Notes under the pieces: generated by a model
What the model saw: the letters and a program-made list of their open reading frames with translations, nothing else
Databases searched by the model: none
What the model was told of the DNA's origin: nothing
Position numbers and translations under genes: made by a program
Shown here: one piece after another, positions 1-51,518 of the stretch
Position numbering within the stretch: the stretch's first letter is position 1
Layout of the letters: every line of letters begins with the position of its first letter
IMG/VR virus record: IMGVR_UViG_3300017960_000020
Span: 1-51,518 of that record
Length of the DNA stretch: 51,518 nucleotides
From: a virus
Taxonomy: Duplodnaviria > Caudoviricetes
Reading direction: 5' to 3' (one strand)

Positions 1-109
1 CGCGTTGGCATTCCGAGGGCTCGCGCGGCGACTCGCGCCGCGCGTCATTCCAGATATGGGAGGCCACGATGCTTTCTGAGCTCGACCGACTGGACTGCGG
101 GGTGCCGGT

Positions 110-145
110 ATGACCCTCCCCCGCCGTCGCCCCCTGGCCCGCGGC
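110..145 (+). repeat. 36-bp direct repeat, copy 1
   Basis: ATGACCCTCCCCCGCCGTCGCCCCCTGGCCCGCGGC matches 1714-1749 at 34/36 positions. Confidence 0.9.
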
Positions 146-1591
146 TCCTTCGCCGTCCATGTCGGCCGCGTCGAAGACGTCGCCCGGACTCTCAAGGGCC
201 CGTTAGACGCGGTTCTGTGCGATCCCCCCTATGGCCTGAGCTTCATGGGCAAGGCGTGGGATCGCGGCGTACCGGGCGAAGCGATCTGGCGGGACGTTTC
301 GGCCCTGCTGCGCCCCGGCGCTTTCGTCGCGGCGTTTGGGGGCACGCGGACTTTCCACCGGCTCGCGTGCGCGATCGAGGACGCGGGCTTCGAGATCCGC
401 GACTGCCTAAGTTGGCTCTACGGCTCGGGGTTCCCGAAGTCGCTCAACGTGGCCCTCGCGGTCGATCGACTTGCCGAGCCCAGCCCGGAGCCGACCAACC
501 TCGAGCGCCGCTTCTGCCGCTGGGTCGTCGAGGAGTCGGGGCTCACGCCGGGCGACTTCGGCACCGACCGATTCCACGAGTGCCGCGTCGAGGTGGTGAA
601 CACGGCCACGGCCGACGCGCCGCGGTGGGGCCGCCGGTCGCTGGTGCCTACGCACGGCGCCTGGCTCAAGGTGCGCGAGCGCGTCCAGGGCCCTGTGCCC
701 GCGTGGGTCGAGGAGTGCGTGAAGCCCGAGCCGCGACAGGAGCTCGAGGGCCCGTTGCAGTTCAGGCGCTCGGCCGACATCCGAGTACTCGACCCCGGCC
801 CCTGGTCGGGCTACGGCACGGGGCTCAAGCCGGCCTGGGAGCCGTGCGTGCTGGCGATGAAGCCGCTGGACGGGACGTTCGCGGCGAACGCCGTCGAGCA
901 TGGCGTCGCGGGGCTGAACGTGGACGGGGGGCGCCTCGACACTGGATCGACCGTCACCCGGCATACGCGCTGCGAAGGCGCCGGCGGCACCTGGGAGGGC
1001 AACCGGAGCACGGGCGAACAATCGGTCAACGCCGGCCGCTGGCCCGCGAACGTCGCGCTGGACGAGGACGCGGCGGCGATGCTGGACGAGCAGAGCGGGG
1101 TAACGAAAAGCCCAGCGGGCGAAATCACCCAAGGCGGCGACCACTTCTCGATTCAAAGCTCGGAACGCTCCAGGGGCACGAAGTTTCAGGGGCACGGCGA
1201 CTCCGGCGGCGCCTCGCGCTTTTTCTACGTCGCCAAGGTCGCCACCGCCGAGCGGAACGCAGGGATGGCGCCGGGGGACCCGTGCCGCCACCCGACGCTC
1301 AAGCCCGTGAAGCTGGCCGAGTGGATCGCGAAGCTGCTCCTGCCCCCGCCGCGGGAGGACGGCGCGCCCCGCCGCCTGCTCGTCCCCTTCTCGGGGGCGG
1401 GCTCCGAGGTCGCCGGCGCCCTGCGCGCGGGCTGGGACGAGGTCGTGGGGATCGAGCAAAGCGCCGAGTACGCAGCCTGGGCCGAGCGGCGCGTGCCGGC
1501 GCTGGTGTCGATGGACTTCGACGCACCGCGGCCGAGCGCGCAAGCCGACCAGCCCGGCCAGGCTGGTCTATTCGATGACGTTGAGCGATGA
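110..1591 (+). CDS. DNA N6-adenine/N4-cytosine methyltransferase (beta-class order), phage type
   Basis: Catalytic DPPY near the N-terminus (LCDPPYGLSFMGKAWD), W.YGSGFPKS, LKPAWEP, GRWPANV, HPTLKP, and a C-terminal SAM-binding motif LVPFSGAGS. Confidence 0.92.
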   Translation: MTLPRRRPLARGSFAVHVGRVEDVARTLKGPLDAVLCDPPYGLSFMGKAWDRGVPGEAIWRDVSALLRPGAFVAAFGGTRTFHRLACAIEDAGFEIRDCLSWLYGSGFPKSLNVALAVDRLAEPSPEPTNLERRFCRWVVEESGLTPGDFGTDRFHECRVEVVNTATADAPRWGRRSLVPTHGAWLKVRERVQGPVPAWVEECVKPEPRQELEGPLQFRRSADIRVLDPGPWSGYGTGLKPAWEPCVLAMKPLDGTFAANAVEHGVAGLNVDGGRLDTGSTVTRHTRCEGAGGTWEGNRSTGEQSVNAGRWPANVALDEDAAAMLDEQSGVTKSPAGEITQGGDHFSIQSSERSRGTKFQGHGDSGGASRFFYVAKVATAERNAGMAPGDPCRHPTLKPVKLAEWIAKLLLPPPREDGAPRRLLVPFSGAGSEVAGALRAGWDEVVGIEQSAEYAAWAERRVPALVSMDFDAPRPSAQADQPGQAGLFDDVER

Positions 1592-1716
1592 GCCCTATTC
1601 GAGCCGAGGAGCGCGACCGCTACCCCATGAATTGGCCCGCGATCAGTGTGCCAGCAGTGCCACCTCGCGTACGACCGCGAGCATCACAAGGCCACGCGAG
1701 CCCGGAGGAAGGCATG
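1588..1716 (+). pseudogene. Internally deleted remnant of a phage HNH-like protein
   Basis: N-terminus MSPIRAEERDRYPMNWPAIS joins, in a different frame near 1646, CQQCHLAYDREHHKATRARRK. These resemble the two ends of a common phage HNH family with the middle missing (family recall). Confidence 0.6.
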
Positions 1717-1749
1717 GCCCTCCCCCGCAGTCGCCCCCTGGCCCGCGGC
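1714..1749 (+). repeat. 36-bp direct repeat, copy 2
   Basis: ATGGCCCTCCCCCGCAGTCGCCCCCTGGCCCGCGGC matches 110-145 at 34/36 positions. Confidence 0.9.
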
Positions 1750-2067
1750 AAGGGGCTGGAGAGGACGGGGAAGCTCAAGCGGCGGCGCAGGCTGGCTCGG
1801 ATCGGTCGGCGTCGACGCTCGGACTTCTCTGAGATCCAAGCCTTCCGCATGGGCGTCCTCGACCGCGCCAACGGCCGCTGCGAGCGCTGTGGTCAGCCGT
1901 GCGCTCCGAGGGATCTGGAAGCGCACCACCTGCTCCCCCGGGCCCGTGGCGGATCCCACGATCCGCAGACCAACGGCGCGGCGCTCTGCCGGCCGTGTCA
2001 CCGATCCGTCCATGACCATTCCGCTCCGGACTGGAGCCGGTGGCTGAGGAGCCGAAAAGCAGCATGA
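1714..2067 (+). CDS. HNH endonuclease
   Basis: ATG 1714 preceded by GGAGG. Motif RCERCG...LEAHHLLPRARGGSHDPQTNGAALCRPCHRSVH. Confidence 0.88.
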   Translation: MALPRSRPLARGKGLERTGKLKRRRRLARIGRRRRSDFSEIQAFRMGVLDRANGRCERCGQPCAPRDLEAHHLLPRARGGSHDPQTNGAALCRPCHRSVHDHSAPDWSRWLRSRKAA

Positions 2068-2591
2068 CCCAACGAGTCCTCATCGTAGGCATCGACCCCG
2101 GCCGCAAGGGTGGCGTGGTCGCCATCAACGAGCGGTCCGAGCTGGTGTTCGCCGAGCGGATGCCCTGGCTCAACTCCAGACCCCCCAAGCTGGACCTCGA
2201 GGAGTTAGACTCCTGGATCGTCCTCCGCGCCGAAGGTCGCCACATCCACCTGGCGCTTGAGCGGACTGCCCCGGTCTCCAAGGGCGCGAACGCGACCCGA
2301 TCCCTGGCGGAACAGCGGGGCGCTCTGCTGGCCTGGGCGGAGCGCGAACGCTACGCGGTCGAGCTGATCGGACCCCAGGCCTGGTCCAAGGAGATGCTCG
2401 AAGGGCTCGGCTACAAGGGCCACGAGCAGAAGAAGCGCGCGGCGATCGGGAGGGTCCGGGAGCTGTGGCCGGATCTGCGGATGCCGACCAAGGCGGACCA
2501 GGAGGCGTTCTCGGACGCCGCGCTCATCGCGGAGTACGGGCGGCGCCGATGGATGGGTCGGACGCTGGTGGCTCGGGAGGGCGCGGCGTGA
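2064..2591 (+). CDS. RuvC-like Holliday junction resolvase
   Basis: IVGIDPGRKGG, LALE, PQAWSK, and DAALIA motifs. ATGA overlap with the upstream stop. Confidence 0.85.
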   Translation: MTQRVLIVGIDPGRKGGVVAINERSELVFAERMPWLNSRPPKLDLEELDSWIVLRAEGRHIHLALERTAPVSKGANATRSLAEQRGALLAWAERERYAVELIGPQAWSKEMLEGLGYKGHEQKKRAAIGRVRELWPDLRMPTKADQEAFSDAALIAEYGRRRWMGRTLVAREGAA

Positions 2592-2920
2592 AGCGCCTGG
2601 AGCCGTCCCCTGCGCGTCGCCGGCAGCTCTGGCGAGACGCGCTCGAGGAGCTGCGAACCGAGTGGCCAGCCCCCTACCCGGTCCGGGTCCAGCGTCGGCA
2701 GCTCAGGGACTCCTGGGGGACCTGTCAGCTGCTGGAGAAGCCCAAGCGCTTCGTCATCACCATCGACCCGCGCGCGCAGTTCAGCTTCCAGCTGATGATC
2801 CTGGCCCACGAGTGGGCGCACGCGCTGGACTGGGAGAGCACCCAGGAGCACGGGACGGACCACGGGGACACCTGGGGGCTGTGGCAGGCGCGGGCGTACA
2901 GGGCGATCTCGAGCGACTGA
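2588..2920 (+). CDS. SprT-like zinc metallopeptidase domain protein
   Basis: WGTC, ILAHEWAHA (HExxH) and a downstream HGDTW. GTGA overlap. Confidence 0.7.
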   Translation: MKRLEPSPARRRQLWRDALEELRTEWPAPYPVRVQRRQLRDSWGTCQLLEKPKRFVITIDPRAQFSFQLMILAHEWAHALDWESTQEHGTDHGDTWGLWQARAYRAISSD

Positions 2921-2923
2921 GGC

Positions 2924-3289
2924 CTACTCCATCGGCCTTGAGGTCCCCTCCTCCACCCCCGCCAGAACCTCCCAGCACGCCCGCTGGAAGGCTTCGACGT
3001 TCTCCAGTCCCACGGAGCCCGCCAGATCGTCGAGCGCCCTGGAGGCCTGCCGCATCGCGCGCACGCGCCGCATGGCGTCGATGGCCCCGAACAAAGCCTC
3101 CAGCAGCACGTTCGCGTCCGCCTGGCTGACCGCGTGCCCCTTGCCCATCAGGTGGCTGACCATGGCGGCCTTGCCGCGGCCGGCGCCGATGGTGTCGCCG
3201 CAGATCGGGCACCGGATCGTGGCCTGGCGGTGGATCAGGCGGCCGAGGGTGTCTTTCGCGTCGGATCGGGGAGCGTCGGAAGGTGCCAT
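2924..3289 (-). CDS. Hypothetical protein with a C2H2-like zinc finger
   Basis: CPICG-x-SHLMGKGH. Fills the gap between + strand genes; ATG at 3289. Confidence 0.6.
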   Translation of the reverse strand: MAPSDAPRSDAKDTLGRLIHRQATIRCPICGDTIGAGRGKAAMVSHLMGKGHAVSQADANVLLEALFGAIDAMRRVRAMRQASRALDDLAGSVGLENVEAFQRACWEVLAGVEEGTSRPME

Positions 3290-3440
3290 GGGGGGCGAAG
3301 TTACGGCCGACAGTCCGCCGAGGGCCCCAGCCTCCCCAGGTTTCTCGGAGTTTGGCTGCACATTCCGGCGGAGTATCTCCGTAAAGTCCGATACGGAAGT
3401 GGGGCAGAAAGCCCCGCTAGGCCCCTTCCAGGACCAAGCC

Positions 3441-4112
3441 ATGCAAACCACCGAACGGACTGTCACCCACTCGGGCGGGCTCGCGAGCCTCGCCGACCGG
3501 CTCTCCAAGCCGGGATCCCTGCTGACCCCTGTGCGGGTCCAGCGCTTCACCCCGGGCGTCCCGCGCTCCGGGATGTCGGCCGCAGCCCCGGTCGATCTGC
3601 CGATCGGGACGACCCGCGAGGAGGCCGAGGAGCTCGGCGTCCCGATGGAGCGGCCCTCGGACGACCTGCACCCGGGCAACTGGGTCTGGGACGCCTGGGG
3701 GCGCGCGGCGGAGGCGTTCGAGGACTCGGAGTTCATGCGCCCGCTGGTCGTGGCGCACCTGCGGGCCGCGGCTGAGTTCGGTCCCGCCGACGCCCGCCTG
3801 GTCCAGCTCTACTGGATGAGCAGCCGGTGGGCGGACCTGTGTGAGGCGACCGACTGCGAGAGCCTCGTGGCGCTGGCGCGCGAGGCGATGGGGTTCTGGT
3901 CGGACGACGACCTGGCTTACGCGGTGGACCAGCAGTTCCAGGCCCACCGCCTCCGCACCCCGGGCCGCCCGCTCGAAGCTGTGCGCGCCGCTGACGTGTT
4001 TCCGGCGGACGAGATCATGCGCGCCGCGGCGATCCCGGCTGCCGGCGCTGCCGCTCTGGACTCCGCGCGGGTGTTCCTGCAGGGGCGGAACCGGATGGGG
4101 GTGGTCGCTTGA
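3441..4112 (+). CDS. Hypothetical protein
   Basis: ATG 3441 after AGGA; GC3-rich codon usage; stop overlaps the next start. Confidence 0.7.
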   Translation: MQTTERTVTHSGGLASLADRLSKPGSLLTPVRVQRFTPGVPRSGMSAAAPVDLPIGTTREEAEELGVPMERPSDDLHPGNWVWDAWGRAAEAFEDSEFMRPLVVAHLRAAAEFGPADARLVQLYWMSSRWADLCEATDCESLVALAREAMGFWSDDDLAYAVDQQFQAHRLRTPGRPLEAVRAADVFPADEIMRAAAIPAAGAAALDSARVFLQGRNRMGVVA

Positions 4113-4234
4113 AGATCCGATGCAAGCAATGCGGCTGGATCGGCTCGATCGGCCACACCGCCGAGTGCCAGGGGTGCGGCAGCCGCTACATCACGCCGCT
4201 GTTCCGTCGACTGCTGCGGAGGGTGATCCGATGA
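4109..4234 (+). CDS. Small zinc-ribbon protein (41 aa; not in the ORF track)
   Basis: TTG overlaps the upstream TGA. MKIRCKQCGWIGSIGHTAECQGCGSRYITPLFRRLLRRVIR has two CxxC motifs. Its stop overlaps ATG 4231. Confidence 0.6.
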   Translation: MKIRCKQCGWIGSIGHTAECQGCGSRYITPLFRRLLRRVIR

Positions 4235-4497
4235 GCGCCCTCGGTTCGATCATCGCCACGCGCGGGACCGTCCGCCTGTGGTGCTCCTCCCCCACCTGCC
4301 GCCACGAGTGGGAGGCTGAGACCGTCTCCCAGTACGGTGAGAGCTTCTTGGCTGACGCTGGCGGCGAGTGCACGCGATGCGGCTCGATTGGTACGGCTGA
4401 GGAGCCGGACTTCTACTGCAAGGAGTGCGATCGGGACACGGCGAAGTGCGAGCACGTTCACGGCTCCTGCTGGGTCTGTGGGGAGGCCATCCAATGA
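4231..4497 (+). CDS. Cys-rich zinc-finger protein
   Basis: CSSPTC, CTRC, CKEC and CWVC motifs; overlapping start and stop. Confidence 0.65.
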   Translation: MSALGSIIATRGTVRLWCSSPTCRHEWEAETVSQYGESFLADAGGECTRCGSIGTAEEPDFYCKECDRDTAKCEHVHGSCWVCGEAIQ

Positions 4498-5411
4498 CCC
4501 GCCCCACCCCCCACGTCTGCACCACCGAAGCGGAGTGGCACGCCGCCCGCTGGGAAGGGATCGGAGCCTCCGAGGCCGCCGACCTGATCGAGAAGCCCTA
4601 CAGCCTGTGGGCCGAGAAGGTCGGTCTGGTCGAGCGCAAGCAGCCTAACAACGTCGACCGGCTCGAGGAGGGCCACCTGGCGGAGCCCATGATCGCCGAG
4701 CTGGTCAAGCGCCGGTGCGGCGTGAAGCGGATCCGCCGGTCCTGGGAAGTTCTGGGCCTCGACTCCGAGCCGCATGACGTCGTGTTCTCGGACGCCGAGC
4801 ACGACTGGCTGCGCGCCACGCCGGACTACTTCATTCAGGCCGAAGATGGCTCTAGCGCCGTCTGCGAGATGAAGTTCTGGGATGCCTTCTCCCGCGAGCT
4901 CTGGGTCAACGGCCCCCCGCTCGGGGTGTTCCTCCAGGTGCAGCAGCAGATGGAAGTGCTCCAGGTGCCGCGCGCGCTGATCGCCCCCTACTTCGGCGTC
5001 GGACGGTTCGAGCCGATCTGGGTGGACCGTGAACCGAAGTGGACAGCGCTCCTGCGCCAGCGAGGCTCGGACCTGTGGGCCCGCGTGGCCGCCGGCCGCC
5101 GTGCGCTCGAGGCTGGCGAGGACCCCCATCAGTTCGCACCCGAGGCGGTCTCCAGGCTCGACCTGGACGCTCTCAAGCGCTTCAAGCCGCGCGAAGACAC
5201 GGAGGTCGAGATCCCCCAGGAGCTTGCCGAGCGCTTCGCTGCCGCGCACCGAGCAAGGAAGGAGGCGGACGACGCCTACAGCGACGTTCAGGCCGAGCTT
5301 CGCAAGCGGATGGTCGAGGCCAGCGCAACAGTCGCCACGCACTCGGACGAGAAGCTGGCGACGCTCAAAACGAACGCTCGCGGGACGGTCACGTTCCGGC
5401 CCGCGATCTAA
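4494..5411 (+). CDS. YqaJ/lambda-exonuclease family viral recombinase nuclease
   Basis: EWHAARWEGIGASEAA, GHLAEP, WLRATPD, CEMK and QVQQQM motifs. Confidence 0.9.
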   Translation: MTRPTPHVCTTEAEWHAARWEGIGASEAADLIEKPYSLWAEKVGLVERKQPNNVDRLEEGHLAEPMIAELVKRRCGVKRIRRSWEVLGLDSEPHDVVFSDAEHDWLRATPDYFIQAEDGSSAVCEMKFWDAFSRELWVNGPPLGVFLQVQQQMEVLQVPRALIAPYFGVGRFEPIWVDREPKWTALLRQRGSDLWARVAAGRRALEAGEDPHQFAPEAVSRLDLDALKRFKPREDTEVEIPQELAERFAAAHRARKEADDAYSDVQAELRKRMVEASATVATHSDEKLATLKTNARGTVTFRPAI

Positions 5412-5422
5412 CTCCAGGACTC

Positions 5423-6169
5423 ATGCAAACCGAAACCATGCAGACCCAAGAAGCCCCGCCCAACGGGGATCCCACCCAGGCGTTGATCGCCAAGTTCGGC
5501 TACTTGATCGGGCTCGACCCAAGCCGCGCCCAAGCCGTGCTGATGTCGACCATCATGCCGAGCGGGACGAGCAAGGCCGATGTGGCCGCGTTCCTCGCGG
5601 TGGTGACCCAGTACAAGCTGAACCCGCTGCGGAAGGAGATCTACGCCTTCCCCTCCAAGGGGGGCGGCGTCCAGCCGATCGTCGGCATCGACGGGTGGCT
5701 GAAGATGGCGAACGACCACCAAGCCTTCGACGGTATGGAGGAGGCCTACGAGCACGACGCCGAGGGCAACGTCCTGGCGATCACGGTCAAGGTTTACCGC
5801 AAGGACCGCAGCCGGCCGATCACCGCTACGGAATGGATGTCCGAGTGCAAGCGGAACACCGACCCTTGGCGCACTTGGCCGAACCGGATGCTCCTGCACA
5901 AGGCGACCATCCAGGCCCTGCGCCGCGCCTTCAACTTCTCGGGGATCATGGACCCCGACGAGGCCGAACGCTTGGAGGAGACCCAAGCGCGGACCGTGGA
6001 CGCGAAGGCCACGGCGAAGGCCCCCGCGGAGCACGCGGCCGAGCAGCTCGGGTTGGGCGACGGAGGCGACGACGGCGAGCCGGTCTTCGACGTTGACGGC
6101 GACCGAAGCGCGGCGGACTGGTTCGGGGACGACCCGTTCCAGGGTGGAGACCCGGAGGCGGCGCAATGA
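5423..6169 (+). CDS. bet: Bet/RecT single-strand annealing protein
   Basis: YKLNPLRKEIYAFPSKGGGVQPIVGIDGWLKMANDH, EWMSECKR, PWRTWPNRMLLHKATIQALRRAF. Confidence 0.93.
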   Translation: MQTETMQTQEAPPNGDPTQALIAKFGYLIGLDPSRAQAVLMSTIMPSGTSKADVAAFLAVVTQYKLNPLRKEIYAFPSKGGGVQPIVGIDGWLKMANDHQAFDGMEEAYEHDAEGNVLAITVKVYRKDRSRPITATEWMSECKRNTDPWRTWPNRMLLHKATIQALRRAFNFSGIMDPDEAERLEETQARTVDAKATAKAPAEHAAEQLGLGDGGDDGEPVFDVDGDRSAADWFGDDPFQGGDPEAAQ

Positions 6170-7482
6170 GTGGCACGATCGAACTGGAGGGCATCGGCGC
6201 CGTGGACCACCTGGCTATTCCGATTCCCGAGCGGGGCGGCGTCGTCGTTCTCAAGGGCGGCAACGGCTCGGGTAAGTCCACCGCGCTGCGCGCGACCGAA
6301 CGGATGCTGACCGGCAAGGGGGGACTCGAACCGGCGGACGGCCGGAAGAAGGGCACCGCGACAGGCTTGGGCGTCCAGCTCACGGTCGGGCGCTCGGTCC
6401 GCTCTAAGGGCGAGCTGACAGTACTCGGCGTCTCGGGCACCGACCCGGCGGCGTTCGTGGACCCGGGGATCAAGAGCTCCGAGGCGGCCAACGCGGCGCG
6501 ACTCAAGGCGCTCTGCCGATTGGCTCGCGTGGAAGTCACTCCCGAGACCTTCGGTGCCGCGGCCGAGGCTGCCGGCATCGACCTGGGACGCGAGCTGGAC
6601 GGGGCGGACTTGTCGGACCCTGCGGCCGTCGCCGGACGGCTCCAGCGCGCCGCGTTCGCTCGCGCCCGAGACCTCGAGGGTCGGGCGGCGTCCGAGCACG
6701 CGGAGGCTCAGGGCGCGCTCCAGGCGCTTGAGGGCGCGTCCGTCGCCGAAGATGGTCAGACCGTCGCGGACCTGGCATCGAGCCGGGAGGAGCGAGCGCA
6801 GCGCGTGCAGGAGCTGAAGGCGCAGCGACAAGCCTCGGCTGAGCGCGCCAAGCTCGTGGCCGAGCGCCGGCAGCAGATCGAGCAGCTCGAAGCCCGCCTG
6901 GAAAGGATGAAGGTGTGGCTTCAGAGCGACGAAGCCCAGCCGCTGGAGGCTCCGACCGAGGAACAGATCGAGACCGCGATCGGCGAGGTCGCCAAGGCTG
7001 ACGACGCCCTGGCTCAGGCGGAGCAAGCGATCGCCAACCGGGAGCGCCGAGCGTCTGCGCTCGAGCGGCTGGACAAGGCCAAGGCTATGCAGGCGGAGGC
7101 CGAGCGGCGACGTGAGGCCGCGGGCACGTTCGACGCGGCGCTTATGGACGCCCTCGGGGCGGCCTTGCCGCCGGCGCTGCGGATCGCCGACGGCCAACTC
7201 CAGGCCATCACCGACCGCGGACCGATCGACTTCGAGCAGTTGTCTCAGGGCGAGCGCTGGAGTCTGGCGCTGGGCATCGCCATCGCGGCATCCGGCGGAG
7301 CGACCTTGATGGCGGTTCCGCAGGAAGCCTGGGAAGGGCTCGACCCGGACAACCGGGCGGCGCTGACCAAGGCCGCGCAGGCCAAGGGGGTCGTGATCTT
7401 GACGGCCGAGGCGGACAGCGGGCCGTTGCGGTCTGAGGTCTTTGGGGCATCCGGCTCGTCAGCCACCCAACGGGAGGACTAG
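6166..7482 (+). CDS. SbcC/Rad50-like ABC-type ATPase with coiled coil
   Basis: Walker A GGNGSGKS, long central coiled coil, signature LSQGE, atypical Walker B region VPQEAWEGLD. Confidence 0.8.
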   Translation: MSGTIELEGIGAVDHLAIPIPERGGVVVLKGGNGSGKSTALRATERMLTGKGGLEPADGRKKGTATGLGVQLTVGRSVRSKGELTVLGVSGTDPAAFVDPGIKSSEAANAARLKALCRLARVEVTPETFGAAAEAAGIDLGRELDGADLSDPAAVAGRLQRAAFARARDLEGRAASEHAEAQGALQALEGASVAEDGQTVADLASSREERAQRVQELKAQRQASAERAKLVAERRQQIEQLEARLERMKVWLQSDEAQPLEAPTEEQIETAIGEVAKADDALAQAEQAIANRERRASALERLDKAKAMQAEAERRREAAGTFDAALMDALGAALPPALRIADGQLQAITDRGPIDFEQLSQGERWSLALGIAIAASGGATLMAVPQEAWEGLDPDNRAALTKAAQAKGVVILTAEADSGPLRSEVFGASGSSATQRED

Positions 7483-7705
7483 ACTCCGTGCGTCTTGCTT
7501 CGGTTTGCAGCCGCCTAGCCGGTCCGAATCAGGTCCTGGAACGGGCGTCGTCGCTAGGGGCGGCGTCCACTCATCGAGCAGGGACCGACGGAAGGATCCG
7601 TTGTCGGTCCGGGGGAAGGACCGCGCCGAGTGGGAGACGCGCGCGGTCGCAAGTTCGCGGCGCGCTGCCCCGTCGTATCGGGTCCGAGGGCAGCACTTCA
7701 AACAG
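7483..7705 (+). ncRNA. Putative structured RNA: four hairpins plus a possible pseudoknot
   Basis: Stems 7510-19/7553-64, GGACCGAC 7582-89/GTCGGTCC 7603-10, GACCGCGC 7619-26/GCGCGGTC 7641-48, GCTGCCC 7664-70/GGGCAGC 7688-94. CCACTC 7567-72 is complementary to loop GAGTGG 7628-33. Confidence 0.5.
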
Positions 7706-7823
7706 TCAGGGAGCCGAGCGTTTGCCGTCGTGCGTGCTCCCCGGCCCCACGTTTCGAGTGCTTGCGTGGGAGTTCTGCTACGCCATCCGCCGGCATGGTG
7801 AATCGACGGCAGCCGGCACATTC
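7706..7823 (+). ncRNA. Tandem structured RNA, unit 1 (three stems, two pseudoknots)
   Basis: P1 GGGAGC/GCTCCC, P2 CCCACG/CGTGGG, P3 CGCCAT/ATGGTG. P1 loop GCCGTCG pairs with CGACGGC 7804-10; P3 loop GCCGGC pairs with GCCGGC 7812-17. Confidence 0.75.
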
Positions 7824-7825
7824 GA

Positions 7826-7943
7826 CCGAGGGGGCGAGCGTGAGCTGTCGTGCGCGCCCTTCGGCTTCCCGCGGGTCGGTTCCTCGTGGGACGTTCCTGA
7901 CGCCGTCCGCCGGCGCGGCGCAACGACAGCAGCCGGCACATCC
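7826..7943 (+). ncRNA. Tandem structured RNA, unit 2 (diverged copy at +120 nt)
   Basis: P1 CCGAGGGGGCG/CGCCCTTCGG, P2 TCCCGCG/CGTGGGA, P3 CGCCGT/GCGGCG. P1 loop GCTGTCG pairs with CGACAGC 7924-30 (compensatory change); P3 loop GCCGGC pairs with 7932-37. Confidence 0.75.
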
Positions 7944-7948
7944 AACCC

Positions 7949-8707
7949 TTGACGACGCGACCTGCAACGATCCAGCGGGCTCTCTGCACCGTCGAGGGCT
8001 GCGACCGCTACCGCCACGCGCGGAAGCTCTGCCAGATGCACTACATGCGCTGGCGGCGCGGAGGCGGGCGCCCAGAGCGTGTTGGAGGTCCGGCGATCCG
8101 CACCAAGGCCGTCAGCCTCAGCGCGGAGCACCAGACCCCAGAGCGGATCCGCCAGCTCTCCCGCTGGGTCTGCCACCTGGGCGAGCGCTTCTTCGCCAAG
8201 TCGAGCACCCGCGGTCGCGTGCTGCTGGTCAGCCGCTACGGGCTCCTGGAGATCGGACGCCCGACCCTCCAATCCATGCGCCAGCGCGGCTTCGTCGAGG
8301 TCACCAAGACCGACGTGCGCCCCGGCGTCAACCAGATCGAACTCACCCCAGCCGGGCGTAACGCCCTACCGAACTTCGCCCCCACCCCCGTCGACCCCAT
8401 GGACACCAAGTTCCACTGCCTGTCGGACGTGCTCTGCGCCGGCGCCCCGCCCGACCCGAAGAAGGTCGACCGCTACTTCGCCAACGGCTACGTGAAGCCC
8501 CGGGGCGCGTCACGGGACCCGATCTCGGACGGCTTCCTGGGGACGCTGTTCCTGCGCGTCGGCGACGAGTGGCGCGAGGTCGCTGCGCTCCAGGAGGTCG
8601 GAGACGAGATGCTCTGGCACATCGACGGCGCGGACGGCGAGCCGGAGGCGATGCACGCGGATCAGGTGGTCGAGCGGTATTTGGGGATGAAGGAGCTGGC
8701 CGAGTGA
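7949..8707 (+). CDS. Putative DNA-binding protein (N-terminal Cys/His zinc motif plus MarR-like winged-helix segment)
   Basis: CTVEGCDRYRHARKLCQMHYMRWRRG; LQSMRQRGFVEVTKTDVR...IELTPAGR. Start codon uncertain (TTG). Confidence 0.55.
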   Translation: MTTRPATIQRALCTVEGCDRYRHARKLCQMHYMRWRRGGGRPERVGGPAIRTKAVSLSAEHQTPERIRQLSRWVCHLGERFFAKSSTRGRVLLVSRYGLLEIGRPTLQSMRQRGFVEVTKTDVRPGVNQIELTPAGRNALPNFAPTPVDPMDTKFHCLSDVLCAGAPPDPKKVDRYFANGYVKPRGASRDPISDGFLGTLFLRVGDEWREVAALQEVGDEMLWHIDGADGEPEAMHADQVVERYLGMKELAE

Positions 8708-9102
8708 GTTCCGGCCCCGCCCAGGCGCACCTGTCCAAGGCGCTGGCCCACGTCCTGACGCACGAGACGGCCGAGGCGATCCACGCCACCAGCGCCGCCC
8801 TCGACGCGCTGTACGACGAGCTGGGCGCCCCGCTCGAGTTCGACTTCCAAGCCCCCTACCAGGGCGAGGTCCCCAGGGAGCACCTGCTGCTCCGACTTCC
8901 TCCGACGAGCCAAGACGTGCCCGAGCTCGGCGAGCGCCTGTCGGTCCCCGTGATCGACGGAGGCGAGTTGCAGCGCCTGACCGCCGTGGTGGCGGCCATG
9001 CAGGAGCGCGAGGTCAGCGGCGTGAAGGTGCTGCTCGTCGCGCTGGAGCCTGATCGAGAAAGCGAACCCGAACCCCAGAGCGGCGTGGCCGCCGTGAACT
9101 GA
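8704..9102 (+). CDS. Hypothetical protein
   Basis: GTGA overlap with the upstream stop; codon bias. Confidence 0.65.
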   Translation: MSSGPAQAHLSKALAHVLTHETAEAIHATSAALDALYDELGAPLEFDFQAPYQGEVPREHLLLRLPPTSQDVPELGERLSVPVIDGGELQRLTAVVAAMQEREVSGVKVLLVALEPDRESEPEPQSGVAAVN

Positions 9103-9104
9103 CC

Positions 9105-11393
9105 ATGGACGCCTTGACCTTGCCTGAACCCCTCCAGACCACCATCGAGCCCCAAGACGGCCCGATGTTGCTGCGAACCGTCGTCCCTGTCCCGAAGGGC
9201 GCCCCGCCCAACTTGGCGTTTGAGCGTGGCGGCAAGGTCGTCACGACTTCGGCGGTGCCTTGCCGGTTCGACGGTGAGGGGAACCCACTGGCGTACAAGC
9301 TGACCGCGGCGAGCCCGGCGGGGTCGATCGAGGATGAAGTCCGGGTGGTGGCGGCTGGGCACCTGCCGCCGGCGAACGTGAAGGTCCACCCGCAGACCTG
9401 GGATCTGGTGAAGGGGGGCGGGATCGAGTTGACCTACGACGTGCAGGACGCCGGCGCATCTGTGGAGCACACCCACAACCTGCTGGCCCCGACCGAAGAG
9501 TTCGCCGAGGTCGCGCACCAGGTGTCCACCGACTACACCTGGGGCCGCATCGGCCGCGAGGTCAGCCGAGAGATGGTCCGGGGCCTCGGCTGCCGCGCTT
9601 GGCTGGCGGCCTACACGGACCTCCCGATCGTCGAGCTGTCGCTGGTGATCTCCAACGGGGCACCGGGGGCGGTGACGGAGGACTTCGGCGATCTGGCGCT
9701 CAAGCTGCCCGAAGGCTGGACCGCCGCCCTTGCGCTGAACACGCCGCAGATCAGCGTGGTCGGGAACGTGATCGACCTGGTCTCCGACACGAGCCTGCCG
9801 GAGTCGACCACCCTCCCCCAGCTCCACGAGATCCACCTCCGCGCCATCATCTGCCCGATCGACTGGCTGGAGGCCGCCCAGGCCATCGCTCGAGGCGTCG
9901 GCTGGGGCGTGGCGCACGGACCCTGGAGCTACTTCTCGGAGCAGACGCCCTGGTACACGGCGCATGGGATGCGGTTGCCGAGCGCGGATGAGCTGCCGAC
10001 GAGCCTCGACCCGGCCTTCATCGTCCAGACTCGCTGGGCCGATCGGGCTGCGGCGCTCGCTGGGGGCATCAAGGCGGACGAGACCAGCCCCGGCCCCCTC
10101 GGCTTCGGCGCCCCGCTTGGCGGACCTGACGGCGGCTTCGGCGGCGGCGAAGGGCTCCACGTCATCCCGTACCCCGAGTGCGCGATCGCCGGAACGCGCA
10201 AGGGCCTCCAGTACCTCCGCGCCGAGCTCTACGGCCAGCTCTCCCGCGGCACCGGGCACCTCTACGACGTGGGCGGTCTGCCGATGGACCTGGACGCCTA
10301 CGCGGACGAGCACGACGGGCACCTATTCAACTACCACCTGCCCCGCCGTGGACCGTTGGGCCACGAGTGCTTCCCCCCCGGCTACGACAAGAAGAACGAC
10401 CCGCTGGGCTTCAAGGCCTCGGAACCGGACCCCCCGGACTCCAAGCTCCACGGCTACGGCTGCGTAGACGAGCAGCACGGGACGCGCTTGGTCTCGTCGG
10501 CGGTCGCCCTGGCGGCGCTGGACGCGGATCCGATCGCGATGCACACGCTGCAAGCGAGGGCTGTGGCGGTCCGGGCGAGTCAGTGGGATGGCAAGGGGGG
10601 GCAGTACGCGGCGGAGTTGACGTACCTGACGAACCTGGCGATCGAAAACCACGGCGAGGGCGGGCCGGTCAACCGCCGGGAGGCCTGGAACCTATGGACT
10701 CTTGCTGAGGCCCAGGCGCGCGGCCTTGGGGACTTCGATCAGTGGTGTGGAAAGCTCGGGACCGTGTTGAGCCTCCTGATGACTTCGGACGGCCAGTTCG
10801 GGCGAAAGCACACCGGCAGCCCCGCCAAGGAAGTCTCGCCTGAGGGAGCATCGAAGCTGCGAGGCATCAACAGCCCGTGGGGTGACGCTCTGATTGGGTG
10901 CGCGCTCCGTGCGAGCGAGGCTTCCCGCTATGACGTGCCGGCCGAGGCGACCGATCGGCTTGAGTACTCCCTCCGAGCCCAACTCTGGGCCTGGCCCGTC
11001 GGCTACAACGCCCCGCTCTACCGCCTCGCCATCGCCGACGAGAACCAGCAGCTCTACGACTCCCTGGGCGACGTCCCCGAAGACGGGATCGTCCGAAAGA
11101 AGAACGGCGACCTCCGCACAGACGACTTCTACCTGCCGGCGCTCCTCGCCATGGCAGTCCAGACCGGCATCGAGACATCGGACTTCGAGACCCTCCAGCT
11201 CGCCGCCCGCATCGCCCTGAAGCTCACCGGAGACGGGGACCTCATGCGCTACATCGAGCAGCGCGGGGTGGATCACCTTCGGATGACGGCCTACTTGGTG
11301 CCGTTGGCGAAGATCGCGCCCCCCGGGCTAATTCAGCAGTTGGGGAAGGAGGGGAAGGTTGCGGAGCCTGTGAAGGTGGGAGGGGAGGTTTGA
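9105..11393 (+). CDS. Large hypothetical protein (762 aa), possibly carbohydrate-active
   Basis: Long GC3-biased ORF. N-terminal TVVPVPKG...CRFDGEG loosely resembles the N-terminal barrel of PcRGLX-like lyases; aromatic/His-rich helical C-terminal half. Confidence 0.8.
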   Translation: MDALTLPEPLQTTIEPQDGPMLLRTVVPVPKGAPPNLAFERGGKVVTTSAVPCRFDGEGNPLAYKLTAASPAGSIEDEVRVVAAGHLPPANVKVHPQTWDLVKGGGIELTYDVQDAGASVEHTHNLLAPTEEFAEVAHQVSTDYTWGRIGREVSREMVRGLGCRAWLAAYTDLPIVELSLVISNGAPGAVTEDFGDLALKLPEGWTAALALNTPQISVVGNVIDLVSDTSLPESTTLPQLHEIHLRAIICPIDWLEAAQAIARGVGWGVAHGPWSYFSEQTPWYTAHGMRLPSADELPTSLDPAFIVQTRWADRAAALAGGIKADETSPGPLGFGAPLGGPDGGFGGGEGLHVIPYPECAIAGTRKGLQYLRAELYGQLSRGTGHLYDVGGLPMDLDAYADEHDGHLFNYHLPRRGPLGHECFPPGYDKKNDPLGFKASEPDPPDSKLHGYGCVDEQHGTRLVSSAVALAALDADPIAMHTLQARAVAVRASQWDGKGGQYAAELTYLTNLAIENHGEGGPVNRREAWNLWTLAEAQARGLGDFDQWCGKLGTVLSLLMTSDGQFGRKHTGSPAKEVSPEGASKLRGINSPWGDALIGCALRASEASRYDVPAEATDRLEYSLRAQLWAWPVGYNAPLYRLAIADENQQLYDSLGDVPEDGIVRKKNGDLRTDDFYLPALLAMAVQTGIETSDFETLQLAARIALKLTGDGDLMRYIEQRGVDHLRMTAYLVPLAKIAPPGLIQQLGKEGKVAEPVKVGGEV

Positions 11394-11451
11394 AGCCCCG
11401 CCCCTCCACCCTCCTCGTCTACACCCTCGCCCTAGCTCTGCTGGTCTGGGG

Positions 11452-11634
11452 GTGGGCGTGAACCCGGTCATAGTCCTGGCCACGGCCTGCCTTAGCGGCC
11501 TCGTCGGGTTCGCTCTCGGGGTGACCGCTTCGCGTGGCGCCCAGCGCGAGCGCGAGCGCATCAGGCCCGAGCGGTCTGGCGATCCTCTGATCGACTGGCA
11601 CCCCCTCGGAGAGGAGGAGGCGTCGGATGGGTGA
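11452..11634 (+). CDS. Small membrane protein
   Basis: Hydrophobic PVIVLATACLSGLVGFALGV; overlaps the next start. Confidence 0.55.
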   Translation: MGVNPVIVLATACLSGLVGFALGVTASRGAQRERERIRPERSGDPLIDWHPLGEEEASDG

Positions 11635-12265
11635 TTTTGGAAAGCTGACCTGGGGCGCGGGGCCCGTCGACCTCAACGACACCATCCGTCCGGTCCCGAT
11701 CGAGCCCGACTACCTGCTCACCAGCGAGCGCAGTCACCGCCGCCTCACCCGCGACGAAGCCCGCGGCTACTGCGCCCCCTGGCCGCCGTGGAGGCCCCCC
11801 AAACGTCTCCGATCCGCAAAGGGTCTCATGCGTGCCGGCATGGCCGCGCGGATGGCACGCGAGATCGAGGCGCACCTGCGGCAGCCTGGCGCCGTCCGTC
11901 GGCGCGAGCTGGTGGTCTTCGGCTACGACGCATACTGCCAGCGCTCCGCCTCCATCCACGGCCCAGACCCTTCGACCGCCATCGACCCCGAGGGCACGTA
12001 TCTCGTGGCGGCCCATGCCCGAGCCCGTCGAGGAGGTGAGGTCCAAGAGGCCCGCTCGAGCTTGCGTCCACTCCAGGTCGAGCCCGGCACCCGCCCCACC
12101 GAGGAGCAGATCGGGGAGCGCATCCCATTGGTCGCGTTGGACCTTGCCCAGGTCTTCGCCGGCAGCGCGATCCGCCCTGGTGGCTGGGAGTTCTTTCCGA
12201 CCGAGCCTGAAAGGTCGTTCCAGATCGAGGCTCCAGGCTGGAGGCAGACCGTATGGCGCAGCTGA
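11627..12265 (+). CDS. Hypothetical protein
   Basis: GGAGGAGG RBS upstream; codon bias. Confidence 0.7.
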   Translation: MGDFGKLTWGAGPVDLNDTIRPVPIEPDYLLTSERSHRRLTRDEARGYCAPWPPWRPPKRLRSAKGLMRAGMAARMAREIEAHLRQPGAVRRRELVVFGYDAYCQRSASIHGPDPSTAIDPEGTYLVAAHARARRGGEVQEARSSLRPLQVEPGTRPTEEQIGERIPLVALDLAQVFAGSAIRPGGWEFFPTEPERSFQIEAPGWRQTVWRS

Positions 12266-12486
12266 CGGACCTCCCCACTGGCATCCAACTCGGCCTCATC
12301 GCCGCCCCCCTCCTCGCGTTCGGCGCCGGCTGGGTCTGGGGGGAACTCTGCGGTTGGCGCGCGTCCTACCGCGCGATCGGCCCCCGCCCGCTGTTCTGGG
12401 CCTGCCCGCACTGCGGACACGCCAGACCGCTCTTCAGATGCGACCCCAAGCCTTCGGAGGCTTCCGCCAATGGCGACGCTACGTGA
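12253..12486 (+). CDS. Small membrane protein with CPHC motif
   Basis: GGAGG RBS; N-terminal hydrophobic segment; CPHCG. Confidence 0.6.
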   Translation: MAQLTDLPTGIQLGLIAAPLLAFGAGWVWGELCGWRASYRAIGPRPLFWACPHCGHARPLFRCDPKPSEASANGDAT

Positions 12487-12805
12487 GTTCCTGACCGAAT
12501 CTGGATTTGACTTCGCGGGTGGTCGCTTGATCGTCAGGCGAGACCGGGCCACCGGCCGGTACATCGAGGGCGATTACCACACACAAGCCGAGGACGGAGT
12601 CGAAGTCTCGATGGACGACCCGATTTTGGATGCTGAGTTCGATTCGGGATTTGGGGATGCGGAATGCCCGGCCTACGTCGCCGAGGACTCGAAGGCGCTT
12701 CACTTCCCCTACACATACGACGGCGCAACGGGCCCCACGAAGGTTCTGAAGGACCTGTCGCTGTATTTGCTACCCGAGAACAAGACCCCCTATCCCGGAG
12801 GCTGA
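12470..12805 (+). CDS. Hypothetical protein
   Basis: GGAGG upstream; protein-like composition (EFDSGFG...YTYDGAT...PYPGG). Confidence 0.75.
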   Translation: MATLREFLTESGFDFAGGRLIVRRDRATGRYIEGDYHTQAEDGVEVSMDDPILDAEFDSGFGDAECPAYVAEDSKALHFPYTYDGATGPTKVLKDLSLYLLPENKTPYPGG

Positions 12806-12808
12806 CCA

Positions 12809-13093
12809 GTGAACCGACGCCAACTCCTAACTCGCGCTTTAGGCGCCGTGGACTCGCTCTCGCTGTACGGGCCGGCGGCGGTTGCGCTCAAGCCTCGGCG
12901 ATCCGCTCCGTTCGCCGGGCGCCGCAGTGACATTGTCCTGATCGACGAGGCCGATCCATGCGCCAGCGCCTCGCTGGAGAGACTGCTTGGCCTGCTGGAG
13001 GAATACTCGTCGCAAGACTGGCTGGAGGCTGAGTTCAGGCTCTTTCAGTCCTACCACCAGTGGGCCGCCGGGCAGCCGGAGAGCCAGCTGTGA
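12809..13093 (+). CDS. Hypothetical protein
   Basis: GGAGG RBS, GTG start; twin-arginine-like NRRQLL N-terminus. Confidence 0.55.
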   Translation: MNRRQLLTRALGAVDSLSLYGPAAVALKPRRSAPFAGRRSDIVLIDEADPCASASLERLLGLLEEYSSQDWLEAEFRLFQSYHQWAAGQPESQL

Positions 13094-13290
13094 CCGACCC
13101 CCAGCCCAGCACCCAGCCGACGCGCCTCCCCGGCGTCCCAGCACCCAAGCAGCTCCTGCGAGGGCGACTGGTCAAGGAGCGGCCGGTGCCTGACTACCGC
13201 GCCCTGGCGGCCTTCATGGGCTGGTTCATCAGCCGCGACAGCACCTTCGCCGCCGCGCTCGCTCAGATCAGCCAGGAGCGCAGGCCGTGA
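13090..13290 (+). CDS. Hypothetical protein
   Basis: GTGA overlaps at both ends. Confidence 0.55.
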   Translation: MTDPQPSTQPTRLPGVPAPKQLLRGRLVKERPVPDYRALAAFMGWFISRDSTFAAALAQISQERRP

Positions 13291-13571
13291 CCCCCTCCCC
13301 TGCCCGCACCTGGATCCCCATCCACCCCCACACCGGGGGAGCGTCGAACCGCGCCCGCAGGCTGGCCGCCCAGCTCGAGGCCCGCGGCGGAGCGCTCTAC
13401 CGCAAGAACACCTCCACCCCTGGCGCCGCGTGGGCGATCCGCGCGCCTGGGATGATCGACACCGTCGCCCAGACCTTGCGGGAGGTTGAGGGGCTCCTGT
13501 TGACCACCAAAAAACCATGCCCGTCGCACACAAGCCCGACGACGAGACCAAGGACGTGGTCCGCGGCCTAG
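13287..13571 (+). CDS. Hypothetical protein
   Basis: GTGA overlap; its 3' end overlaps terS. Confidence 0.45.
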   Translation: MTPSPARTWIPIHPHTGGASNRARRLAAQLEARGGALYRKNTSTPGAAWAIRAPGMIDTVAQTLREVEGLLLTTKKPCPSHTSPTTRPRTWSAA

Positions 13572-13942
13572 CGCGCTCCGGCGTCCCCCACGTCGAGATC
13601 GCCAAGGCCCTGGAGATCACCAAGCCGACGCTCTACAAGCACTACTCCCAGATCCTGAAGCTGGGCGCGAAGTGGGCGGACGCCAAGGTCGTGAACGGCC
13701 TGTTTCACAACGCCACGGTCGAGGGCAACGTCACCGCCCAGATATTCTGGCTGAAGGCCCGCTGCGGCTGGCGCGACCGCGACCCGGTCCAGACCCACAT
13801 CCACGCCGGCGCCGAGTCAGCCGAGGGTAAGACGCTCATGTCCGCGCTCAAGGCCGCCAAGGAGTACAAGCCGGACGAGCAGGACGAGGAGTTCTTGCGG
13901 GCCCTGGAGAAGCGCGGCTCGGGAGATCCGGCCCGGAACTGA
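13517..13942 (+). CDS. terS: Terminase small subunit
   Basis: HTH IAKALEITKPTLYKHY, GNVTAQIFWLKARCGWRD; directly upstream of terL. Confidence 0.85.
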   Translation: MPVAHKPDDETKDVVRGLARSGVPHVEIAKALEITKPTLYKHYSQILKLGAKWADAKVVNGLFHNATVEGNVTAQIFWLKARCGWRDRDPVQTHIHAGAESAEGKTLMSALKAAKEYKPDEQDEEFLRALEKRGSGDPARN

Positions 13943-13945
13943 CCC

Positions 13946-15472
13946 GTGGCGGCGAGAGCCAAGAGGGCCAAGCGGCCCAAGAAGGCCCTGCCCGCGATCG
14001 ACCTCGAGCGGCTTGCGGAGGACATCCACAAGCCCGGAGAGGCCGGTGCGCGCGCGGCGTGGCGCCTTCAGAAGCTGATCCAACACGACCCGATCTGGGC
14101 CGCCAGGCGCCTGTACGGGATCAACCTCTGGGAGAAGCAGCGCGAGGGCCTGCGGATGATCTGGGACCACCCGCGGGTCGGGTGCCAGGCCGGCAACAAC
14201 GTCGGCAAGTCCTACTTCGCCGCCACCGCGGTCCACATCTGGATGTCCGCGTGGCCGGACGCCAAGGTCGTGACCACGGCGAACACCTGGGCGCAGGTGG
14301 AGTCCGTCCTGTGGTCTGAGATCGCGACGCAGCACGCCAACGCGCCCATCCCGATCGGCGGACGGATGCTGAAGACGGAGTTCCAGCCGAACTCCAACAT
14401 GCCCGGCTGGGTGGCCCTGGGGTTGTCCACGAACCGCTCAGACTCGTTCGTCGGCCGCCACGCGGAGCACCTGCTGGTAATCTTTGACGAGGCTCAGGGT
14501 ATCGAGGCGTCGTTCTGGGAGGCGGCGGAGACGCTGGCGAGCTCGGCCGGTTGCCGGATCTTGGCGATCGGGAACCCGGTGCGGCGTTCGGGGCAGTTCT
14601 ACGACGTCTGCCGCGGCAAGGTCCCGGGCTGGAAGTCGCTGCGGATCTCCTGCCTGGACCATCCGAACATCGTGCACGGCCGCGACCCGAAGACCGGGCA
14701 ACTGCCGATCCCGGCCGCGGTCTCCCCCGAGTACGTCGAGGGAAAGCGTCTGGAGTGGGGCGAGGACTCCCCCACCTGGATCGCCCGCATCGAGGGGCGC
14801 TTCCCGCCCGCCTCCGAGCGCGCGCTGGTGCCCGAGGATCTGCTGGATCGCCAGGCCCACGCCATCGTCGAGGGCCTCCCCGGCCGCCGCATGGGCGTCG
14901 ACGTGGCTCGCCACGGCTCGGACTCGAATGTCGCCGTGCTCCTCATCTACGGCCGCGTGGCCGCCGTGCACCGCTGGCGGGAGCGAGACCTGATGAAGAC
15001 CGCCGGCTTGGTCGTGCGCCTCATGCAGCGCTGGGAGGTCGCGCCCCGCCTGACCGGGATCGACGTGGGGATGGGGGCCGGCGTGATCGACCGTCTCCGC
15101 GAGTTGGGGCACCCCGTCTGCGAGATCGACTTCGGCGGCAAGGGCGGCCTGGGAGCCGAGGGGATGCACGCCCAGCTGGTCGGGGAGGACCGCCGCTTTC
15201 TCAATGCCCGGTCCCGGTACTTCTGGACGATCCGGGCGATGCTCGAGGCCAACATGCTCTCGATCCCGCGGCGCTGGGAGAAGCTGTGGCAAGATCTGGG
15301 AGCGCTGGAGTACGACTACAACGAAGCAGACGCGCTTTTCGTAACGTCCAAGAAGCAACTCCGCGAGATGCTTGGGCGATCCATTGACGACGCGGACGCT
15401 TTGGTGTGCGCTATAGCGGCTGGGCAAGAGGAGCGCGAGCGGGGGCCGCGCTTCGCCTTCCCGGCAGCGTGA
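13946..15472 (+). CDS. terL: Terminase large subunit
   Basis: Walker A AGNNVGKS, Walker B VIFDEAQG, ILAIGNP, nuclease MGVDVARHGSD and DDADAL. Confidence 0.95.
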   Translation: MAARAKRAKRPKKALPAIDLERLAEDIHKPGEAGARAAWRLQKLIQHDPIWAARRLYGINLWEKQREGLRMIWDHPRVGCQAGNNVGKSYFAATAVHIWMSAWPDAKVVTTANTWAQVESVLWSEIATQHANAPIPIGGRMLKTEFQPNSNMPGWVALGLSTNRSDSFVGRHAEHLLVIFDEAQGIEASFWEAAETLASSAGCRILAIGNPVRRSGQFYDVCRGKVPGWKSLRISCLDHPNIVHGRDPKTGQLPIPAAVSPEYVEGKRLEWGEDSPTWIARIEGRFPPASERALVPEDLLDRQAHAIVEGLPGRRMGVDVARHGSDSNVAVLLIYGRVAAVHRWRERDLMKTAGLVVRLMQRWEVAPRLTGIDVGMGAGVIDRLRELGHPVCEIDFGGKGGLGAEGMHAQLVGEDRRFLNARSRYFWTIRAMLEANMLSIPRRWEKLWQDLGALEYDYNEADALFVTSKKQLREMLGRSIDDADALVCAIAAGQEERERGPRFAFPAA

Positions 15473-15485
15473 GAATCCCCACGCC

Positions 15486-15749
15486 ATGTCTGAGAATCCC
15501 CGTCCCTCGCACCAAGGCTTCGCGCTCGTCCCCAAGTGGCGCACGACCATGGTGTACTCGACGGAGGTTCCCGGAGGGGAGGCAAGGGTGATCTTCGCGG
15601 AGTGCGACAAGACCGGGTCCTCCCTGGAGGGCTATCTGGAGCGCATCGGCGACGGCAAGTGGGATGGACAGCAGACGTTCATCGCCCCCGATGGTGCCAG
15701 GTTCAGCCACGAAGCTGACCTGATCGAGCACCTGCGTCGCCAACGATGA
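15486..15749 (+). CDS. Hypothetical protein
   Basis: Fills the terL-portal gap; ATGA overlap with the portal start. Confidence 0.6.
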   Translation: MSENPRPSHQGFALVPKWRTTMVYSTEVPGGEARVIFAECDKTGSSLEGYLERIGDGKWDGQQTFIAPDGARFSHEADLIEHLRRQR

Positions 15750-18535
15750 CCAGAGCCCTCAGCCGAACCAGCCAAGCGCGCACCCCGCGCCTCGCGGTCC
15801 CCACCCAGCGGGCCACCGCCCACGAGATCAAGAGCCTGCAGCAGTGGGCCAAGAGCAAGCCGTCGAAGCGGTACGCGATGGGCGCTGAGGGGGCGCTGGT
15901 CTCCCCCCTGCGGCAGATCCCGTGGATCTACGCGGCGATCCGCAAGCTGTGGAGTGCAGTGGGTGTGGCCCCGCTGAAGTTCCGGGTCGATCAGGACCCC
16001 GAGAGCAACGATCTAGCGCCGACGGATCCGCTGGTGCGCCTGTTCGAGCGGCCGTCGCCGACGATGAGCCGCAAGGAGTACCTGACCCAGGTGGTCCAGT
16101 TCACCCAGACCACGGGCGAGGCGTTCCACGTCTTCCACGACGCGGAGGGTAGGGTGATTCGGCCGCTGGACGACGGCCTGGACGCCCCGATCCCGATGCC
16201 GGCGCAGATCACGGTCCGCCAGGGCGGCGGGCGCCTGGGGCTGCAGTACGAGCGCGGGCTGCCGAAGTCCTGGCGCTTCTCGGACGAGGAGGGCTCCCAC
16301 GAGATCCCCTTCGCCGCGGGCCTGAACGTCCGAATGCCGTCCGAGGAGGACAGGTACCGGGGCCTGGCGCCGCTGGCGCCCGTGCTGGGCATCGGGGAGG
16401 CGATGTTCCTGGCCGAGCTGATGAACCGGAAGCAGGCGAGTCGGGGCGGGCTGTCGGGTCTGGCGATGGTGAACAAGACGCGGACCCGGGACGACGTCTA
16501 CGAGACCATGCAGGAGATGGCCGACCGGGTGCAGGACTCGCTCGCGGACGGCCGGATCCCGTACATCGAGGGCGAGATCGACTTCAAGAAGCTCGTCGAC
16601 TCGCACCGGGAGATGGCGTATTCGCGGCTGTCCGAGCTCGGGCGCAAGGATATCTCGGCCGTGTTCGGGGTGCCGGACGCCGTGCTGGGCATGGGGTCGA
16701 GCAACTACGCGACCTTCGCCGGCGAGATGCGGGGCATGTGGGAGACCACGGTCCGTGATCTGCAGTGCATGATCGAGGACGCGATCAACTGGCACTTGAT
16801 CCCGCGGCTGCGAGTCGGGAGCCGAGAGGTGCAGGCCTGGGCGTACTTCGACAACTCGAAGGTGGCGTGGCTCCAGCCGGACTACGAGGAGCTCGGGCGG
16901 CAGGCCCGGGGTTTGATGGCGGTCGGCGTCCCGCGGCGCGCGGCGCTCGATCGGGTGGGCCTAGTCGAGGTCGAGGACACGGAGTTCGACGAGATCCCGA
17001 TGTTGGAGGGAGGCCTGGAGTCCTTCGCCGAGGCGGTCCGCGGCTCTGGCGACGAGTCGGCGCCAGGGCTCTCGCCTGAGCAAGCCGCAGAGTTGCGCGC
17101 GATCCTGCTGGACGTGGGCAAGGGCGCGCTGTCGCCCGAGGCTGCCGTGCTGTTGATCGCGTCCGCGCTGCCGATCGAGGAGGCGGACGCCCGCAAGATG
17201 GTCGAGGCCATCGAGATCAAGGAGCCCCAGCCGGTGCCGGCGGCGCTACAGAACCAGCCGCCGCCCGTGTCGCCTGGCCCGCCCGAGGAGCCCGACCAGG
17301 AGCGCGCCGCGCGCCCGTTCGAGATCCGCCTGTCCCCCCGGCTAGAGACCCGGACCCGCATGGTCTCCCAGACCCCCCAAGCCGAGCGGGACGCGATCTA
17401 CGAGGAGTTGGAGGCTCGACGCGAGGAGGGCGACTCCAAGATCAGCCGCGCGGTCCGCCAAGTCTGGCGCGAGGCCAAAGAACGCCAGCTCGAGCACCTG
17501 CGCGCCTTCGCTGCCGGTGGTGGGTCGCGCCTCCCCCGCCGATCGCTCTACGGCGAGGACCGCGGGATCCGCCTGCTGGGGTCCGAGTTGCGCGACCTCG
17601 CCAAGGCGATCCGCGCCGACCGGGAGCAGGGCGAGCAGCTCGTGCCCATCCTCGACTGCTGCGGCCAGGAGATCGCCGCCTGGTGGGCGCCGGTCGAGGA
17701 ACGGCAGCGCAACTGGTTCGCCGACCACGGCAACCTGGCCAGCCTGCCCGGTGGCCTGCGCCGCTTGGCGGACGTGGCCGTGTTGCGCGAGGCGGACCCG
17801 AACCTGTCTGAAGCCGAGATCGAGGCCCTGTTGGTCCTGGGGAGCCCGGAGTGGGCCAAGGAGATCGCGGAGGCCTTGGAGCCGGTGTTCCTCGACGTGC
17901 TGGGCGACGCGGTCCGCCGGGCGAACTCGGACCTCTCGATCCCGTACTTGGCCGAGCCGGACGCCGTCTTGCTGCGTCTGGCGCGGGAGAACCGGATCAA
18001 GCTGGCCCGCGACATCCAGGGCACCCTGGCGACTCGCGTGCGCTCGGCGATGGTTCGGACCCTGAGTGAGGGGCCGGCGACCGTGACGGGGATCCGGGAG
18101 CGCGTGCGCGAGACGCTCGCCGAGCTCGAGGAGACCGTCGAGGACCAGTTCGGCAAGGCCAACGACCGGGCGCTGACCATCGCGCGGACCGAGACGGCCT
18201 ACCTGGACAACGCCGCAGAGTTCCGCACCAGCGAGCTAGGCCGCGACGCCGGCGAGTTCCTGACGCACGAGTGGCTCGCAGCCTCCCGCAACTCGCCTCC
18301 CACCGGCCGCACCCGCCCGACCCACGTTGAGGTGGATCGGACAGTCCAGTTCATCGGCCAGGCGTTCCGCGTCGGCAAACACCTCCTGCTCCACCCGGGC
18401 GACAAGCAGGTCGACGCCCCCGAGGAGACCATCAACTGCCGCTGTGCGCTGCGCCGCCGCCGGCTCCAGACCGACCTCGACGAGGGTCTGATCGACCAAG
18501 CCACCTTCGACCGCCTCCAGAACGGGGCCGCCTGA
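15746..18535 (+). CDS. Portal protein fused to a MuF/SPP1-gp7-like head morphogenesis domain
   Basis: HK97-portal motifs (WIYAAIR, YRGLAPL, ISAVFGVP..LG..SNYAT) in the N-half; C-terminal RALTIARTET, TRPTH and HPGD...EETINCRC. Confidence 0.9.
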   Translation: MTRALSRTSQARTPRLAVPTQRATAHEIKSLQQWAKSKPSKRYAMGAEGALVSPLRQIPWIYAAIRKLWSAVGVAPLKFRVDQDPESNDLAPTDPLVRLFERPSPTMSRKEYLTQVVQFTQTTGEAFHVFHDAEGRVIRPLDDGLDAPIPMPAQITVRQGGGRLGLQYERGLPKSWRFSDEEGSHEIPFAAGLNVRMPSEEDRYRGLAPLAPVLGIGEAMFLAELMNRKQASRGGLSGLAMVNKTRTRDDVYETMQEMADRVQDSLADGRIPYIEGEIDFKKLVDSHREMAYSRLSELGRKDISAVFGVPDAVLGMGSSNYATFAGEMRGMWETTVRDLQCMIEDAINWHLIPRLRVGSREVQAWAYFDNSKVAWLQPDYEELGRQARGLMAVGVPRRAALDRVGLVEVEDTEFDEIPMLEGGLESFAEAVRGSGDESAPGLSPEQAAELRAILLDVGKGALSPEAAVLLIASALPIEEADARKMVEAIEIKEPQPVPAALQNQPPPVSPGPPEEPDQERAARPFEIRLSPRLETRTRMVSQTPQAERDAIYEELEARREEGDSKISRAVRQVWREAKERQLEHLRAFAAGGGSRLPRRSLYGEDRGIRLLGSELRDLAKAIRADREQGEQLVPILDCCGQEIAAWWAPVEERQRNWFADHGNLASLPGGLRRLADVAVLREADPNLSEAEIEALLVLGSPEWAKEIAEALEPVFLDVLGDAVRRANSDLSIPYLAEPDAVLLRLARENRIKLARDIQGTLATRVRSAMVRTLSEGPATVTGIRERVRETLAELEETVEDQFGKANDRALTIARTETAYLDNAAEFRTSELGRDAGEFLTHEWLAASRNSPPTGRTRPTHVEVDRTVQFIGQAFRVGKHLLLHPGDKQVDAPEETINCRCALRRRRLQTDLDEGLIDQATFDRLQNGAA

Positions 18536-18539
18536 TCCC

Positions 18540-19907
18540 ATGACTGACCTCGACCTCAACCTCCTCGACGCTGTCCGCCTGGGCGTGGCCAGCCCTCACG
18601 AGATGCGCCAGGCCGCGGACGTTGTCCGCACCTTCAAGTCCCAGGGCAACATGCTCCTGCGGGGCTCGGCAAGCCCGAAGCCGGTCATCGAGCGCGCCGC
18701 GATCAACCGCGAGGCCCGCTCGATCACCTACGCCGGGTCCGTCGAGATCGTCGACCGGATGGGCGACCTGATCCTCCAGCGCGGCTGGGAGACCGACAAC
18801 TGGAGCGAGCACGGCGGAGTCTTCCTGTGGATCCACGACCACGGCGACATCATTGGCCAGGGCATCCAGACCGGCCTGGGTCAGGCGACCTACCGCGGCG
18901 CCCAGTACCCCGCGCAGCTCTTCGAGATCGGCTACCTGTCCGAGGACCTGAACCCCGCCTCCGAGGTCGTCTGGCGCCTCGCGTCGGGCCAGGGCACCCC
19001 CACCGGCCGCCCGCTACTCAAGGGCGTCTCCGTGGGCTTCCGCGGGCTGGACATGCGGGCCTTCGACTCCGACGAGCGCGAGAAGTACGGTCTGCCGGAC
19101 GACCACTGGGGGCTCGTGTTCGAGCGCCAGGACCTGCTCGAGCTGTCCCAGGCGCCGGTCCCGGCGAACCAGGGCGCGTTCACCCTCAGCGACACAAAGG
19201 CGGACCGCAAGTTCGCCGCGCAGGTGGACGAGGCGTTGGGGCACATGGTCAGCGAAGGCCAGATCAGCGCGAGCCTCGAGCGCCTCTTCCGCGAGCGCTA
19301 CCAGGTGAGCCCCGGCGAGGCCGCGAAGAAGGCCGCCGAGCGCGCCAAGTCGTTCACCGATCTAGGGTCGTGGGAGTGGCCGAAGGCTGCGGCGCAAGCC
19401 GTTACCGAGGAGCGCGGGGCTCAGATTCCCGAAAAGGCTACCGACGACACGGAAAAGTTCGGCGAAGCGGACGACGTTACGCCCGCAACAGAGAGGGCGG
19501 AGAGTGTTGGGCAGCGCGGGAAAGGTGGTGAGATCGAAACGCTTGACGGGCTCTTGGACGTGGTCCGCGAGTTGACGCCCGATGGGGTCTCTTCGCTTCG
19601 CCGTCTTAGCGTAACGCTCGAACGCGCGCGGATGATGGTGGATCGCGCGCTGGATGACTTCGAGGCCGCGCAACGCGCTTGCAGCGGTGGATCGAATAGC
19701 GACAGCATGGTTGGCGAACGTGCTACCAACACGGACGTGGCCGAGCTGTTGCAACGAGTCGAGCGACTCGAGCAGCGAGGTCAAACCGAACTGGAAGCCA
19801 CGCCTGCAGTCGAGAGAGGGGCGGAGCAGGCGATCGACTTCACCGATCTACTCGACCGCTACCGACCCAATGCCGCCGGAAACCAACACGCCGGAGCAGC
19901 ACGATGA
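18540..19907 (+). CDS. HK97-type prohead protease with C-terminal extension
   Basis: VDRMGDLI..RGW, FLWIHDH, LKGVSVGF, LLELSQAPVPAN. Confidence 0.88.
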   Translation: MTDLDLNLLDAVRLGVASPHEMRQAADVVRTFKSQGNMLLRGSASPKPVIERAAINREARSITYAGSVEIVDRMGDLILQRGWETDNWSEHGGVFLWIHDHGDIIGQGIQTGLGQATYRGAQYPAQLFEIGYLSEDLNPASEVVWRLASGQGTPTGRPLLKGVSVGFRGLDMRAFDSDEREKYGLPDDHWGLVFERQDLLELSQAPVPANQGAFTLSDTKADRKFAAQVDEALGHMVSEGQISASLERLFRERYQVSPGEAAKKAAERAKSFTDLGSWEWPKAAAQAVTEERGAQIPEKATDDTEKFGEADDVTPATERAESVGQRGKGGEIETLDGLLDVVRELTPDGVSSLRRLSVTLERARMMVDRALDDFEAAQRACSGGSNSDSMVGERATNTDVAELLQRVERLEQRGQTELEATPAVERGAEQAIDFTDLLDRYRPNAAGNQHAGAAR

Positions 19908-21234
19908 GCTGCTGAAGGGCATCGACGGGCTGCTCTCCAAGCGAGACGCAACCCTCGTGTCCGATCTCGACACCAAGCTGGCCCAGGCCAAGACGGACGC
20001 TCGCCAAGAGGTCGCGCGCCTGGCCGAAGAGCACAAGGCGAGCCTGACCGACCTGGAGAAGATGCTCCAGGCGTCCTCGCTGGACCTGACCGACGAGCAG
20101 GCCGCCAAGGTCAAGGAGATCGTCGCGGAGCGCATCCAGGCGATCCGCACCCAGGCCAAGGAGTCCTCGGGCTCCGACAAGGAGGAGACCGCCGACAAGG
20201 CGCTCGACTTCAACTTCGCCCGAGCCGCTGAAGGCTCGATGGTCGACTGGAAGGGCACCGCCAAGCAACTGCCCGAGTACAAGGCGACCATGGAGGCCAC
20301 CGAGAAGGCCGTCCAAGCTGATGTCGACGTGCAGGGCGGCTTCGCGGTCCCGGCGGCCTACATGGCCAACCGCCTGATCCCGGCCCTGGAGGCGCGCACC
20401 GTTTCGCTTCAGCTGGGCGCCACGGTGATCGACTCCCTGGACGGCGCTCCGGGCGAGATCCCGCGCATCACCAACGTCCCCGACGCGGAGTGGGTCGGCG
20501 AGGTCCAGGAGTCCAGCGACACGGACGTCAAGTTCGGGATGCTGCGCCTGAACCCGCACGGCCTGGTGAGCTACATCCCGGTCTCGCGGCGCTTTCTGCG
20601 TATGTCGGCCCTGTCCAGCGGCCAGAGCCTGATCGAGCAGCACATGGCGCGCGCGCTGTCGCGCAAGGCCGACCTGGCCGCCCTGAAGGGTGACGGCGCC
20701 AGCGGTCAGCCCCGCGGCATGTACAACACCACCGGCATCGGCGAGGTGGACTGGAACTCGGCGGACTTCGCCGGCGCCGACCAGAACGTCAGCGACCTGG
20801 CTGACCAGATGATCGGCAAGCTCGAGGACAACGACGCCTACGGCGGCCGCCTGGGCTGGGCCATGTCTCCGGCGGTGCGTCGCAAGCTGCGAACCACCAA
20901 GGACGCTGACGGCCGTCCGCTGTTCTTCTCCACGATGGGGATGCGCGACGCCGCGGGCGGCAACCGCACCGTCGGCGCCATCGCCGGGGAGTTCTACGAC
21001 TTCCCCTACGCCACCACCACGCAGCTGGCTGGCGGCGACCCGGGCGACCTGATCCTCGCCGACTGGGAGACCCTGATCTTCGGCTACTTCGAGCAGCTCG
21101 TCTTCGACGTCTCGGAACACGTCCTCTTCAAGAAGCGCCAGCTCGCCCTGCGCGCCTACATGGAGGTGGACATGGGTGTCCAGCACCCCGAGGCCATCGC
21201 CATCGCCAACAACCTCGACGCCACGGGGGTCTGA
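19870..21234 (+). CDS. Major capsid protein (HK97 fold)
   Basis: Coiled-coil N-terminal delta domain, GGFAVP, AEWVGE, GDGASGQPRG, KDADGRPLF; ATG 19870. Confidence 0.95.
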   Translation: MPPETNTPEQHDELLKGIDGLLSKRDATLVSDLDTKLAQAKTDARQEVARLAEEHKASLTDLEKMLQASSLDLTDEQAAKVKEIVAERIQAIRTQAKESSGSDKEETADKALDFNFARAAEGSMVDWKGTAKQLPEYKATMEATEKAVQADVDVQGGFAVPAAYMANRLIPALEARTVSLQLGATVIDSLDGAPGEIPRITNVPDAEWVGEVQESSDTDVKFGMLRLNPHGLVSYIPVSRRFLRMSALSSGQSLIEQHMARALSRKADLAALKGDGASGQPRGMYNTTGIGEVDWNSADFAGADQNVSDLADQMIGKLEDNDAYGGRLGWAMSPAVRRKLRTTKDADGRPLFFSTMGMRDAAGGNRTVGAIAGEFYDFPYATTTQLAGGDPGDLILADWETLIFGYFEQLVFDVSEHVLFKKRQLALRAYMEVDMGVQHPEAIAIANNLDATGV

Positions 21235-21238
21235 TCTC

Positions 21239-21682
21239 ATGCGACTGAACTTCGAGCAACTCGGCCAGGTCGTTGGCCACATCGACGCGGGAACCATGTC
21301 GGACACGGACACGCTCCTGTCCGCCGGGGTCGACCGCAACGACTACACGCAGATCGTCCTAGTGCTGGATCTCGGCGCCATGGGCGGCGCGCTGAACTGC
21401 CAGCTGTTGACCAGCGCCACGAACAGCGGCTACGCGGCGGCTTCGCCGAGCACAGAGATCGTGATCCCCGACACCGGGGACAACTCGACCTACGTCGTGC
21501 GCTGGGACCTGAAAAACGCCACCCAGCTCAACAAGTTCGTGCAGGTCGAGATCGAGGCCGACGGCGGCTCGGTCGTGGTCGCGGGAGCGATGGTGTTCCT
21601 GTTCGGTCCGGGCGACACCAACGACATCCCGGCCGCGAACGCGACCTACGTCTACAACGGCAACGAGGCCGCGGCCTCCTGA
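21239..21682 (+). CDS. Putative capsid decoration/cement protein 1
   Basis: Beta-rich ~147 aa protein right after the capsid gene; SAGVDRNDY motif shared with the next gene. Confidence 0.6.
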   Translation: MRLNFEQLGQVVGHIDAGTMSDTDTLLSAGVDRNDYTQIVLVLDLGAMGGALNCQLLTSATNSGYAAASPSTEIVIPDTGDNSTYVVRWDLKNATQLNKFVQVEIEADGGSVVVAGAMVFLFGPGDTNDIPAANATYVYNGNEAAAS

Positions 21683-21710
21683 ACTGAGGGTCCCCTCCCC
21701 CTCACCCCGG

Positions 21711-21742
21711 GGGGGCTGTCTAACGCGAGTGGGCAGTCCCCC
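21711..21742 (+). terminator. GC-rich hairpin after the capsid/decoration genes (no U-tract)
   Basis: GGGGCTGTCT...GGGCAGTCCC stem including GU pairs. Confidence 0.35.
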
Positions 21743-21767
21743 CACCCTTCACGCCGCCTAGCGCTCC

Positions 21768-22172
21768 ATGCACCGTTCGATCGAGACCGTCTGCCAGCTG
21801 GCCGAGATCCTGCCTTCCGCCGTGGCCGACTCGGGCCAGTCCGCCGGCATCGACCTGCGGGGCTACGAGGGCTGCATCATCGGCATCTCGATCCTTGGCG
21901 GAGGCGGCGGCACGGTCCGACTGCAGACCGCCGCCCCGAACGGGAGCCAGGTTCCGAGCGGCGGCGACTACGCCAACGAGGGCGCGACGCTCGTCGTGCC
22001 CGCGGGGAACGGCAGCTACCGGATTAAGGTGACCACGGCGAACCTATCCAAGCCGTTCCTGCGGTTCATCTGGAACGTCTCCAGCAGTCCTGGCGTGACC
22101 TCCTGGGCGGTCCGCGCTTTGGCCTCGGGGCCTGCTGGCAACCTGAACGAGGCCTTCGACCTGGAACTCTAA
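21768..22172 (+). CDS. Putative capsid decoration/cement protein 2 (paralog of 21239)
   Basis: SAGIDLRGY...VRLQTA...KPFLR parallels SAGVDRNDY...CQLLTS...NKFVQ. Confidence 0.6.
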   Translation: MHRSIETVCQLAEILPSAVADSGQSAGIDLRGYEGCIIGISILGGGGGTVRLQTAAPNGSQVPSGGDYANEGATLVVPAGNGSYRIKVTTANLSKPFLRFIWNVSSSPGVTSWAVRALASGPAGNLNEAFDLEL

Positions 22173-22185
22173 GGGGAGGACCCAC

Positions 22186-22647
22186 ATGCCGGCGAAGACT
22201 GGCACCACCCGATCCCGCACCTCGAAGGCCCGGAGCAAGAAAGCTCCCGCGGCTGAGGTGCTCGAAGTGCGCCCCACGCGCGCGATCTCCTGGCCCGACG
22301 AGACCTTCCGGGGTCGAGGCGCGCGGCGCGAGATCACCGGCTACGACAAGGCCGGGAAGGCGATCTACGGCATGTCGGAGCCCTACCGGGTGCTTTCGAC
22401 GGACCCGTTCATCGACGGCCAGCGGCACAACCTGCAGCCAGCCCCCGAGGGGTCGGAAGCGGTTCCTACGACCGAGTGGCCGCGCAAGTGGGCCAAGCGC
22501 GCGACCGAGCTCGGTGGCGCGATCATGGACAAGCGCTCCCGTCGCGAGATCGGCACGGACGCGCTCGTGCAAGACGTCGACGACAGCCAGATCCCCGAGC
22601 CCGACCTGGGCGACGATCTGGACGCGGACCTCGAGGCCCTCGGCTGA
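22186..22647 (+). CDS. Hypothetical protein (head region)
   Basis: GGGGAGG RBS; codon bias. Confidence 0.7.
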   Translation: MPAKTGTTRSRTSKARSKKAPAAEVLEVRPTRAISWPDETFRGRGARREITGYDKAGKAIYGMSEPYRVLSTDPFIDGQRHNLQPAPEGSEAVPTTEWPRKWAKRATELGGAIMDKRSRREIGTDALVQDVDDSQIPEPDLGDDLDADLEALG

Positions 22648-22658
22648 GGGCCTGACCC

Positions 22659-23270
22659 GTGGCGTCTCTGATCACCTGGGACTTCTACCGGACGTGGGTC
22701 GGCACTGCCGATCTGCCGTCCGGTGCGTCCGACGTGCAGGAGACGTTCGACCTCCTGAACCCCCAGGTGGGCTCGATGATCGAGAACTACCTGGGCCGCC
22801 GGGTGATCCAGGGCACCGTCACCGAGCAGAAGCGGACCCAGCCGGACCGCGAGATCTACCACCTCCGCAACTTCCCGGTGCAGTCGGTCACGTCCGTCGA
22901 GTACGACCCCGAGGCGCGCTTCGAGTCGGGCTCCGATTACACCGTGGCGACCGACGCCTACGCGGTGGATCTGACCACCGGGCGGCTCTGGCTGGACATC
23001 ATGGTCGACCGGACGCCGTTCGGCCTGCGGGTGGTCTACGAGGGCGGGATGGTCGCGGACGTGGCGACCCTCGAGACCCCGTCTAACGAGTACCACCCGA
23101 TCGCGGTGGCCGCGGCCCAGCAGATCAACCACCTGTACGACCGCCGGGACTACCAGGGCGCGGAGAGCGTCAGCATGGGCCGAGCGAACGCCAGCTACGG
23201 CGGGGAGGCTCAGCTGCTCGAGGTGGTCCAGCAGACCCTGGCGCCCTTCAGGGCAGCGAGGGCGGGGTGA
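22659..23270 (+). CDS. Head-tail adaptor (gp6/gp15-like)
   Basis: IENYLGRR, LRNFPVQSVTSVEY, RVVYEGG, QQTLAPFR; position after the head genes. Confidence 0.8.
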   Translation: MASLITWDFYRTWVGTADLPSGASDVQETFDLLNPQVGSMIENYLGRRVIQGTVTEQKRTQPDREIYHLRNFPVQSVTSVEYDPEARFESGSDYTVATDAYAVDLTTGRLWLDIMVDRTPFGLRVVYEGGMVADVATLETPSNEYHPIAVAAAQQINHLYDRRDYQGAESVSMGRANASYGGEAQLLEVVQQTLAPFRAARAG

Positions 23271-23929
23271 CGCAGCGGTTCGAGTTCGTCGTCCGGGATG
23301 GTCCGCGGACCGCGCAGGAGATCTTTGCGCGGGGCCGGGCGCTGCGCGGCAGTGTGGAGCGTGCGTTCCGGGCGATCGGCGCCGAGTTCGTGGGACGTGC
23401 ACAGGGCCGCATCGACGGCGAGTGGAATCCGGCTCTCAACAAGCGCCGGACGACCCTGGTCAACCGGTCGGGAGCCCTGCGCCGGCGAGGACTTCGGGTG
23501 CAGACCGTCGGAGGCCAGCGCCTGCGGGACGTGGCGCTCCGCGTCTACATCACGCTCCCCTACGGCGTCACCCAGGAGTTCGGCGGCACCATCCGGCCGA
23601 AGCGGGCCAAGTACCTGACGATCCCGACGCCGGCCGCGCTGGACCCCTCCGGCATCCTCAAGAAGACCGCGCGCGAGTACCGCGCTGAAGGCGGGACATT
23701 CGTGTTTAACACGCCCAAGCGCCGCGAGAAGGGGCTGGGAGGGCTGATCGCGCGTCGGGTCGGCAAGAAGGGTAAGTTGGAGGTGCTGTTCGTCCTGGCG
23801 AAGCAGGTCAACGTCCCGGCCCGCTGGGGTCTGCGGAAAGATTGGCGCTCGTCGGACATGCTTAAGGTCCGCGGCCAGGAGATGACCTCGGCCATCCGAC
23901 GCGTGCTCAACGCCCAGGGGGCCGCCTGA
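23267..23929 (+). CDS. Tail completion / virion morphogenesis protein
   Basis: RSGALRR and YGVTQEFGGTIRPKRAKYLTIP; basic protein in the neck position. Confidence 0.7.
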   Translation: MTQRFEFVVRDGPRTAQEIFARGRALRGSVERAFRAIGAEFVGRAQGRIDGEWNPALNKRRTTLVNRSGALRRRGLRVQTVGGQRLRDVALRVYITLPYGVTQEFGGTIRPKRAKYLTIPTPAALDPSGILKKTAREYRAEGGTFVFNTPKRREKGLGGLIARRVGKKGKLEVLFVLAKQVNVPARWGLRKDWRSSDMLKVRGQEMTSAIRRVLNAQGAA

Positions 23930-24282
23930 TGGTCGCCTGGATCGAGACTGCCGGCACCCTGCGAGTCGGCTCCATGGGCTACCCCGTTCGCCGCGTGCGG
24001 ACGCTGGACGGCATCTCCGAGCCCGCCACCTCGGGGCTCGCGGTCGGCAAAACCACCGAGCAGATCCCGCGCGAGTCCTGGGAGGTCGAGTTGGAGCTTC
24101 GCTCCGGCGCTGAACTGTCCGTGCTCCGCGGTGACGTACAGACCGCCCGAGGCGGCGCGCTCCCCCTGTTCTGGACGGACGACGAGGGCCAGATCCGCGA
24201 GGTCTACCTGACCGCGCCGGTGGAGTCTCTGATCCGCCGAGGGCGCATCGTGTCGCGCCTGGCGCTTGAGGAGGTCGTCTAG
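23929..24282 (+). CDS. Small tail protein, lambda gpM/Dit-like
   Basis: ESWEVEL...ARGGALPLFWTD pattern and ~117 aa size. Confidence 0.45.
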   Translation: MVAWIETAGTLRVGSMGYPVRRVRTLDGISEPATSGLAVGKTTEQIPRESWEVELELRSGAELSVLRGDVQTARGGALPLFWTDDEGQIREVYLTAPVESLIRRGRIVSRLALEEVV

Positions 24283-24284
24283 CC

Positions 24285-25772
24285 ATGGTCCTCATCTCCC
24301 CGACCCGCCAGGGTTTCTATGACCCCGGAGGCGACACCAGCGAGCGGTCGGCCTACTACGCCTTCTATCGGACCGACATCACCTTCGACGCCCCCGGGCG
24401 CCCGTGGGTGCTGAACCTGGAGGGTGGTGCCTGGGCGCCGGACTCCGGGCTGCCGTTCGACACCTTCGACACGGACGGCCGGCCGATCCTGGCGAAGCTC
24501 TACTACCGGGGCTTCGGGATCCTCTCGATCGGGCGCACGGTGACGGACGTGGCCTTGGACGGCAACGGGGCCTTCGATCCGACAACTTGGACGACGCCCC
24601 CCACTGGAGGCGTGCGGCTGGACTCGACGCCGGCGAACCTGGGCAAGCGGAGCTCGGAGAAGGACGTGGTGAACTTCATCCAGTTCCTGCGCTTCAACGG
24701 CATCGGCGACCTGGACCGCAGCGACGCGGCCAACGGGATCTGGGGCCGCTCGATGGGCTCCCAGGACGGCAGCTTCGTGGGGATCGGACCGGACCGCCGG
24801 ACGGGCTCGGGGTCGGACCGCTTCAACACGAACACCCGCCTGGGCTGGATGATCAACCAGTCCACGATCGCCACCTGGAAGGGCTACGTCGACGCCCAGA
24901 ACACCGGCGGCCACCTGACCGACGGCGCGGGAGGGAATGCCAACACCGTCGGCGAAGCCAAGGCCGCCCCCGGTGGCGCCGAGACGATCCGGCAGGCCAG
25001 CTCGCTGTGGTACGCCTTCGCCAACGAGGGCACCCGGCTACGGAACGCCACGATGCCGGTCTGGATCCAGTCCGGCGCGGAGGCGCTCCAGTACGCGGGC
25101 CCCTACGACTTCGACAGCTACGACGGAGTCGTCTCCAACACGCACCCCCCCGAGAACGTCGAGGCGCTGCGAGAGGCGTTCCTGGCGCTGGACACGGAGT
25201 TCGGCTCGACCTTCCAGGCTGAGAACTCCCGCTTCGTCCGCGACTACAAGGGCACCGACGAGGCCCTCGGCGAGGAGCAGTACCAGTGGGTCTTGCAGGT
25301 CTCCGGGGTCGGCGAGCTTCCGACGCGCGAGGAGGCGACCATCCAGGCTCTGGTCTCGCAGCTCGAGGGGATCACGACCGACGGCGGCTTCCGCACCGAG
25401 GTCGCTGAGGTCCGGCGGGTCTCCGAGCTCGCGACCGAGATCCGCACGCCTGGCATCGCCGTCATCGAGGTCGGCTCGAGCTACCAGGACGGCGCCGAGA
25501 ACAACGCCAACCGGATCACCATGCAGGTGGTTCTGGAGCTAACTGTCGGCAAGTACGCCGACCTGGAGAAGTCCGTCTCCAACTTCGTGGGTGACGTGCG
25601 GAAGGCGATCTACGCCGACCGGACGCTGGGAGGGAAGGCCCTGGACGTGAGGTTCGGCAGCTCTGATCGCTGGCTGAACTCTGAGCGCGGCCCGAGGGGC
25701 GGCGCGAATCTGACCCTGTCCATCGAGATCTTCGATTCGGCGGACGACCCCTACCTCGAGCCCTACTGCTGA
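24285..25772 (+). CDS. Alpha/beta-hydrolase (esterase) fused to a C-terminal tail terminator-like domain
   Basis: PWVLNLEGGAW oxyanion motif and GIWGRSMGS nucleophile elbow. The C-terminal ~150 aa (TREEATIQALVSQLEGITTDGGFRT...AIYADRTLGGKALD) resembles gpU-like terminators. Directly before the tail tube gene. Confidence 0.75.
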   Translation: MVLISPTRQGFYDPGGDTSERSAYYAFYRTDITFDAPGRPWVLNLEGGAWAPDSGLPFDTFDTDGRPILAKLYYRGFGILSIGRTVTDVALDGNGAFDPTTWTTPPTGGVRLDSTPANLGKRSSEKDVVNFIQFLRFNGIGDLDRSDAANGIWGRSMGSQDGSFVGIGPDRRTGSGSDRFNTNTRLGWMINQSTIATWKGYVDAQNTGGHLTDGAGGNANTVGEAKAAPGGAETIRQASSLWYAFANEGTRLRNATMPVWIQSGAEALQYAGPYDFDSYDGVVSNTHPPENVEALREAFLALDTEFGSTFQAENSRFVRDYKGTDEALGEEQYQWVLQVSGVGELPTREEATIQALVSQLEGITTDGGFRTEVAEVRRVSELATEIRTPGIAVIEVGSSYQDGAENNANRITMQVVLELTVGKYADLEKSVSNFVGDVRKAIYADRTLGGKALDVRFGSSDRWLNSERGPRGGANLTLSIEIFDSADDPYLEPYC

Positions 25773-25776
25773 ACCC

Positions 25777-27213
25777 ATGGCACTGCTCTCCAGAAACCGA
25801 CAACTACTGTTCGCGCCGGAGCCGGTCTTCGGCACGGCGGCCTCGCTGATCTCGGGGAGCTCCCTGGCGGCTGGGGCGAAAGCGCTTCGCATCCTCAACC
25901 CCGAGGTCCAGTTCGACTTCGAGAAGATCGAGGACGAGGCGGCCTCCCCCAGCGCGGGTCGCCTGCCGTACCGAGCCGGCGTCCGCCAGGGCACCGTCAC
26001 CTTCGGGATCGAGCTGTCGGGGCCCAAGTCCGGCACGCTGACCGAGGCACCCGCCTGGGCCGAGCTACTCGAGGCCTGCGGGATGCGCGCGGTGGCCGCC
26101 AAGAAGGTGACCATCGACGCCTTCGACACGGGCACCGTGTTCAAGCAGGGGCGGACCTTCGCGGCTGACGGCTCCAACGGAGTCGGTCGGGTCTTGAAGA
26201 CGCTCTACAGCGCCCAGGGAGACGACACGCTGATCTACGAGGATCTGGGCACCGACGTCGACTCCGGCGACACCACGCTCACTTTGAGCGATCCGGGGGG
26301 CGAGTTCGACGGCAACATTGTCGACATCACGAGTCAGACCCCGGCGAACGCGGGGTTCGCGTTCGTGCCCACCACTCTGCCGGGCTACACGCTGACCCTC
26401 AGCGTCGGCGTCTCCCAGGACTTCAACGAGGGTGACATCGTCACCGGCGGCACGTCGGGGGCTGTGGGCCGTGTGGCCCAGACCAGCCTGTCGGGCGCGA
26501 CCAAGCTGGTGGTGACCTTCCTGGGCGCCGTCCAGGCCTTCTCCGCGGGCGAGACGATCACTCGCGTCGGCGGAGGCACCGCCACGATGGGCACGCAGAC
26601 GGCGACCTACGGCCAGTCGCTGACGATCGGCCTGGTCGAGAGCGAGCGCTTCAAGGTGCTCCGGGGCTGCCGCGGGACGTGCCAGTTCGATCTGACCAAC
26701 GCCCGTGCGCCGCGAATCAACTTCACCTTCCGCGGGGTCTACGACTCGGTCACCGACCAAGGCTCGCTCGCGGTCAGCCCCGACGGCGGCGCAACCCCGC
26801 CGCGCTTCGTGGGCGCCACGATCTGGGCGGGAACCGACGGCGCGTTCTGCCCGCAATTCCAGCAGCTCACCGTCGACCTCAACGCCAACCCCGCGATGAT
26901 CGCGGATCCGAAGTCGAGCGAGGGCATCCTCGGCGCCTACGCGGCCCGACGCGACATCAGCGGCCAGATCAACCCGCTCGCGCGCCTGGAGCAGAGCTTC
27001 GCGACCTACGCCAAGGCCGCGGCCGCGACCGACTTCCCGCTGCAAGTCGCCTGGGGCACCGAGGGCTCGGGCAACGCCTTCGCCTTCCAAGCGGACCGGA
27101 CGACCTTCCGCAGCGCTAACGCAGGCGACCGAGACGGCCTGATGACCGACGAGTTGCCGCTCGACTTCTTCGAGTACGCAGGAAACGACGAGTTCGTATT
27201 CCTGACCCTGTGA
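25777..27213 (+). CDS. Major tail tube protein with inserted domains
   Basis: LLFAPEPVFGT N-terminus, LLEACGM, LRGCRGT..F..RINFTFRG, GDRDGL; Thr/Gly-rich; precedes the chaperone and tape measure genes. Confidence 0.85.
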   Translation: MALLSRNRQLLFAPEPVFGTAASLISGSSLAAGAKALRILNPEVQFDFEKIEDEAASPSAGRLPYRAGVRQGTVTFGIELSGPKSGTLTEAPAWAELLEACGMRAVAAKKVTIDAFDTGTVFKQGRTFAADGSNGVGRVLKTLYSAQGDDTLIYEDLGTDVDSGDTTLTLSDPGGEFDGNIVDITSQTPANAGFAFVPTTLPGYTLTLSVGVSQDFNEGDIVTGGTSGAVGRVAQTSLSGATKLVVTFLGAVQAFSAGETITRVGGGTATMGTQTATYGQSLTIGLVESERFKVLRGCRGTCQFDLTNARAPRINFTFRGVYDSVTDQGSLAVSPDGGATPPRFVGATIWAGTDGAFCPQFQQLTVDLNANPAMIADPKSSEGILGAYAARRDISGQINPLARLEQSFATYAKAAAATDFPLQVAWGTEGSGNAFAFQADRTTFRSANAGDRDGLMTDELPLDFFEYAGNDEFVFLTL

Positions 27214-27219
27214 CGCCAC

Positions 27220-27250
27220 TGGGGGAGGTGTCTGGCCGGCGCCTCCCCCA
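27220..27250 (+). terminator. Hairpin after the tail tube gene (no U-tract)
   Basis: TGGGGGAGGTG / CGCCTCCCCCA 11-bp stem with one GU pair. Confidence 0.45.
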
Positions 27251-27277
27251 TCCACTCCCCGCTCCACCCATCCCGCC

Positions 27278-27688
27278 ATGCGAGCCATCCAGCGAAGCGA
27301 GCGCGTCCTAATCCACCCGGACGACGCCGACCTCCCCGCCGACCAGCAGACCCGGTTCTACCTCGCTCCTCCGACGCCTAAGCTCCAGGCCCTGGTGGCC
27401 GACGCCGCGAAGATCGAGCGCACCTCCGAGGGCGTGGTCATCCACCATCGCTCAGCTCAGGCGGGCCTCGAGTACCTCCTAGGCTGCCTGGTCAAGGTGG
27501 AGAACCTGCTCGACATGGCCGGCCAGCCAATCGAGGTGCCGCGCGCTCAGCACCCCCTCCTTGCCGAGGGCTGCCTGCGGGTCACCGAGGCGGGCCTGGC
27601 GTCGGTTCCCGAGAACGTCGTCGGCTGGCTGATCCAGAAGGTCCGCGAGGAAACCGAAGTCAAGGAGGCCGAGCGGGGGGAGTCCTAG
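27278..27688 (+). CDS. Tail assembly chaperone (gpG-like)
   Basis: Between tail tube and tape measure genes; ends in a G-run slippery site. Confidence 0.75.
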   Translation: MRAIQRSERVLIHPDDADLPADQQTRFYLAPPTPKLQALVADAAKIERTSEGVVIHHRSAQAGLEYLLGCLVKVENLLDMAGQPIEVPRAQHPLLAEGCLRVTEAGLASVPENVVGWLIQKVREETEVKEAERGES

Positions 27689-28134
27689 TCGCAGCCCACA
27701 TCCACGGGAACCCGGAGTTGGAGCCCGACTGCTTGGTCTGCACGGACCCGGCAGCTGCGGATCAGCGAAGGGCCTGGGGTTGCGACAGCGATGCTCCCTG
27801 CGAGGTCTTCGTCACCACCTGTCCACGATGCGACGGCCGACGCTATTTGACCCCCGAGCAGCCCTGCGAGCTGTGCACGCCCGAGGAGGGCGGCGAGCCT
27901 ACGGGGGAGGTCCCGTCGTACAGGTGCCCCACCGCGAGGCTCTCCCCGCTCGGAGCCTGCTTGGCGCGCGAGTTCTCGGAGGCGTACGACAGCGGCCGGC
28001 TTCCGAACGGCGGCGGCTTCATGGATCAGCCGCTGCGCTGGGACCTGCTGTTCCGCATCTACAGCGGGGAGCGGGGGCGGTTGCAACGCGCTCTGATGGA
28101 GAGGGCCAAGGAGAAGCGCGGTGGTAGTCGCTGA
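27679..28134 (+). CDS. Tail assembly chaperone -1 frameshift extension (gpT-like), Cys-rich
   Basis: The -1 frame is open from the six-G run at 27675-80 into ORF 27718..28134; C-terminal GRLPNGGGFMDQP. Confidence 0.65.
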   Translation, partial: GVLVAAHIHGNPELEPDCLVCTDPAAADQRRAWGCDSDAPCEVFVTTCPRCDGRRYLTPEQPCELCTPEEGGEPTGEVPSYRCPTARLSPLGACLAREFSEAYDSGRLPNGGGFMDQPLRWDLLFRIYSGERGRLQRALMERAKEKRGGSR

Positions 28135-30574
28135 CGAACGCTTTCTGATCGAGCTGAAAGCCACCGGCAACGCCGAGGAGGCCTTCGAGAACCTGGGCAA
28201 GGAGGTTCGGGACACGGCTCGCCGGATCGACACCGAGAGCCGCAAGGCTGGCCGGGACTACGACCGCTTCACCGACAAGGCGGTCCGGGACTCGAATCGG
28301 CTCGAGCGATCCGTCAAGGGCGTGGGGTTCGCCCTGACCGGCCTGGGGGTTGCTGCCGCCGGGCTTGGCGCGGCCTACGCAGTCGTCAGCCAAGCGATCG
28401 ACCTCTCCGCCCTGGCCTCCGAGGCCGAGGAGACCCAGAGCAAGTTCGACACCCTGTTCGACGGGCTCGAGGAGCGCGCCAACGGCCTGGCTCTGGGCCT
28501 CGCCGAGAGCCTGGGCCGCGCGCCGACCGACATCCAAGACGCCATCGCGGGCTTCCAGGCGCTACTGACGCCGATGGGGCTGGTGAACGAGGAGGGGTTG
28601 GAGATCTCGTCCACGCTGACCCGCCTGGGCCTGGACCTCAGCTCGTTCTTCAACACGGCCGAGGACGATGCGTTCTTGGCCCTGCGGTCCGCGTTGATCG
28701 GTGAGACTGAGCCACTGCGCCGGTACGGCGTGAACCTGCTGGACGTGCGGGTCCGCCAGGAGGCGGTGCGCTTGGGGTTGGCTGAGACCAGCGCCGCGGC
28801 CGACGACCAAGCGCGCGTGCTGGCCCGCCTGTCGCTGATCCTGGGGGACACGGACAAAGCCCAGGGCGACCTAATCCGAACCCAGGACAGCTTCGCGAAC
28901 AGCTTGCGGGGGCTGCGGAGCCAGCTGCGGGGGGCGCAGATCGAGGCGGGTCAGCGGATCAACGAGGCGGTGCTGCAGGGCATCGAGGACGCGGGCGGCG
29001 TGGAGCGCATCACCCAGTTGTTCGAGGTGGGATTCGAGACCATCGCTGATCTGACGAGGGTCGGAATCTCTGGGCTGGTCGAGTTTGCGTCGACTGGCCT
29101 TGAGGTTGTGGACCGGCTTGGTGGACCAGAAGGGGTCGCCCGGGTCGTGGCAGGGACCGCAGACCTTGCTATCGCCCAGATCCGGTTCTTTGGAGCTGAA
29201 GCTCGCGAGCAGATCGAGCCACTTGTTCAGTTCCTAGATGACGCGGGGGTGCTTGCGGAGACAGCCTTCGGGCGTAGCCCAGGCGAGTTGATCAAGGATC
29301 AATTCAGTCTCGAAGGCCCGTCTCTTCAGGAGCAAGTCGAGCAAGCAAGGGAGCTTCAGGAGCGAATCGCTGCCCAAGAAGACGTCCTTCGTGGCCTGGC
29401 TGTCCGGCAAGCCAACCTTTTCCGAGAGAACGGTGGCCAGGTCAGCCAGGCTGCCACGGCGCTTCAGCTGGACTACCGCCAGGCATTTCAAGGCCTCGAG
29501 AACGCTCAACGGCTGTTCGATGGACTGCCCGATGTCGTTCTAGATCTAGTTGCCGCTCAAGATGGCCTAGCGCAGTCCCTCGCGCCGCTTGGAGAGCAAG
29601 CAGCAGAGGGGATCGTGGAAGGCGCGGAGAACGCTCTTGCCGCCACAGACTTCTCGCGCATCGCCGAGGGTCTAGGCTCAGGCCTGTTCGGCCGACAGTC
29701 GGAAGTGATCGCGGGGCAGGGCGGTGAACGCGCGGGCCAGGCCTACGCCGAAGGCATCGCCCGGTACCTCAACGCGATCGGGCCCGAGGTGTTCGCGGCG
29801 GGGCAGAACGCCAACTTCCTGGAGGAGCAGCTGGCGCTGCAACTCGAGATCGCCGAGCTGACCAACGACCAGCAGTTCATCTTGGACGCTGAGATCCAAG
29901 GGCGCCTGGATCGGGTCGACGCGATGCTGCACGAGAACGCGATCCTTGACGATCAGGCCGAGAAGCTCCGTGAGTTGATCCAGCAGTACGGATCGCTTCG
30001 TAACGCGCAGGAGGGAGTCGGCGGAGAGTTGACGCAGTTCGGCGACAGCTTGGACCGAATCTCCACCAACGCCCTTGCCGGCTTCATCCAAGGCGGCGAG
30101 CAGGCGACTCGGGCTGCCGAGCAGTTCCAGCGGGCCTTACAGAACCTCCTCGCCGAGCGAGCGGCTGAGTTCATCTTCGACCTGATCCTCCCAGGCGGGT
30201 TCGGAAGCATCTTTGGCTTCGCAGGCGGCGGCGTCGTCCAAGGCCCCTCGACCGCACTCGGTGCCCTCCCCCTGAACTTCTACGCCGGCGGCGGCATCGT
30301 GGACTCCCCCCAGCTATTCGTGGCTGGCGAGGGGCAGTCCGCGGAGGCCATCGTGCCCATGCCGAACGGTGCGGTCCCGGTGCAGTTCACCAACGGCGGC
30401 GGGGGCGGCGGAGGCAACACGGTCGTCGTGAACCTCAACGTCTCGGCGCTCGACGGTCAGGACGCCGCGCGGGTGCTCCAGGGCCAACTCGGCACCATCC
30501 AGGCGGCCGTCATCGAGGGCCTGCAAGGCGGCAACCGCGGCCTCATCGAGTCCGTCCGGGGGGTCAACGCATGA
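28121..30574 (+). CDS. Tape measure protein
   Basis: 817 aa, helical and Ala/Leu/Gln-rich; DLSSFFN, LIGETEPLRRYGV, FAGGG, VAGEGQSAEAIVPM. Confidence 0.92.
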   Translation: MVVADERFLIELKATGNAEEAFENLGKEVRDTARRIDTESRKAGRDYDRFTDKAVRDSNRLERSVKGVGFALTGLGVAAAGLGAAYAVVSQAIDLSALASEAEETQSKFDTLFDGLEERANGLALGLAESLGRAPTDIQDAIAGFQALLTPMGLVNEEGLEISSTLTRLGLDLSSFFNTAEDDAFLALRSALIGETEPLRRYGVNLLDVRVRQEAVRLGLAETSAAADDQARVLARLSLILGDTDKAQGDLIRTQDSFANSLRGLRSQLRGAQIEAGQRINEAVLQGIEDAGGVERITQLFEVGFETIADLTRVGISGLVEFASTGLEVVDRLGGPEGVARVVAGTADLAIAQIRFFGAEAREQIEPLVQFLDDAGVLAETAFGRSPGELIKDQFSLEGPSLQEQVEQARELQERIAAQEDVLRGLAVRQANLFRENGGQVSQAATALQLDYRQAFQGLENAQRLFDGLPDVVLDLVAAQDGLAQSLAPLGEQAAEGIVEGAENALAATDFSRIAEGLGSGLFGRQSEVIAGQGGERAGQAYAEGIARYLNAIGPEVFAAGQNANFLEEQLALQLEIAELTNDQQFILDAEIQGRLDRVDAMLHENAILDDQAEKLRELIQQYGSLRNAQEGVGGELTQFGDSLDRISTNALAGFIQGGEQATRAAEQFQRALQNLLAERAAEFIFDLILPGGFGSIFGFAGGGVVQGPSTALGALPLNFYAGGGIVDSPQLFVAGEGQSAEAIVPMPNGAVPVQFTNGGGGGGGNTVVVNLNVSALDGQDAARVLQGQLGTIQAAVIEGLQGGNRGLIESVRGVNA

Positions 30575-33500
30575 GCCTCCCCCAGGACCGCACCTTCGAC
30601 GACCCGACCAACGCGGCCGTCTGGGGCCCCTACCAGCAGCTCTACCCCGGCGCCCGTTTCGGCACCGGTGCGGACGACGCGCGCCTCCCCCGAGAGGGTC
30701 GGATCTGCAAGCTGCCCGACGGGATCGGCGGCAAGGGCGTGGTCTTCGACAGCCGGGACAGCTCGGCGACCGTGGCGGCCTGCTTCCCCCGTCTGGATGC
30801 TTCCCTGTCGGACGCCCAGGTCTCCGCGTGGATGCGGTTCCAGCGGATCCAGGGCGAGGCGAGCTCCAAGCAGTTCAACCGTTGCGGCGTGTTCGCGCGC
30901 GGGGATGCGGCGGGGATCGTGGGCGCGGAGTCGCCGGACCCCTACGTGGCGCTCACCAACGTCGACGCCTACGCCTTCGCTCTGGAGCCCCAGAGCCAGC
31001 CGGGGACGTTCAAGTGGAAGCTGGAGCGGTGGGACGCCGCCGGCAGCGTGGTCGACCTGGCCGAGACCGCGGTGATGCGGCAGTACCAGCAGACGCTCCA
31101 CAAGCCGATGGGGATGCGCCTGCAATTCTCGAACGACACCGGCAGCGCGGTCACGATCAAGGCCCAGGTGAAGGACACGGCGTACCTGGAGCCCGTCGAG
31201 GCCCAGGACGGCGGAGGTCCTGGCAACCCCGGCAACAGCCCGCTCGGGGTCAACAGCGCGTTCCTCAAGGACTACTCGACGCTGGCGGCCCTGTACCGGG
31301 CCAACCTGATGCACGGGGCGCGCGAGTGGGTCACACAGGACATTGGCGTCAACGACCTGGTCGAGAAGGGGCACCCCAAGGACCTGAAGGCCAACGGGCT
31401 GCCGAACTCGATCCCGACGGTGGCGACCACGCTAGGGACGGTGCTGTTCCGGGACGTGCTGACCGCCGGGGTGGACTCGACCCCGCTCCCGACCTACCGG
31501 GCCGGCCGCTACGTGGTCGAGTGGAAGGGCGGCCTGGTCGAACTGGACACTTCTGGCACGTACGACGTGAGCCAGACGTTCGGGGTTTCGACGCTGCCCG
31601 ACGGCGGGCGACGACTCGAATTCGACGTGCCGACGCCGTCGAGTGCCGGCATCTACCTGCGGATCACGACCGTCGACGCGGGGGGCATGGACTACCTACG
31701 TGTCTTCTACAAGGACGACGAGCCGACCCTGGCGACGGAGCCCTGGGACACGGACGCGCTCAAGGACTTCACCGAGTACTTCAGCTGCTTCCGGTTCATG
31801 GACTTCCTGGAGGCCAACCGGAACGAGCAGGAGACTGAGGCGGATCTGCTGCCGGACGACTACCTGTTCTGGTCGGGCGACAACGGAATGCCCTTCTTCT
31901 GGCAGATCGAGTTGGCCAACAAGATGCAGGTCAACCCGTGGTTCAACCTGCCGGTGAAGCTCAACTCGGCGGGGCGCCAAGCGGTGCTCACCCAGATCCG
32001 TGACGGGGTGGACCCGGGGCTCGAGATCTACCTGGAGCGCGGCAACGAGCAGTGGCTGGGCCAGCACTTCGCGGTCCCAGTCTCGGGCCAGCCGGACGCC
32101 TACTTCCCCGGCACCAGCCTGGTCCCCGGGCCTTTCTCGTTCGAGTTCGCCAACGACGTCAGCCCGCACCCCACCGAGGCGGGCGCGGTGCAGCTGGGCC
32201 CCGGCGCGCTGGATCCGAACCCCTACACGGCGGCCTACATCGGCATGGGCATCCTGGCCCAGCAGATGTTCGACGACGTCAACGTGGTCTTCCAGGGGCA
32301 GCTGGACCGCGTGGTCCGGGTCGCCGGCTCGCAGTTCGCCAACGCCTTCGTCTCGGAGAAGGTGCTGGAGAACGCGCCGGACGCCGACGCCCTGGCGGTG
32401 GCTTTCTACGTCCCCGGGACCCCCGGGAGCACGAACTACGCGCCGTCGATCGCGGACATCTTCACCACGCTGCGGTCGGAGTTCCCCACCGTCCGCTCGC
32501 GGATTCAGGCCCAGAAGGCGGAGGCGGACTCCAAGGGGGTGCGCCTGGTCGCCTACGAGTGGGGCCAGCAGCTGATCTGCTCGCCGGCCGACCTCGTCAA
32601 GATGATGCAGGTCCAGGCTGACCCGCTGATGGAGGGCTTCATCGAGGACCTCTACCAGATTTGGCTGGAGGAGAACGGGACCGAGCTCGCGGTCTTCTTC
32701 CACAGCCACCAGAAGGGCACGACCGACGGCCAGTACGGCTTTCGCCGCTACCCCGGGCAGCCGCAGTCCGAGTGCCCCAAGGCGCGCGCGCTGGCGAGTA
32801 TCGCCGAGGACCAGTCCAACGTGGGCTCCTCCGAGGCGGTGGCTCTGGCGGTCGACGCCGAGGCCTCGATCTCCAAGGACGTGGGCTTCAAGGGTCAGAA
32901 GCTCGTCACCCCCAAGGTCTGGAAGACCGTCATGGAGATCACGGTCTCCGGCGCGGACTACGTCGCCGGCGGGGACGCCTTCGGGATCTTCGGCGACGTG
33001 GCGCAGACCCAGGCGATCACTGGCGGGCTGGACAAGATCTGGGCCGCGGCGTGCTCGCGGCTGTTGGTCGAGCGCAACAACGATCCGTCCACCATCTACT
33101 TCGACGACCGCTTCGGGGGCCGCGTGGACTCCCTGTGCGGCCGGCGGACGCTGGACGGCCTGGGGAGCTGCTTCGACTACGGGAGCGAGTTCTCCGGCGA
33201 CCTGGCGGGCTACGGGCTGGCCCTCGCGTCGAACCCTTACCAGCTGGGCTACTCGAGCCTCGAGGGCGGCTACGTCACGGCGAGCTCGAACGCTCGAGGC
33301 TGGGAGATCTACCAGCGCTTGGCGGACAGCCCGAAGTCTCAGCACCGGCTGGCCTCGGTCAAGATCACCGGGGGCTCGAGCGGCGCGGCCGTGGGGCTCG
33401 TGCAGCGCGTATCCGTGGATACCGCGGCGGCCGGCGCCGAAGTCCCGATCAGCGGCTACCAGTTCCTGGTGGTCTACAACGGCACCACGGCGGAGGCCCA

Positions 33501-34293
33501 GCTGCGGCGGGTCAACGCCAACGGGGACGAGTTCACCCTGGCCACGGCGACGGGTCTGGGGCTCTCGATCGGGACCGCGTTCACGATGGAGCTCGACGTA
33601 TTCGACGCCTTCTCCACCGGCGAGGACGGCCCCGTGGCCCTGATAGCCAAGATCGACGGGTCCGAGCCCACCTGGGTCATCGAGGCCGCCGTGGCCAACC
33701 AAGTGCAGGCCTACACCGACGGCAACGGAGACGACGGGATCCTGGACTTCGGCAGCTTCCGCCTGACCTCCGGGCCTCGAGAGGGGCTGTTCGCGCGCCC
33801 GGTGCCCGGCTCCCCCAGCACGGTGGCGCTGCTGTCCTACACCCAGGGCGTGCTCCAGACCGGCGGAGGCCCGCCCCCGTCCGAGTCCGTGCCCTCGATC
33901 GCCTGGGAGGACGCCACCGCGGGCGCATCGGGGACGCTGACCGTCCCGGTTTCCTTCGAGGTCAAGTACAGCGACGGCCTGCCGCTGCTCCAGGCCCGGA
34001 TGACCAGCGGGCGCCGGAGGGCCAGCGCCATCCAGCCCGTGGCGCCCCAGCGCTTCGCGTTCGCCGGCGTCGCCAGCCAGTCCGAGAAGGATGCGCTGGA
34101 GACCTTCTTCGACGAGCACGGTACGCAGGTCCCGTTCTCCTGGGATCCGACGGAGATCGCCGAGGGCTTTGAGACCGGCACCTACCGGCTCGTCCGGGGC
34201 TCCTGGCGGTTCGAGCGGCTCCGCAGCCGCGGCGCTGAGGCCTTCTACCGTGTGGAGTTCTCGCTGATGGAGGCGCTGACCGATGGCGCTTGA
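30571..34293 (+). CDS. Large tail protein: lectin-like and glycoside-hydrolase-like domains plus a C-terminal gpM/Dit-like domain
   Basis: FRFMDF, LANKMQVNPWFNLP, IYLERGNEQW and LVAYEWGQ (TIM-barrel glycosidase-like NE/YE pair). C-terminal LETFFDEHGTQVPFSWDP. Occupies the gpM position. Confidence 0.7.
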   Translation: MSLPQDRTFDDPTNAAVWGPYQQLYPGARFGTGADDARLPREGRICKLPDGIGGKGVVFDSRDSSATVAACFPRLDASLSDAQVSAWMRFQRIQGEASSKQFNRCGVFARGDAAGIVGAESPDPYVALTNVDAYAFALEPQSQPGTFKWKLERWDAAGSVVDLAETAVMRQYQQTLHKPMGMRLQFSNDTGSAVTIKAQVKDTAYLEPVEAQDGGGPGNPGNSPLGVNSAFLKDYSTLAALYRANLMHGAREWVTQDIGVNDLVEKGHPKDLKANGLPNSIPTVATTLGTVLFRDVLTAGVDSTPLPTYRAGRYVVEWKGGLVELDTSGTYDVSQTFGVSTLPDGGRRLEFDVPTPSSAGIYLRITTVDAGGMDYLRVFYKDDEPTLATEPWDTDALKDFTEYFSCFRFMDFLEANRNEQETEADLLPDDYLFWSGDNGMPFFWQIELANKMQVNPWFNLPVKLNSAGRQAVLTQIRDGVDPGLEIYLERGNEQWLGQHFAVPVSGQPDAYFPGTSLVPGPFSFEFANDVSPHPTEAGAVQLGPGALDPNPYTAAYIGMGILAQQMFDDVNVVFQGQLDRVVRVAGSQFANAFVSEKVLENAPDADALAVAFYVPGTPGSTNYAPSIADIFTTLRSEFPTVRSRIQAQKAEADSKGVRLVAYEWGQQLICSPADLVKMMQVQADPLMEGFIEDLYQIWLEENGTELAVFFHSHQKGTTDGQYGFRRYPGQPQSECPKARALASIAEDQSNVGSSEAVALAVDAEASISKDVGFKGQKLVTPKVWKTVMEITVSGADYVAGGDAFGIFGDVAQTQAITGGLDKIWAAACSRLLVERNNDPSTIYFDDRFGGRVDSLCGRRTLDGLGSCFDYGSEFSGDLAGYGLALASNPYQLGYSSLEGGYVTASSNARGWEIYQRLADSPKSQHRLASVKITGGSSGAAVGLVQRVSVDTAAAGAEVPISGYQFLVVYNGTTAEAQLRRVNANGDEFTLATATGLGLSIGTAFTMELDVFDAFSTGEDGPVALIAKIDGSEPTWVIEAAVANQVQAYTDGNGDDGILDFGSFRLTSGPREGLFARPVPGSPSTVALLSYTQGVLQTGGGPPPSESVPSIAWEDATAGASGTLTVPVSFEVKYSDGLPLLQARMTSGRRRASAIQPVAPQRFAFAGVASQSEKDALETFFDEHGTQVPFSWDPTEIAEGFETGTYRLVRGSWRFERLRSRGAEAFYRVEFSLMEALTDGA

Positions 34294-34969
34294 TCTCGGC
34301 ACGGCCGTCGAGCAGGCCAACCGGCTGGCCCAGGGCGACCCCTGGGGCTGGCTGATCTACCTGGAGTCCACCAACCCGGACAGCGGCGCCAAGGAGGCGC
34401 TCCGGCTCACCACGTTCAACCAGGCGGTGACCTTCGGGTCCGATGAGGTCTTGGGCGCGCTCACCTGGAGCCCGGCTCCGATCACCGTGGGGACCGTCCG
34501 GGACCAGTCCGACGGGTCGCTACCCAAGGTCCAGATCACCGTGGCCAACGTCCGGTCCGAGCTGATGGGCCTGCTGTTCGACCGCGAGTGGCTCGAGGGC
34601 GAGCGCGCCGAGCTAATCCTGGTCAACCTGGCGACCATCGACGACCCCGAAGCCGCCCTGCGGCTGCCCACCGAGATCGACGAGGTCGCCGCCGACGAGC
34701 GCGTGGTCTCGGTCACCCTCTCCTCGGACCAACTCTACGAGGTCACCGCCCCCCTGGTGGACGTGACCGAGGACGGCTGCCGCCACGCCTACGGCGGCGA
34801 GGTCTGCCAGTTCCCGATCGACGAGCTCGACCCGGGCCAGGCCATCCTGGGACCTTGCCTCAAGCGGGTCGTGGACTGCCGCGCGCGGCGGGATCTGGCG
34901 GTCGCCGAGGGCTACACACCCATCCTCTGGCCGCGTCGGTTCGGCGCCTACCCGGGGGCCTCGGCATGA
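34283..34969 (+). CDS. Minor tail protein, lambda gpL-like
   Basis: SLPKVQITVANV and four C-terminal Cys (CRHAYGGEVC...CLKRVVDC...RFGAYPG). Confidence 0.85.
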   Translation: MALDLGTAVEQANRLAQGDPWGWLIYLESTNPDSGAKEALRLTTFNQAVTFGSDEVLGALTWSPAPITVGTVRDQSDGSLPKVQITVANVRSELMGLLFDREWLEGERAELILVNLATIDDPEAALRLPTEIDEVAADERVVSVTLSSDQLYEVTAPLVDVTEDGCRHAYGGEVCQFPIDELDPGQAILGPCLKRVVDCRARRDLAVAEGYTPILWPRRFGAYPGASA

Positions 34970-35379
34970 ACCACGCGGACCTGATCGGCGTGAAGTACAC
35001 CGCCGGCGGCATGAGCCCCGAGGAGGGCTTCGACTGCCGCACCCTGGTCGCCTGGTGGCTGCGGGAGCGCCTCGGAGTGGACCTCCCACCGCATCCGTTC
35101 TGGGACCAGCTGGACCTGGAGACGGCCGACGGCTCGTTCGACGGGTTCACCGACCTGCGCGAGGTGCTCGAGGAAGTCCCCTGCGGCGACCTGGAGCGGC
35201 CGCAGCTGGGGTGGATCCTGGAGCTGCCCCGGATCGGCCGCGGGAAGCTGCGCCACCTGGCCGTGGCTGTCGAGGAGCGCCCGGGGCGCTACCTGTCCAC
35301 GCGCCTGGGGTCCGGGGTCTTTGTGGCCGCGGCCCACAAGTTCGTCGCCCCGCTGCGGGTCTGGAGGGTTAAGCCGTGA
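34966..35379 (+). CDS. NlpC/P60 tail assembly protein (gpK-like)
   Basis: LIGVKYTAGG...GFDCRTLV...HLAV; ATGA overlap. Confidence 0.85.
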   Translation: MNHADLIGVKYTAGGMSPEEGFDCRTLVAWWLRERLGVDLPPHPFWDQLDLETADGSFDGFTDLREVLEEVPCGDLERPQLGWILELPRIGRGKLRHLAVAVEERPGRYLSTRLGSGVFVAAAHKFVAPLRVWRVKP

Positions 35380-38300
35380 CCGAGCTGTGCCAGATCCACG
35401 TCCACCGGCTGACGGACTGGACCGATCCCGTGGGCTCGCGCGAGAGCCAGGACGTCGAGTTCTATGAGCGGTGCACGGCGCGCGGGGTCCTGGAAGACCT
35501 CGAGGTCGATCCCGAGGCCGCGACGGTCTGGGTGAACTCGGCCCTGTTGCCGGCCGGCGAGGACCGGAGGTTGGCGCCTGGGGATCACCTGACGTTCGCG
35601 GAACTGCCGGCCGAACCGTTTAGTGGCACACTTGTAGCGCAGGCCCTTACCGTCTCGAACGTCGCGGGCGCCATCTTCGCAGGCGCCGCGATCTTCGGCG
35701 TGAGCCGTGTGATCTCTGGCATCTACGGCGCCACGGAAGATCCGGTCGCCCAAGAGGACTTCTCCAGCCAGACCTACAGCTGGGGCGGCATCCGCACGGC
35801 GTACCAAGCCGCGGGCCTCAAACTCCCCCTGTGCATCGGAGACGTGCGCACCGGCGGCGTGGTGATCCAGCGGTCCGTCGAGGTCATCGAGACCGAGGGG
35901 AAGCCCAAGTCGATCCTATACCTCCTGATCGCGCTCTCCGGCGGCCCGGTCCGTTCGGTGGCGGGCTTCACCGAGGACCGAGACGACCTCCAAGCCGAAG
36001 ACCTCACCGGGGTCTACATCAACGGCAACCCCGCATCCAACTACGAGGGGGTCACGGGGTTCGTGCGCCTCGGCACGATCGAGCAAGAGCCGGTCCCCGG
36101 GTTCGACCGGATCGAGGTGCTCGAGCAGGTGGATCTGCCCATCACGAACGAGGACCCCGCGGTCACGGACTGGAGCGAGGCCGCCACGTACGACCTCCTC
36201 TCGGAGGCCCAAGCCGCGCGCCTGACGCTGGAGTTCACCCAGGGGCTGTTCGAGGTGTCCCAAAGCACTGGCATCCAGAAGTCGAACAGCGTGCTCTTCG
36301 ACATCCGGTACCGGACCCTGGACGCGCTGGGCAACACCACCTCGGACTGGCTGGAGGACCCGCGCAACCCGCTGATCGTCACCGCGGCCACCCAGCAGGC
36401 GTTCCAGCACCAGATCCCGGTCACCTTCGCCACGCCCGGCGTCTACACGCCTCCGACCACGGGGCAGTCGGTCGTCCTGGGCGGCACGGACACCCACCTG
36501 CGAGTCGCAACGCAGTCCATCAGCCTGACCGCGCCGTTCCAGCAGTGGGGCCCCAACACGGCGCCCGAGCAACTGACCTGCGCGGGGTGGCTGTTCATCC
36601 AGTCCGATCAAACCACCGCCGGCAACCTCTTCGTCGGCTGGAGCCTGGGCGACCCGGACAACACGCTGGCCTCTCTGGCGGGCTTCCATGTCCGCTCGGT
36701 CGAGTCCGGCGCCGATGCGCGGATCCTCGCCGAGTTCGGCAACACGGGCTCCCGGCAGATCTTGGGGGGTAACCTCCAAGAAGCCGGCATCGTTCCGAGC
36801 TCCAAGTGGGCGCACTTCGCGTTCACCTACCAGCGCGACGCCCAAGCCGGCGGTATCAACCGAGCCCGGCTGTACGTCAACGGCGCCCTCGTCGATGAGT
36901 TGCTCACGGTCACCGAGGTTCAGTTCCCCTCGGGCCTCACGCCGCGATTCCGGGTCGGCACGGTGGATGGCAAGCTCACCGAGGCCAACGAGCAGAGCCG
37001 GTGGGACGACCTGGCGCTCTGGGAGCGGGAGTTGACTCCTGCTGAGATCTCCCAGTTGTGGAGCGGCGGGCTCGCTCAGGCGGTGTCCAGTGGTTCGCCC
37101 GGGCTCGCCGCGCTCTGGCGCTTCAACGGCGACCTCACGGACGAGACTGGCAACGGGAATACGCTCGAGAACGCGGGCCCCGGAGCCGCGCCCAGCTACT
37201 CGTCGGGCGTCACGGCGCTCGGGCAGGACCCGACGCCCCAAGACGCCTCCCGCTACCGCATCGAGATCCAGCGCCGCTCGACCCCATCGGATGACCCGCT
37301 GATCCGCGACGAGGTCCGCTGGGAGAACGTCGTGGGCATCACCTACGACGAGTTGGCCTACCCCGAAACCGCGCTGCTGGGCCTGCACATCGACGCCAGC
37401 GAGCAGCTCTCCGGGGGTCAGCCCACGGTCCTGACGGACGTCGAGGGCCGCCCTGGGCTGCGCTACGACACGGGCTCTGGCAGCTGGATCGAGGACTTCT
37501 CCGCCCGCCGAAACCCCGCCTGGGCGCTCGCGCGCTACCTGACGGATCGGCGCTTCGCCCTGGGCCGCTTCTTCGACTCGTCCGACCTCAACGGCCCCTC
37601 TTTCGCCGAGTGGGCGGACTACTGCGACGAGCTTCTCCGAGACCAGCGGGGGCGCGCGGACGTGGCCAGCGTGGCGGCGATCACGTACGAGTCCGCCGAG
37701 ACCTTGGAGATCCGGTTCAACGCCCAACCGCCAAGCCACTGGGTCACGGGGACCCGGCTTCGGATCGTTGAGTTGTCCGGCGTCACCGGCGCGACGGTCT
37801 CCCAGGTTGTGCTGCTCTCGAACCTGACCTCCAACCTCGCCGCGGCCGCGCTGATCATCCCGGTCTACCAGGACAGTTCGACCGCCGAGTGGGTGGCGCT
37901 GTTCTCCTGGACGGACACCCTGGGCGCCAACTGGTCCGCGGTGAACTCCGACGGCCCCTACGACGCCGAGGCGGACGGGGCCACCGTGAAGCTCGAGGGC
38001 GTCGAGGAGCGGCACCAGATCGACATGGTCCTGGACGGCCGCGGCGTGAAAGGCTGGGACGGCGCACTCCAGATCGGAAAGGTCGGGCGCGGGACGCCGG
38101 TTCGGATCGGCTCTAAGGTCCGCGCCAAGGTCTCCCGGCCCCGGAGCCCGAGCCAGCTGTTCAACGCGGACTCGATCGTCCAGGGCTCGTTCAAGCTGCG
38201 CCGGGTCCCCACGGCCCAGACCTTCAACCGGGCGGTCGGCGAGATCCTCGACCGGACCAAGAACTGGGAGCGCAACCCGATCCCGGTCGACCATCCCGAG

Positions 38301-40166
38301 CTGGACAACGACCCCACCGGGGACGTGCGGGTCCGGGCCACCACGATCGAGCTGCGGGGGGTCACCCGGCCCTCGGCGGCCCGTCGGGAGCTGACGTTCC
38401 TGCTCAACGCCTGGAAGCTCCTGCGGCTGTTCTGCGAGTTCGAGGCCTTCCACGACGCGGTCACCGTCGAGTCCGGCGACGTGGTCCTGGTCGAGCACCC
38501 GATGCCGCAGTTCGGCTTCGGCGGCATCGTCCAGGCGGACGCGAGCGGCACCGGCGGGACCACCATCGACAAGCCGATCACGCTGGCCTCGGGCGAGACC
38601 TACGAGATCGTCGTCAAGGACCAGCAGAGCAACCAGCTGGCCTTCGCCGCGGTCACGGCGCCGGCCGGGGACTACACCGCCGGCACCGCGATCGGGCACG
38701 GGGCTCTGACGGTCCAGGGCTCCACGGACACCTACCAGCCGCGCGCGGGCGACCTGTGGGCCATTGGGCGCCTGGAGAAGGCGGTCCGCCAGTTCGAGGT
38801 GCTGGAGATCAGCGTGGACCCCCAGACCTTCAACCGTCGGATCCAGTGCTTGGAGTACGACGCGGGGGTCTACGCCGAGGGCACGTTCCCGGACGCGCCC
38901 GAGGACCCGGGCACCGAGCTGTCCGCGCCCCCGCTCGACGGCGCCCAGGCCCCGGAGATCCAGGCTCTGACGGTCACGGACTCGACCTCGGTCGGCCCCG
39001 GCGGCACGGTCGTCCCCAGCGTGTCGGTCTCCTGGAAGTACCCAAGCGGGTCGATCCTGGACTCCGGCCGGGTCGAGATCTGGGCGCGGGGAATCGAAGA
39101 CCGGCAGAACGCGACTCCCGTGCTGCTCCAGGTGGCCCCCACCGAGGCCAGCTCGACCATCGTCGCGAGCCCGTACCTGGAGCCCGGGGAGGCCTACGAG
39201 TTCATCGTGCGCCCGGTCAGTTCCACCGGCGAGCGCTCTCCCCTGCGCCTGGCGCGGCGCGCGCGGATCACCTTCGGCGGACAGGTCCCCTCCCCTCCGG
39301 CCCCCGGCTCCCTGGCGGTCCGCCCCCAGGCGGACGAGGTGGTCTACGCGGTCGGCGGGGACCGCTCGAGCTCGAACGTCGAGATCCGGCGCGGCCGCGG
39401 GTGGTTGATGGCGGACATCGTCGCGGTGGTCTCGGGCGGAACCGAGGAGAGCCAGCCCACCCGGAACTTCGTCCTGGCCCCCACGTCGGCGGGTGGCAAG
39501 GCCGAGCCCACGCTGCGCGCGCGCTACCTATACGGCCGCGGCGCGGTCTCCCAGGAGGTCTCGGTCGCCCCGGCGGTCGGCGCTGACCTGGGCTTCGACA
39601 CGGCCCTGGTGTCCGTCAGCGTCGAGGACCAGGGCTCCGACTTCCTCACCGGCGCCGCCGCGGTCTCCGGCCTCGAGGTCGGCTCCGACGACGGGGAGCC
39701 CATCCTGCGCTTCCCTGACGCCACCAGCGGGGCCGCGACCGGCACCTACACCTCCCAGGTGTTCGACGCCGGTGAAGTCCGCACGATGCACGTCTCGGCC
39801 TCCCTGGACGCCCTTCAGCTTCACCCGCTGGCCTTTGGGCGCTGGCCGGTGCTGCTGGGCTCGCGGCGCGGAGCGAACTGGGACGCCTATGAGGGCCCCT
39901 TGGACCCGGCGGACCCCTACTACGGCGTCATCACCCGGCAGACCGAGATCCGGTTCTCGGATACCGCCGACCCGACGGGGGCCACCTGGCGGCCTTACCG
40001 GCCGGGCCAGTACCGCCTGCGGAGCTTCCAGCTGCGATACACCTTCACCCGCCCCGCGGGCTTCAACGGTCTGGACTTCAACTTCAAGGCCGACCGCCTG
40101 GCGGTCCAGGCCAACCCGGTCACCCCGGGGGAGCTGCCTGACGTGATCGACGGGGGCACCTTCTGA
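35376..40166 (+). CDS. Tail tip protein (gpI-like ubiquitin fold + gpJ-like hub) with LamG insertion and FN3-like region
   Basis: VWVNSALL...LAPGDHL; LAYPETALLGL; NPAWAL; WADYCDEL; LamG motifs WAHFAFTY...LYVNG...DDLALWERELTPAEI. Confidence 0.9.
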   Translation: MTELCQIHVHRLTDWTDPVGSRESQDVEFYERCTARGVLEDLEVDPEAATVWVNSALLPAGEDRRLAPGDHLTFAELPAEPFSGTLVAQALTVSNVAGAIFAGAAIFGVSRVISGIYGATEDPVAQEDFSSQTYSWGGIRTAYQAAGLKLPLCIGDVRTGGVVIQRSVEVIETEGKPKSILYLLIALSGGPVRSVAGFTEDRDDLQAEDLTGVYINGNPASNYEGVTGFVRLGTIEQEPVPGFDRIEVLEQVDLPITNEDPAVTDWSEAATYDLLSEAQAARLTLEFTQGLFEVSQSTGIQKSNSVLFDIRYRTLDALGNTTSDWLEDPRNPLIVTAATQQAFQHQIPVTFATPGVYTPPTTGQSVVLGGTDTHLRVATQSISLTAPFQQWGPNTAPEQLTCAGWLFIQSDQTTAGNLFVGWSLGDPDNTLASLAGFHVRSVESGADARILAEFGNTGSRQILGGNLQEAGIVPSSKWAHFAFTYQRDAQAGGINRARLYVNGALVDELLTVTEVQFPSGLTPRFRVGTVDGKLTEANEQSRWDDLALWERELTPAEISQLWSGGLAQAVSSGSPGLAALWRFNGDLTDETGNGNTLENAGPGAAPSYSSGVTALGQDPTPQDASRYRIEIQRRSTPSDDPLIRDEVRWENVVGITYDELAYPETALLGLHIDASEQLSGGQPTVLTDVEGRPGLRYDTGSGSWIEDFSARRNPAWALARYLTDRRFALGRFFDSSDLNGPSFAEWADYCDELLRDQRGRADVASVAAITYESAETLEIRFNAQPPSHWVTGTRLRIVELSGVTGATVSQVVLLSNLTSNLAAAALIIPVYQDSSTAEWVALFSWTDTLGANWSAVNSDGPYDAEADGATVKLEGVEERHQIDMVLDGRGVKGWDGALQIGKVGRGTPVRIGSKVRAKVSRPRSPSQLFNADSIVQGSFKLRRVPTAQTFNRAVGEILDRTKNWERNPIPVDHPELDNDPTGDVRVRATTIELRGVTRPSAARRELTFLLNAWKLLRLFCEFEAFHDAVTVESGDVVLVEHPMPQFGFGGIVQADASGTGGTTIDKPITLASGETYEIVVKDQQSNQLAFAAVTAPAGDYTAGTAIGHGALTVQGSTDTYQPRAGDLWAIGRLEKAVRQFEVLEISVDPQTFNRRIQCLEYDAGVYAEGTFPDAPEDPGTELSAPPLDGAQAPEIQALTVTDSTSVGPGGTVVPSVSVSWKYPSGSILDSGRVEIWARGIEDRQNATPVLLQVAPTEASSTIVASPYLEPGEAYEFIVRPVSSTGERSPLRLARRARITFGGQVPSPPAPGSLAVRPQADEVVYAVGGDRSSSNVEIRRGRGWLMADIVAVVSGGTEESQPTRNFVLAPTSAGGKAEPTLRARYLYGRGAVSQEVSVAPAVGADLGFDTALVSVSVEDQGSDFLTGAAAVSGLEVGSDDGEPILRFPDATSGAATGTYTSQVFDAGEVRTMHVSASLDALQLHPLAFGRWPVLLGSRRGANWDAYEGPLDPADPYYGVITRQTEIRFSDTADPTGATWRPYRPGQYRLRSFQLRYTFTRPAGFNGLDFNFKADRLAVQANPVTPGELPDVIDGGTF

Positions 40167-40849
40167 TGGGCGTCGAACGCATCGTCATCCGCCGCGGCGT
40201 CGAAGCGGACCGCGGGAGCTTCACCCCCGAAGAGGGGGAGCTGCTCGTCACCACGGACCGCAGCGAGTTGTTCGTGGGCGACGGCTCGACGGCCGGCGGC
40301 GTCAAGCTGGGGCCGATCCCGTCGGCGCCGGCCCCGCGCGCGCCCTGGTACTACTACGCCAGCTGCCAGTCCACGGTGGCGACCACCGCGGCGGTCAGCC
40401 CGAACGCGGCGATCTACCAGCCCTGGTACGTCTCCAGCAAGATCAGCCTGGACCGCATCGGGGTCTACTGCACCAGCGCCGGCACGGCCTCCCACAAGGT
40501 GCGCGTCGGACTCTACGACACGGCGCCGGACGGCCAGGTTCCCCAAGACCTGATCGTCAACTCCGGCGAGTTGATCTGCAACACGACCGGCCGCATCCAA
40601 GCGACCATCGCGGTCACACTGGAGCCGGGGCTGTACTGGACCTGCATCCTGGGCAACAACGCCACGCCGGCGTTCTCGGCCCAGAACTTCCTGGGCACGA
40701 TCCCTCAGCTCGGCAACGCGGCGGGGACCGTCACGTTCCCCAACACCTACTTCCAGGTTGCGCTCTACGCATCCGGCCTCCCCTCACGCGCGGCCGTCCT
40801 GAGCAGTCTGGCGGCCAACGCACCCCTGGTGGAGATGAGGGCGGCATGA
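40166..40849 (+). CDS. Tail fibre / receptor-binding-like protein
   Basis: N-terminal IRRG...PEEGEL..TTD...LFVGDG (Mtd/hyaluronidase N-terminal-type motif). Confidence 0.7.
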   Translation: MGVERIVIRRGVEADRGSFTPEEGELLVTTDRSELFVGDGSTAGGVKLGPIPSAPAPRAPWYYYASCQSTVATTAAVSPNAAIYQPWYVSSKISLDRIGVYCTSAGTASHKVRVGLYDTAPDGQVPQDLIVNSGELICNTTGRIQATIAVTLEPGLYWTCILGNNATPAFSAQNFLGTIPQLGNAAGTVTFPNTYFQVALYASGLPSRAAVLSSLAANAPLVEMRAA

Positions 40850-41286
40850 GCAGTCCCCGCAACGTCACCCAGCAGGTCCAGCTGCCCGGCGGAGGAACCG
40901 CGGCGCTGACGGTCCAGATCGGGGTCCCGAACAACCCGCCCGCCGAGGGGGAGTTCGCCGACGAGTCGATCACGCTCGAGCAAGCCAAGGCGGTCCTGGT
41001 CGGGCGGATCCGTCTGCGCGCGAAGGAGCTGCTCGAGCCCACCGACTGGATGGCGTCGAGGTTCGCGGACACGCTCGCCAAGCCGGTCCCGACCAACCTC
41101 CAGGCGGCCCGCGGCAACGTGCGCGCGGTGTCGAACCAACTGGAGGCCCAGATCGCCGCGGCGACGACCAAGGCCGAGGTGGCCGCCATCCAGTGGCACG
41201 CCGCCCTCAACGGCGCGGAGACCATCCTCGCCGAGCAGTCCGGTCAGCCGATCACCGGCGAGACCCAGATCCCCGAAGACGCATGA
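40846..41286 (+). CDS. Tail fibre assembly chaperone-like protein
   Basis: LLEPTDW...R..VR...LEAQIAAATT...VAAIQW pattern. Confidence 0.6.
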   Translation: MSSPRNVTQQVQLPGGGTAALTVQIGVPNNPPAEGEFADESITLEQAKAVLVGRIRLRAKELLEPTDWMASRFADTLAKPVPTNLQAARGNVRAVSNQLEAQIAAATTKAEVAAIQWHAALNGAETILAEQSGQPITGETQIPEDA

Positions 41287-41436
41287 CCGAACGCGACCGA
41301 ACCATGCGGACCACCCCGGGCAAGTCCCCCTGGTGGCGCCGCGGCAAGCGCAAGAATCGCGGCCAGCAGCCCGAGGACGAAGAGCGTCAGGGCTACTCGA
41401 ACCGTTCCATGAAAACCCCCAACTCCAAGACCCGAC

Positions 41437-42294
41437 ATGGCACAAGACAACGGCGACCCGGTAATCGCTGAAGGCAGCACCGGACATCAAGCTTTGGCGT
41501 CCGTCAACGCCAGCATGGCCGCAGCGCGCGCGAACCACTCCGGCAGCACGGAGCCCCTGAACCCTGTGGCTTACCAGTGGTGGCTGGACACCGACGCCGA
41601 CGGGCTGAAGGTGCTGAAGCAGCGCGACGCTGCCAACACCGACTGGAACTGGATCTATCCGGTCGAGTCCGGCGCGGGCGCCCCTCTGAACATCGGATAC
41701 CAGCTTTCCGGTGACAGCGACTACAACATGCCGACGCTGGTGGCTGGTGGAAGCGAGAAGGCCCAGCAAGTGCAGGTCTTCGAGATGACGGCCCAGACGG
41801 CTGACCGCACGATCACGCTGCGCGTGTCGGAAGATTCGCTCTACGGCCGCATCCTGATCTTCCGGCCCCACTGGGATGAAGCCGACTACGACGTGATCGT
41901 GACCGGGGGAGCTTCGGACAGCATCGCTGGCCAGCCCACTGGCGGATTCCGTCTGGCGCCTGGCGACGTGATCGAGCTGTATGCGTTCGGCGAGAGCCCG
42001 ACGTGGAACGTGGTGCGCCTGCTGTCGAGCGGCGTCTACACCGTGACCGGCGCTGTCACGTTGAACCGCCACCAGCGCCGCGTCTTCGCCGACGCGACCG
42101 GCGGCGCGTTCTCGGTCACGCTGCCCGACCCCGCGACCGTGAAGGGCGTGGAGTTCGTGGTTAAGAAGACCGATGCCGGCGGCAACGCCGTGACGCTGGC
42201 CTCCTACAACATCGACGGGGCCTCGCGCTCCCTGGCCAGCCAGTACGACTCCGAGCGCTTCATGTCCGACGGAACCGCCTACTTCCGCGTCTGA
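41437..42294 (+). CDS. Tail fibre-like virion protein
   Basis: NHSGSTEP..PVAYQWWLDT...LKQRDAANTDW; C-terminal DATGGAFSVTLP...VKKTD...VT domain. Confidence 0.7.
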   Translation: MAQDNGDPVIAEGSTGHQALASVNASMAAARANHSGSTEPLNPVAYQWWLDTDADGLKVLKQRDAANTDWNWIYPVESGAGAPLNIGYQLSGDSDYNMPTLVAGGSEKAQQVQVFEMTAQTADRTITLRVSEDSLYGRILIFRPHWDEADYDVIVTGGASDSIAGQPTGGFRLAPGDVIELYAFGESPTWNVVRLLSSGVYTVTGAVTLNRHQRRVFADATGGAFSVTLPDPATVKGVEFVVKKTDAGGNAVTLASYNIDGASRSLASQYDSERFMSDGTAYFRV

Positions 42295-42317
42295 TCCGCC
42301 ATTCGCGAACAGCGAAC

Positions 42318-42507
42318 GAGCTGCCCCGCCGTGGACTCTGCGGCGCGTGGAAGGCTGCGGGGCCAGGAGTGGCGCCGCACCGCGGGGAGCAGCTCTAGGG
42401 GTCCGCATCTGCCGAGCGTGCGGACCCCGCCTACACCGACGAGCCCTGGAGGGGTGGCGCGTCGGCTTCGACACCACCACCACCCCGGTCCCCTGACCAC
42501 CCCTCCG
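42318..42507 (+). promoter_or_regulatory. Structured intergenic leader upstream of the putative lysis genes
   Basis: Long stem GAGCTGC/GCAGCTC with inner TGCGGCGC/GCGCCGCA; GGGGTCCGCA/TGCGGACCCC; GGAGGGGTGG 42448-57/CCACCCCTCC 42497-506 ending one base before the ATG. Confidence 0.5.
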
Positions 42508-43083
42508 ATGCGAAACGCCATCCTCGCAAGCGTCGCGGCCTTGAGCCTTCTGGCCGGCTGCGAATCTACGCCCGCCCCGCCGGATCCCGAGCTGCAGACC
42601 CTGCAGGAGCAGTTCGACGAGCTGTTTGCCCAGGTTGACACGCTGGAAGAGATCAAGGTTCTCAGCCCAGCAGAGGCAGAATCCTACGCCAAGCTGCTGG
42701 CGGAGCTTCAGGCCCAGATCGCTGCGCGTGAAGCCGAACTCGCCCCCGATCCCGGCGTGACCCCTGAGCAGGAGGTCGCAGCTGGGGCCCTCGGAACGCT
42801 GGCCGGCGGCCCGGTCGGCGGGGCCATCGCGGTCGCCGGCGCCCAACTGCTCGGCCTGCTGTCCACCCGGCGAGGGCGAGCGCACCTCGCCAGGTCCGCG
42901 CAGAACGCCGCCAAACTCAAAGCCCTGGAGGCCCTGCGAGACTTCCTGAAGGCCGCAGGCTTCCACCACTCGACCGCCACCACCGAGAAGGTCTACGAGG
43001 CTGAAGCGACCGGCGAAGATCCGGTGATCGCGGTCAAGCAGGCCAAGGCCCCCAGCGACGCGCCCGCGGCGTCGAAGGCTTGA
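42508..43083 (+). CDS. Lipoprotein with coiled coil and hydrophobic segment (possible unimolecular spanin)
   Basis: MRNAILASVAALSLLAG-C lipobox; coiled coil; VAAGALGTLAGGPVGGAIAVAGAQLLGLLS followed by TRRGR. Confidence 0.7.
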   Translation: MRNAILASVAALSLLAGCESTPAPPDPELQTLQEQFDELFAQVDTLEEIKVLSPAEAESYAKLLAELQAQIAAREAELAPDPGVTPEQEVAAGALGTLAGGPVGGAIAVAGAQLLGLLSTRRGRAHLARSAQNAAKLKALEALRDFLKAAGFHHSTATTEKVYEAEATGEDPVIAVKQAKAPSDAPAASKA

Positions 43084-43092
43084 GCGTGCACC

Positions 43093-43416
43093 ATGCCCCG
43101 CTCCACTAAGGGCCGAGTCAAAAAGGGAAAGGCCGCATCAAGTAAGCGCCCGAACCGCCAGCCTGCTTCTCTCTCGAAGTACCTGGCGCAGACCAGCAAG
43201 CGCAAAGGCAAGTCCAACGCGCTCGAACGCGCGGAGGTCAACGACGACATCAGGGCCTTCCTCGAGGCCAAACTGGCCGGCGAGACCGACATCTCGCTGG
43301 CGCAGTACTGGGAGGAGCACCTCAAGCCGCACTACGACCTTCCCCAGAGGAACGTCACCAGCCTTCAAAACCACGTCCGAACGAACTTCGGAGAGTTGTG
43401 GAGGAAGTGCAAGTGA
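43093..43416 (+). CDS. Hypothetical basic protein
   Basis: Codon bias; GTGA overlap with the next gene. Confidence 0.65.
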   Translation: MPRSTKGRVKKGKAASSKRPNRQPASLSKYLAQTSKRKGKSNALERAEVNDDIRAFLEAKLAGETDISLAQYWEEHLKPHYDLPQRNVTSLQNHVRTNFGELWRKCK

Positions 43417-44543
43417 GCCGCCGCAGATCGAAGAAGGGGACCAAGAAGGCCTCCAAGAAGCAGGGAGCCTCCGCGTTCAAGGAGTTTTCCGAGCGCAAGG
43501 AGGGCGAGGCTCAGGAGGAGATGGCCGCCGAGCTCGACTTTCTGCGCCGGCGAAACAAGGCCCTCGAGCGGAAGGTCTCCAGCCAGGAGGCCGCGGTCCG
43601 CCTGATCATCCAGGAGGTCCGCGAGTCGCTCGAGGACCAGGCCGCGCCCCGCGTCCCGACCCCTCCGAAGCGCGCGGCCAAGGACCGCCGCGAGGTCGCG
43701 GTGCTGCTGTACTCGGACCTGCAAGCCGGCGCCCTGGGCACCGGACCGCGGGAGACTGATCGGTTCAGCGTCGCTCGCCTGCGCGAGATGGTCCTAGGGC
43801 CCCTCCTGGAAAAGACCCTGGCCACGGTGGACAACCGGCGCAAGGACGCCGAGGTAGAGACGCTTCAGCTCTGGTCCCTCGGCGACCTGGTCGACGGCTC
43901 GGGGATGCGCTCGAACCACGCCTGGGAGGTCGAAGAGGACGTACTCGCCCAGTCCATGCACACCGTGCCGGACCTCTCCAGGGACTTCACCCTTGGGTTG
44001 CTTCGCGGCTTCCAGCGGATCGAGGTCACGGCCGTCTCCGGCAACCACGGCCGCAGCGGGCCCAAGAAGGCGGACCCGAATCCCGCCCGGGTCAACTGGG
44101 ACACCGTCGCCGCCCTCACCTGGCAGGAGAAGATGCGCGGGCTCGCCGACGACCGGGTCACTTTCAACGTCGAGCAAGACGAGCGGGTCGTGATTGTCGA
44201 GCTTGGCCAGCGCAAGGCCCTCCTCTGCCACGGAGACAACCTCGCCGCCGGCGGTGGCGGGCTCATGGGGATTCCGATGTACGGGATCACGCGCGGGCTC
44301 TACAAGCTGTTCGGATCCAACATCTACGGGCCGGTCGACTACGTCGCGTTCGGCCACTTCCACCAGACCATGCAGGGCGCGCTCGGCGACGTGATCTGGT
44401 GGAGCAACGGCAGCCCGCAGCGCGGCAACCGCTTCGCTCGCGAGATCGTCAAGTCCGACTGCCGCCCGAGCCAACGGCTCTTGTTCTTTGACGCGGAGAC
44501 GGGGGACCTCCGATCTGACCACATCCTGTTTCTCGACGACTGA
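43413..44543 (+). CDS. Calcineurin-like metallophosphoesterase
   Basis: SDLQAG, LGDLVDG, SGNHGR, CHGD and FGHFH motifs. Confidence 0.88.
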   Translation: MSRRRSKKGTKKASKKQGASAFKEFSERKEGEAQEEMAAELDFLRRRNKALERKVSSQEAAVRLIIQEVRESLEDQAAPRVPTPPKRAAKDRREVAVLLYSDLQAGALGTGPRETDRFSVARLREMVLGPLLEKTLATVDNRRKDAEVETLQLWSLGDLVDGSGMRSNHAWEVEEDVLAQSMHTVPDLSRDFTLGLLRGFQRIEVTAVSGNHGRSGPKKADPNPARVNWDTVAALTWQEKMRGLADDRVTFNVEQDERVVIVELGQRKALLCHGDNLAAGGGGLMGIPMYGITRGLYKLFGSNIYGPVDYVAFGHFHQTMQGALGDVIWWSNGSPQRGNRFAREIVKSDCRPSQRLLFFDAETGDLRSDHILFLDD

Positions 44544-44551
44544 GGCGCCAC

Positions 44552-45202
44552 TTGATCGCGAATCTCCAACCGCTCACCAAGGACACCTGGTGGGTCTACC
44601 TGCTTGGCCTGCTGATCTCCACCGGCGGCGGCAAGCTGATCTGGGCCGGCGTCAAGAGCCTCAAGGCCAAGCTCCGCGTGCGCCGCTTCCATGCGGGCAT
44701 CGAGGCCACGGCGAAGGTCTACCACGCGCTCAACGACCTGGTCGCGCGCACCGGCGCCTCGCGCGCGATCATCCTGCGCGCGGAGAACGGCGGAGGCATC
44801 CCCACCCCAGGGCGCAGCCTCTACACCACGATCATCCAGGAGGCCTACTCGAGCCGGTCGAGCTCGATCCGGGACAGTTGGTATCGGCGACGTGCGGACG
44901 GCCCCTACGTCGACCTCCTGCGGCAGATCATCGAACGCGGTGAGGTTGCCTTGCGGCTTGATGCGATGGACGTGGGCGAGCTGCGGGACCTCTACGAGGC
45001 CAACGACGTGAAGCGGTCCCAGGTCCACATGCTGGGCTCCAACGGACACTTCATGGCCTACCTGTCAGTCAACTTCAAAGAGGACGCGGAGCTGACCGCC
45101 AAGCAGCGGGTGGCTATCGCGGAGGCCGCCTCCTACCTGCGCGCGGTCCTGGCGAAGCATGAGGAGGTCTTTCAAGTGCGGGGGGATCTGGAGGTGGATT
45201 AG
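44552..45202 (+). CDS. Membrane-anchored GAF-like domain protein (holin candidate)
   Basis: N-terminal hydrophobic WWVYLLGLLISTGGGKLIWAGV; soluble domain GASRAIILRAENGG...YLSVNF. Confidence 0.55.
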   Translation: MIANLQPLTKDTWWVYLLGLLISTGGGKLIWAGVKSLKAKLRVRRFHAGIEATAKVYHALNDLVARTGASRAIILRAENGGGIPTPGRSLYTTIIQEAYSSRSSSIRDSWYRRRADGPYVDLLRQIIERGEVALRLDAMDVGELRDLYEANDVKRSQVHMLGSNGHFMAYLSVNFKEDAELTAKQRVAIAEAASYLRAVLAKHEEVFQVRGDLEVD

Positions 45203-45399
45203 AGCCCCTCGATCTCACGCTGGAAGCACTCCAGCACGCCGAACTGCCGCGCCATGCGGCGGACGTGGGATCGCTCGATCGAAGGGTCGCGGCGCTTGCC
45301 GTGTCCGCCCAACGGAAGCCTGCGAAAGGCTGGTTTCTTGCCTGGCGGATAAATCCGGGAGTGTGTAGTTGTTGAAACCCGGGGGTGAGTGGGGCGGGC
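45199..45399 (-). pseudogene. 5'-truncated HicA-like toxin remnant (not in the ORF track)
   Basis: Open frame reads ...RLPLGGHGKRRDPSIERSHVRRMARQFGVLECFQREIEGL-stop. No start codon before the conserved part; in-frame TAG at 45400-02. Its stop overlaps the convergent gene's stop. Confidence 0.5.
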
Positions 45400-45431
45400 C
45401 TAACCGACCAGAGACCTATCCTGTTCGCCAA

Positions 45432-45460
45432 TTGTTAGGGGGCTTCGGGCGGGCTATGCT
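45432..45460 (+). promoter_or_regulatory. Putative sigma70-type promoter for the Panacea gene
   Basis: TTGTTA-17 nt-TATGCT, about 30 nt upstream of ATG 45492. Confidence 0.45.
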
Positions 45461-45491
45461 GTTTGCGCGATCCAGATGCACCCCTCCCGCG

Positions 45492-46004
45492 ATGCGCCTA
45501 CCCCATGCACGCGAGGTCGCTGACTATCTCTTGCAGCTCGCAGCTCAGGAGGAAGGCACGACCCCTCGCACGAACCTAGAGCTTCAAAAGCACCTGTACT
45601 ACGTGCAGGGCTGGGCCATCGCACGCCTAGGCCGACCGATGTTCCATGAGGACATAGAGGCATGGCACTACGGCCCGGTAGTGCCAAAGGTCTATCGGGC
45701 GGTGTGCGAGTATGAGGCGCACCCGATACCAACCCCAGCCGAAGACCCGTACTTGGTCGCCGAGGACCGGTGCTTCATCGCAAGCGTCTGGGAGGACTAC
45801 AAGGGGTTCACTGCTTCTGAGCTGGCACGCCTAACGCATGAGGAAGAGCCCTGGGCCAACGCCTGGGAAGGCCAACCTCACGGGGCGACCTCGAAGATCA
45901 AGATCCGCAAGCATGAGCTTGCGAGCTTCTTTGAGTCGCAGATGCCGAGTTCTCAGGATAGGGGCGATCTCCTGGGCGCTACCGACAAAGAGGCTTCTGA
46001 GTGA
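45492..46004 (+). CDS. Panacea-domain (DUF4065/SocA/GepA-like) antitoxin
   Basis: AREVADYLL, TNLELQKHLYYVQGW, FHEDIEAWHYGPVVPKVY, ASELARLTHEEEPW. Confidence 0.9.
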   Translation: MRLPHAREVADYLLQLAAQEEGTTPRTNLELQKHLYYVQGWAIARLGRPMFHEDIEAWHYGPVVPKVYRAVCEYEAHPIPTPAEDPYLVAEDRCFIASVWEDYKGFTASELARLTHEEEPWANAWEGQPHGATSKIKIRKHELASFFESQMPSSQDRGDLLGATDKEASE

Positions 46005-46158
46005 ATACTGGCCTACCCCTCGGCGCGGCTACTGGACCCTATCCGACTCCTGAACGCCCAGTTACACACTATGAAGTCACCTAGATAAGCCAGCCGGATG
46101 GCCGTAAGTGGGGGTGGCTTAGAGGTTTAGCGGCCCGCCACCCCCACTCCGGCACCTT

Positions 46159-46236
46159 GCCCCCGTGGTGGAACTGGTAGACACACCTCCTTTGCAAGGA
46201 GGCGCCTTGTCCGGGCATGCGAGTTCGCCGGGGGCA
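46159..46236 (+). tRNA. tRNA-like gene: Leu-type body, TGC (Ala) anticodon, truncated T-arm, no encoded CCA
   Basis: Acceptor GCCCCCG/CGGGGGC-A; D-arm TGGTGGAACTGGTAGACAC; anticodon stem CCTCC/GGAGG with loop TTTGCAA; long variable arm GCCT/GGGC; T-arm only GCGAGTTCGC. Confidence 0.75.
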
Positions 46237-46340
46237 CTTTCCACCTAGCAAGACCCGAGGGCCTACCAGGTCCCGAGGGCGCATTTAAGATATCGGATGA
46301 TCCTGGCCTGTCCAGGCCTCCATTCCACAATGGAGTGACA

Positions 46341-46529
46341 ATGGGAGACTCGGAGAGCAAGCGGGGGCCCAAGGGCCGCAAGACCGGCCCCGAGCTGGAA
46401 CGCCTCAAGATCGAGGAGGAGAACGCAGCCGCGGCCCTGGACCGCCTGCTGGGGCTAGAGGAGCAGCCCGAGGGAGAGGGCGACGAGGACGAGGAGAGCG
46501 AGCCCCAGGACCGGGAGCGGCGGGGCTAG
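46341..46529 (+). CDS. Small charged hypothetical protein
   Basis: GGAG RBS; KTGPELERLKIEE followed by an acidic tail. Confidence 0.6.
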   Translation: MGDSESKRGPKGRKTGPELERLKIEEENAAAALDRLLGLEEQPEGEGDEDEESEPQDRERRG

Positions 46530-46685
46530 GACTCCCCTTTCTCGCTGCCCGGGGGCGGCGTCCCTCGAACCTTGAGCTTGTGGGACCAGTCGTAGGTGTC
46601 GTTCCAGGTCCGAACAACATGGCCGCAGACTTCGCACTTGAACTGGCCCCGCTCCGCAACTTTCCGACGTGAAGCCCATTGCGGC
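46526..46685 (-). pseudogene. Start-less fragment of a zinc-ribbon protein
   Basis: KVAERGQFKCEVCGHVVRTWNDTYDWSHKL carries only one CxxC and has no credible nearby start. Confidence 0.35.
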
Positions 46686-46859
46686 CTATGAGCCCCGACC
46701 GCCGCGCTCGTAGGCGCTGACGGCAGCCTTGCCCCTTCCAATAGCCGCCCCGAGTTCCGCCTGACTCTTCCGCGCAAGCCTCCGAGCAAATCGGAGGCGT
46801 TCCCCCTGCGCGCGCTGGGCATCCTTCAGCGACGGCGCGCTTTCGGCGTCGGAGGGCAT
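46686..46859 (-). CDS. XRE/Cro-CI HTH regulator, apparently truncated
   Basis: GERLRFARRLARKSQAELGAAIGRGKAAVSAYERG, then a stop four codons later; divergent from the xis-like gene. Confidence 0.7.
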   Translation of the reverse strand: MPSDAESAPSLKDAQRAQGERLRFARRLARKSQAELGAAIGRGKAAVSAYERGGRGS

Positions 46860-47021
46860 AGCCTCCAGTGTGGGGATGGCGGGAAGCATGGGGCTAGTGG
46901 GAACGCTGAATAGTAGGGGCCCCGCAGTCCCACTGCGGCGACCGTTTGGCTTTTTTGACTTTCCGCGCACCCCAGGAGACTCCAGCCGCCTTAGGTTGGC
47001 GCCCGAAGGAGGCACCAGCCC

Positions 47022-47276
47022 ATGACCACCCAAGCTCAAGGCCGCGTCACGCGGCTCCCCAAGCGCAAACCGCGCGCATGGATCACCCCGGCGGACGCCG
47101 CGGACTACCTAAACCGAGGTCGCAGCACCATTTATCGGTACTGCGAGGAGGGCCACCTGGCCCACTGGCGCGAGCCGGGATCCCGCCAGCTGAAGATCTG
47201 CGCCAAGTCTGTGGAGGACTACGGCCGCAAGATCGACGGGCACGAGCTGCCCTCGAACGAAGGCGAGGCAGCCTGA
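47022..47276 (+). CDS. Excisionase-like HTH (HTH_17) DNA-binding protein
   Basis: GGAGG RBS; WITPADAADYLNRGRSTIYRYCEEGHL. Confidence 0.8.
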   Translation: MTTQAQGRVTRLPKRKPRAWITPADAADYLNRGRSTIYRYCEEGHLAHWREPGSRQLKICAKSVEDYGRKIDGHELPSNEGEAA

Positions 47277-47626
47277 TGGCGGGTCGGAGGGGCCTGTCGG
47301 ACAGCGGCCTGCGCCGCCTGGTGAGGGTCATGGCCGAGGAGGTCGGCCAGGCCCAGGACTACCCGCTGCGGCGGCTGATGGAGGAGTACCTGGAGGCGCA
47401 GTCCGTCGAGGTCGCGCCCGAGCACTCCAAGCAGACCCGCAACCGGCTCGACACGCTGATCACCTGGGTCGAGGACCGCTGCAGCGCGGAGGGCCTGGTA
47501 CCTGGCACGCGCGTTGTTCTGAGGAGCCGCGCGGACCTGGTCTACCTGCGCGCGGTGCTCGACTCCGCCGAGGAGATCTTGGACGGCGGGCCGCTTGAGA
47601 TCGAAGGGGGTGGCGACGGTGAGTAA
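47276..47626 (+). CDS. Hypothetical protein, weak resemblance to an integrase core-binding (SAM-like) domain
   Basis: LRRLMEEYLEAQSVEVAPEHSKQTRNRLDTLITWV; TGATG overlap. Confidence 0.55.
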   Translation: MAGRRGLSDSGLRRLVRVMAEEVGQAQDYPLRRLMEEYLEAQSVEVAPEHSKQTRNRLDTLITWVEDRCSAEGLVPGTRVVLRSRADLVYLRAVLDSAEEILDGGPLEIEGGGDGE

Positions 47627-47953
47627 CCCCAAACCCCATCGCTGCTGGTCGTGCCGAGACGAGTTCTCGCCGAACCTGCTGGACACCTACGTCGGGCTGG
47701 CGCACCTGGCCGAACGTCCGGTGAAGCTCTGCGCGCCCTGCGCGTTCGAGCACCTGCGAAGCGAGCGTCTGCCCGAAGAGTACGCCGGGCCGAAGGCTGC
47801 CGTGCAGCTCGTCGAGTCCGCGTTCGCCAACGCCCAGTCCGGCAAGGACGCTGAGGCGGCTGCCTGGGCGCGTCGACGGATGCAGAACCCGCGGCTTCGC
47901 AAGGTCACGCTGGACGTTCTGCGGAACGCCCGTTGGGAGCGAGGGGGTGCGGC

Positions 47954-47957
<4 letters not shown>
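47619..47957 (+). CDS. Zinc-finger hypothetical protein
   Basis: CWSC and CAPC motifs. Confidence 0.65.
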
Positions 47958-48375
<418 letters not shown>

Positions 48376-48379
<4 letters not shown>

Positions 48380-48687
48380 ACTTCCCGTCCCCCACCGCCT
48401 CCTGCTTCGGCTGCGAACGCCTCGTCAGCGCCGGGCTCCTCGAGCCTGTTCGCGCTGGCGAGGCGGGCCCGGAGTGGCGCATGTGCCTGGCGTGCCTGGT
48501 CACGCTCCAGCGGCGCAGCTCCGTGCCGTCCGCGTACTCGCTGCCGATTCAGCGCCTGGCATCCCGCACGCTCTCTGAGCCCTGCCAGACCTCCCAAGAC
48601 GCTCAGTGTCGCACGTTGGGGCGCTTGGTCGTCCGGGAGGCGGCGAAGGCCATGGGGGCGATCTCAGGCGGCGAGGTGGCGCGGTGA
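48376..48687 (+). CDS. Zinc-finger hypothetical protein
   Basis: CFGC and CLAC motifs; GTGA overlaps. Confidence 0.55.
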
Positions 48688-49976
48688 GGGCTCGGACGAC
48701 CCACAGCAGCGGAGCGTGGCAGGCGATCGTGCGCCGCGCGTGCATGGCCGCCGGCGTCAAGCGCGAGGCTGCTCGCGTGGTCGCCCAGGTCGAGCTGATC
48801 TACCGCGGGAGCCTCGAGGTCAACGCCGGGGCCGGTCGGCTCGCGGACTACGTGGGCGTCTCTGAGCGCACCGTTCGGCGCGCCGCCGAGGTCGCTTGCG
48901 AGGTGGGCTTCTGGACGCCTCTGCACTCCAAGGGGCAGCGCCTCCACCTGCGCTTCGCTGCCACCGAAGCCCTGCTCGAAGGGCAACCCGGAGCCATCTG
49001 GGCCGAGGGCTTGAGCGAGTACCCGGAGCAGACCCCGGACATGGTGACCGGGGTGGACCCCGGACACGGTGACCGGGGTGCGGGGGTACGTCGGTCAGGG
49101 TGTCCTACCCACCCCGGACACGGTGACCGGAGTACCCCGGACACGGTGACCTACCCCACCCCGGACACGGTGACCTACCCCCCTCCTGACCCCGGACACG
49201 GTGACCGGGGGGGGTCGGACACGGTGACCGGGGGGTCCGGACACGGTGACCGGACAGCAGAAGCAAGCAGTATCAGAAAGCAGCAGCAACAACAGCATCC
49301 CCAGCCCGCTGCAAGCTCCTCGGTGCCTGGCTCGGCCCGAGGTCCCGGTGCTGCTGCTGCTGCTGCCGGGGCTCCGCCGGAGGAGCTTGGCCGAGACCCG
49401 ATCGGCGAGCTGACGCGATCCGCGCTGGCCGCGGTTGGCGTCGAGCCCGACTCGGCGTTCGGCGGCGAGCTGCTCGATGCGCTGGTCGGCTTGGAGCCGT
49501 CCGGCATCCAGCGGGTCCTCGAGCGGGCCCGCAGCCAGGCGAACCCGGGTGGCGCGCTGCGGTCCGCGTTGGCCGGCGGGTACCTGGCCGACTGGGCAGC
49601 CGAGCCCACAGCGAGCGACGGCCGACCGGACCTGCACGCCGAACCCGCGCAGCCCCGGACCGGAGCCTGGGACTTCGAGCTCGAGGACCTGGCTCTGTGG
49701 TTTGCCCGACCGTCCGGCGACCCGCGGTTCGAGAGCGCACGCCGAACCGCCGAGTCCCGAGCCCGTTTGAGCGCTTGGGGCTCCGTCGAGGGCGTGCTTG
49801 AAGCCCAGGCCGCCCAGATCGCCGCGCTGCCCCCGCACGTCGCCCCGAAGGTCCGAGCGGCCTGGGGCCTTGACGGATGGCGCGAGTGGGCGCGAGAGCG
49901 CACCGGTGAGCCCGAACAGACCACGGAGCCCGAGCCCGCCTACATGCAGGTGCTGCGCACGGGCCTCGCTTCCTGA
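48684..49976 (+). CDS. Replication initiator (lambda O-like organisation)
   Basis: N-terminal HTH AGRLADYVGVSERTVRRA; central iteron-encoded linker; followed by a DnaC-like gene. Confidence 0.75.
   Translation: MRARTTHSSGAWQAIVRRACMAAGVKREAARVVAQVELIYRGSLEVNAGAGRLADYVGVSERTVRRAAEVACEVGFWTPLHSKGQRLHLRFAATEALLEGQPGAIWAEGLSEYPEQTPDMVTGVDPGHGDRGAGVRRSGCPTHPGHGDRSTPDTVTYPTPDTVTYPPPDPGHGDRGGSDTVTGGSGHGDRTAEASSIRKQQQQQHPQPAASSSVPGSARGPGAAAAAAGAPPEELGRDPIGELTRSALAAVGVEPDSAFGGELLDALVGLEPSGIQRVLERARSQANPGGALRSALAGGYLADWAAEPTASDGRPDLHAEPAQPRTGAWDFELEDLALWFARPSGDPRFESARRTAESRARLSAWGSVEGVLEAQAAQIAALPPHVAPKVRAAWGLDGWREWARERTGEPEQTTEPEPAYMQVLRTGLAS
49032..49251 (+). repeat. Iteron array / probable replication origin
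   Basis: Eight direct copies of (ACCC)CGGACACGGTGACC starting near 49032, 49057, 49111, 49134, 49158, 49189, 49216 and 49238. One degenerate inverted copy GGTCAGGGTGTCC at 49093-105. An A-rich tract follows. Confidence 0.85.
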
Positions 49977-49999
49977 CCCCGACTCCAAACCCCCGCACC

Positions 50000-50566
50000 A
50001 TGCAACCCGTTTCGATGAACCACCGCGGCTATCCGTCGCGACACGCCAAGACCGTCTCGTTGCCGCGCAAGTGGCACTCCGAACGGCACCGACGATGCTT
50101 CGAGTCTGCTTGGCAGGCCCTCAACGAGAAACCGGGGGCGATCGTCGCCCTACTGGGTCCGCGAGGCCATGGGAAGACGGTCCTTGCCGGCATTCTCGCC
50201 GATCGCTGGAGCCGCCAGAACGGTAGCGCGCTCTGGCAGTACTCGGTGCTCGGGCTTCTGCTCGACGAGGAGAAGCACCGCATCCGGCACAAGCTGCCGG
50301 ATCGTCCGATCGACGACGCGAGATCCCAACCGCTGCTCATCCTGGACGAGATCCAAGGCCGGATGCACTCCGACTGGGAAGATCAAACCTACGGCGCATT
50401 GGTCGCCGGGCGCTCGGACGAGCTTCGACCGACAATCGTTGTTGGCTGCATCGACAGCCAGCAAATCATTGACTACTCGCACGCCGTAGCCTCGCGGATG
50501 CAAGACGTGGGCTTGATCGTCGAGTGCAACTGGGGCGACCTTCGAGCCCTTGGGGGTCTGGCATGA
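50000..50566 (+). CDS. DnaC/IstB-like AAA+ helicase loader
   Basis: Walker A GPRGHGKT, Walker B LLILDE, RPTIVV, ASRM, ECNW.DLR. Confidence 0.85.
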   Translation: MQPVSMNHRGYPSRHAKTVSLPRKWHSERHRRCFESAWQALNEKPGAIVALLGPRGHGKTVLAGILADRWSRQNGSALWQYSVLGLLLDEEKHRIRHKLPDRPIDDARSQPLLILDEIQGRMHSDWEDQTYGALVAGRSDELRPTIVVGCIDSQQIIDYSHAVASRMQDVGLIVECNWGDLRALGGLA

Positions 50567-50766
50567 CCCCCGACCAAGCAAGCTGGCTCGTGGCGATCGG
50601 CGGCGGTGGATCCGCGGCGTTCGCGTTCGTCGTCTGGGTCGAGGCTGTGGAGGCGCTGCTGCTCAAGGAGCGCAGCCGCTTCAAGCTCTCGCGCTCGGAC
50701 TTCTTCCTGCTGTGGGGTCTGCTCGGCGCTCTGTTCGCTGGGCTCTGCTTTGGGGGTGCCGCTTGA
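50563..50766 (+). CDS. Small two-TM membrane protein
   Basis: Two hydrophobic segments; ATGA overlap. Confidence 0.6.
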   Translation: MTPDQASWLVAIGGGGSAAFAFVVWVEAVEALLLKERSRFKLSRSDFFLLWGLLGALFAGLCFGGAA

Positions 50767-51149
50767 CCGCCCACCCGCCCGCCCCCCAGGGGGCGCCCGA
50801 CCGCGGCAAGCTCAAGCGGTATGACCTCGAAGCCTGGTACGACTGGGAAACGAGCGCGTGCGGCATCGACGAAACAGAGCACCCTGAAGGCGACTGGGTC
50901 CGCTATGCCGAACTGTGCGCCGAGCGCGAGGCCGAGCAGTCCGAGCTGGAGCGGTTGCGCGAAGCCCTGCTGCCCTTTGTTCTTTACTTCGAGCACGCAT
51001 TCGACCAAGCGCGCAGGCAGCATTTCAACTTCCCCGATCCTGTGGGTGACGGCCTTGTGGTGACGCAGGCGGAAGTTTCGCGGGCAAGGGATCTGCTGTC
51101 GAAGCCCCAATCCCAGGACGCCCCCACGGGCGAGGAGCCCAGCCAATGA
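50763..51149 (+). CDS. Hypothetical phage protein
   Basis: TTGA overlap; LKRYD...EHPEGDWVRY motif followed by a short coiled coil. Confidence 0.6.
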   Translation: MTAHPPAPQGAPDRGKLKRYDLEAWYDWETSACGIDETEHPEGDWVRYAELCAEREAEQSELERLREALLPFVLYFEHAFDQARRQHFNFPDPVGDGLVVTQAEVSRARDLLSKPQSQDAPTGEEPSQ

Positions 51150-51370
51150 ACACCTGGCCCGGAGGACAGCGCCGTGCGCTGACTCAAGACGAGCACGCTT
51201 CTTGGAACGCAGGCCGCTATCCCGGCACGCGCCAACTGTGCGCCGAGTGCGGCGAGCCCACGGGGCGCTGCGAGGAAGACGCCCTGTACCTCGGGGCTTG
51301 CGACGAGATCGGCCCGCTGTGCGAGCCGTGCTGGGAGGCCAGCGAAGGCCAGGAGGGCGACCGTGGCTGA
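51146..51370 (+). CDS. Small zinc-finger protein
   Basis: YPGTRQLCAECGEPTGRCEED...GPLCEPCW. Confidence 0.7.
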   Translation: MNTWPGGQRRALTQDEHASWNAGRYPGTRQLCAECGEPTGRCEEDALYLGACDEIGPLCEPCWEASEGQEGDRG

Positions 51371-51518
51371 CCAACTGACCGACGCCGAGTTGATCGAAGA
51401 TGGGAAAGCGCCGGAGCACGCCCCTTGCGACTGCATCGAATGGAACGGCCAGAACTCTTATGTCGCTCGCTGCCGCGAAGGCTGCACGGAAGCCCGTTAC
51501 TCCGCAGCCTCGGATTAC
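51363..51518 (+). CDS. Partial hypothetical protein running off the window end
   Basis: GGAGG RBS, GTG 51363, open for 52 codons to the last base. Confidence 0.5.
   Translation, partial: MADQLTDAELIEDGKAPEHAPCDCIEWNGQNSYVARCREGCTEARYSAASDY

What the first reader, a model, noticed from the sequence alone, without database searches (positions are those of the whole stretch)
7706..7943. Two tandem 120-nt double-pseudoknot RNA units with compensatory changes: candidate new RNA class
Seen: two diverged copies exactly 120 nt apart keep the same architecture of three stems. The P1 loop pairs with a 3' tail (GCCGTCG/CGACGGC in unit 1, GCTGTCG/CGACAGC in unit 2: a C-G to U-A covariation). The invariant P3 loop CCGCCGGC pairs with the adjacent GCCGGC. 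P1, P2 and P3 differ in sequence but keep pairing (e.g. CGCCAT/ATGGTG vs CGCCGT/GCGGCG). Unpaired motifs GAGCGT, GTTC and AGCCGGCACAT are conserved. I cannot match it to a riboswitch or ribozyme I know. Hypotheses (inference): tandem riboswitch, ribozyme, exonuclease-blocking RNA, put-like antiterminator, or a P1 c4/P4 CI-like antisense element whose two loops bind adjacent targets just before the next start codon (7949).
Basis: partly seen in the sequence, partly recalled or inferred. Interest (0 to 1): 0.9.

Follow-up and report, generated by a model that had tools for sequence, protein, structure and literature searches.

The report
Tandem structured RNA candidate in phage
Two diverged 120-base copies of a non-coding element sit just before a phage gene and probably fold as RNA, but the element is known only from this phage lineage, where close relatives carry none, one or two copies, so its fold is only partly supported and its function is open.

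Summary
The repeat is real. Units 7706-7825 and 7826-7945 align without gaps (77 of 120 identical). They lie in a 466-nt gap with no codon-position signal, in a complete ~69% GC phage record, and end 3 nt before the TTG start at 7949.

No Rfam family matches. Pattern and protein scans of IMG/VR, GTDB genomes and JGI metagenomes found no homologue.

60 of 62 cells pair, with four double compensatory changes. With only two sequences the support is modest: column-shuffle p is about 0.03-0.04, and MFE z-scores are not significant. The helices 19-25/99-105 and 76-81/90-95 are robust. P1 has covariation. The second pseudoknot (GCCGGC palindromes) has none.

Contigs from other metagenomes add new evidence. 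One relative changes unit 1 only at model-unpaired positions or to a G-U pair (9 listed changes). Two relatives in one run carry no unit and exactly one unit between the same flanks. The relatives' ATG start is homologous to TTG 7949.

My reading is a lineage-specific, modular, dispensable plus-strand RNA domain in the leader of ORF 7949, probably acting in cis (confidence about 0.35). A DNA-level site, a trans-acting RNA and a functionless duplication remain open. Interest is moderate.

The parts
7706..7825 (+). Unit 1 of the tandem element (120 nt)
   Evidence: Direct repeat with 120-nt spacing. Scores 140.6 bits with covariance model R1, which was built from the units themselves. Helices in unit coordinates: 4-9/31-36, 19-25/99-105, 41-46/60-65, 76-81/90-95, 84-89/107-112.
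7826..7945 (+). Unit 2 of the tandem element (120 nt). It ends 3 nt before the TTG start.
   Evidence: 132.1 bits. 77 of 120 positions are identical to unit 1.
7724..7730 (+). 5' strand of the long-range helix of unit 1 (GCCGTCG). It pairs with 7804-7810 (CGACGGC). The unit 2 equivalents are 7844-7850 and 7924-7930.
   Evidence: 7 of 7 pairs form in both units, with one C-G to U-A double change. The helix is kept by RNAalifold and appears in both single-unit MFE folds.
7781..7800 (+). P3 hairpin of unit 1 (CGCCAT / loop CCGCCGGC / ATGGTG). The unit 2 equivalent is 7901-7920.
   Evidence: 6 of 6 pairs form in both units, with one double change and two one-sided G-U changes. Kept by RNAalifold.
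7812..7817 (+). Downstream GCCGGC of unit 1, complementary to the P3-loop GCCGGC at 7789-7794. The unit 2 equivalents are 7932-7937 and 7909-7914.
   Evidence: The sites are invariant and palindromic, so there is no covariation and the pairing partner is ambiguous.
7483..7705 (+). Upstream part of the non-coding gap, including hairpin 7582-7610. It is not a third unit.
   Evidence: No significant alignment to the units: scores 15-18 against a shuffled mean of 17.3. The local hairpin folds at -17 kcal/mol, and two changes in a relative (7586 C>T, 7605 C>T) keep its pairs as G-U. In the relatives of run X7, 7578-7654 is replaced by 86 other letters.
7949..8707 (+). Downstream ORF (252 aa, TTG start): an N-terminal Cys/His zinc motif plus an orphan C-terminal part
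   Evidence: The codon-position GC signal matches this frame. PHROG HNH-endonuclease families match residues 8-42 only. 2164 library proteins match only the N-terminal motif. The relatives' ATG is homologous to this TTG.
6166..7482 (+). Upstream gene: P-loop / SMC-like ATPase that ends the RecE-RecT-ATPase block
   Evidence: Weak Pfam AAA_23 and AAA_29 hits. Weak PADLOC PtuA- and LmuB-like ATPase hits.

Best explanation
Each 120-nt unit is an independently folding RNA domain, transcribed on the plus strand as part of the leader of ORF 7949.

The fold. The core is a long-range 7-bp closing helix (unit positions 19-25/99-105) around two hairpins (P2 41-65, P3 76-95). The 5' flank (4-9) probably pairs into the junction (31-36), which makes a first pseudoknot. 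A second pseudoknot, between the P3-loop GCCGGC and the 3'-tail GCCGGC, is possible but unproven.

The module. The domain is lineage-specific. It arose or spread by duplication and deletion between short direct repeats, and it is dispensable.

Inferred function. It acts in cis on the downstream message. The 3' strands of the folded unit next to the gene lie 12-25 nt upstream of an SD-less start codon. There they could limit ribosome access, or act as a compact barrier that changes mRNA decay. Extra copies would add redundancy.

What is shown: the repeat, its non-coding nature, uneven constraint, pair-preserving substitutions and copy-number variation. What is inferred: transcription, the fold and the cis action.
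For: - The element is non-coding and on the same strand as all neighbouring genes.
- 60 of 62 model cells pair. There are 4 double compensatory changes (2 in P1, 1 in the long-range helix, 1 in P3), and 5 one-sided changes are all absorbed as G-U.
- Conserved helices and compensated helices exceed column shuffles (fraction of shuffles reaching the observed count 0.037 and 0.031).
- The long-range helix and P3 are recovered independently by RNAalifold and by the MFE folds.
- Differences avoid paired columns (15/62 vs 28/58, p 0.008) and cluster in the P2 loop (p 0.001).
- Strand sense: the model has 5 G-U cells and no A-C cell on the plus strand.
- In an independent relative (run X10, a 497-nt contig covering 7453-7927, 26 differences), 9 changes are listed in unit 1. 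Eight are at model-unpaired positions and one turns G5-C35 into G-U. Two changes in the upstream hairpin are also C>T opposite G.
- Unit 2 ends 3 nt before the start codon. That start is confirmed by a homologous ATG, with the same 8-codon N-terminus length, in relatives.
- Many starts in a rough GC3-based gene list of this phage lack a Shine-Dalgarno sequence, so nearby RNA structure could matter for initiation. This last step is inference.
Against: - Only two sequences, plus a partial list of one relative's changes, are available. The model was derived from those same two sequences.
- 13 rows of the difference table were not shown. Up to 8 of them belong to the X10 contig and cannot be placed.
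- MFE z-scores are not significant on either strand. The model's nested parts (-24.2 and -15.0 kcal/mol) are far above the MFE (-48.3 and -54.4).
- In ~70% GC sequence many alternative helices exist. One search finds competing helices 21-28/88-95 and 28-33/87-92, and 7 conserved helices on the minus strand.
- A relative lacks the element altogether yet keeps the gene, so any cis function is non-essential.
- No promoter-like or terminator-like site was found in 7300-8200.
- No homologue was found in any collection.
Confidence: 0.35

Rival explanations
1. The element works at the DNA level. The units would be protein-binding or regulatory DNA, for example operators or an autoregulatory region for the downstream zinc-motif protein, or a replication or recombination site. 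The conserved blocks would be binding sites and the inverted repeats would be half-sites.
For: - There are four GCCGGC palindromes at fixed positions (7789, 7812, 7909, 7932), two per unit and 23 bp apart. About 0.4 would be expected in 240 nt at the genome-wide rate (85 sites in 51.5 kb).
- P3 is a 20-bp imperfect palindrome, which is operator-like.
- The element lies directly upstream of a gene whose product has a zinc motif and weak winged-helix-like leads (Atlas TM 0.31-0.36, all under the tool's bar).
- It sits inside a DNA-metabolism module of methyltransferase, HNH, resolvase, RecE, RecT and ATPase.
- Copy number of repeated binding sites often varies (recalled general knowledge).
Against: - Compensatory changes that keep complementarity between segments 80 nt apart (C-G to U-A), and inside P1 and P3, are not expected for protein half-sites.
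- Every imperfection is G-T rather than A-C on the plus strand (5 vs 0). The relative's stem changes are C>T opposite G (3 vs 0 G>A). This points to a single-stranded plus-sense molecule.
- The motifs occur nowhere else in the phage.
- GCCGGC is neither enriched nor avoided genome-wide (85 vs 85.3 expected).
Confidence: 0.2
2. The repeat is a functionless, diverged tandem duplication of spacer DNA. The apparent helices and covariation would be what a careful reader can find in any 70% GC repeat.
For: - MFE z-scores are not significant.
- Column-shuffle support is only about 0.03-0.04, and that is before allowing for post-hoc choice of the model.
- The minus strand gives as many conserved helices (7 vs 5).
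- Near relatives have zero or one unit.
- No homologue exists elsewhere.
- The gap evolves about as fast as the adjacent coding sequence in X10 (26 differences in 475 nt, against 7 in 138 nt).
Against: - Divergence is very uneven. 12 of 13 positions differ in one segment, while runs of 9 and 13 nt are invariant (windowed clustering p 0.001).
- Paired columns change half as often as unpaired ones (p 0.008).
- Both copies have kept the same blocks despite 36% divergence, which far exceeds the ~5% strain divergence.
- The independent X10 changes fall in the same loops and linkers.
Confidence: 0.2
3. The units are processed into stable small RNAs that act in trans. Each unit would be released and would bind a host or phage protein or RNA (a decoy or sponge, or an antisense regulator like P1 c4 or P4 CI).
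For: - The architecture is modular and independent of context, and copy number is variable.
- Unpaired motifs are conserved (GAGCGT, TGCG, ACAT).
- The self-complementary GCCGGC loops could mediate RNA-RNA contacts.
- By recall, tandem or expandable RNA repeats serve as decoys in phages. Pseudo-ToxI is the example I have in mind; I did not read that paper here.
Against: - No complementary or repeated target for any 16-mer of the gap was found elsewhere in the phage with <=2 mismatches beyond chance-looking hits in coding sequence.
- No match to the Rfam C4 family or to any other family.
- No promoter-like or terminator-like site brackets the units.
- The available data show no processing sites.
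Confidence: 0.12
4. The units form a tandem ligand-sensing riboswitch that controls ORF 7949.
For: - Conserved unpaired nucleotides are framed by covarying helices.
- The element sits immediately upstream of a start codon.
- By recall, tandem arrangements are known for glycine and glutamine riboswitches.
Against: - No known class matches.
- Unit 1 has no expression platform of its own, and no terminator was found.
- Relatives have 0 or 1 unit in front of the same gene.
- The downstream gene is an orphan with no metabolic link.
Confidence: 0.06
5. The units are a type III toxin-antitoxin-like antitoxin array, with ORF 7949 as its toxin.
For: Tandem RNA repeats that may form pseudoknots lie directly upstream of a protein gene. 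That layout is the one described for type III loci (PMC3401426, abstract and passages read).
Against: - The repeat is 120 nt, against 31-62 nt (toxIN) and 40-48 nt (cptIN) (PMC3401426 Table 2 passage).
- No terminator lies between the repeats and the gene; only 3 nt separate them.
- ORF 7949 matches no Pfam or PADLOC family of that kind.
- A relative keeps the gene with no repeat at all, which a toxin would not tolerate.
Confidence: 0.02

Closest known systems
Flavivirus exoribonuclease-resistant RNAs (xrRNA1/xrRNA2) and dumbbell elements of the 3' UTR
   Same: These are tandem, diverged duplicates of a compact domain. By recall, a multi-helix junction is locked by two pseudoknots, one between the 5' flank and the junction and one between a hairpin loop and the 3' tail. 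The model here has the same order of strands: 5' flank with junction, and P3 loop with tail. I saw only the search listing and the start of the abstract of PMC13483245 and PMC7603331. The structural details are recalled.
   Different: The unit here is 120 nt, against about 70 nt. The first pseudoknot is 6 bp rather than 2-3 bp. There is no sequence or covariance-model similarity to any Rfam family. The host is bacterial, with no Xrn1. Exonuclease resistance is untested. The second pseudoknot here has no covariation.
Type III toxin-antitoxin antitoxin arrays (ToxI, CptI, TenpI)
   Same: Tandem direct repeats that encode RNA pseudoknots lie immediately upstream of a protein gene (PMC3401426, abstract and passages).
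   Different: The repeat length is 120 nt against 31-62 nt. The copies are only 64% identical. There is no intervening terminator and no ToxN-like toxin. The gene persists without repeats in a relative.
REP/BIME-type intercistronic palindromic elements of enterobacteria (recalled; no paper read here)
   Same: Both are structured, non-coding modules inside operons whose copy number differs between close strains. Such elements can act as barriers to mRNA decay.
   Different: REP units are about 35-40 nt, are simple hairpins, and occur in hundreds of copies per genome. This unit is 120 nt and multi-helix. It occurs only at this one locus in the phage, and the motif scan of 185,579 species genomes did not find it.
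Tandem riboswitches (glycine; glutamine/glnA in marine cyanophages) (recalled)
   Same: Two similar aptamer-like domains lie in series in a 5' leader, with a pseudoknot-containing fold, in marine or phage settings.
   Different: There is no match to these or to any other Rfam family. There is no expression platform. The copy number varies, including zero. The downstream gene has no metabolic role that could be assigned.
P1 c4 / P4 CI antisense immunity RNAs and HK022 put RNAs (recalled)
   Same: These are small structured phage RNAs embedded in an operon leader, and they act through exposed loops.
   Different: There is no Rfam C4 hit. No loop-complementary target repeats occur elsewhere in the phage. 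No promoter-proximal position can be shown.

Membership tests
Any Rfam 15 family (4227 models) | Covariance-model score at or above the family's gathering threshold | tested here: not met
   No match in the whole window at gathering thresholds. At E<=10 over 7400-8050 there were only two chance hits, mir-Ro6-3 at 7580-7612 and MEG8_1 on the minus strand at 7970-8004. Neither lies on a unit.
Type III toxin-antitoxin antitoxin array | Short tandem repeats (31-62 nt in toxIN, 40-48 nt in cptIN), 1.9-5.6 copies | tested here: not met
   The repeat is 120 nt, in 2.0 copies that are 64% identical. The ranges come from the Table 2 passage of PMC3401426.
Type III toxin-antitoxin antitoxin array | A palindromic terminator between the repeats and the toxin gene | tested here: not met
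   No terminator-like site was found in 7300-8200. Unit 2 ends 3 nt before the start codon.
Type III toxin-antitoxin antitoxin array | A downstream ToxN/CptN/TenpN-type endoribonuclease toxin that needs its antitoxin | tested here: not met
   ORF 7949 has no Pfam hit at E<=0.01 and only a weak zinc-finger hit at E<=10. It has no PADLOC family. A relative keeps the gene with no unit.
Flavivirus-type xrRNA | Sequence and structure match to the curated xrRNA models | tested here: not met
   No Rfam hit of any kind falls on the units.
Flavivirus-type xrRNA | A junction locked by a 5'-flank/junction pseudoknot and a loop/3'-tail pseudoknot | tested here: inconclusive
   The strand order of the model fits. 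P1 (2 double changes) and the closing helix (1 double change) have covariation, but the loop-tail helix is invariant. The xrRNA topology itself is recalled, not read here.
Flavivirus-type xrRNA | Blocks a 5'-3' exoribonuclease | not testable with these tools
   This needs an RNase J or Xrn1 digestion assay.
P1 c4 / P4 CI-like antisense RNA | Loop sequences complementary to target sites in the same operon or elsewhere in the phage | tested here: not met
   16-mers of the gap were searched on both strands of the window with <=2 mismatches. Only scattered single hits inside coding sequence were found. There is no Rfam C4 match. Shorter loop-target pairings cannot be excluded.
Known riboswitch classes in tandem | A match to an aptamer model, plus an expression platform | tested here: not met
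   No Rfam match. No terminator-like site.
Protein-coding repeat (40-residue tandem domain) | Codon-position composition bias, and substitutions concentrated at third positions | tested here: not met
   GC by position is flat in the gap (0.68/0.70/0.68), against GC3 of 0.85-0.93 in the neighbouring genes. Differences fall 16/14/13 over the three positions.

The most novel reading that the evidence does not exclude
The unit would be the first member of a new class of phage RNA. It would be a compact fold locked by two pseudoknots, with the same strand topology as flaviviral xrRNAs, duplicated in tandem, and acting as a directional barrier to bacterial exoribonucleases (or as a protein-binding decoy) to tune the fate of the downstream message. 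Its gain and loss between close strains would mark it as an accessory RNA module.
Probability: 0.08. Interest if true: 0.85.

Novelty: new variant of a known kind. Interest (0 to 1): 0.45.

Why it matters
Structured non-coding RNAs of phages from uncultured, high-GC marine and sediment hosts are almost unexplored. If the fold is real, this is an RNA domain with no relatives in Rfam. It is modular and duplicated, and it is gained or lost between strains that differ by only ~5%. That is how accessory protein genes behave, and it would make the element easy to test, because nature has already supplied 0-, 1- and 2-copy versions in front of the same gene. If it is not real, the case shows how easily helices with 'covariation' can be read into a diverged 70% GC repeat from two sequences alone.

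Tried and rejected
Homologue hunts. All found nothing real.
- blastn (distant mode) of 7483-7960 against 50,697 phage records: no match.
- IMG/VR pattern scans returned 13, 26, 99 and 0 loci. By inspection the hits were chance matches or lay in coding sequence, and nhmmer found no match beyond the fished motif.
- The best nhmmer hit, L020 (E 0.0044), lies at the end of a RusA-like ORF and is chance. L017 was also inspected and rejected.
- A three-block pattern against GTDB species genomes returned 84 loci in unrelated taxa. None was real by nhmmer.
- A two-block pattern against JGI metagenomes returned 10 loci, all chance.
- The search for related loci with the two flanking proteins found no relatives.
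- The search for related loci with RecT found 9 loci at 44-52% identity with no unit.
- The search for related loci with TerL found 3 loci. L243 (58% TerL identity) shares only TerS and TerL and has no unit.

Other checks.
- RNA expression: no RNA holder is listed among the 13 runs. All four runs laid were DNA contigs, so nothing can be said about transcription.
- A third degenerate unit upstream: rejected.
- Extra copies elsewhere in the phage: none.
- Restriction-site logic for GCCGGC: rejected, 85 sites against 85.3 expected.
- A shared promoter-like motif between this gap and other gaps: none.
- Function of ORF 7949: no PDB sequence relative. No Pfam, NCBIfam or PADLOC family. The word-index search found only the protein itself. 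The full HMMER search matched only the N-terminal motif. The Atlas gave only weak leads under its bar.
- The 762-aa ORF at 9105: no family and no PDB relative.
- X9's 36-nt gapped match to 7827-7862 (8 inserted letters) was judged uninformative.
Full report
SETTING

The window is a complete IMG/VR virus record of 51,518 bp (CheckV 100%) with about 69% GC throughout. It has no tRNA. Genes run almost entirely on the plus strand.

Upstream of the finding lie, in order:
- a DNA methyltransferase, an HNH endonuclease and a Holliday-junction resolvase;
- a RecE-like exonuclease (4425-5411) and RecT (5039-6169);
- a P-loop/SMC-like ATPase (6166-7482).

Downstream lie:
- a 252-aa ORF (7949-8707) and an unassignable 762-aa ORF (9105-11393);
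- TerS (13517-13942), TerL (13946-15472) and the portal gene (15746-18535).

The nearest GenBank phages share only ~32% TerL identity. By the run listing, the phage DNA occurs in sediment, seawater and plankton metagenomes of nine studies.

THE OBSERVATION

The repeat is real. The repeat finder gives two families with exactly 120-nt spacing (63 nt and 36 nt, each 75% identical). The ungapped alignment of 7706-7825 with 7826-7945 has 77 of 120 identical columns.

The 466-nt gap 7483-7948 is non-coding. GC by codon position is flat there (0.68/0.70/0.68), while both flanking genes show strong third-position bias. The 43 differences between the units fall 16/14/13 over the three positions, even though 120 is a multiple of three and long spurious ORFs cover the gap.

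There is no third degenerate unit upstream. There is no further copy anywhere in the phage, by BLAST, by motif or by covariance model with filters off.

IS IT A STRUCTURE?

- 60 of 62 cells form standard pairs.
- Four pairs change on both sides and stay paired: 4/36 and 7/33 in P1, 21/103 in the long-range helix, and 80/91 in P3.
- Five one-sided changes are absorbed as G-U.
- Two cells break: 9/31 and 44/62 in unit 2.
- Sliding the 3' partners by 1-3 columns drops pairing to 35-53%, with 0-1 double changes. That control is biased, because the model was read from these same sequences.

A fairer null counts every helix of >=6 bp that is perfectly conserved in both units, then shuffles alignment columns. 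It gives 5 observed against a mean of 1.62 (0.037 of shuffles reach 5). Three helices carry a compensatory change, against a mean of 0.64 (0.031).

The same script shows competing conserved helices (21-28/88-95 and 28-33/87-92). It also finds as many conserved helices on the minus strand (7, but only one with compensation).

RNAalifold keeps the long-range helix 19-25/99-105 and P3 76-81/90-95, and replaces the rest with small helices.

Thermodynamics do not help. MFE z-scores of the single units are -0.37 and +0.62 on the plus strand and about 0 on the minus strand. The nested parts of the model are far less stable than the MFE.

Constraint is clearly uneven.
- Differences are half as frequent in model-paired columns (15/62 vs 28/58, Fisher p 0.008).
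- 12 of 13 consecutive positions differ in the P2 loop (p 0.001 under random placement).
- Runs of 9 and 13 nt are invariant.

My reading by helix:
- The long-range helix and P3 are well supported.
- P1, and so the first pseudoknot, is reasonably supported.
- P2 is plausible, but its register is ambiguous.
- The second pseudoknot (GCCGGC with GCCGGC) is only a complementarity between invariant palindromes. These could equally pair between units or between molecules.

NEW EVIDENCE FROM RELATIVES

(a) Run X10 holds a 497-nt contig that covers 7453-7927 without gaps, with 26 differences. Nine listed differences fall in unit 1, at unit positions 35, 37, 39, 49, 55, 68, 69, 71 and 73. Eight are unpaired in the model. 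The ninth turns G5-C35 into G-U, the same state as in unit 2. In the upstream hairpin 7582-7610, the two stem changes (7586 and 7605) are both C>T opposite G. So every change in a predicted stem is of the kind that only a plus-sense single strand tolerates. Caveat: 13 rows of that table were not shown, and up to 8 unplaced differences belong to this contig.

(b) Run X7 holds two co-occurring relatives. Their contigs both join the same downstream-gene contig, and their depths (14.1 and 10.8) roughly add up to its 27.8.
- One runs from 7655-7698 straight into a short spacer and an ATG start. It has no unit.
- The other has 7655-7734, then 47 unalignable letters, then 7902-7939, then the same spacer and ATG. 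That is 29+47+38 = 114 nt, exactly one unit with a diverged middle.
- Copy number is therefore 0, 1 or 2 between the same flanks. The junctions share short direct repeats (…GCAC(A)TT…), which suggests gain and loss by slippage or unequal recombination (inference).

(c) The relatives' ATG is followed by eight codons before the shared sequence begins at 7973, the same number as after the window's TTG at 7949. This confirms the start codon and shows that the gene caller's 223-aa form is too short.

The letters of the one-unit variant's middle were not returned, so the third sequence could not be used for covariation.

HOMOLOGUES AND KNOWN FAMILIES

Rfam gave nothing. Eight IMG/VR scans, one scan of 185,579 species genomes, one scan of JGI metagenomes, a blastn search of GenBank phages and covariance-model searches of related loci found no homologue. 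Every pattern hit was a chance match or lay in coding sequence. That includes the best one, L020, which lies inside a RusA-like ORF.

The downstream protein is an orphan apart from a ~30-residue N-terminal Cys/His motif. That motif occurs, often in several copies, in 2164 library proteins. PHROGs files it under HNH endonucleases. The remaining ~200 residues have no relatives and only weak winged-helix-like leads below the tool's bar.

WHAT IT MOST LIKELY IS

The balance favours a plus-strand RNA domain: compensatory and G-U-only changes, uneven constraint, independent variant data, and the sense-strand location. It is modular and dispensable.

It abuts an SD-less start codon. Many starts in a rough GC3-based gene list of this phage lack a Shine-Dalgarno sequence. 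The 3' strands of unit 2 lie 12-25 nt upstream of the start. For these reasons I take a cis effect on initiation or decay of the ORF 7949 message as the best single guess (0.35).

The rivals:
- A DNA-level site such as an operator (0.2). It gains from the palindromes and the possible DNA-binding product. It loses on covariation and strand asymmetry.
- A functionless duplication (0.2). It gains from the weak statistics, the lack of homologues and the zero-copy relative. It loses on the uneven divergence.
- Trans-acting small RNAs (0.12) and a tandem riboswitch (0.06). Both remain possible.
- A type III antitoxin array. Its defining features, as given in PMC3401426 (passages), were tested and not met.

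The strand topology resembles flaviviral xrRNAs, which also occur as tandem duplicates. That comparison is recalled, not tested. I keep it as the novel case (0.08).

VERDICT

The interpretation as a candidate structured RNA is reasonable but over-confident. The 'double pseudoknot' is half supported. 'New RNA class' cannot be claimed from one lineage.

The most useful new fact is the natural 0/1/2-copy series. Interest is 0.45. The supplementary tables of the papers consulted were not needed and were not seen.

Noticed in passing
window 7949-8707: The database form of this protein is 223 aa and starts at ATG 8036. That start cuts through the N-terminal Cys/His zinc motif (residues ~10-40), which is the only part with relatives (2164 hits, often 3-12 copies per protein). 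Relatives' contigs have an ATG homologous to TTG 7949, so the 252-aa form is the likely product.
   Followed up: partly
window 7578-7654: In both X7 relatives this stretch, which includes hairpin 7582-7610, is replaced by 86 unrelated letters. The 44 nt that follow (7655-7698) are identical to the window in one of them. The gap is therefore a mosaic of exchangeable modules.
   Followed up: no
whole window, gene starts: Many starts in a rough GC3-based gene list lack a Shine-Dalgarno sequence, and several are instead preceded by ...ACCC or ...GACC(C) just after the previous stop codon. This suggests a host with weak SD use and frequent translational coupling.
   Followed up: no
window 6166-7482: The ATPase that follows RecE-RecT has weak similarity to SMC/MukB-like proteins and to the ATPases of the Septu (PtuA) and Lamassu (LmuB) defence systems. 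Its role next to a RecET pair is unclear.
   Followed up: no
window 9105-11393: A 762-aa ORF with strong coding signal has no hit in Pfam, PHROGs, NCBIfam, PADLOC or PDB sequences.
   Followed up: partly
L244 (IMG/VR fragment, 8010 nt): This fragment carries TerL residues 281-508 at 100% identity and a portal at 99.9% identity to the window's. It is the same phage assembled in another IMG/VR record, but it does not reach the element.
   Followed up: yes
L017 5650-5800: An unrelated IMG/VR contig has the words CCCTGAGCGTCT repeated about 125 nt apart in a non-coding-looking stretch. It is not homologous to the units.
   Followed up: partly

Follow-up and report, generated by a model that had tools for sequence, protein, structure and literature searches.

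A single gene at positions 24285 to 25772 of the window, by which we mean the whole stretch of 51,518 nucleotides that was analyzed, joins an esterase-like alpha/beta-hydrolase domain to a tail terminator within one protein of a phage tail module. The contig that carries it is a complete 51.5-kb viral contig of siphovirus type from an uncultured marine phage. Labels of the sequencing runs indicate marine sediment and seawater, none of the runs listed is an RNA run, and the GC content of the window is 0.69. We consider it probable that the fusion places six active esterases in a collar at the neck of the particle, where they would act on acylated polysaccharide. All features described here lie on the plus strand, and their coordinates are those of the window.

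The fusion gene is a real, continuous gene within the tail module, listed as an open reading frame of 495 aa, stop codon included in its coordinates. A ribosome-binding site read from the sequence (GAGGAGG, 24268 to 24274) is followed 10 nt downstream by the ATG start, which comes 2 nt past the stop codon of the preceding gene, and 4 nt separate the end of the fusion from the start of the next gene. A contig piece from another public run (X6) covers positions 24905 to 25899 and spans the domain junction with 0 differences, and a variant from another run (X7), ~96% identical, differs by substitutions only, without insertions or deletions; 22 of the 25 substitutions listed inside the frame fall at third codon positions. 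Since contigs from other runs pass the junction without indels, the frame is not an artifact of assembly, and the stop between the domains that the earlier note had thought reads might reveal was sought in those contigs, along with indels, and did not appear. The only in-frame start near the junction that could release a free terminator domain, a TTG at 25293 lying 15 nt after GAGGAG, was considered and rejected; ATG and GTG are absent there. Searches with the protein itself returned nothing from Pfam at E <= 0.1, nothing from NCBIfam at E <= 0.01, and only the query from word-index protein searches, and its sole PHROG match was phrog_5185, of unknown function (E 4e-4, residues 354 to 446).

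Upstream of the fusion lie a head-tail adaptor (22659 to 23270; phrog_442, E 1.8e-15), a Neck1- or tail-completion-like protein (23267 to 23929; phrog_26, E 5e-4), and a small tail or neck protein of 117 aa (23929 to 24282), for which the ESM Atlas gave a lead to Phage_min_tail/DUF2460-like clusters and which did not match the C-domain HMM, so it is not of the terminator family. Downstream lie the tail-tube (major tail) protein of 478 aa (25777 to 27213), two small ORFs (27278 to 27688 and 27718 to 28134) whose position is that of tail assembly chaperones, the only ground for giving them that role, and a tape measure protein of 817 aa (28121 to 30574; PHROGs 1535, E 2.6e-13, and 1292, E 5.7e-11). 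The tube protein had no Pfam or PHROG match and was assigned through the ESM Atlas, with a feature score of 0.98 to PF18906 Phage_tube_2 clusters and TM of 0.76/0.94 to a 383-aa tail-tube cluster. In this order (adaptor, Neck1-like protein, 117-aa protein, fusion, tube, small ORF pair, tape measure), the fusion comes immediately ahead of the tube gene, in the canonical slot of a terminator. A search for a diversity-generating retroelement in the vicinity of the Mtd_N gene found no pair of template and variable repeats.

Prediction from the single sequence reached a pLDDT of only 34, and the AlphaFold model used here was built from an 87-sequence alignment, with a pLDDT of 95 and a pTM of 0.87. 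It consists of two well-packed domains joined by a short linker, the last helix of the N domain spanning residues 325 to 340 and the first helix of the C domain residues 348 to 361. The boundary placed near 25320 in the earlier note corresponds to residue 346 and agrees with these helices and with the ends of stand-alone relatives.

Foldseek, profile searches, and the PHROG matches of relatives identify the C-terminal domain (25320 to 25769, residues 346 to 495) as a tail terminator. Its best fold matches are bona fide terminators of six different phages, with TM by target of 0.64 to 0.70, and include T5 p142 (9ilv_A; E 5.6e-7, rmsd 3.4 A over 156 columns, TM 0.65 by target), lambda gpU (3fzb_C; TM 0.70), the phage Chi protein (8vhx_C; TM 0.70), 8hqo_a, and 9oab_Fa, all at probability 1.00. 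In sequence, a profile search of PDB entries reached the Chi tail terminator at E 1.6e-3, and 17 of the 20 stand-alone C-domain relatives scanned matched tail-terminator PHROGs 4204/5078/3907. Terminator PHROGs were also matched by the fusions P0002, P0004, P0006, P0017, P0021, and P0036, and PF23818 was matched by four relatives, all below its cut-off (at most 22.7 versus 27 bits); the query C domain itself is linked by sequence to curated terminator families only through such intermediates. The best 50 matches in BFVD were all 135 to 255 aa long, and 36 of them carry names (1 tail terminator, 6 tail completion protein, 1 DUF3168, and 28 uncharacterized). The claim that the last ~150 aa form a gpU-type terminator is thus sustained by the gpU/p142 fold and by stand-alone relatives within terminator PHROGs. 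When the terminator-domain HMM was run over the ORFs of the window, no second ORF matched (best other E 2.9).

The N-terminal domain (24285 to 25319, residues 1 to 345) was characterized from the model, VIA-align, Foldseek, and profile searches as an alpha/beta-hydrolase resembling BD-FAE and HSL-type esterases. Z was at least 8 for 994 of 1,000 re-aligned chains, and the highest-ranking structures were BD-FAE itself (6xyc, Z 23.6, rmsd 2.8 A over 249 residues within model residues 1 to 342; 6tkx, Z 23.5), followed by GH43-CE 6mly (Z 23.4), lipase 6nkf (Z 23.3), tannases (Z ~21 to 22), and S9 peptidases (Z ~20). Foldseek gave E 3.9e-10 to 6xyc and placed antigen 85 mycolyltransferases lower in its list (E ~5e-6). 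By sequence, the family profile found two solved HSL-type esterases, Esterase B (E 2.9e-7) and EST2 (E 6.6e-7), in alignments that extend only to the nucleophile region, short of the acid and the histidine, and that set the family GRSAG on the esterase GDSAG nucleophile and the family GGG on HGGG. Because these matches align both the nucleophile and the oxyanion motifs, the motifs of the N domain are more than chance. The query reaches the Pfam cut-off of neither BD-FAE (PF20434, 26.8 bits) nor Abhydrolase_3 (PF07859, 25 bits), and BD-FAE matches occurred in 5 of the 57 relatives scanned, with P0037 (28.2 bits) alone above the cut-off. The domain is therefore BD-FAE-like by nearest structure but outside that family by curated model, and the earlier description of the first ~345 aa as HSL/BD-FAE-like stands in this form, with BD-FAE nearest in structure and HSL-type esterases nearest in sequence.

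The motifs named in that description (GGAW, D127..FIQFLR, GRSMG, and SNTHP) are all at the positions given for them. GRSMG (24744 to 24758, residues 154 to 158) sits where strand 151-155 of the model gives way to helix 157-166 and falls on the EST2 GDSAG in the profile, as a G-x-S-x-G nucleophile elbow, with Ser156 encoded at 24750 to 24752. The GGAW loop (24423 to 24434, residues 47 to 50) is the putative oxyanion-hole motif, equivalent to HGGG; in Esterase B and EST2 it is HGGGW on which the family GGG falls. All six closest relatives have G47 and G48 unchanged. His287 (25143 to 25145), within SNTHPPE (SNTHP being residues 284 to 288), is the putative catalytic histidine and sits in a loop before helix 289-305. 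For the acid, Glu267 (25083 to 25085), in the loop after strand 259-263 of the model, is a weakly supported candidate by position: an acidic residue occurs within one column of it in ~12 of 28 domains that have both Ser and His, and no other conserved acid column was found among the related domains aligned.

Conservation across 37 related domains is informative about the serine and histidine. A Ser156 equivalent is present in 29; both residues are present in 28 and neither in 8, one domain has Ser and a gap at His, and none has His alone. Loss of the two residues only jointly is what is expected of a catalytic pair wherever it is retained, and their joint conservation and joint loss support Ser156 and His287 as putative catalytic residues. 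The query keeps both, together with the GG oxyanion glycines and the other residues invariant in the family. All eight domains lacking Ser and His, the P0037 type among them, belong to terminator fusions, and 7 of the 21 fusion proteins scored contain only such dead domains, so upkeep of the fusion does not always depend on catalysis. N-domain proteins without a terminator domain retain Ser and His in 14 of 14 cases aligned at both sites; P0007 has a gap at His.

The fusion, which the earlier note proposed to seek elsewhere, recurs: both domains are found in the same order in 22 of 87 representative metagenomic proteins, the query included. Four full-length relatives (P0003, P0004, P0005, and P0008; 505 to 530 aa, 32 to 38% identity, E 1.9e-79 to 4.6e-38) share the two-domain layout, and 17 more distant fusions also have the hydrolase ahead of the terminator. 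Among single-domain relatives, 10 proteins of 321 to 359 aa have only the N domain and 46 proteins shorter than 200 aa have only the C domain; P0009 and P0010 carry the N domain alone, while P0061 and P0085 have terminators in tandem. Run by tblastn against 50,697 GenBank phage records, the query protein, a pair of distant fusions, and a stand-alone relative of the terminator all gave 0 matches, and scanning viral, genome, and metagenome contigs found no loci encoding the relatives. In a C-domain tree made by a quick method, with 39 of 73 inner branches left open, fused and stand-alone labels cluster (9 changes versus 19.3 in shuffles, with 0 of 500 shuffles as low), and the well-supported branches force at least 2 changes between the fused and stand-alone states. 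The query C domain groups with stand-alone terminators at 93% SH-aLRT, where the bar is 95%.

In lambda gpU and T5 p142, a hexameric ring caps the tail tube and links it to the head. Judging from fold, family, and gene position, the C domains of the fusion would form such a ring, capping the tube and joining it to the head, and the N domains would then make up a collar of six esterase domains outside the neck. Each could carry a putative acyl-esterase site to which Ser156 of the GRSMG elbow, the oxyanion loop GGAW, and His287 contribute. The likeliest substrates would be O-acyl groups (acetyl or feruloyl-like) on polysaccharide, such as capsule, EPS, or a marine gel matrix; the one reason for proposing polysaccharide acyl groups is that the nearest structures are carbohydrate esterases, and the fold does not fix the substrate. 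Tails measure ~0.15 nm per tape measure residue, so the 817-aa tape measure predicts a tail of ~120 nm and a collar that is far from the cell surface at adsorption, which makes action on an extended matrix more plausible. Such a collar may free the particle from unproductive binding, or allow it to pass through acylated polymer by binding and letting go, much like a receptor-destroying enzyme. Like the earlier note, we infer display at the head-tail junction and de-acylation of capsule or EPS.

The same architecture and site could instead hold a pseudo-enzyme or lectin, with the hydrolase fold serving as a noncatalytic binder of glycan or another ligand, or as a structural collar, that aids reversible attachment or neck stability. 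We regard this as unlikely, but as the main rival. The dead domains are confined to terminator fusions, while proteins without a terminator keep the pair wherever both sites align, the family yielded no conserved acid, and a precedent exists in the noncatalytic carbohydrate-esterase-like modules at the neck of 936 lactococcal phages (PMC6669499). Against it, the query retains its GxSxG serine, His287, the oxyanion glycines, and the other invariant residues, and the strictly joint loss of Ser and His is what would be expected of a working pair. If the domain is an active serine hydrolase, it might also cleave a lipid, peptide, or cell-envelope ester and act on the host envelope or in lysis and release, in keeping with the lipase, tannases, S9 peptidases, and, lower down, antigen 85 among its structural neighbors. 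That reading seems improbable to us: carbohydrate esterases 6xyc, 6tkx, and 6mly rank at the top, even if 6nkf, within 1 Z unit, is effectively tied with them; the sequence-profile matches are carboxylesterases; and the neck of a ~120-nm tail is a poor position from which to reach the envelope.

Two further readings concern the architecture itself. The C domain might be terminator-like in fold only, leaving the protein as an accessory decoration of the neck or tube and the capping to another, unrecognized protein. Terminator, tube, and other tail proteins do have related folds, the C domain of the query falls short of every curated terminator model, and the 117-aa and 220-aa neighbors are poorly assigned, but the terminator-domain HMM matches nothing else among the ORFs of the window, the gene occupies the slot directly upstream of the tube gene, and terminators of six phages are the best fold matches, so we consider this reading very improbable. 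That an error of assembly or sequencing fused separate esterase and terminator genes is scarcely credible: each domain does occur on its own, in 10 N-only and 46 C-only proteins, but contigs from other runs span the junction free of indels and stops, four full-length relatives and 17 distant fusions repeat the order, and the model packs two domains well around a short linker at a pTM of 0.87. We thus favor the collar of six active esterases. A broader version, in which an undescribed and widespread environmental siphovirus lineage has made its terminator ring an enzymatic collar of six competent BD-FAE-like esterases with a matrix-clearing or receptor-destroying role, the site having decayed to a lectin-like binder in several sublineages, is one we entertain as possible without leaning toward it.

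Comparison with known systems helps define what is new. Phages are known to bear depolymerases and esterases at the tips of their tails, and decorations of the neck are known in the form of accessory proteins distinct from it. Esterase domains on tail tips (tailspikes and fibers) are reportedly carried, for example, by Schitoviridae phages Moo19 and B2; such enzymes are likewise virion-borne and directed at host surface polysaccharide, but they stand at the distal receptor-binding end, whereas the query domain is predicted at the neck. The terminators of lambda (gpU, 3FZB), T5 (p142; 9ILV, 8BCU, and 8BCP), Chi (8VHX), DT57C (8HQO), and P74-26 (9OAB) share with the query a common fold of ~150 aa and the slot just ahead of the tube gene. 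Except for A-1(L) gp7, with 240 aa, the terminator chains matched are single-domain proteins of 129 to 167 aa, while the query adds an enzyme-fold domain of 345 aa at the N terminus.

On the enzyme side, the N domain shares the alpha/beta-hydrolase core, GxSxG elbow, and GG(G) oxyanion loop with BD-FAE (6TKX/6XYC; PF20434) and with the HSL-type (Abhydrolase_3) enzymes EST2 (1QZ3/1EVQ) and Esterase B (4N5H), but identity is only 12 to 16% and the query family showed no conserved acid. BD-FAE is an experimentally characterized feruloyl/acetyl-xylan esterase whose triad, Ser128-Asp237-His269, lies in a shallow furrow open to solvent (PMC8165983). Relative to BD-FAE, the N domain has ~55 extra residues (345 versus ~290), and the spacing from Ser to His is 131 rather than 141 residues. 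BD-FAE and the HSL-type esterases are free or PUL-encoded bacterial enzymes, in contrast to the query domain, which is part of a predicted virion protein.

A likeness in location comes from the neck passage structure (NPS) of 936 lactococcal siphophages; two NPS groups terminate in a domain that resembles a carbohydrate-esterase CBM module (PMC6669499). In both cases a siphovirus would carry a collar of carbohydrate-directed modules at the head-tail junction. The NPS, however, is an accessory protein in its own right, with coiled-coil fibers and an N terminus like that of BppU, whereas in the query it is the terminator itself that bears the domain, and the NPS modules serve for binding and belong to a different fold family (HHpred match 2WAA). 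What is novel here is a core tail-capping protein bearing an enzyme-fold domain; a neck site for a phage enzyme is undescribed in the literature searched, where the fusion too is absent, in line with the impression in the earlier note that the arrangement had not been described.

If the domain is active, the neck would be a second enzymatic site on siphovirus particles, with a bearing on how phages move through capsule, biofilm, and marine gel. Were the enzymatic collar to prove true, the neck would join, by way of the terminator itself, the sites at which phages mount enzymes. The N domain also offers a compact, divergent esterase scaffold that can be tested for enzyme discovery. The hydrolase module is found on another tail protein as well, in P0011, which matches phrog_778 (tail assembly protein, E 5e-11) and, below the Pfam cut-off, Phage_BR0599 (E 5.5e-4). 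That some of the fusions have lost Ser and His as a pair may provide a natural series from enzyme to binder, and one fusion, P0002, carries a dead and a putatively live copy of the hydrolase in tandem.

Structure prediction and sequence comparison together show that a single chain, encoded in the tail-terminator slot of the window, joins a predicted esterase-type fold with a retained Ser/His pair to a predicted terminator fold, and that such esterase-type/terminator fusions recur in many uncultured sequences. At 51,518 b (GC ~0.69), the window looks like a complete viral contig (CheckV 100%), and all assigned genes lie on its + strand. The fusion gene (24285-25772, +, 495 aa) has an ATG 10 nt downstream of GAGGAGG and is tightly packed against both neighbours. 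Upstream of it on the same strand, terminase, portal and major capsid lead to a head-tail adaptor (phrog_442), then to a protein of Neck1/tail-completion-like type and one of 117 aa whose only lead comes from the Atlas (Phage_min_tail/DUF2460). Downstream come a tube protein of 478 aa (Atlas Phage_tube_2, score 0.98), a pair of small ORFs, the tape measure and a tip of lambda-like type that includes a J-like protein. Because of this order in the head-neck-tail module, the fusion gene occupies the canonical terminator slot, and a terminator-domain HMM found no second match among the six-frame ORFs of the window (best other E 2.9).

The fusion gene is real and continuous. Contigs from four public sequencing runs compared over 24000-26100 contain no inserted or deleted letters. 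A stop between the domains, raised as a possibility in the earlier note, is not borne out: a piece from run X6 (24905-25899) crosses the junction with 0 differences from the window, and in run X7 overlapping pieces of a ~96% identical variant span the entire ORF with substitutions only. Of those listed within the ORF, 22/25 fall on third codon positions; the remainder are one ATG to GTG change and two at first or second positions. The stretch occurs in runs from 9 studies whose labels name sediment, seawater or marine plankton metagenomes; some of these runs may be the window's own source.

The query has no match in Pfam (E <= 0.1), NCBIfam (E <= 0.01) or GenBank phages, and its sole family match is phrog_5185, of unknown function (E 4e-4, residues 354-446). 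An AlphaFold model built on an 87-sequence alignment reached pLDDT 95 and pTM 0.87. For residues ~346-495, Foldseek returned T5 p142 (9ilv_A; E 5.6e-7, TM 0.65 by target, rmsd 3.4 A), lambda gpU (3fzb_C, TM 0.70), phage Chi (8vhx_C, TM 0.70), and the DT57C, P74-26 and cyanophage terminators; the family profile also matched the Chi terminator sequence (E 1.6e-3). Tail-terminator PHROGs (4204, 5078, 3907) were matched by 17/20 stand-alone relatives scanned, the other three hitting phrog_5185 only, and by six fusion proteins. The best 50 BFVD matches were all 135-255 aa, and so no two-domain relative is among them. By model and profile alike, the C domain is thus a predicted tail terminator, in agreement with the gpU-type fold that the earlier note had read in the last ~150 aa, from ~25320 (residue 346).

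Model and profiles also identify the N domain (residues 1-345) as an esterase-type alpha/beta-hydrolase. Its top PDB matches in Foldseek were 6xyc (E 3.9e-10) and 6tkx (E 6.6e-10), followed by lipase 6nkf, GH43-CE 6mly and Est2 5ao9. VIA-align superposed model residues 1-342 on 6xyc with Z 23.6 (rmsd 2.8 A, 249 aligned), with Z 23.5 for 6tkx, 23.4 for 6mly, 23.3 for 6nkf, ~21-22 for tannases and ~20 for S9 peptidases. These two best matches represent the enzyme that founded BD-FAE, characterised as a feruloyl/acetyl-xylan esterase that uses the triad Ser128-Asp237-His269 (PMC8165983). A profile of 29 family members compared with solved HSL-type esterases matched Esterase B (E 2.9e-7) and EST2 (E 6.6e-7), placing the family GRSAG on GDSAG and the family GGG on HGGGW. 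Weak BD-FAE or Abhydrolase_3 matches appeared in 5/57 relatives scanned, one exceeding the Pfam cut-off. The HSL/BD-FAE-like assignment proposed from sequence therefore held, and its motifs are where they had been read: GGAW at residues 47-50, D127..FIQFLR, GRSMG at 154-158 (24744-24758) and SNTHP at 284-288.

The model places Ser156 at the turn from strand 151-155 into helix 157-166, a classical nucleophile elbow, and His287 in a loop preceding helix 289-305. When 37 related N domains were aligned to the family HMM, 28 (the query among them) kept both residues, eight had neither, one had Ser with a gap at the His position, and none had His without Ser. This joint retention or loss marks Ser156 and His287 as a putative functional pair, even though the losses are not independent (relatives P0024, P0037, P0041 and P0077 form one group). 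His210, invariant in a 13-sequence N-domain alignment, is kept in 4/8 Ser-less domains and so appears less tightly coupled to Ser. No catalytic acid was identified among the 37 domains; the candidate Glu267 occupies the canonical loop after strand 259-263, with an acid near its column in only ~12/28 Ser+His domains.

An exhaustive phmmer search of 1.84 billion representatives gave 87 proteins at E <= 1e-3, query included. Domain HMMs built from their alignment and searched against the same 87, which is circular but gave very strong E-values, placed an N domain before a C domain in 22 (query included; four full-length relatives are 505-530 aa), an N domain without a C domain in 15 (10 of them 321-359 aa), a C domain alone in 46 (<200 aa) and two C domains in tandem in four. 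The fusion thus also exists elsewhere: clustered at 50% identity, its family counts no fewer than 22 representatives; the resolution of a C-domain tree is too poor for counting fusion events. In P0002 (863 aa), two hydrolase domains precede the terminator, the first lacking Ser and His and the second having both. The tandem terminators are P0061 and P0085 (361-369 aa), P0070 (957 aa) and P0071 (569 aa), and their first and second copies cluster apart in the poorly resolved tree. Three chains of a duplicated terminator could make a six-domain ring, as with duplicated tube proteins. In P0011 (669 aa) this hydrolase module, which retains Ser and His, is joined to another tail component (phrog_778 tail assembly protein, E 5e-11; Phage_BR0599, E 5.5e-4, under the Pfam cut-off), so the module appears on more than one virion protein.

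Terminators of the gpU type form a hexameric cap. If the C domain does likewise, six N domains would ring the outside of the neck, where they might remove O-acyl groups from polysaccharide by hydrolysis. The 817-aa tape measure suggests a tail of ~120 nm, and at that length such a collar would be expected to work away from the receptor, on extended matrix, or to keep particles from sticking unproductively. In the chief rival reading, the hydrolase-fold domain serves for binding or as a structural part. All eight domains lacking both Ser and His sit in terminator fusions, and 7/21 scored fusion proteins carry such domains only, so catalysis is not everywhere what keeps the fusion together; the query keeps its pair. 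A catalytic N domain may also act on something other than polysaccharide, such as lipid or peptide, as the fold alone is compatible with these substrates.

Esterases are known on tailspikes, at the distal end. In the portions of the literature consulted on tail terminators, terminator N-terminal extensions and neck or collar esterases, we found no description of a terminator-hydrolase fusion. The closest precedent there comes from lactococcal phages of the 936 group, whose neck passage structure, an accessory protein of its own, brings carbohydrate-directed binding modules to the neck of a siphovirus (PMC6669499), whereas here a predicted hydrolase is on the terminator chain itself. We rate both folds and the idea of virion-borne esterases as known, and the architecture and location as new.

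Elsewhere in the window, overlapping ORFs at 18540-19907 and 19654-21234 (+; ~250 nt shared, different frames) match parts 15-237 and 204-623 of phrog_617 (major head protein); a scaffold/capsid gene that is split or frameshifted could explain this, as could a true capsid start further downstream. The 929-aa portal (15746-18535, +) looks like a fusion to a head-morphogenesis domain, its C-terminal ~200 residues matching PHROGs such as phrog_2468 and phrog_3517. Between tape measure and minor tail protein lies a 1240-aa ORF (30571-34293, +) that matches nothing in Pfam or PHROG. Directly after the J-like gene, a 227-aa protein (40166-40849, +) carries an Mtd_N domain (major tropism determinant N-terminus, E 5e-10); a scan of 38000-51518 yielded no template/variable repeat pair, and the window ORFs scanned included no reverse transcriptase. 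The window also encodes a YqaJ/RecT recombination pair (4425-6169), an HNH endonuclease (1588-2067) and a SocA/Panacea antitoxin-like domain (45369-46004, +; E 5.3e-20). A direct-repeat cluster at 49081-49229, within ORF 48606-49976, shares the core CCGGACACGGTGACC and may represent iterons or operator sites.

Follow-up and report, generated by a model that had tools for sequence, protein, structure and literature searches.

A phage-borne tRNA element with a leucine-type body, an alanine anticodon and a deleted T arm, probably an inactive copy of a mobile, putative missense-suppressor tRNA

The window, that is, the whole stretch of 51,518 nucleotides analysed here (IMG/VR record IMGVR_UViG_3300017960_000020, a virus of the Caudoviricetes), carries a tRNA-derived element that lies between a gene for a Panacea-domain protein and two genes with regulatory features. 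The features of the locus and of the element are as follows.

45369-46004, + strand: gene for a protein with a Panacea (SocA-like antitoxin) domain (PF13274, 72.9 bits; phrog_1281)
46093-46153, + strand: hairpin rich in G+C, immediately 5′ of the element and not followed by a T run (from folding)
46159-46236, + strand: tRNA-derived element with a class II leucine-type scaffold, anticodon TGC, A73 and a short T arm (from RF00005, the family model R1 and the alignment with 30 relatives)
46159-46165, + strand: 5′ strand of the acceptor stem, 7/7 pairs with 46229-46235 (from the sequence; helix 1 co-varies in the family)
Directly after the acceptor 5′ strand, + strand: U8 and G9 (from the sequence)
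46168-46184, + strand: leucine-type D arm of 17 nt with a 3-pair stem (3/3) and the invariant GG in the loop (invariant columns in the alignment A1)
46186-46202, + strand: anticodon arm with a 5/5-pair stem (46186-46190 with 46198-46202) and a 7-nt loop (46191-46197)
46193-46195, + strand: anticodon TGC (from the sequence and RF00005; ARAGORN reads the same loop as tgc in relatives)
46203-46218, + strand: variable region of 16 nt with a 4/4-pair stem (46204-46207 with 46213-46216), a class II hallmark
46219-46228, + strand: T-arm remnant of 10 nt (7-column gap in A1; RF00005 alignment)
46229-46236, + strand: 3′ strand of the acceptor stem and discriminator A at 46236 (from the sequence)
46686-47039, − strand: candidate HTH (Cro/CI-type) regulator (weak: HTH_31, 19.7 bits, below the cut-off; phrog_4 repressor)
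47022-47276, + strand: excisionase-family DNA-binding protein (TIGR01764, 32.9 bits, cut-off 28.8)

The product of the Panacea-domain gene scores 70.8 bits against the NCBIfam SocA_antitoxin model, below its cut-off of 190, and no relatives of it were confirmed in viral contigs. The stop codon of the gene is located 155 nt upstream of the tRNA-derived element on the same strand, and the hairpin between the two, which folds at −36.6 kcal/mol over 46085-46160 (z −2.0), was not called as a terminator. Among cultured phages the major capsid protein has distant matches only (<30% identity), which leaves no close phage for a synteny comparison, and none of the listed public runs that hold the stretch is an RNA run.

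The element at 46159-46236 is a real tRNA gene derivative. Rfam with default filters gives no match in the window, and ARAGORN, to which the initial annotation had pointed as a check, calls no tRNA there. Once the filters are relaxed, RF00005 reaches 34.7 bits over 46159-46236 (E 1.5e-5; gathering score 29), with just 2 nt of the element aligned in place of the T loop. R1, our own model of the family built from 31 members with the window element among them, scores 74.7 bits on the element (E 8e-17) and 73-79 bits on intact members outside its training set. Together, the two E values rule out a chance resemblance to tRNA.

The initial annotation had described the element as a chimera in which a leucine-type scaffold carries an alanine anticodon, and this description is borne out by the sequence, by R1 and by A1, an alignment of 31 rows that comprises the window element and 30 relatives. 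The variable region, with its 16 nt and its stem, is not the short-loop class I body of tRNA-Ala and is most like that of the relative L076 in the alignment. A leucine anticodon (NAG or NAA) is absent and is replaced by TGC, which is of the NGC alanine type, and the sequence encodes no CCA. The discriminator A73 is a leucine identity element, and the corresponding column is A in at least 90% of the 31 rows. Pair 3:70 is C-G in the window element and, across the 31 rows, is C-G in 19, G-C in seven, A-U in two and unpaired in three; the G-U that would make the alanine identity pair G3:U70 (PMC7609411) never occurs.

Comparison with ordinary tRNAs points in the same direction. The next-best matches of R1 in five host genomes, at 71-86 bits, were normal tRNA-Leu in all 23 further genes read, with the anticodons taa, caa, tag, cag and gag, and other tRNA types in these genomes scored at most 55 bits. 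Searched with blastn, the 5′ region of the element matches 16 records of Stenotrophomonas phages weakly (E 0.3; 29 nt at 89.7% identity), and in 14 of them a tRNA-Leu is annotated at the matched place. Intact members of the family thus have all features of a bacterial tRNA-Leu except the leucine anticodon, and they are without the alanine mark. ARAGORN labels them tRNA-Ala from the anticodon alone, and the annotation of the family genes as 'tRNA-Ala' in genomes is probably wrong. Neither LeuRS nor SerRS nor AlaRS reads the anticodon (PMC11028032; PMC11415595). With the anticodon loop masked, the window element is 74% identical to other UGC tRNAs versus 66% to ordinary tRNA-Leu; outside tight sub-groups, the identity to other UGC tRNAs is little above that to ordinary tRNA-Leu, and judging from these identities the UGC tRNAs may go back to several sources.

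In all, 32 relatives combine TGC with full length and a normal T arm (one viral, 12 genomic and 19 metagenomic), a count that comes from DNA searches which all required a loop with TGC and which therefore cannot show that TGC is favoured on leucine scaffolds. The condition named in the initial annotation, that all relatives carry leucine anticodons, is not what was found, and since intact TGC relatives exist, simple decay of a leucine tRNA is not the explanation of the element. The single viral relative is L002, and an exact 38-nt stretch of the window element has no match in viral contigs. In bacterial genome contigs, 66 pattern matches yielded 12 tRNA genes at 11 loci, whereas the remaining 55 had no tRNA at the pattern, about 50 chance matches being expected by our own estimate; in metagenome contigs, 19 of 25 pattern matches proved to be intact TGC tRNAs. 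One further candidate, L003, was rejected as a chance match of this kind without a tRNA. Judged by record title, the carriers are Azospirillum, Parvibaculum, Allosphingosinicella and Rhodopila, then Acidobacteriota, Ca. Sulfotelmatobacter and Terriglobia, Bacteroidota, Bacillota and Clostridia, and Zixiibacteriota, and at least one cultured isolate, Azospirillum cavernae K2W22B-5, carries two tandem copies (L004). The closest relative, L076, is 81% identical to the window element (62/77); its T arm is complete, its discriminator is A73 and its CCA is encoded. The relatives share a layout of seven acceptor and five T-stem pairs with a 3-pair D stem and a large D loop. In the family alignment 97.0% of 740 cells are paired, and compensatory changes on both sides were observed in 21 of 24 pairs, a number reached by none of 500 shuffles; in the variable-arm helix (helix 4), all four pairs have changed on both sides.

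Against this background the T arm of the window element stands apart, as it comprises 10 nt versus 17 nt (a 5-pair stem and a 7-nt loop) in 30/30 aligned relatives, which agrees with the deficit of 7 nt noted in the initial annotation. In A1 the 7-column gap falls exactly in the T loop and the 3′ strand of the T stem, and the deletion may be inferred to have arisen between short direct repeats. Across 45900-46500, assembled contigs of the Logan collection from four runs of four studies show neither insertions nor deletions, so that assembly error does not account for the short T arm; this check, which upholds the earlier reading of the arm, was made on contigs and not on raw reads, and rare variants could escape it. 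Two of the runs (X1 and X2) may be the source samples of the window, X3 and X4 are not flagged as such, and the short form is present across sediment and seawater samples. Outside the T arm the stems are flawless, with 7/7, 3/3, 5/5 and 4/4 pairs, and as an old pseudogene should show more damage, either the loss is recent or the rest of the element is under constraint. Two pairs of loci, L071/L082 and L079/L093, were considered as further T-arm deletions and rejected, since they share the 5′ half only and then diverge. Fixation of the deletion across samples is equally expected for a tolerated and for a useful form.

The family is mobile. Many relatives sit within insertion sequences of the IS1595 family, a name that derives from the Pfam domains PF12762 and PF12760, and transposase domains adjoin the tRNA at eight loci. 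At L081 and L088, the tRNA lies together with a PF12762 transposase and a coiled-coil/HTH gene inside terminal inverted repeats, which are in turn bordered by direct repeats of 8 bp without a mismatch. Between the Azospirillum and Bacteroidota copies the identity is 88-90%, versus 68% between the former and the best tRNA-Leu of Azospirillum itself, and their neighbouring proteins are 51% identical. A gene for a coiled-coil/winged-helix protein usually adjoins the tRNA, and in many relatives the two share a strand, with the end of this partner gene 41-134 nt upstream of the tRNA; at L076 and L046 the partner gene instead follows the tRNA. Homologues of the partner protein also adjoin other class II tRNAs with non-cognate anticodons, namely UUA, UAU, GCA, CCA, UAA and CAA. 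Among these partner tRNAs self-complementary anticodon loops looked enriched, a post hoc observation which the CCA and CAA cases do not fit. A 'private recoding', in which the partner gene would need its tRNA, was considered but not adopted. The two partner genes linked to UUA tRNAs (including the L099 ORF translation) have no in-frame stops, and the cognate codons of the tRNA are rare or absent in the neighbouring protein gene; GCA occurs at a hydrophobic heptad column in two partner genes only.

None of this equipment could be recognised in the window. A profile search found no homologue of the partner protein among the window ORFs at E < 0.01 (the 64-aa ORF at 46335-46529 matches the L076 partner at E 2.4), no transposase is encoded by the scanned window ORFs, and the IS1595 end motif has no match in the window with up to three mismatches.

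The best explanation is probably that the window element is a phage-borne, T-arm-deleted and likely inactive copy of a mobile leucine-type missense-suppressor tRNA. Intact members would be charged with leucine by LeuRS, which ignores the anticodon, and would insert leucine at GCA and GCG codons, acting as missense suppressors, and the family moves on IS1595-family insertion sequences, usually with the coiled-coil/winged-helix gene, and on phages, and often lies in the vicinity of toxin-antitoxin genes. The 7 nt lost from the window copy cover the T loop for the most part and the 3′ strand of the T stem, so that the copy cannot form the T-loop/D-loop elbow on which RNase P, the CCA-adding enzyme, EF-Tu and the ribosome depend. 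Since the elbow is lost and the partner gene and a transposase are absent, the copy is most likely an inactive relic in the accessory region of the phage, between the Panacea-domain gene and the regulatory genes. Of the three options put forward in the initial annotation, a missense-type tRNA disabled by deletion accordingly fits best, as the short arm is found in 0/30 relatives and both companion genes are missing. The codon usage of the phage bears on the same question: a tRNA with UGC would probably decode GCG as well, and GCG accounts for 42% of the alanine codons of the phage. An active copy would be costly, which may explain the loss, yet it also calls into question a role of the intact copies in translation.

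A tentative alternative, judged rather unlikely, is that the RNA without a T arm functions outside translation, as a non-chargeable decoy or competitor for an anticodon-loop nuclease, or as a further tRNA-binding partner with a link to the toxin-antitoxin-like genes nearby. It would agree with the intact acceptor stem and alanine-type anticodon stem-loop, with the perfection of all stems but the T arm, with the fixation of the short form in the contigs of the four runs and with the Panacea-domain gene just upstream on the same strand. The vicinity of toxin-antitoxin genes, seen as suggestive in the initial annotation, does recur in the family, where ParE and HTH genes (L035), a Panacea gene (L070), a PIN gene (L066) and NYN genes (L055, L073, L075 and L085) lie near relatives, an association of vicinity only. 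However, with the short arm in none of the 30 aligned relatives the shape is not conserved, no nuclease gene was recognised beside the element, and the ORF at 44552-45202 has no family match.

More doubtful is a broader reading, according to which phages and bacteria circulate 'mistranslation modules' made of leucine- or serine-type class II tRNAs with foreign sense or stop anticodons, and the window copy is a non-chargeable capture of one of them. The anticodons of such modules would be UGC, UUA, UAU, GCA, CCA, UAA and CAA, on bodies whose synthetases ignore the anticodon; the coiled-coil/winged-helix protein would be the partner, and IS1595-family transposons and phages would be the movers. 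When expressed, the tRNAs would recode GCA and GCG as leucine, and other codons accordingly, as a regulated toxin-like or adaptive device, and loss of the T arm would have made the window RNA non-chargeable with the alanine anticodon loop still displayed.

The element closely follows a protein gene of the same orientation, as many relatives do (at 41-134 nt in these), and a strong hairpin lies directly 5′ of it. Both features would also suit a signal by which the 3′ end of a late or Panacea transcript is processed or stabilised, with cutting by tRNA-processing enzymes and with an irrelevant anticodon. The T-loop/D-loop elbow is the main handle for RNase P, though, and is precisely the missing part, and in L076 and L046 the tRNA precedes the gene, which makes such a signal improbable.

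It is highly unlikely that the element is the remnant of an attachment site, where tRNA-like sequence would have served site-specific integration into a tRNA gene of the host or been left behind by it. The excisionase-family gene is 0.8 kb away, and tRNA-Leu 3′ fragments lie beside coiled-coil/HTH homologues in other genomes (L106, L108, L120, L121 and L122), but att sites carry 3′ parts of tRNA genes, whereas the element keeps the whole 5′ half and both acceptor strands, its TGC is the anticodon of no normal host tRNA-Leu read, and no tyrosine or serine recombinase is present in a record rated 100% complete by CheckV (the whole record searched with PF00589 and PF00239, no match at E ≤ 1). There is equally little to be said for a T-arm-reduced tRNA that is still active in translation, as in nematode mitochondria, because mitochondrial tRNAs of this type depend on specialised factors, for which no gene was recognised in the window, and CCA is not encoded. 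The mitochondrial tRNAs do resemble the window element, as their T arm is either missing or about 10 nt long, and they are processed and aminoacylated (PMC7609411), but their reduced arm is conserved and functional, in contrast to the one-off among the 31 aligned members described here, and the literature, as partly available, held no bacterial or phage precedent.

Natural code-breaking tRNAs are few. The nearest published parallel to the family of which the window element is probably an inactive copy is the allo-tRNAs of Acidobacteria, Clostridia and Proteobacteria (Mukai et al. 2017, PMC5389517). Both groups are class II with a long variable arm and an anticodon that mismatches the predicted identity, the allo-tRNAs exploit, and the present family would exploit, a synthetase that ignores the anticodon, and both occur in soil or sediment bacteria, often near toxin-antitoxin and transposon-related genes, with active as well as damaged copies. 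In the main text of that paper, however, the allo-tRNAs have an 8/4 or 9/3 layout of acceptor and T stem, a tRNA-Sec-like D arm (long stem, tetraloop) and mostly G73 or U73 with a predicted serine identity, whereas in the present family the layout is the canonical 7/5, the D arm is leucine-type and the discriminator is A73. Neither 'tRNALeu' nor 'UGC' appears in that main text, and most allo-tRNA-UAU species may not serve translation according to its authors.

The nev-tRNAs of nematodes are likewise class II and leucine-type, with non-leucine anticodons (Gly CCC, Ile UAU), and are charged with leucine in vitro; as described, they are eukaryotic nuclear genes of nematodes only, not on mobile elements and without UGC (PMC3333845, PMC4300185), and the resemblance is one of logic only and not of descent. 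Another natural bacterial mismatch of anticodon and identity is found in tRNA-ProA/ProX with ProRSx of Streptomyces and relatives (PMC11415595, PMC10365949), the function of tRNA-ProX being called unknown in a review (PMC11415595). These are class I proline-type tRNAs with a dedicated synthetase, whereas the domains of the genes neighbouring the present family include no synthetase.

In the open literature, supplements aside, no report was found of a leucine-type tRNA with UGC, nor, in the open literature, of a tRNA carried by IS1595 or of a suppressor tRNA in such an insertion sequence. What emerges is a canonical-shaped leucine-type tRNA with an alanine anticodon which occurs across several phyla, is transposed, as seen in two target-duplicated elements, and is carried by phages. 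The window copy, most likely dead, is of value mainly because it led to this family and illustrates how such a gene can be lost once a phage has captured it, while the tandem copies of A. cavernae K2W22B-5 make expression, charging and alanine-to-leucine substitution directly testable. The two target-duplicated elements, L081 and L088, resemble IS1595-family insertion sequences in their transposase, terminal inverted repeats and 8-bp target duplications. Members of that family with passengers presumably exist (ISfinder), and it is by the passengers, a tRNA gene and a coiled-coil/winged-helix protein, that these two differ.

The tRNA-derived element at window positions 46159-46236 (+) reads from its 5′ end as a 7-pair acceptor stem, U8 and G9, a 17-nt D arm, a 5-pair anticodon stem with TGC at the anticodon position of a 7-nt loop, and a 16-nt variable region with a 4-pair stem. 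The place of the T arm is taken by 10 nt, followed by the 3′ acceptor strand and the discriminator A, and CCA is not encoded. Pair 3:70 is C-G, and the reading thus agrees with the initial annotation, which had described an alanine anticodon without the G3:U70 pair and a T arm 7 nt too short. ARAGORN, which the annotation had proposed as a check, called no tRNA anywhere in the record, and the Rfam tRNA model missed the element with default filters; with permissive filters it scored 34.7 bits (gathering score 29, E 1.5e-5), with only 2 nt aligned in the T-loop place. The minimum-energy fold (z -2.3) is not a cloverleaf, as expected with one arm missing.

The short T arm likewise stood up in assemblies of public runs. 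Logan contigs of four public runs from four studies (sediment and seawater metagenomes, two of them possibly the source samples) cover 45900-46500 with no indel, these being contigs rather than reads, from which rare variants could escape, and the short arm is therefore a property of the phage population and not an assembly error. In one of these runs a short contig (60 nt, depth 2.8) links 46000 directly to 46106, leaving out 105 nt (46001-46105) of the spacer that separates the Panacea gene from the hairpin preceding the element, and may represent a minor deletion variant.

The window is a complete, linear IMG/VR virus record of 51,518 bases (CheckV 100% complete, G+C ~0.69) with recognizable tailed-phage genes, and no tyrosine or serine recombinase was found in it. 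The element is located between the tail/accessory genes and the regulatory genes, directly after a G+C-rich hairpin:

Position not listed: YqaJ and RecT recombination genes; large terminase; HK97-type capsid; gpJ-like tail protein; metallophosphoesterase/exonuclease
15746-18535: portal fused to a Mu F domain
40166-40849: tail-region protein with an N-terminal Mtd_N domain (major tropism determinant, 39.6 bits)
44552-45202: 216-aa ORF upstream of the Panacea gene, hydrophobic stretch at its start
45369-46004 (+): gene with a Panacea (SocA-like antitoxin) domain, ending 155 nt before the element
46159-46236 (+): tRNA-derived element
46686-47039 (-): HTH regulator candidate, just past the element
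47022-47276: excisionase-family protein, just past the element

Relatives were sought with a degenerate pattern comprising a Leu-type D arm, six free positions and a loop with TGC. Since the pattern fixes both D arm and loop, the counts below do not reflect the frequency of UGC relative to other anticodons on the same body, and variants with a different loop context, such as locus L102, are missed.

Pattern matches and class II tRNAs (tgc) among them
Viral contigs: 2 matches, one by chance; 1 tRNA
Bacterial and archaeal genome contigs: 66 loci, ~50 estimated as chance matches; tRNAs at 11 loci (12 genes, 85-90 nt)
Metagenome contigs, tighter pattern: 25 loci; tRNAs at 19

Full-T-arm relatives with TGC, which the initial annotation had suggested looking for, thus exist in all three collections. 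The viral L002 is 86 nt long, with a full T arm, A73 and CCA, and the closest relative, L076 from a metagenome contig, is identical at 62 of 77 aligned positions, with a very similar variable arm, a complete T arm, A73 and CCA. Genome carriers, named by record title, are Azospirillum cavernae, Parvibaculum, Allosphingosinicella, Rhodopila, an Acidobacteriota MAG and Ca. Sulfotelmatobacter, as well as Terriglobia, Bacteroidota, Bacillota, Clostridia and Zixiibacteriota. In the cultured isolate A. cavernae K2W22B-5 (L004) two tandem copies (4043-4131 and 4291-4379), which differ at two positions and are separated by 248 nt, both follow a partner gene. The six metagenome loci without a tRNA call are either cut by contig ends (two) or have the 5′ half only (four). 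Two pairs of loci, L071 with L082 and L079 with L093, have a common Leu-type 5′ half up to the TGC loop and then unrelated sequence, which could reflect an intron, a recombination junction or chance.

The element and 30 relatives, with L073 and L085 left out as identical duplicates of L055, were aligned in 31 rows and scored against a cloverleaf with a variable-arm helix. In this alignment 97.0% of 740 cells are paired and 21 of 24 pairs change on both sides; none of 500 shuffles reaches any of five measures, and pairing falls to 36-49% when the partners are slid. The family may have had more than one origin. The co-variation could in part be inherited from different ancestral tRNA-Leu genes, although the tight sub-group formed by L018, L081 and similar members shows compensatory changes while TGC is kept. 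Members of this sub-group (L018, L070, L072, L074, L078, L080, L081, L088, L089, L091, L094 and L102) also carry C instead of the near-universal T at the second T-loop base (position 55), a trait kept while other positions vary by compensatory changes. The element falls in a looser sub-group with L076, L020, L035, L086, L087 and L077, and no other row has a T-arm gap.

The leucine-type scaffold claimed in the initial annotation is upheld by a covariance model built from the alignment, for which, in five host genomes, the next-best hits after the UGC tRNAs were ordinary tRNA-Leu in all 23 further genes read (71-86 bits), with other tRNA types at 55 bits or less. Each host accordingly retains a normal leucine set, to which the UGC tRNA, with its Leu-type body, is an addition. 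Leucine identity elements are A73 and tertiary features of the D loop; the discriminator A is found in at least 90% of the rows, the element included, and G3:U70 in none of the 31. LeuRS, SerRS and AlaRS make no use of the anticodon (PMC11028032, PMC11415595). The UGC family would then be charged with leucine and read GCA/GCG.

In many loci the tRNA directly adjoins a partner gene whose product (~140-200 aa) has a coiled coil in its N-terminal and a winged helix in its C-terminal part. It lies 41-134 nt upstream on the same strand in L018, L070, L072, L078, L081 and L094, also upstream in L004 and L011 (proteins 51% identical), and downstream in L046 and L076 (35% identical, E 3e-16). The partner of L086 matches Pfam HARE-HTH with 43.9 bits and that of L081 weakly; a protein atlas places the partner in 'hypothetical protein' clusters, mostly of Acidobacteriota, with HARE-HTH and a BlaI-like winged helix as leads. 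An IS1595-family transposase (PF12762, PF12760) adjoins the pair in eight loci, and in L081 (119-2525) and L088 (approximately 381-2853) terminal inverted repeats enclose tRNA, partner gene and transposase between perfect 8-bp direct repeats; both loci hold a transposed unit of ~2.4 kb in which the tRNA rides as a passenger. In L087 (1516-5265) 52-nt inverted repeats enclose a 3.75-kb unit, which carries an extra ImmA/IrrE-type peptidase-HTH gene. The UGC tRNAs of Azospirillum and Bacteroidota are 88-90% identical, compared with only 68% identity to Azospirillum's own best tRNA-Leu, which fits horizontal spread.

Other settings are phages or prophages, with L002 adjoining terminase and portal genes and L035 between a ParE-toxin/HTH pair and a terminase, and chromosomes, with the identical L055, L073 and L085 beside an NYN-domain gene and miaA-hfq. 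In this Terriglobia lineage, which includes L075, the tRNA is upstream of miaA, hfq and hflX, the NYN domain is PIN-like RNase, and an IS1-like transposase fragment lies ~0.8 kb away. The toxin-antitoxin surroundings noted for the element recur in relatives:

Toxin-antitoxin-type genes within ~2 kb
Window: Panacea
L070: Panacea
L035: ParE plus HTH
L066: PIN
L055 group and L075: NYN

When the partner profile was run over 401 Acidobacteriota genomes with the anticodon left free, it matched 25 places in 17 genomes, one being the seed; beside the 24 new ones stood a full-length class II tRNA (10), the 3′ two-thirds of a tRNA-Leu (5) or nothing detected (9). Three full-length tRNAs have Leu-like bodies with A73 (UUA twice, UGC once), and the others, with G73 and a different D arm, carry UAA, GCA, UAU (three identical copies in one genome), CCA and CAA and are probably serine-type, both the leucine and the serine labels being drawn from discriminator, D arm and model scores and not from isotype-specific models. 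The theme is therefore wider than UGC: class II bodies served by anticodon-ignoring synthetases carry anticodons of other amino acids or a stop codon. The homologues at L099, L100, L101, L103, L104/L115/L119, L111 and L118 adjoin tRNAs with UUA (ochre), UAA, CCA, GCA, UAU and CAA. Several loops (UGC, UUA, UAU) are self-complementary hexamers, a post hoc pattern that fails for CCA and CAA. The tRNA-Leu fragments (CAG/UAG type) at L106, L108, L120, L121 and L122 look like attachment-site duplications of integrated elements.

The nearest described system is that of the allo-tRNAs (main text of PMC5389517), which likewise combine a class II body with a non-cognate anticodon, occur in Acidobacteria and other bacteria, frequently have toxin-antitoxin systems or transposon-related genes nearby, and include both active and inactive copies. 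Their commonest anticodon is UAU and many may stay unused in translation (PMC5389517). In contrast to the 7/5, Leu-type, A73 layout of the UGC family, allo-tRNAs have an 8/4 or 9/3 layout, a D arm like that of tRNA-Sec and G or U at position 73, and neither 'tRNALeu' nor 'UGC' occurs in that main text, supplements aside. Nematode nev-tRNAs offer a eukaryotic parallel, with Leu-type class II bodies, Gly or Ile anticodons and leucylation in vitro. Neither a leucine-type tRNA with UGC nor an IS1595-carried tRNA turned up in our literature search.

Three features set the element apart from its family: 7 nt of the T arm are missing, a profile search found no partner gene in the window (the downstream 64-aa ORF is unrelated, E 2.4), and neither a transposase nor an IS end is present there. 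A tRNA without a T loop lacks the elbow for RNase P, the CCA-adding enzyme, EF-Tu and the ribosome. With alanine codons in the phage's own genes including GCA (4.8%) and GCG (42%), a working UGC tRNA that inserted Leu would burden the phage, a plausible reason for inactivation. Taken with the lack of CCA, these points make it probable that the element derives from a captured missense-suppressor tRNA and is now an inactive relic. The strongest reservation concerns the intact state of all parts except the T arm and the fixation of the short form across samples, which would also suit a non-translational RNA, either a decoy or linked to toxin-antitoxin genes, a possible but distinctly less favored reading, or a role in processing, which is less likely still; derivation from an attachment site and remaining activity in translation are both unlikely, each with very little probability.

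Beside the presumed relic, the ORF at 44552-45202 has no family match in Pfam, PHROGs, NCBIfam or PADLOC and is by position a candidate cognate toxin of the Panacea gene. A Mu F-like domain is fused to the portal in each of the three carriers of the UGC tRNA that are phages or prophages (window 15746-18535, L002 2536-4662, L035 3923-6244), the portals themselves belonging to different families.
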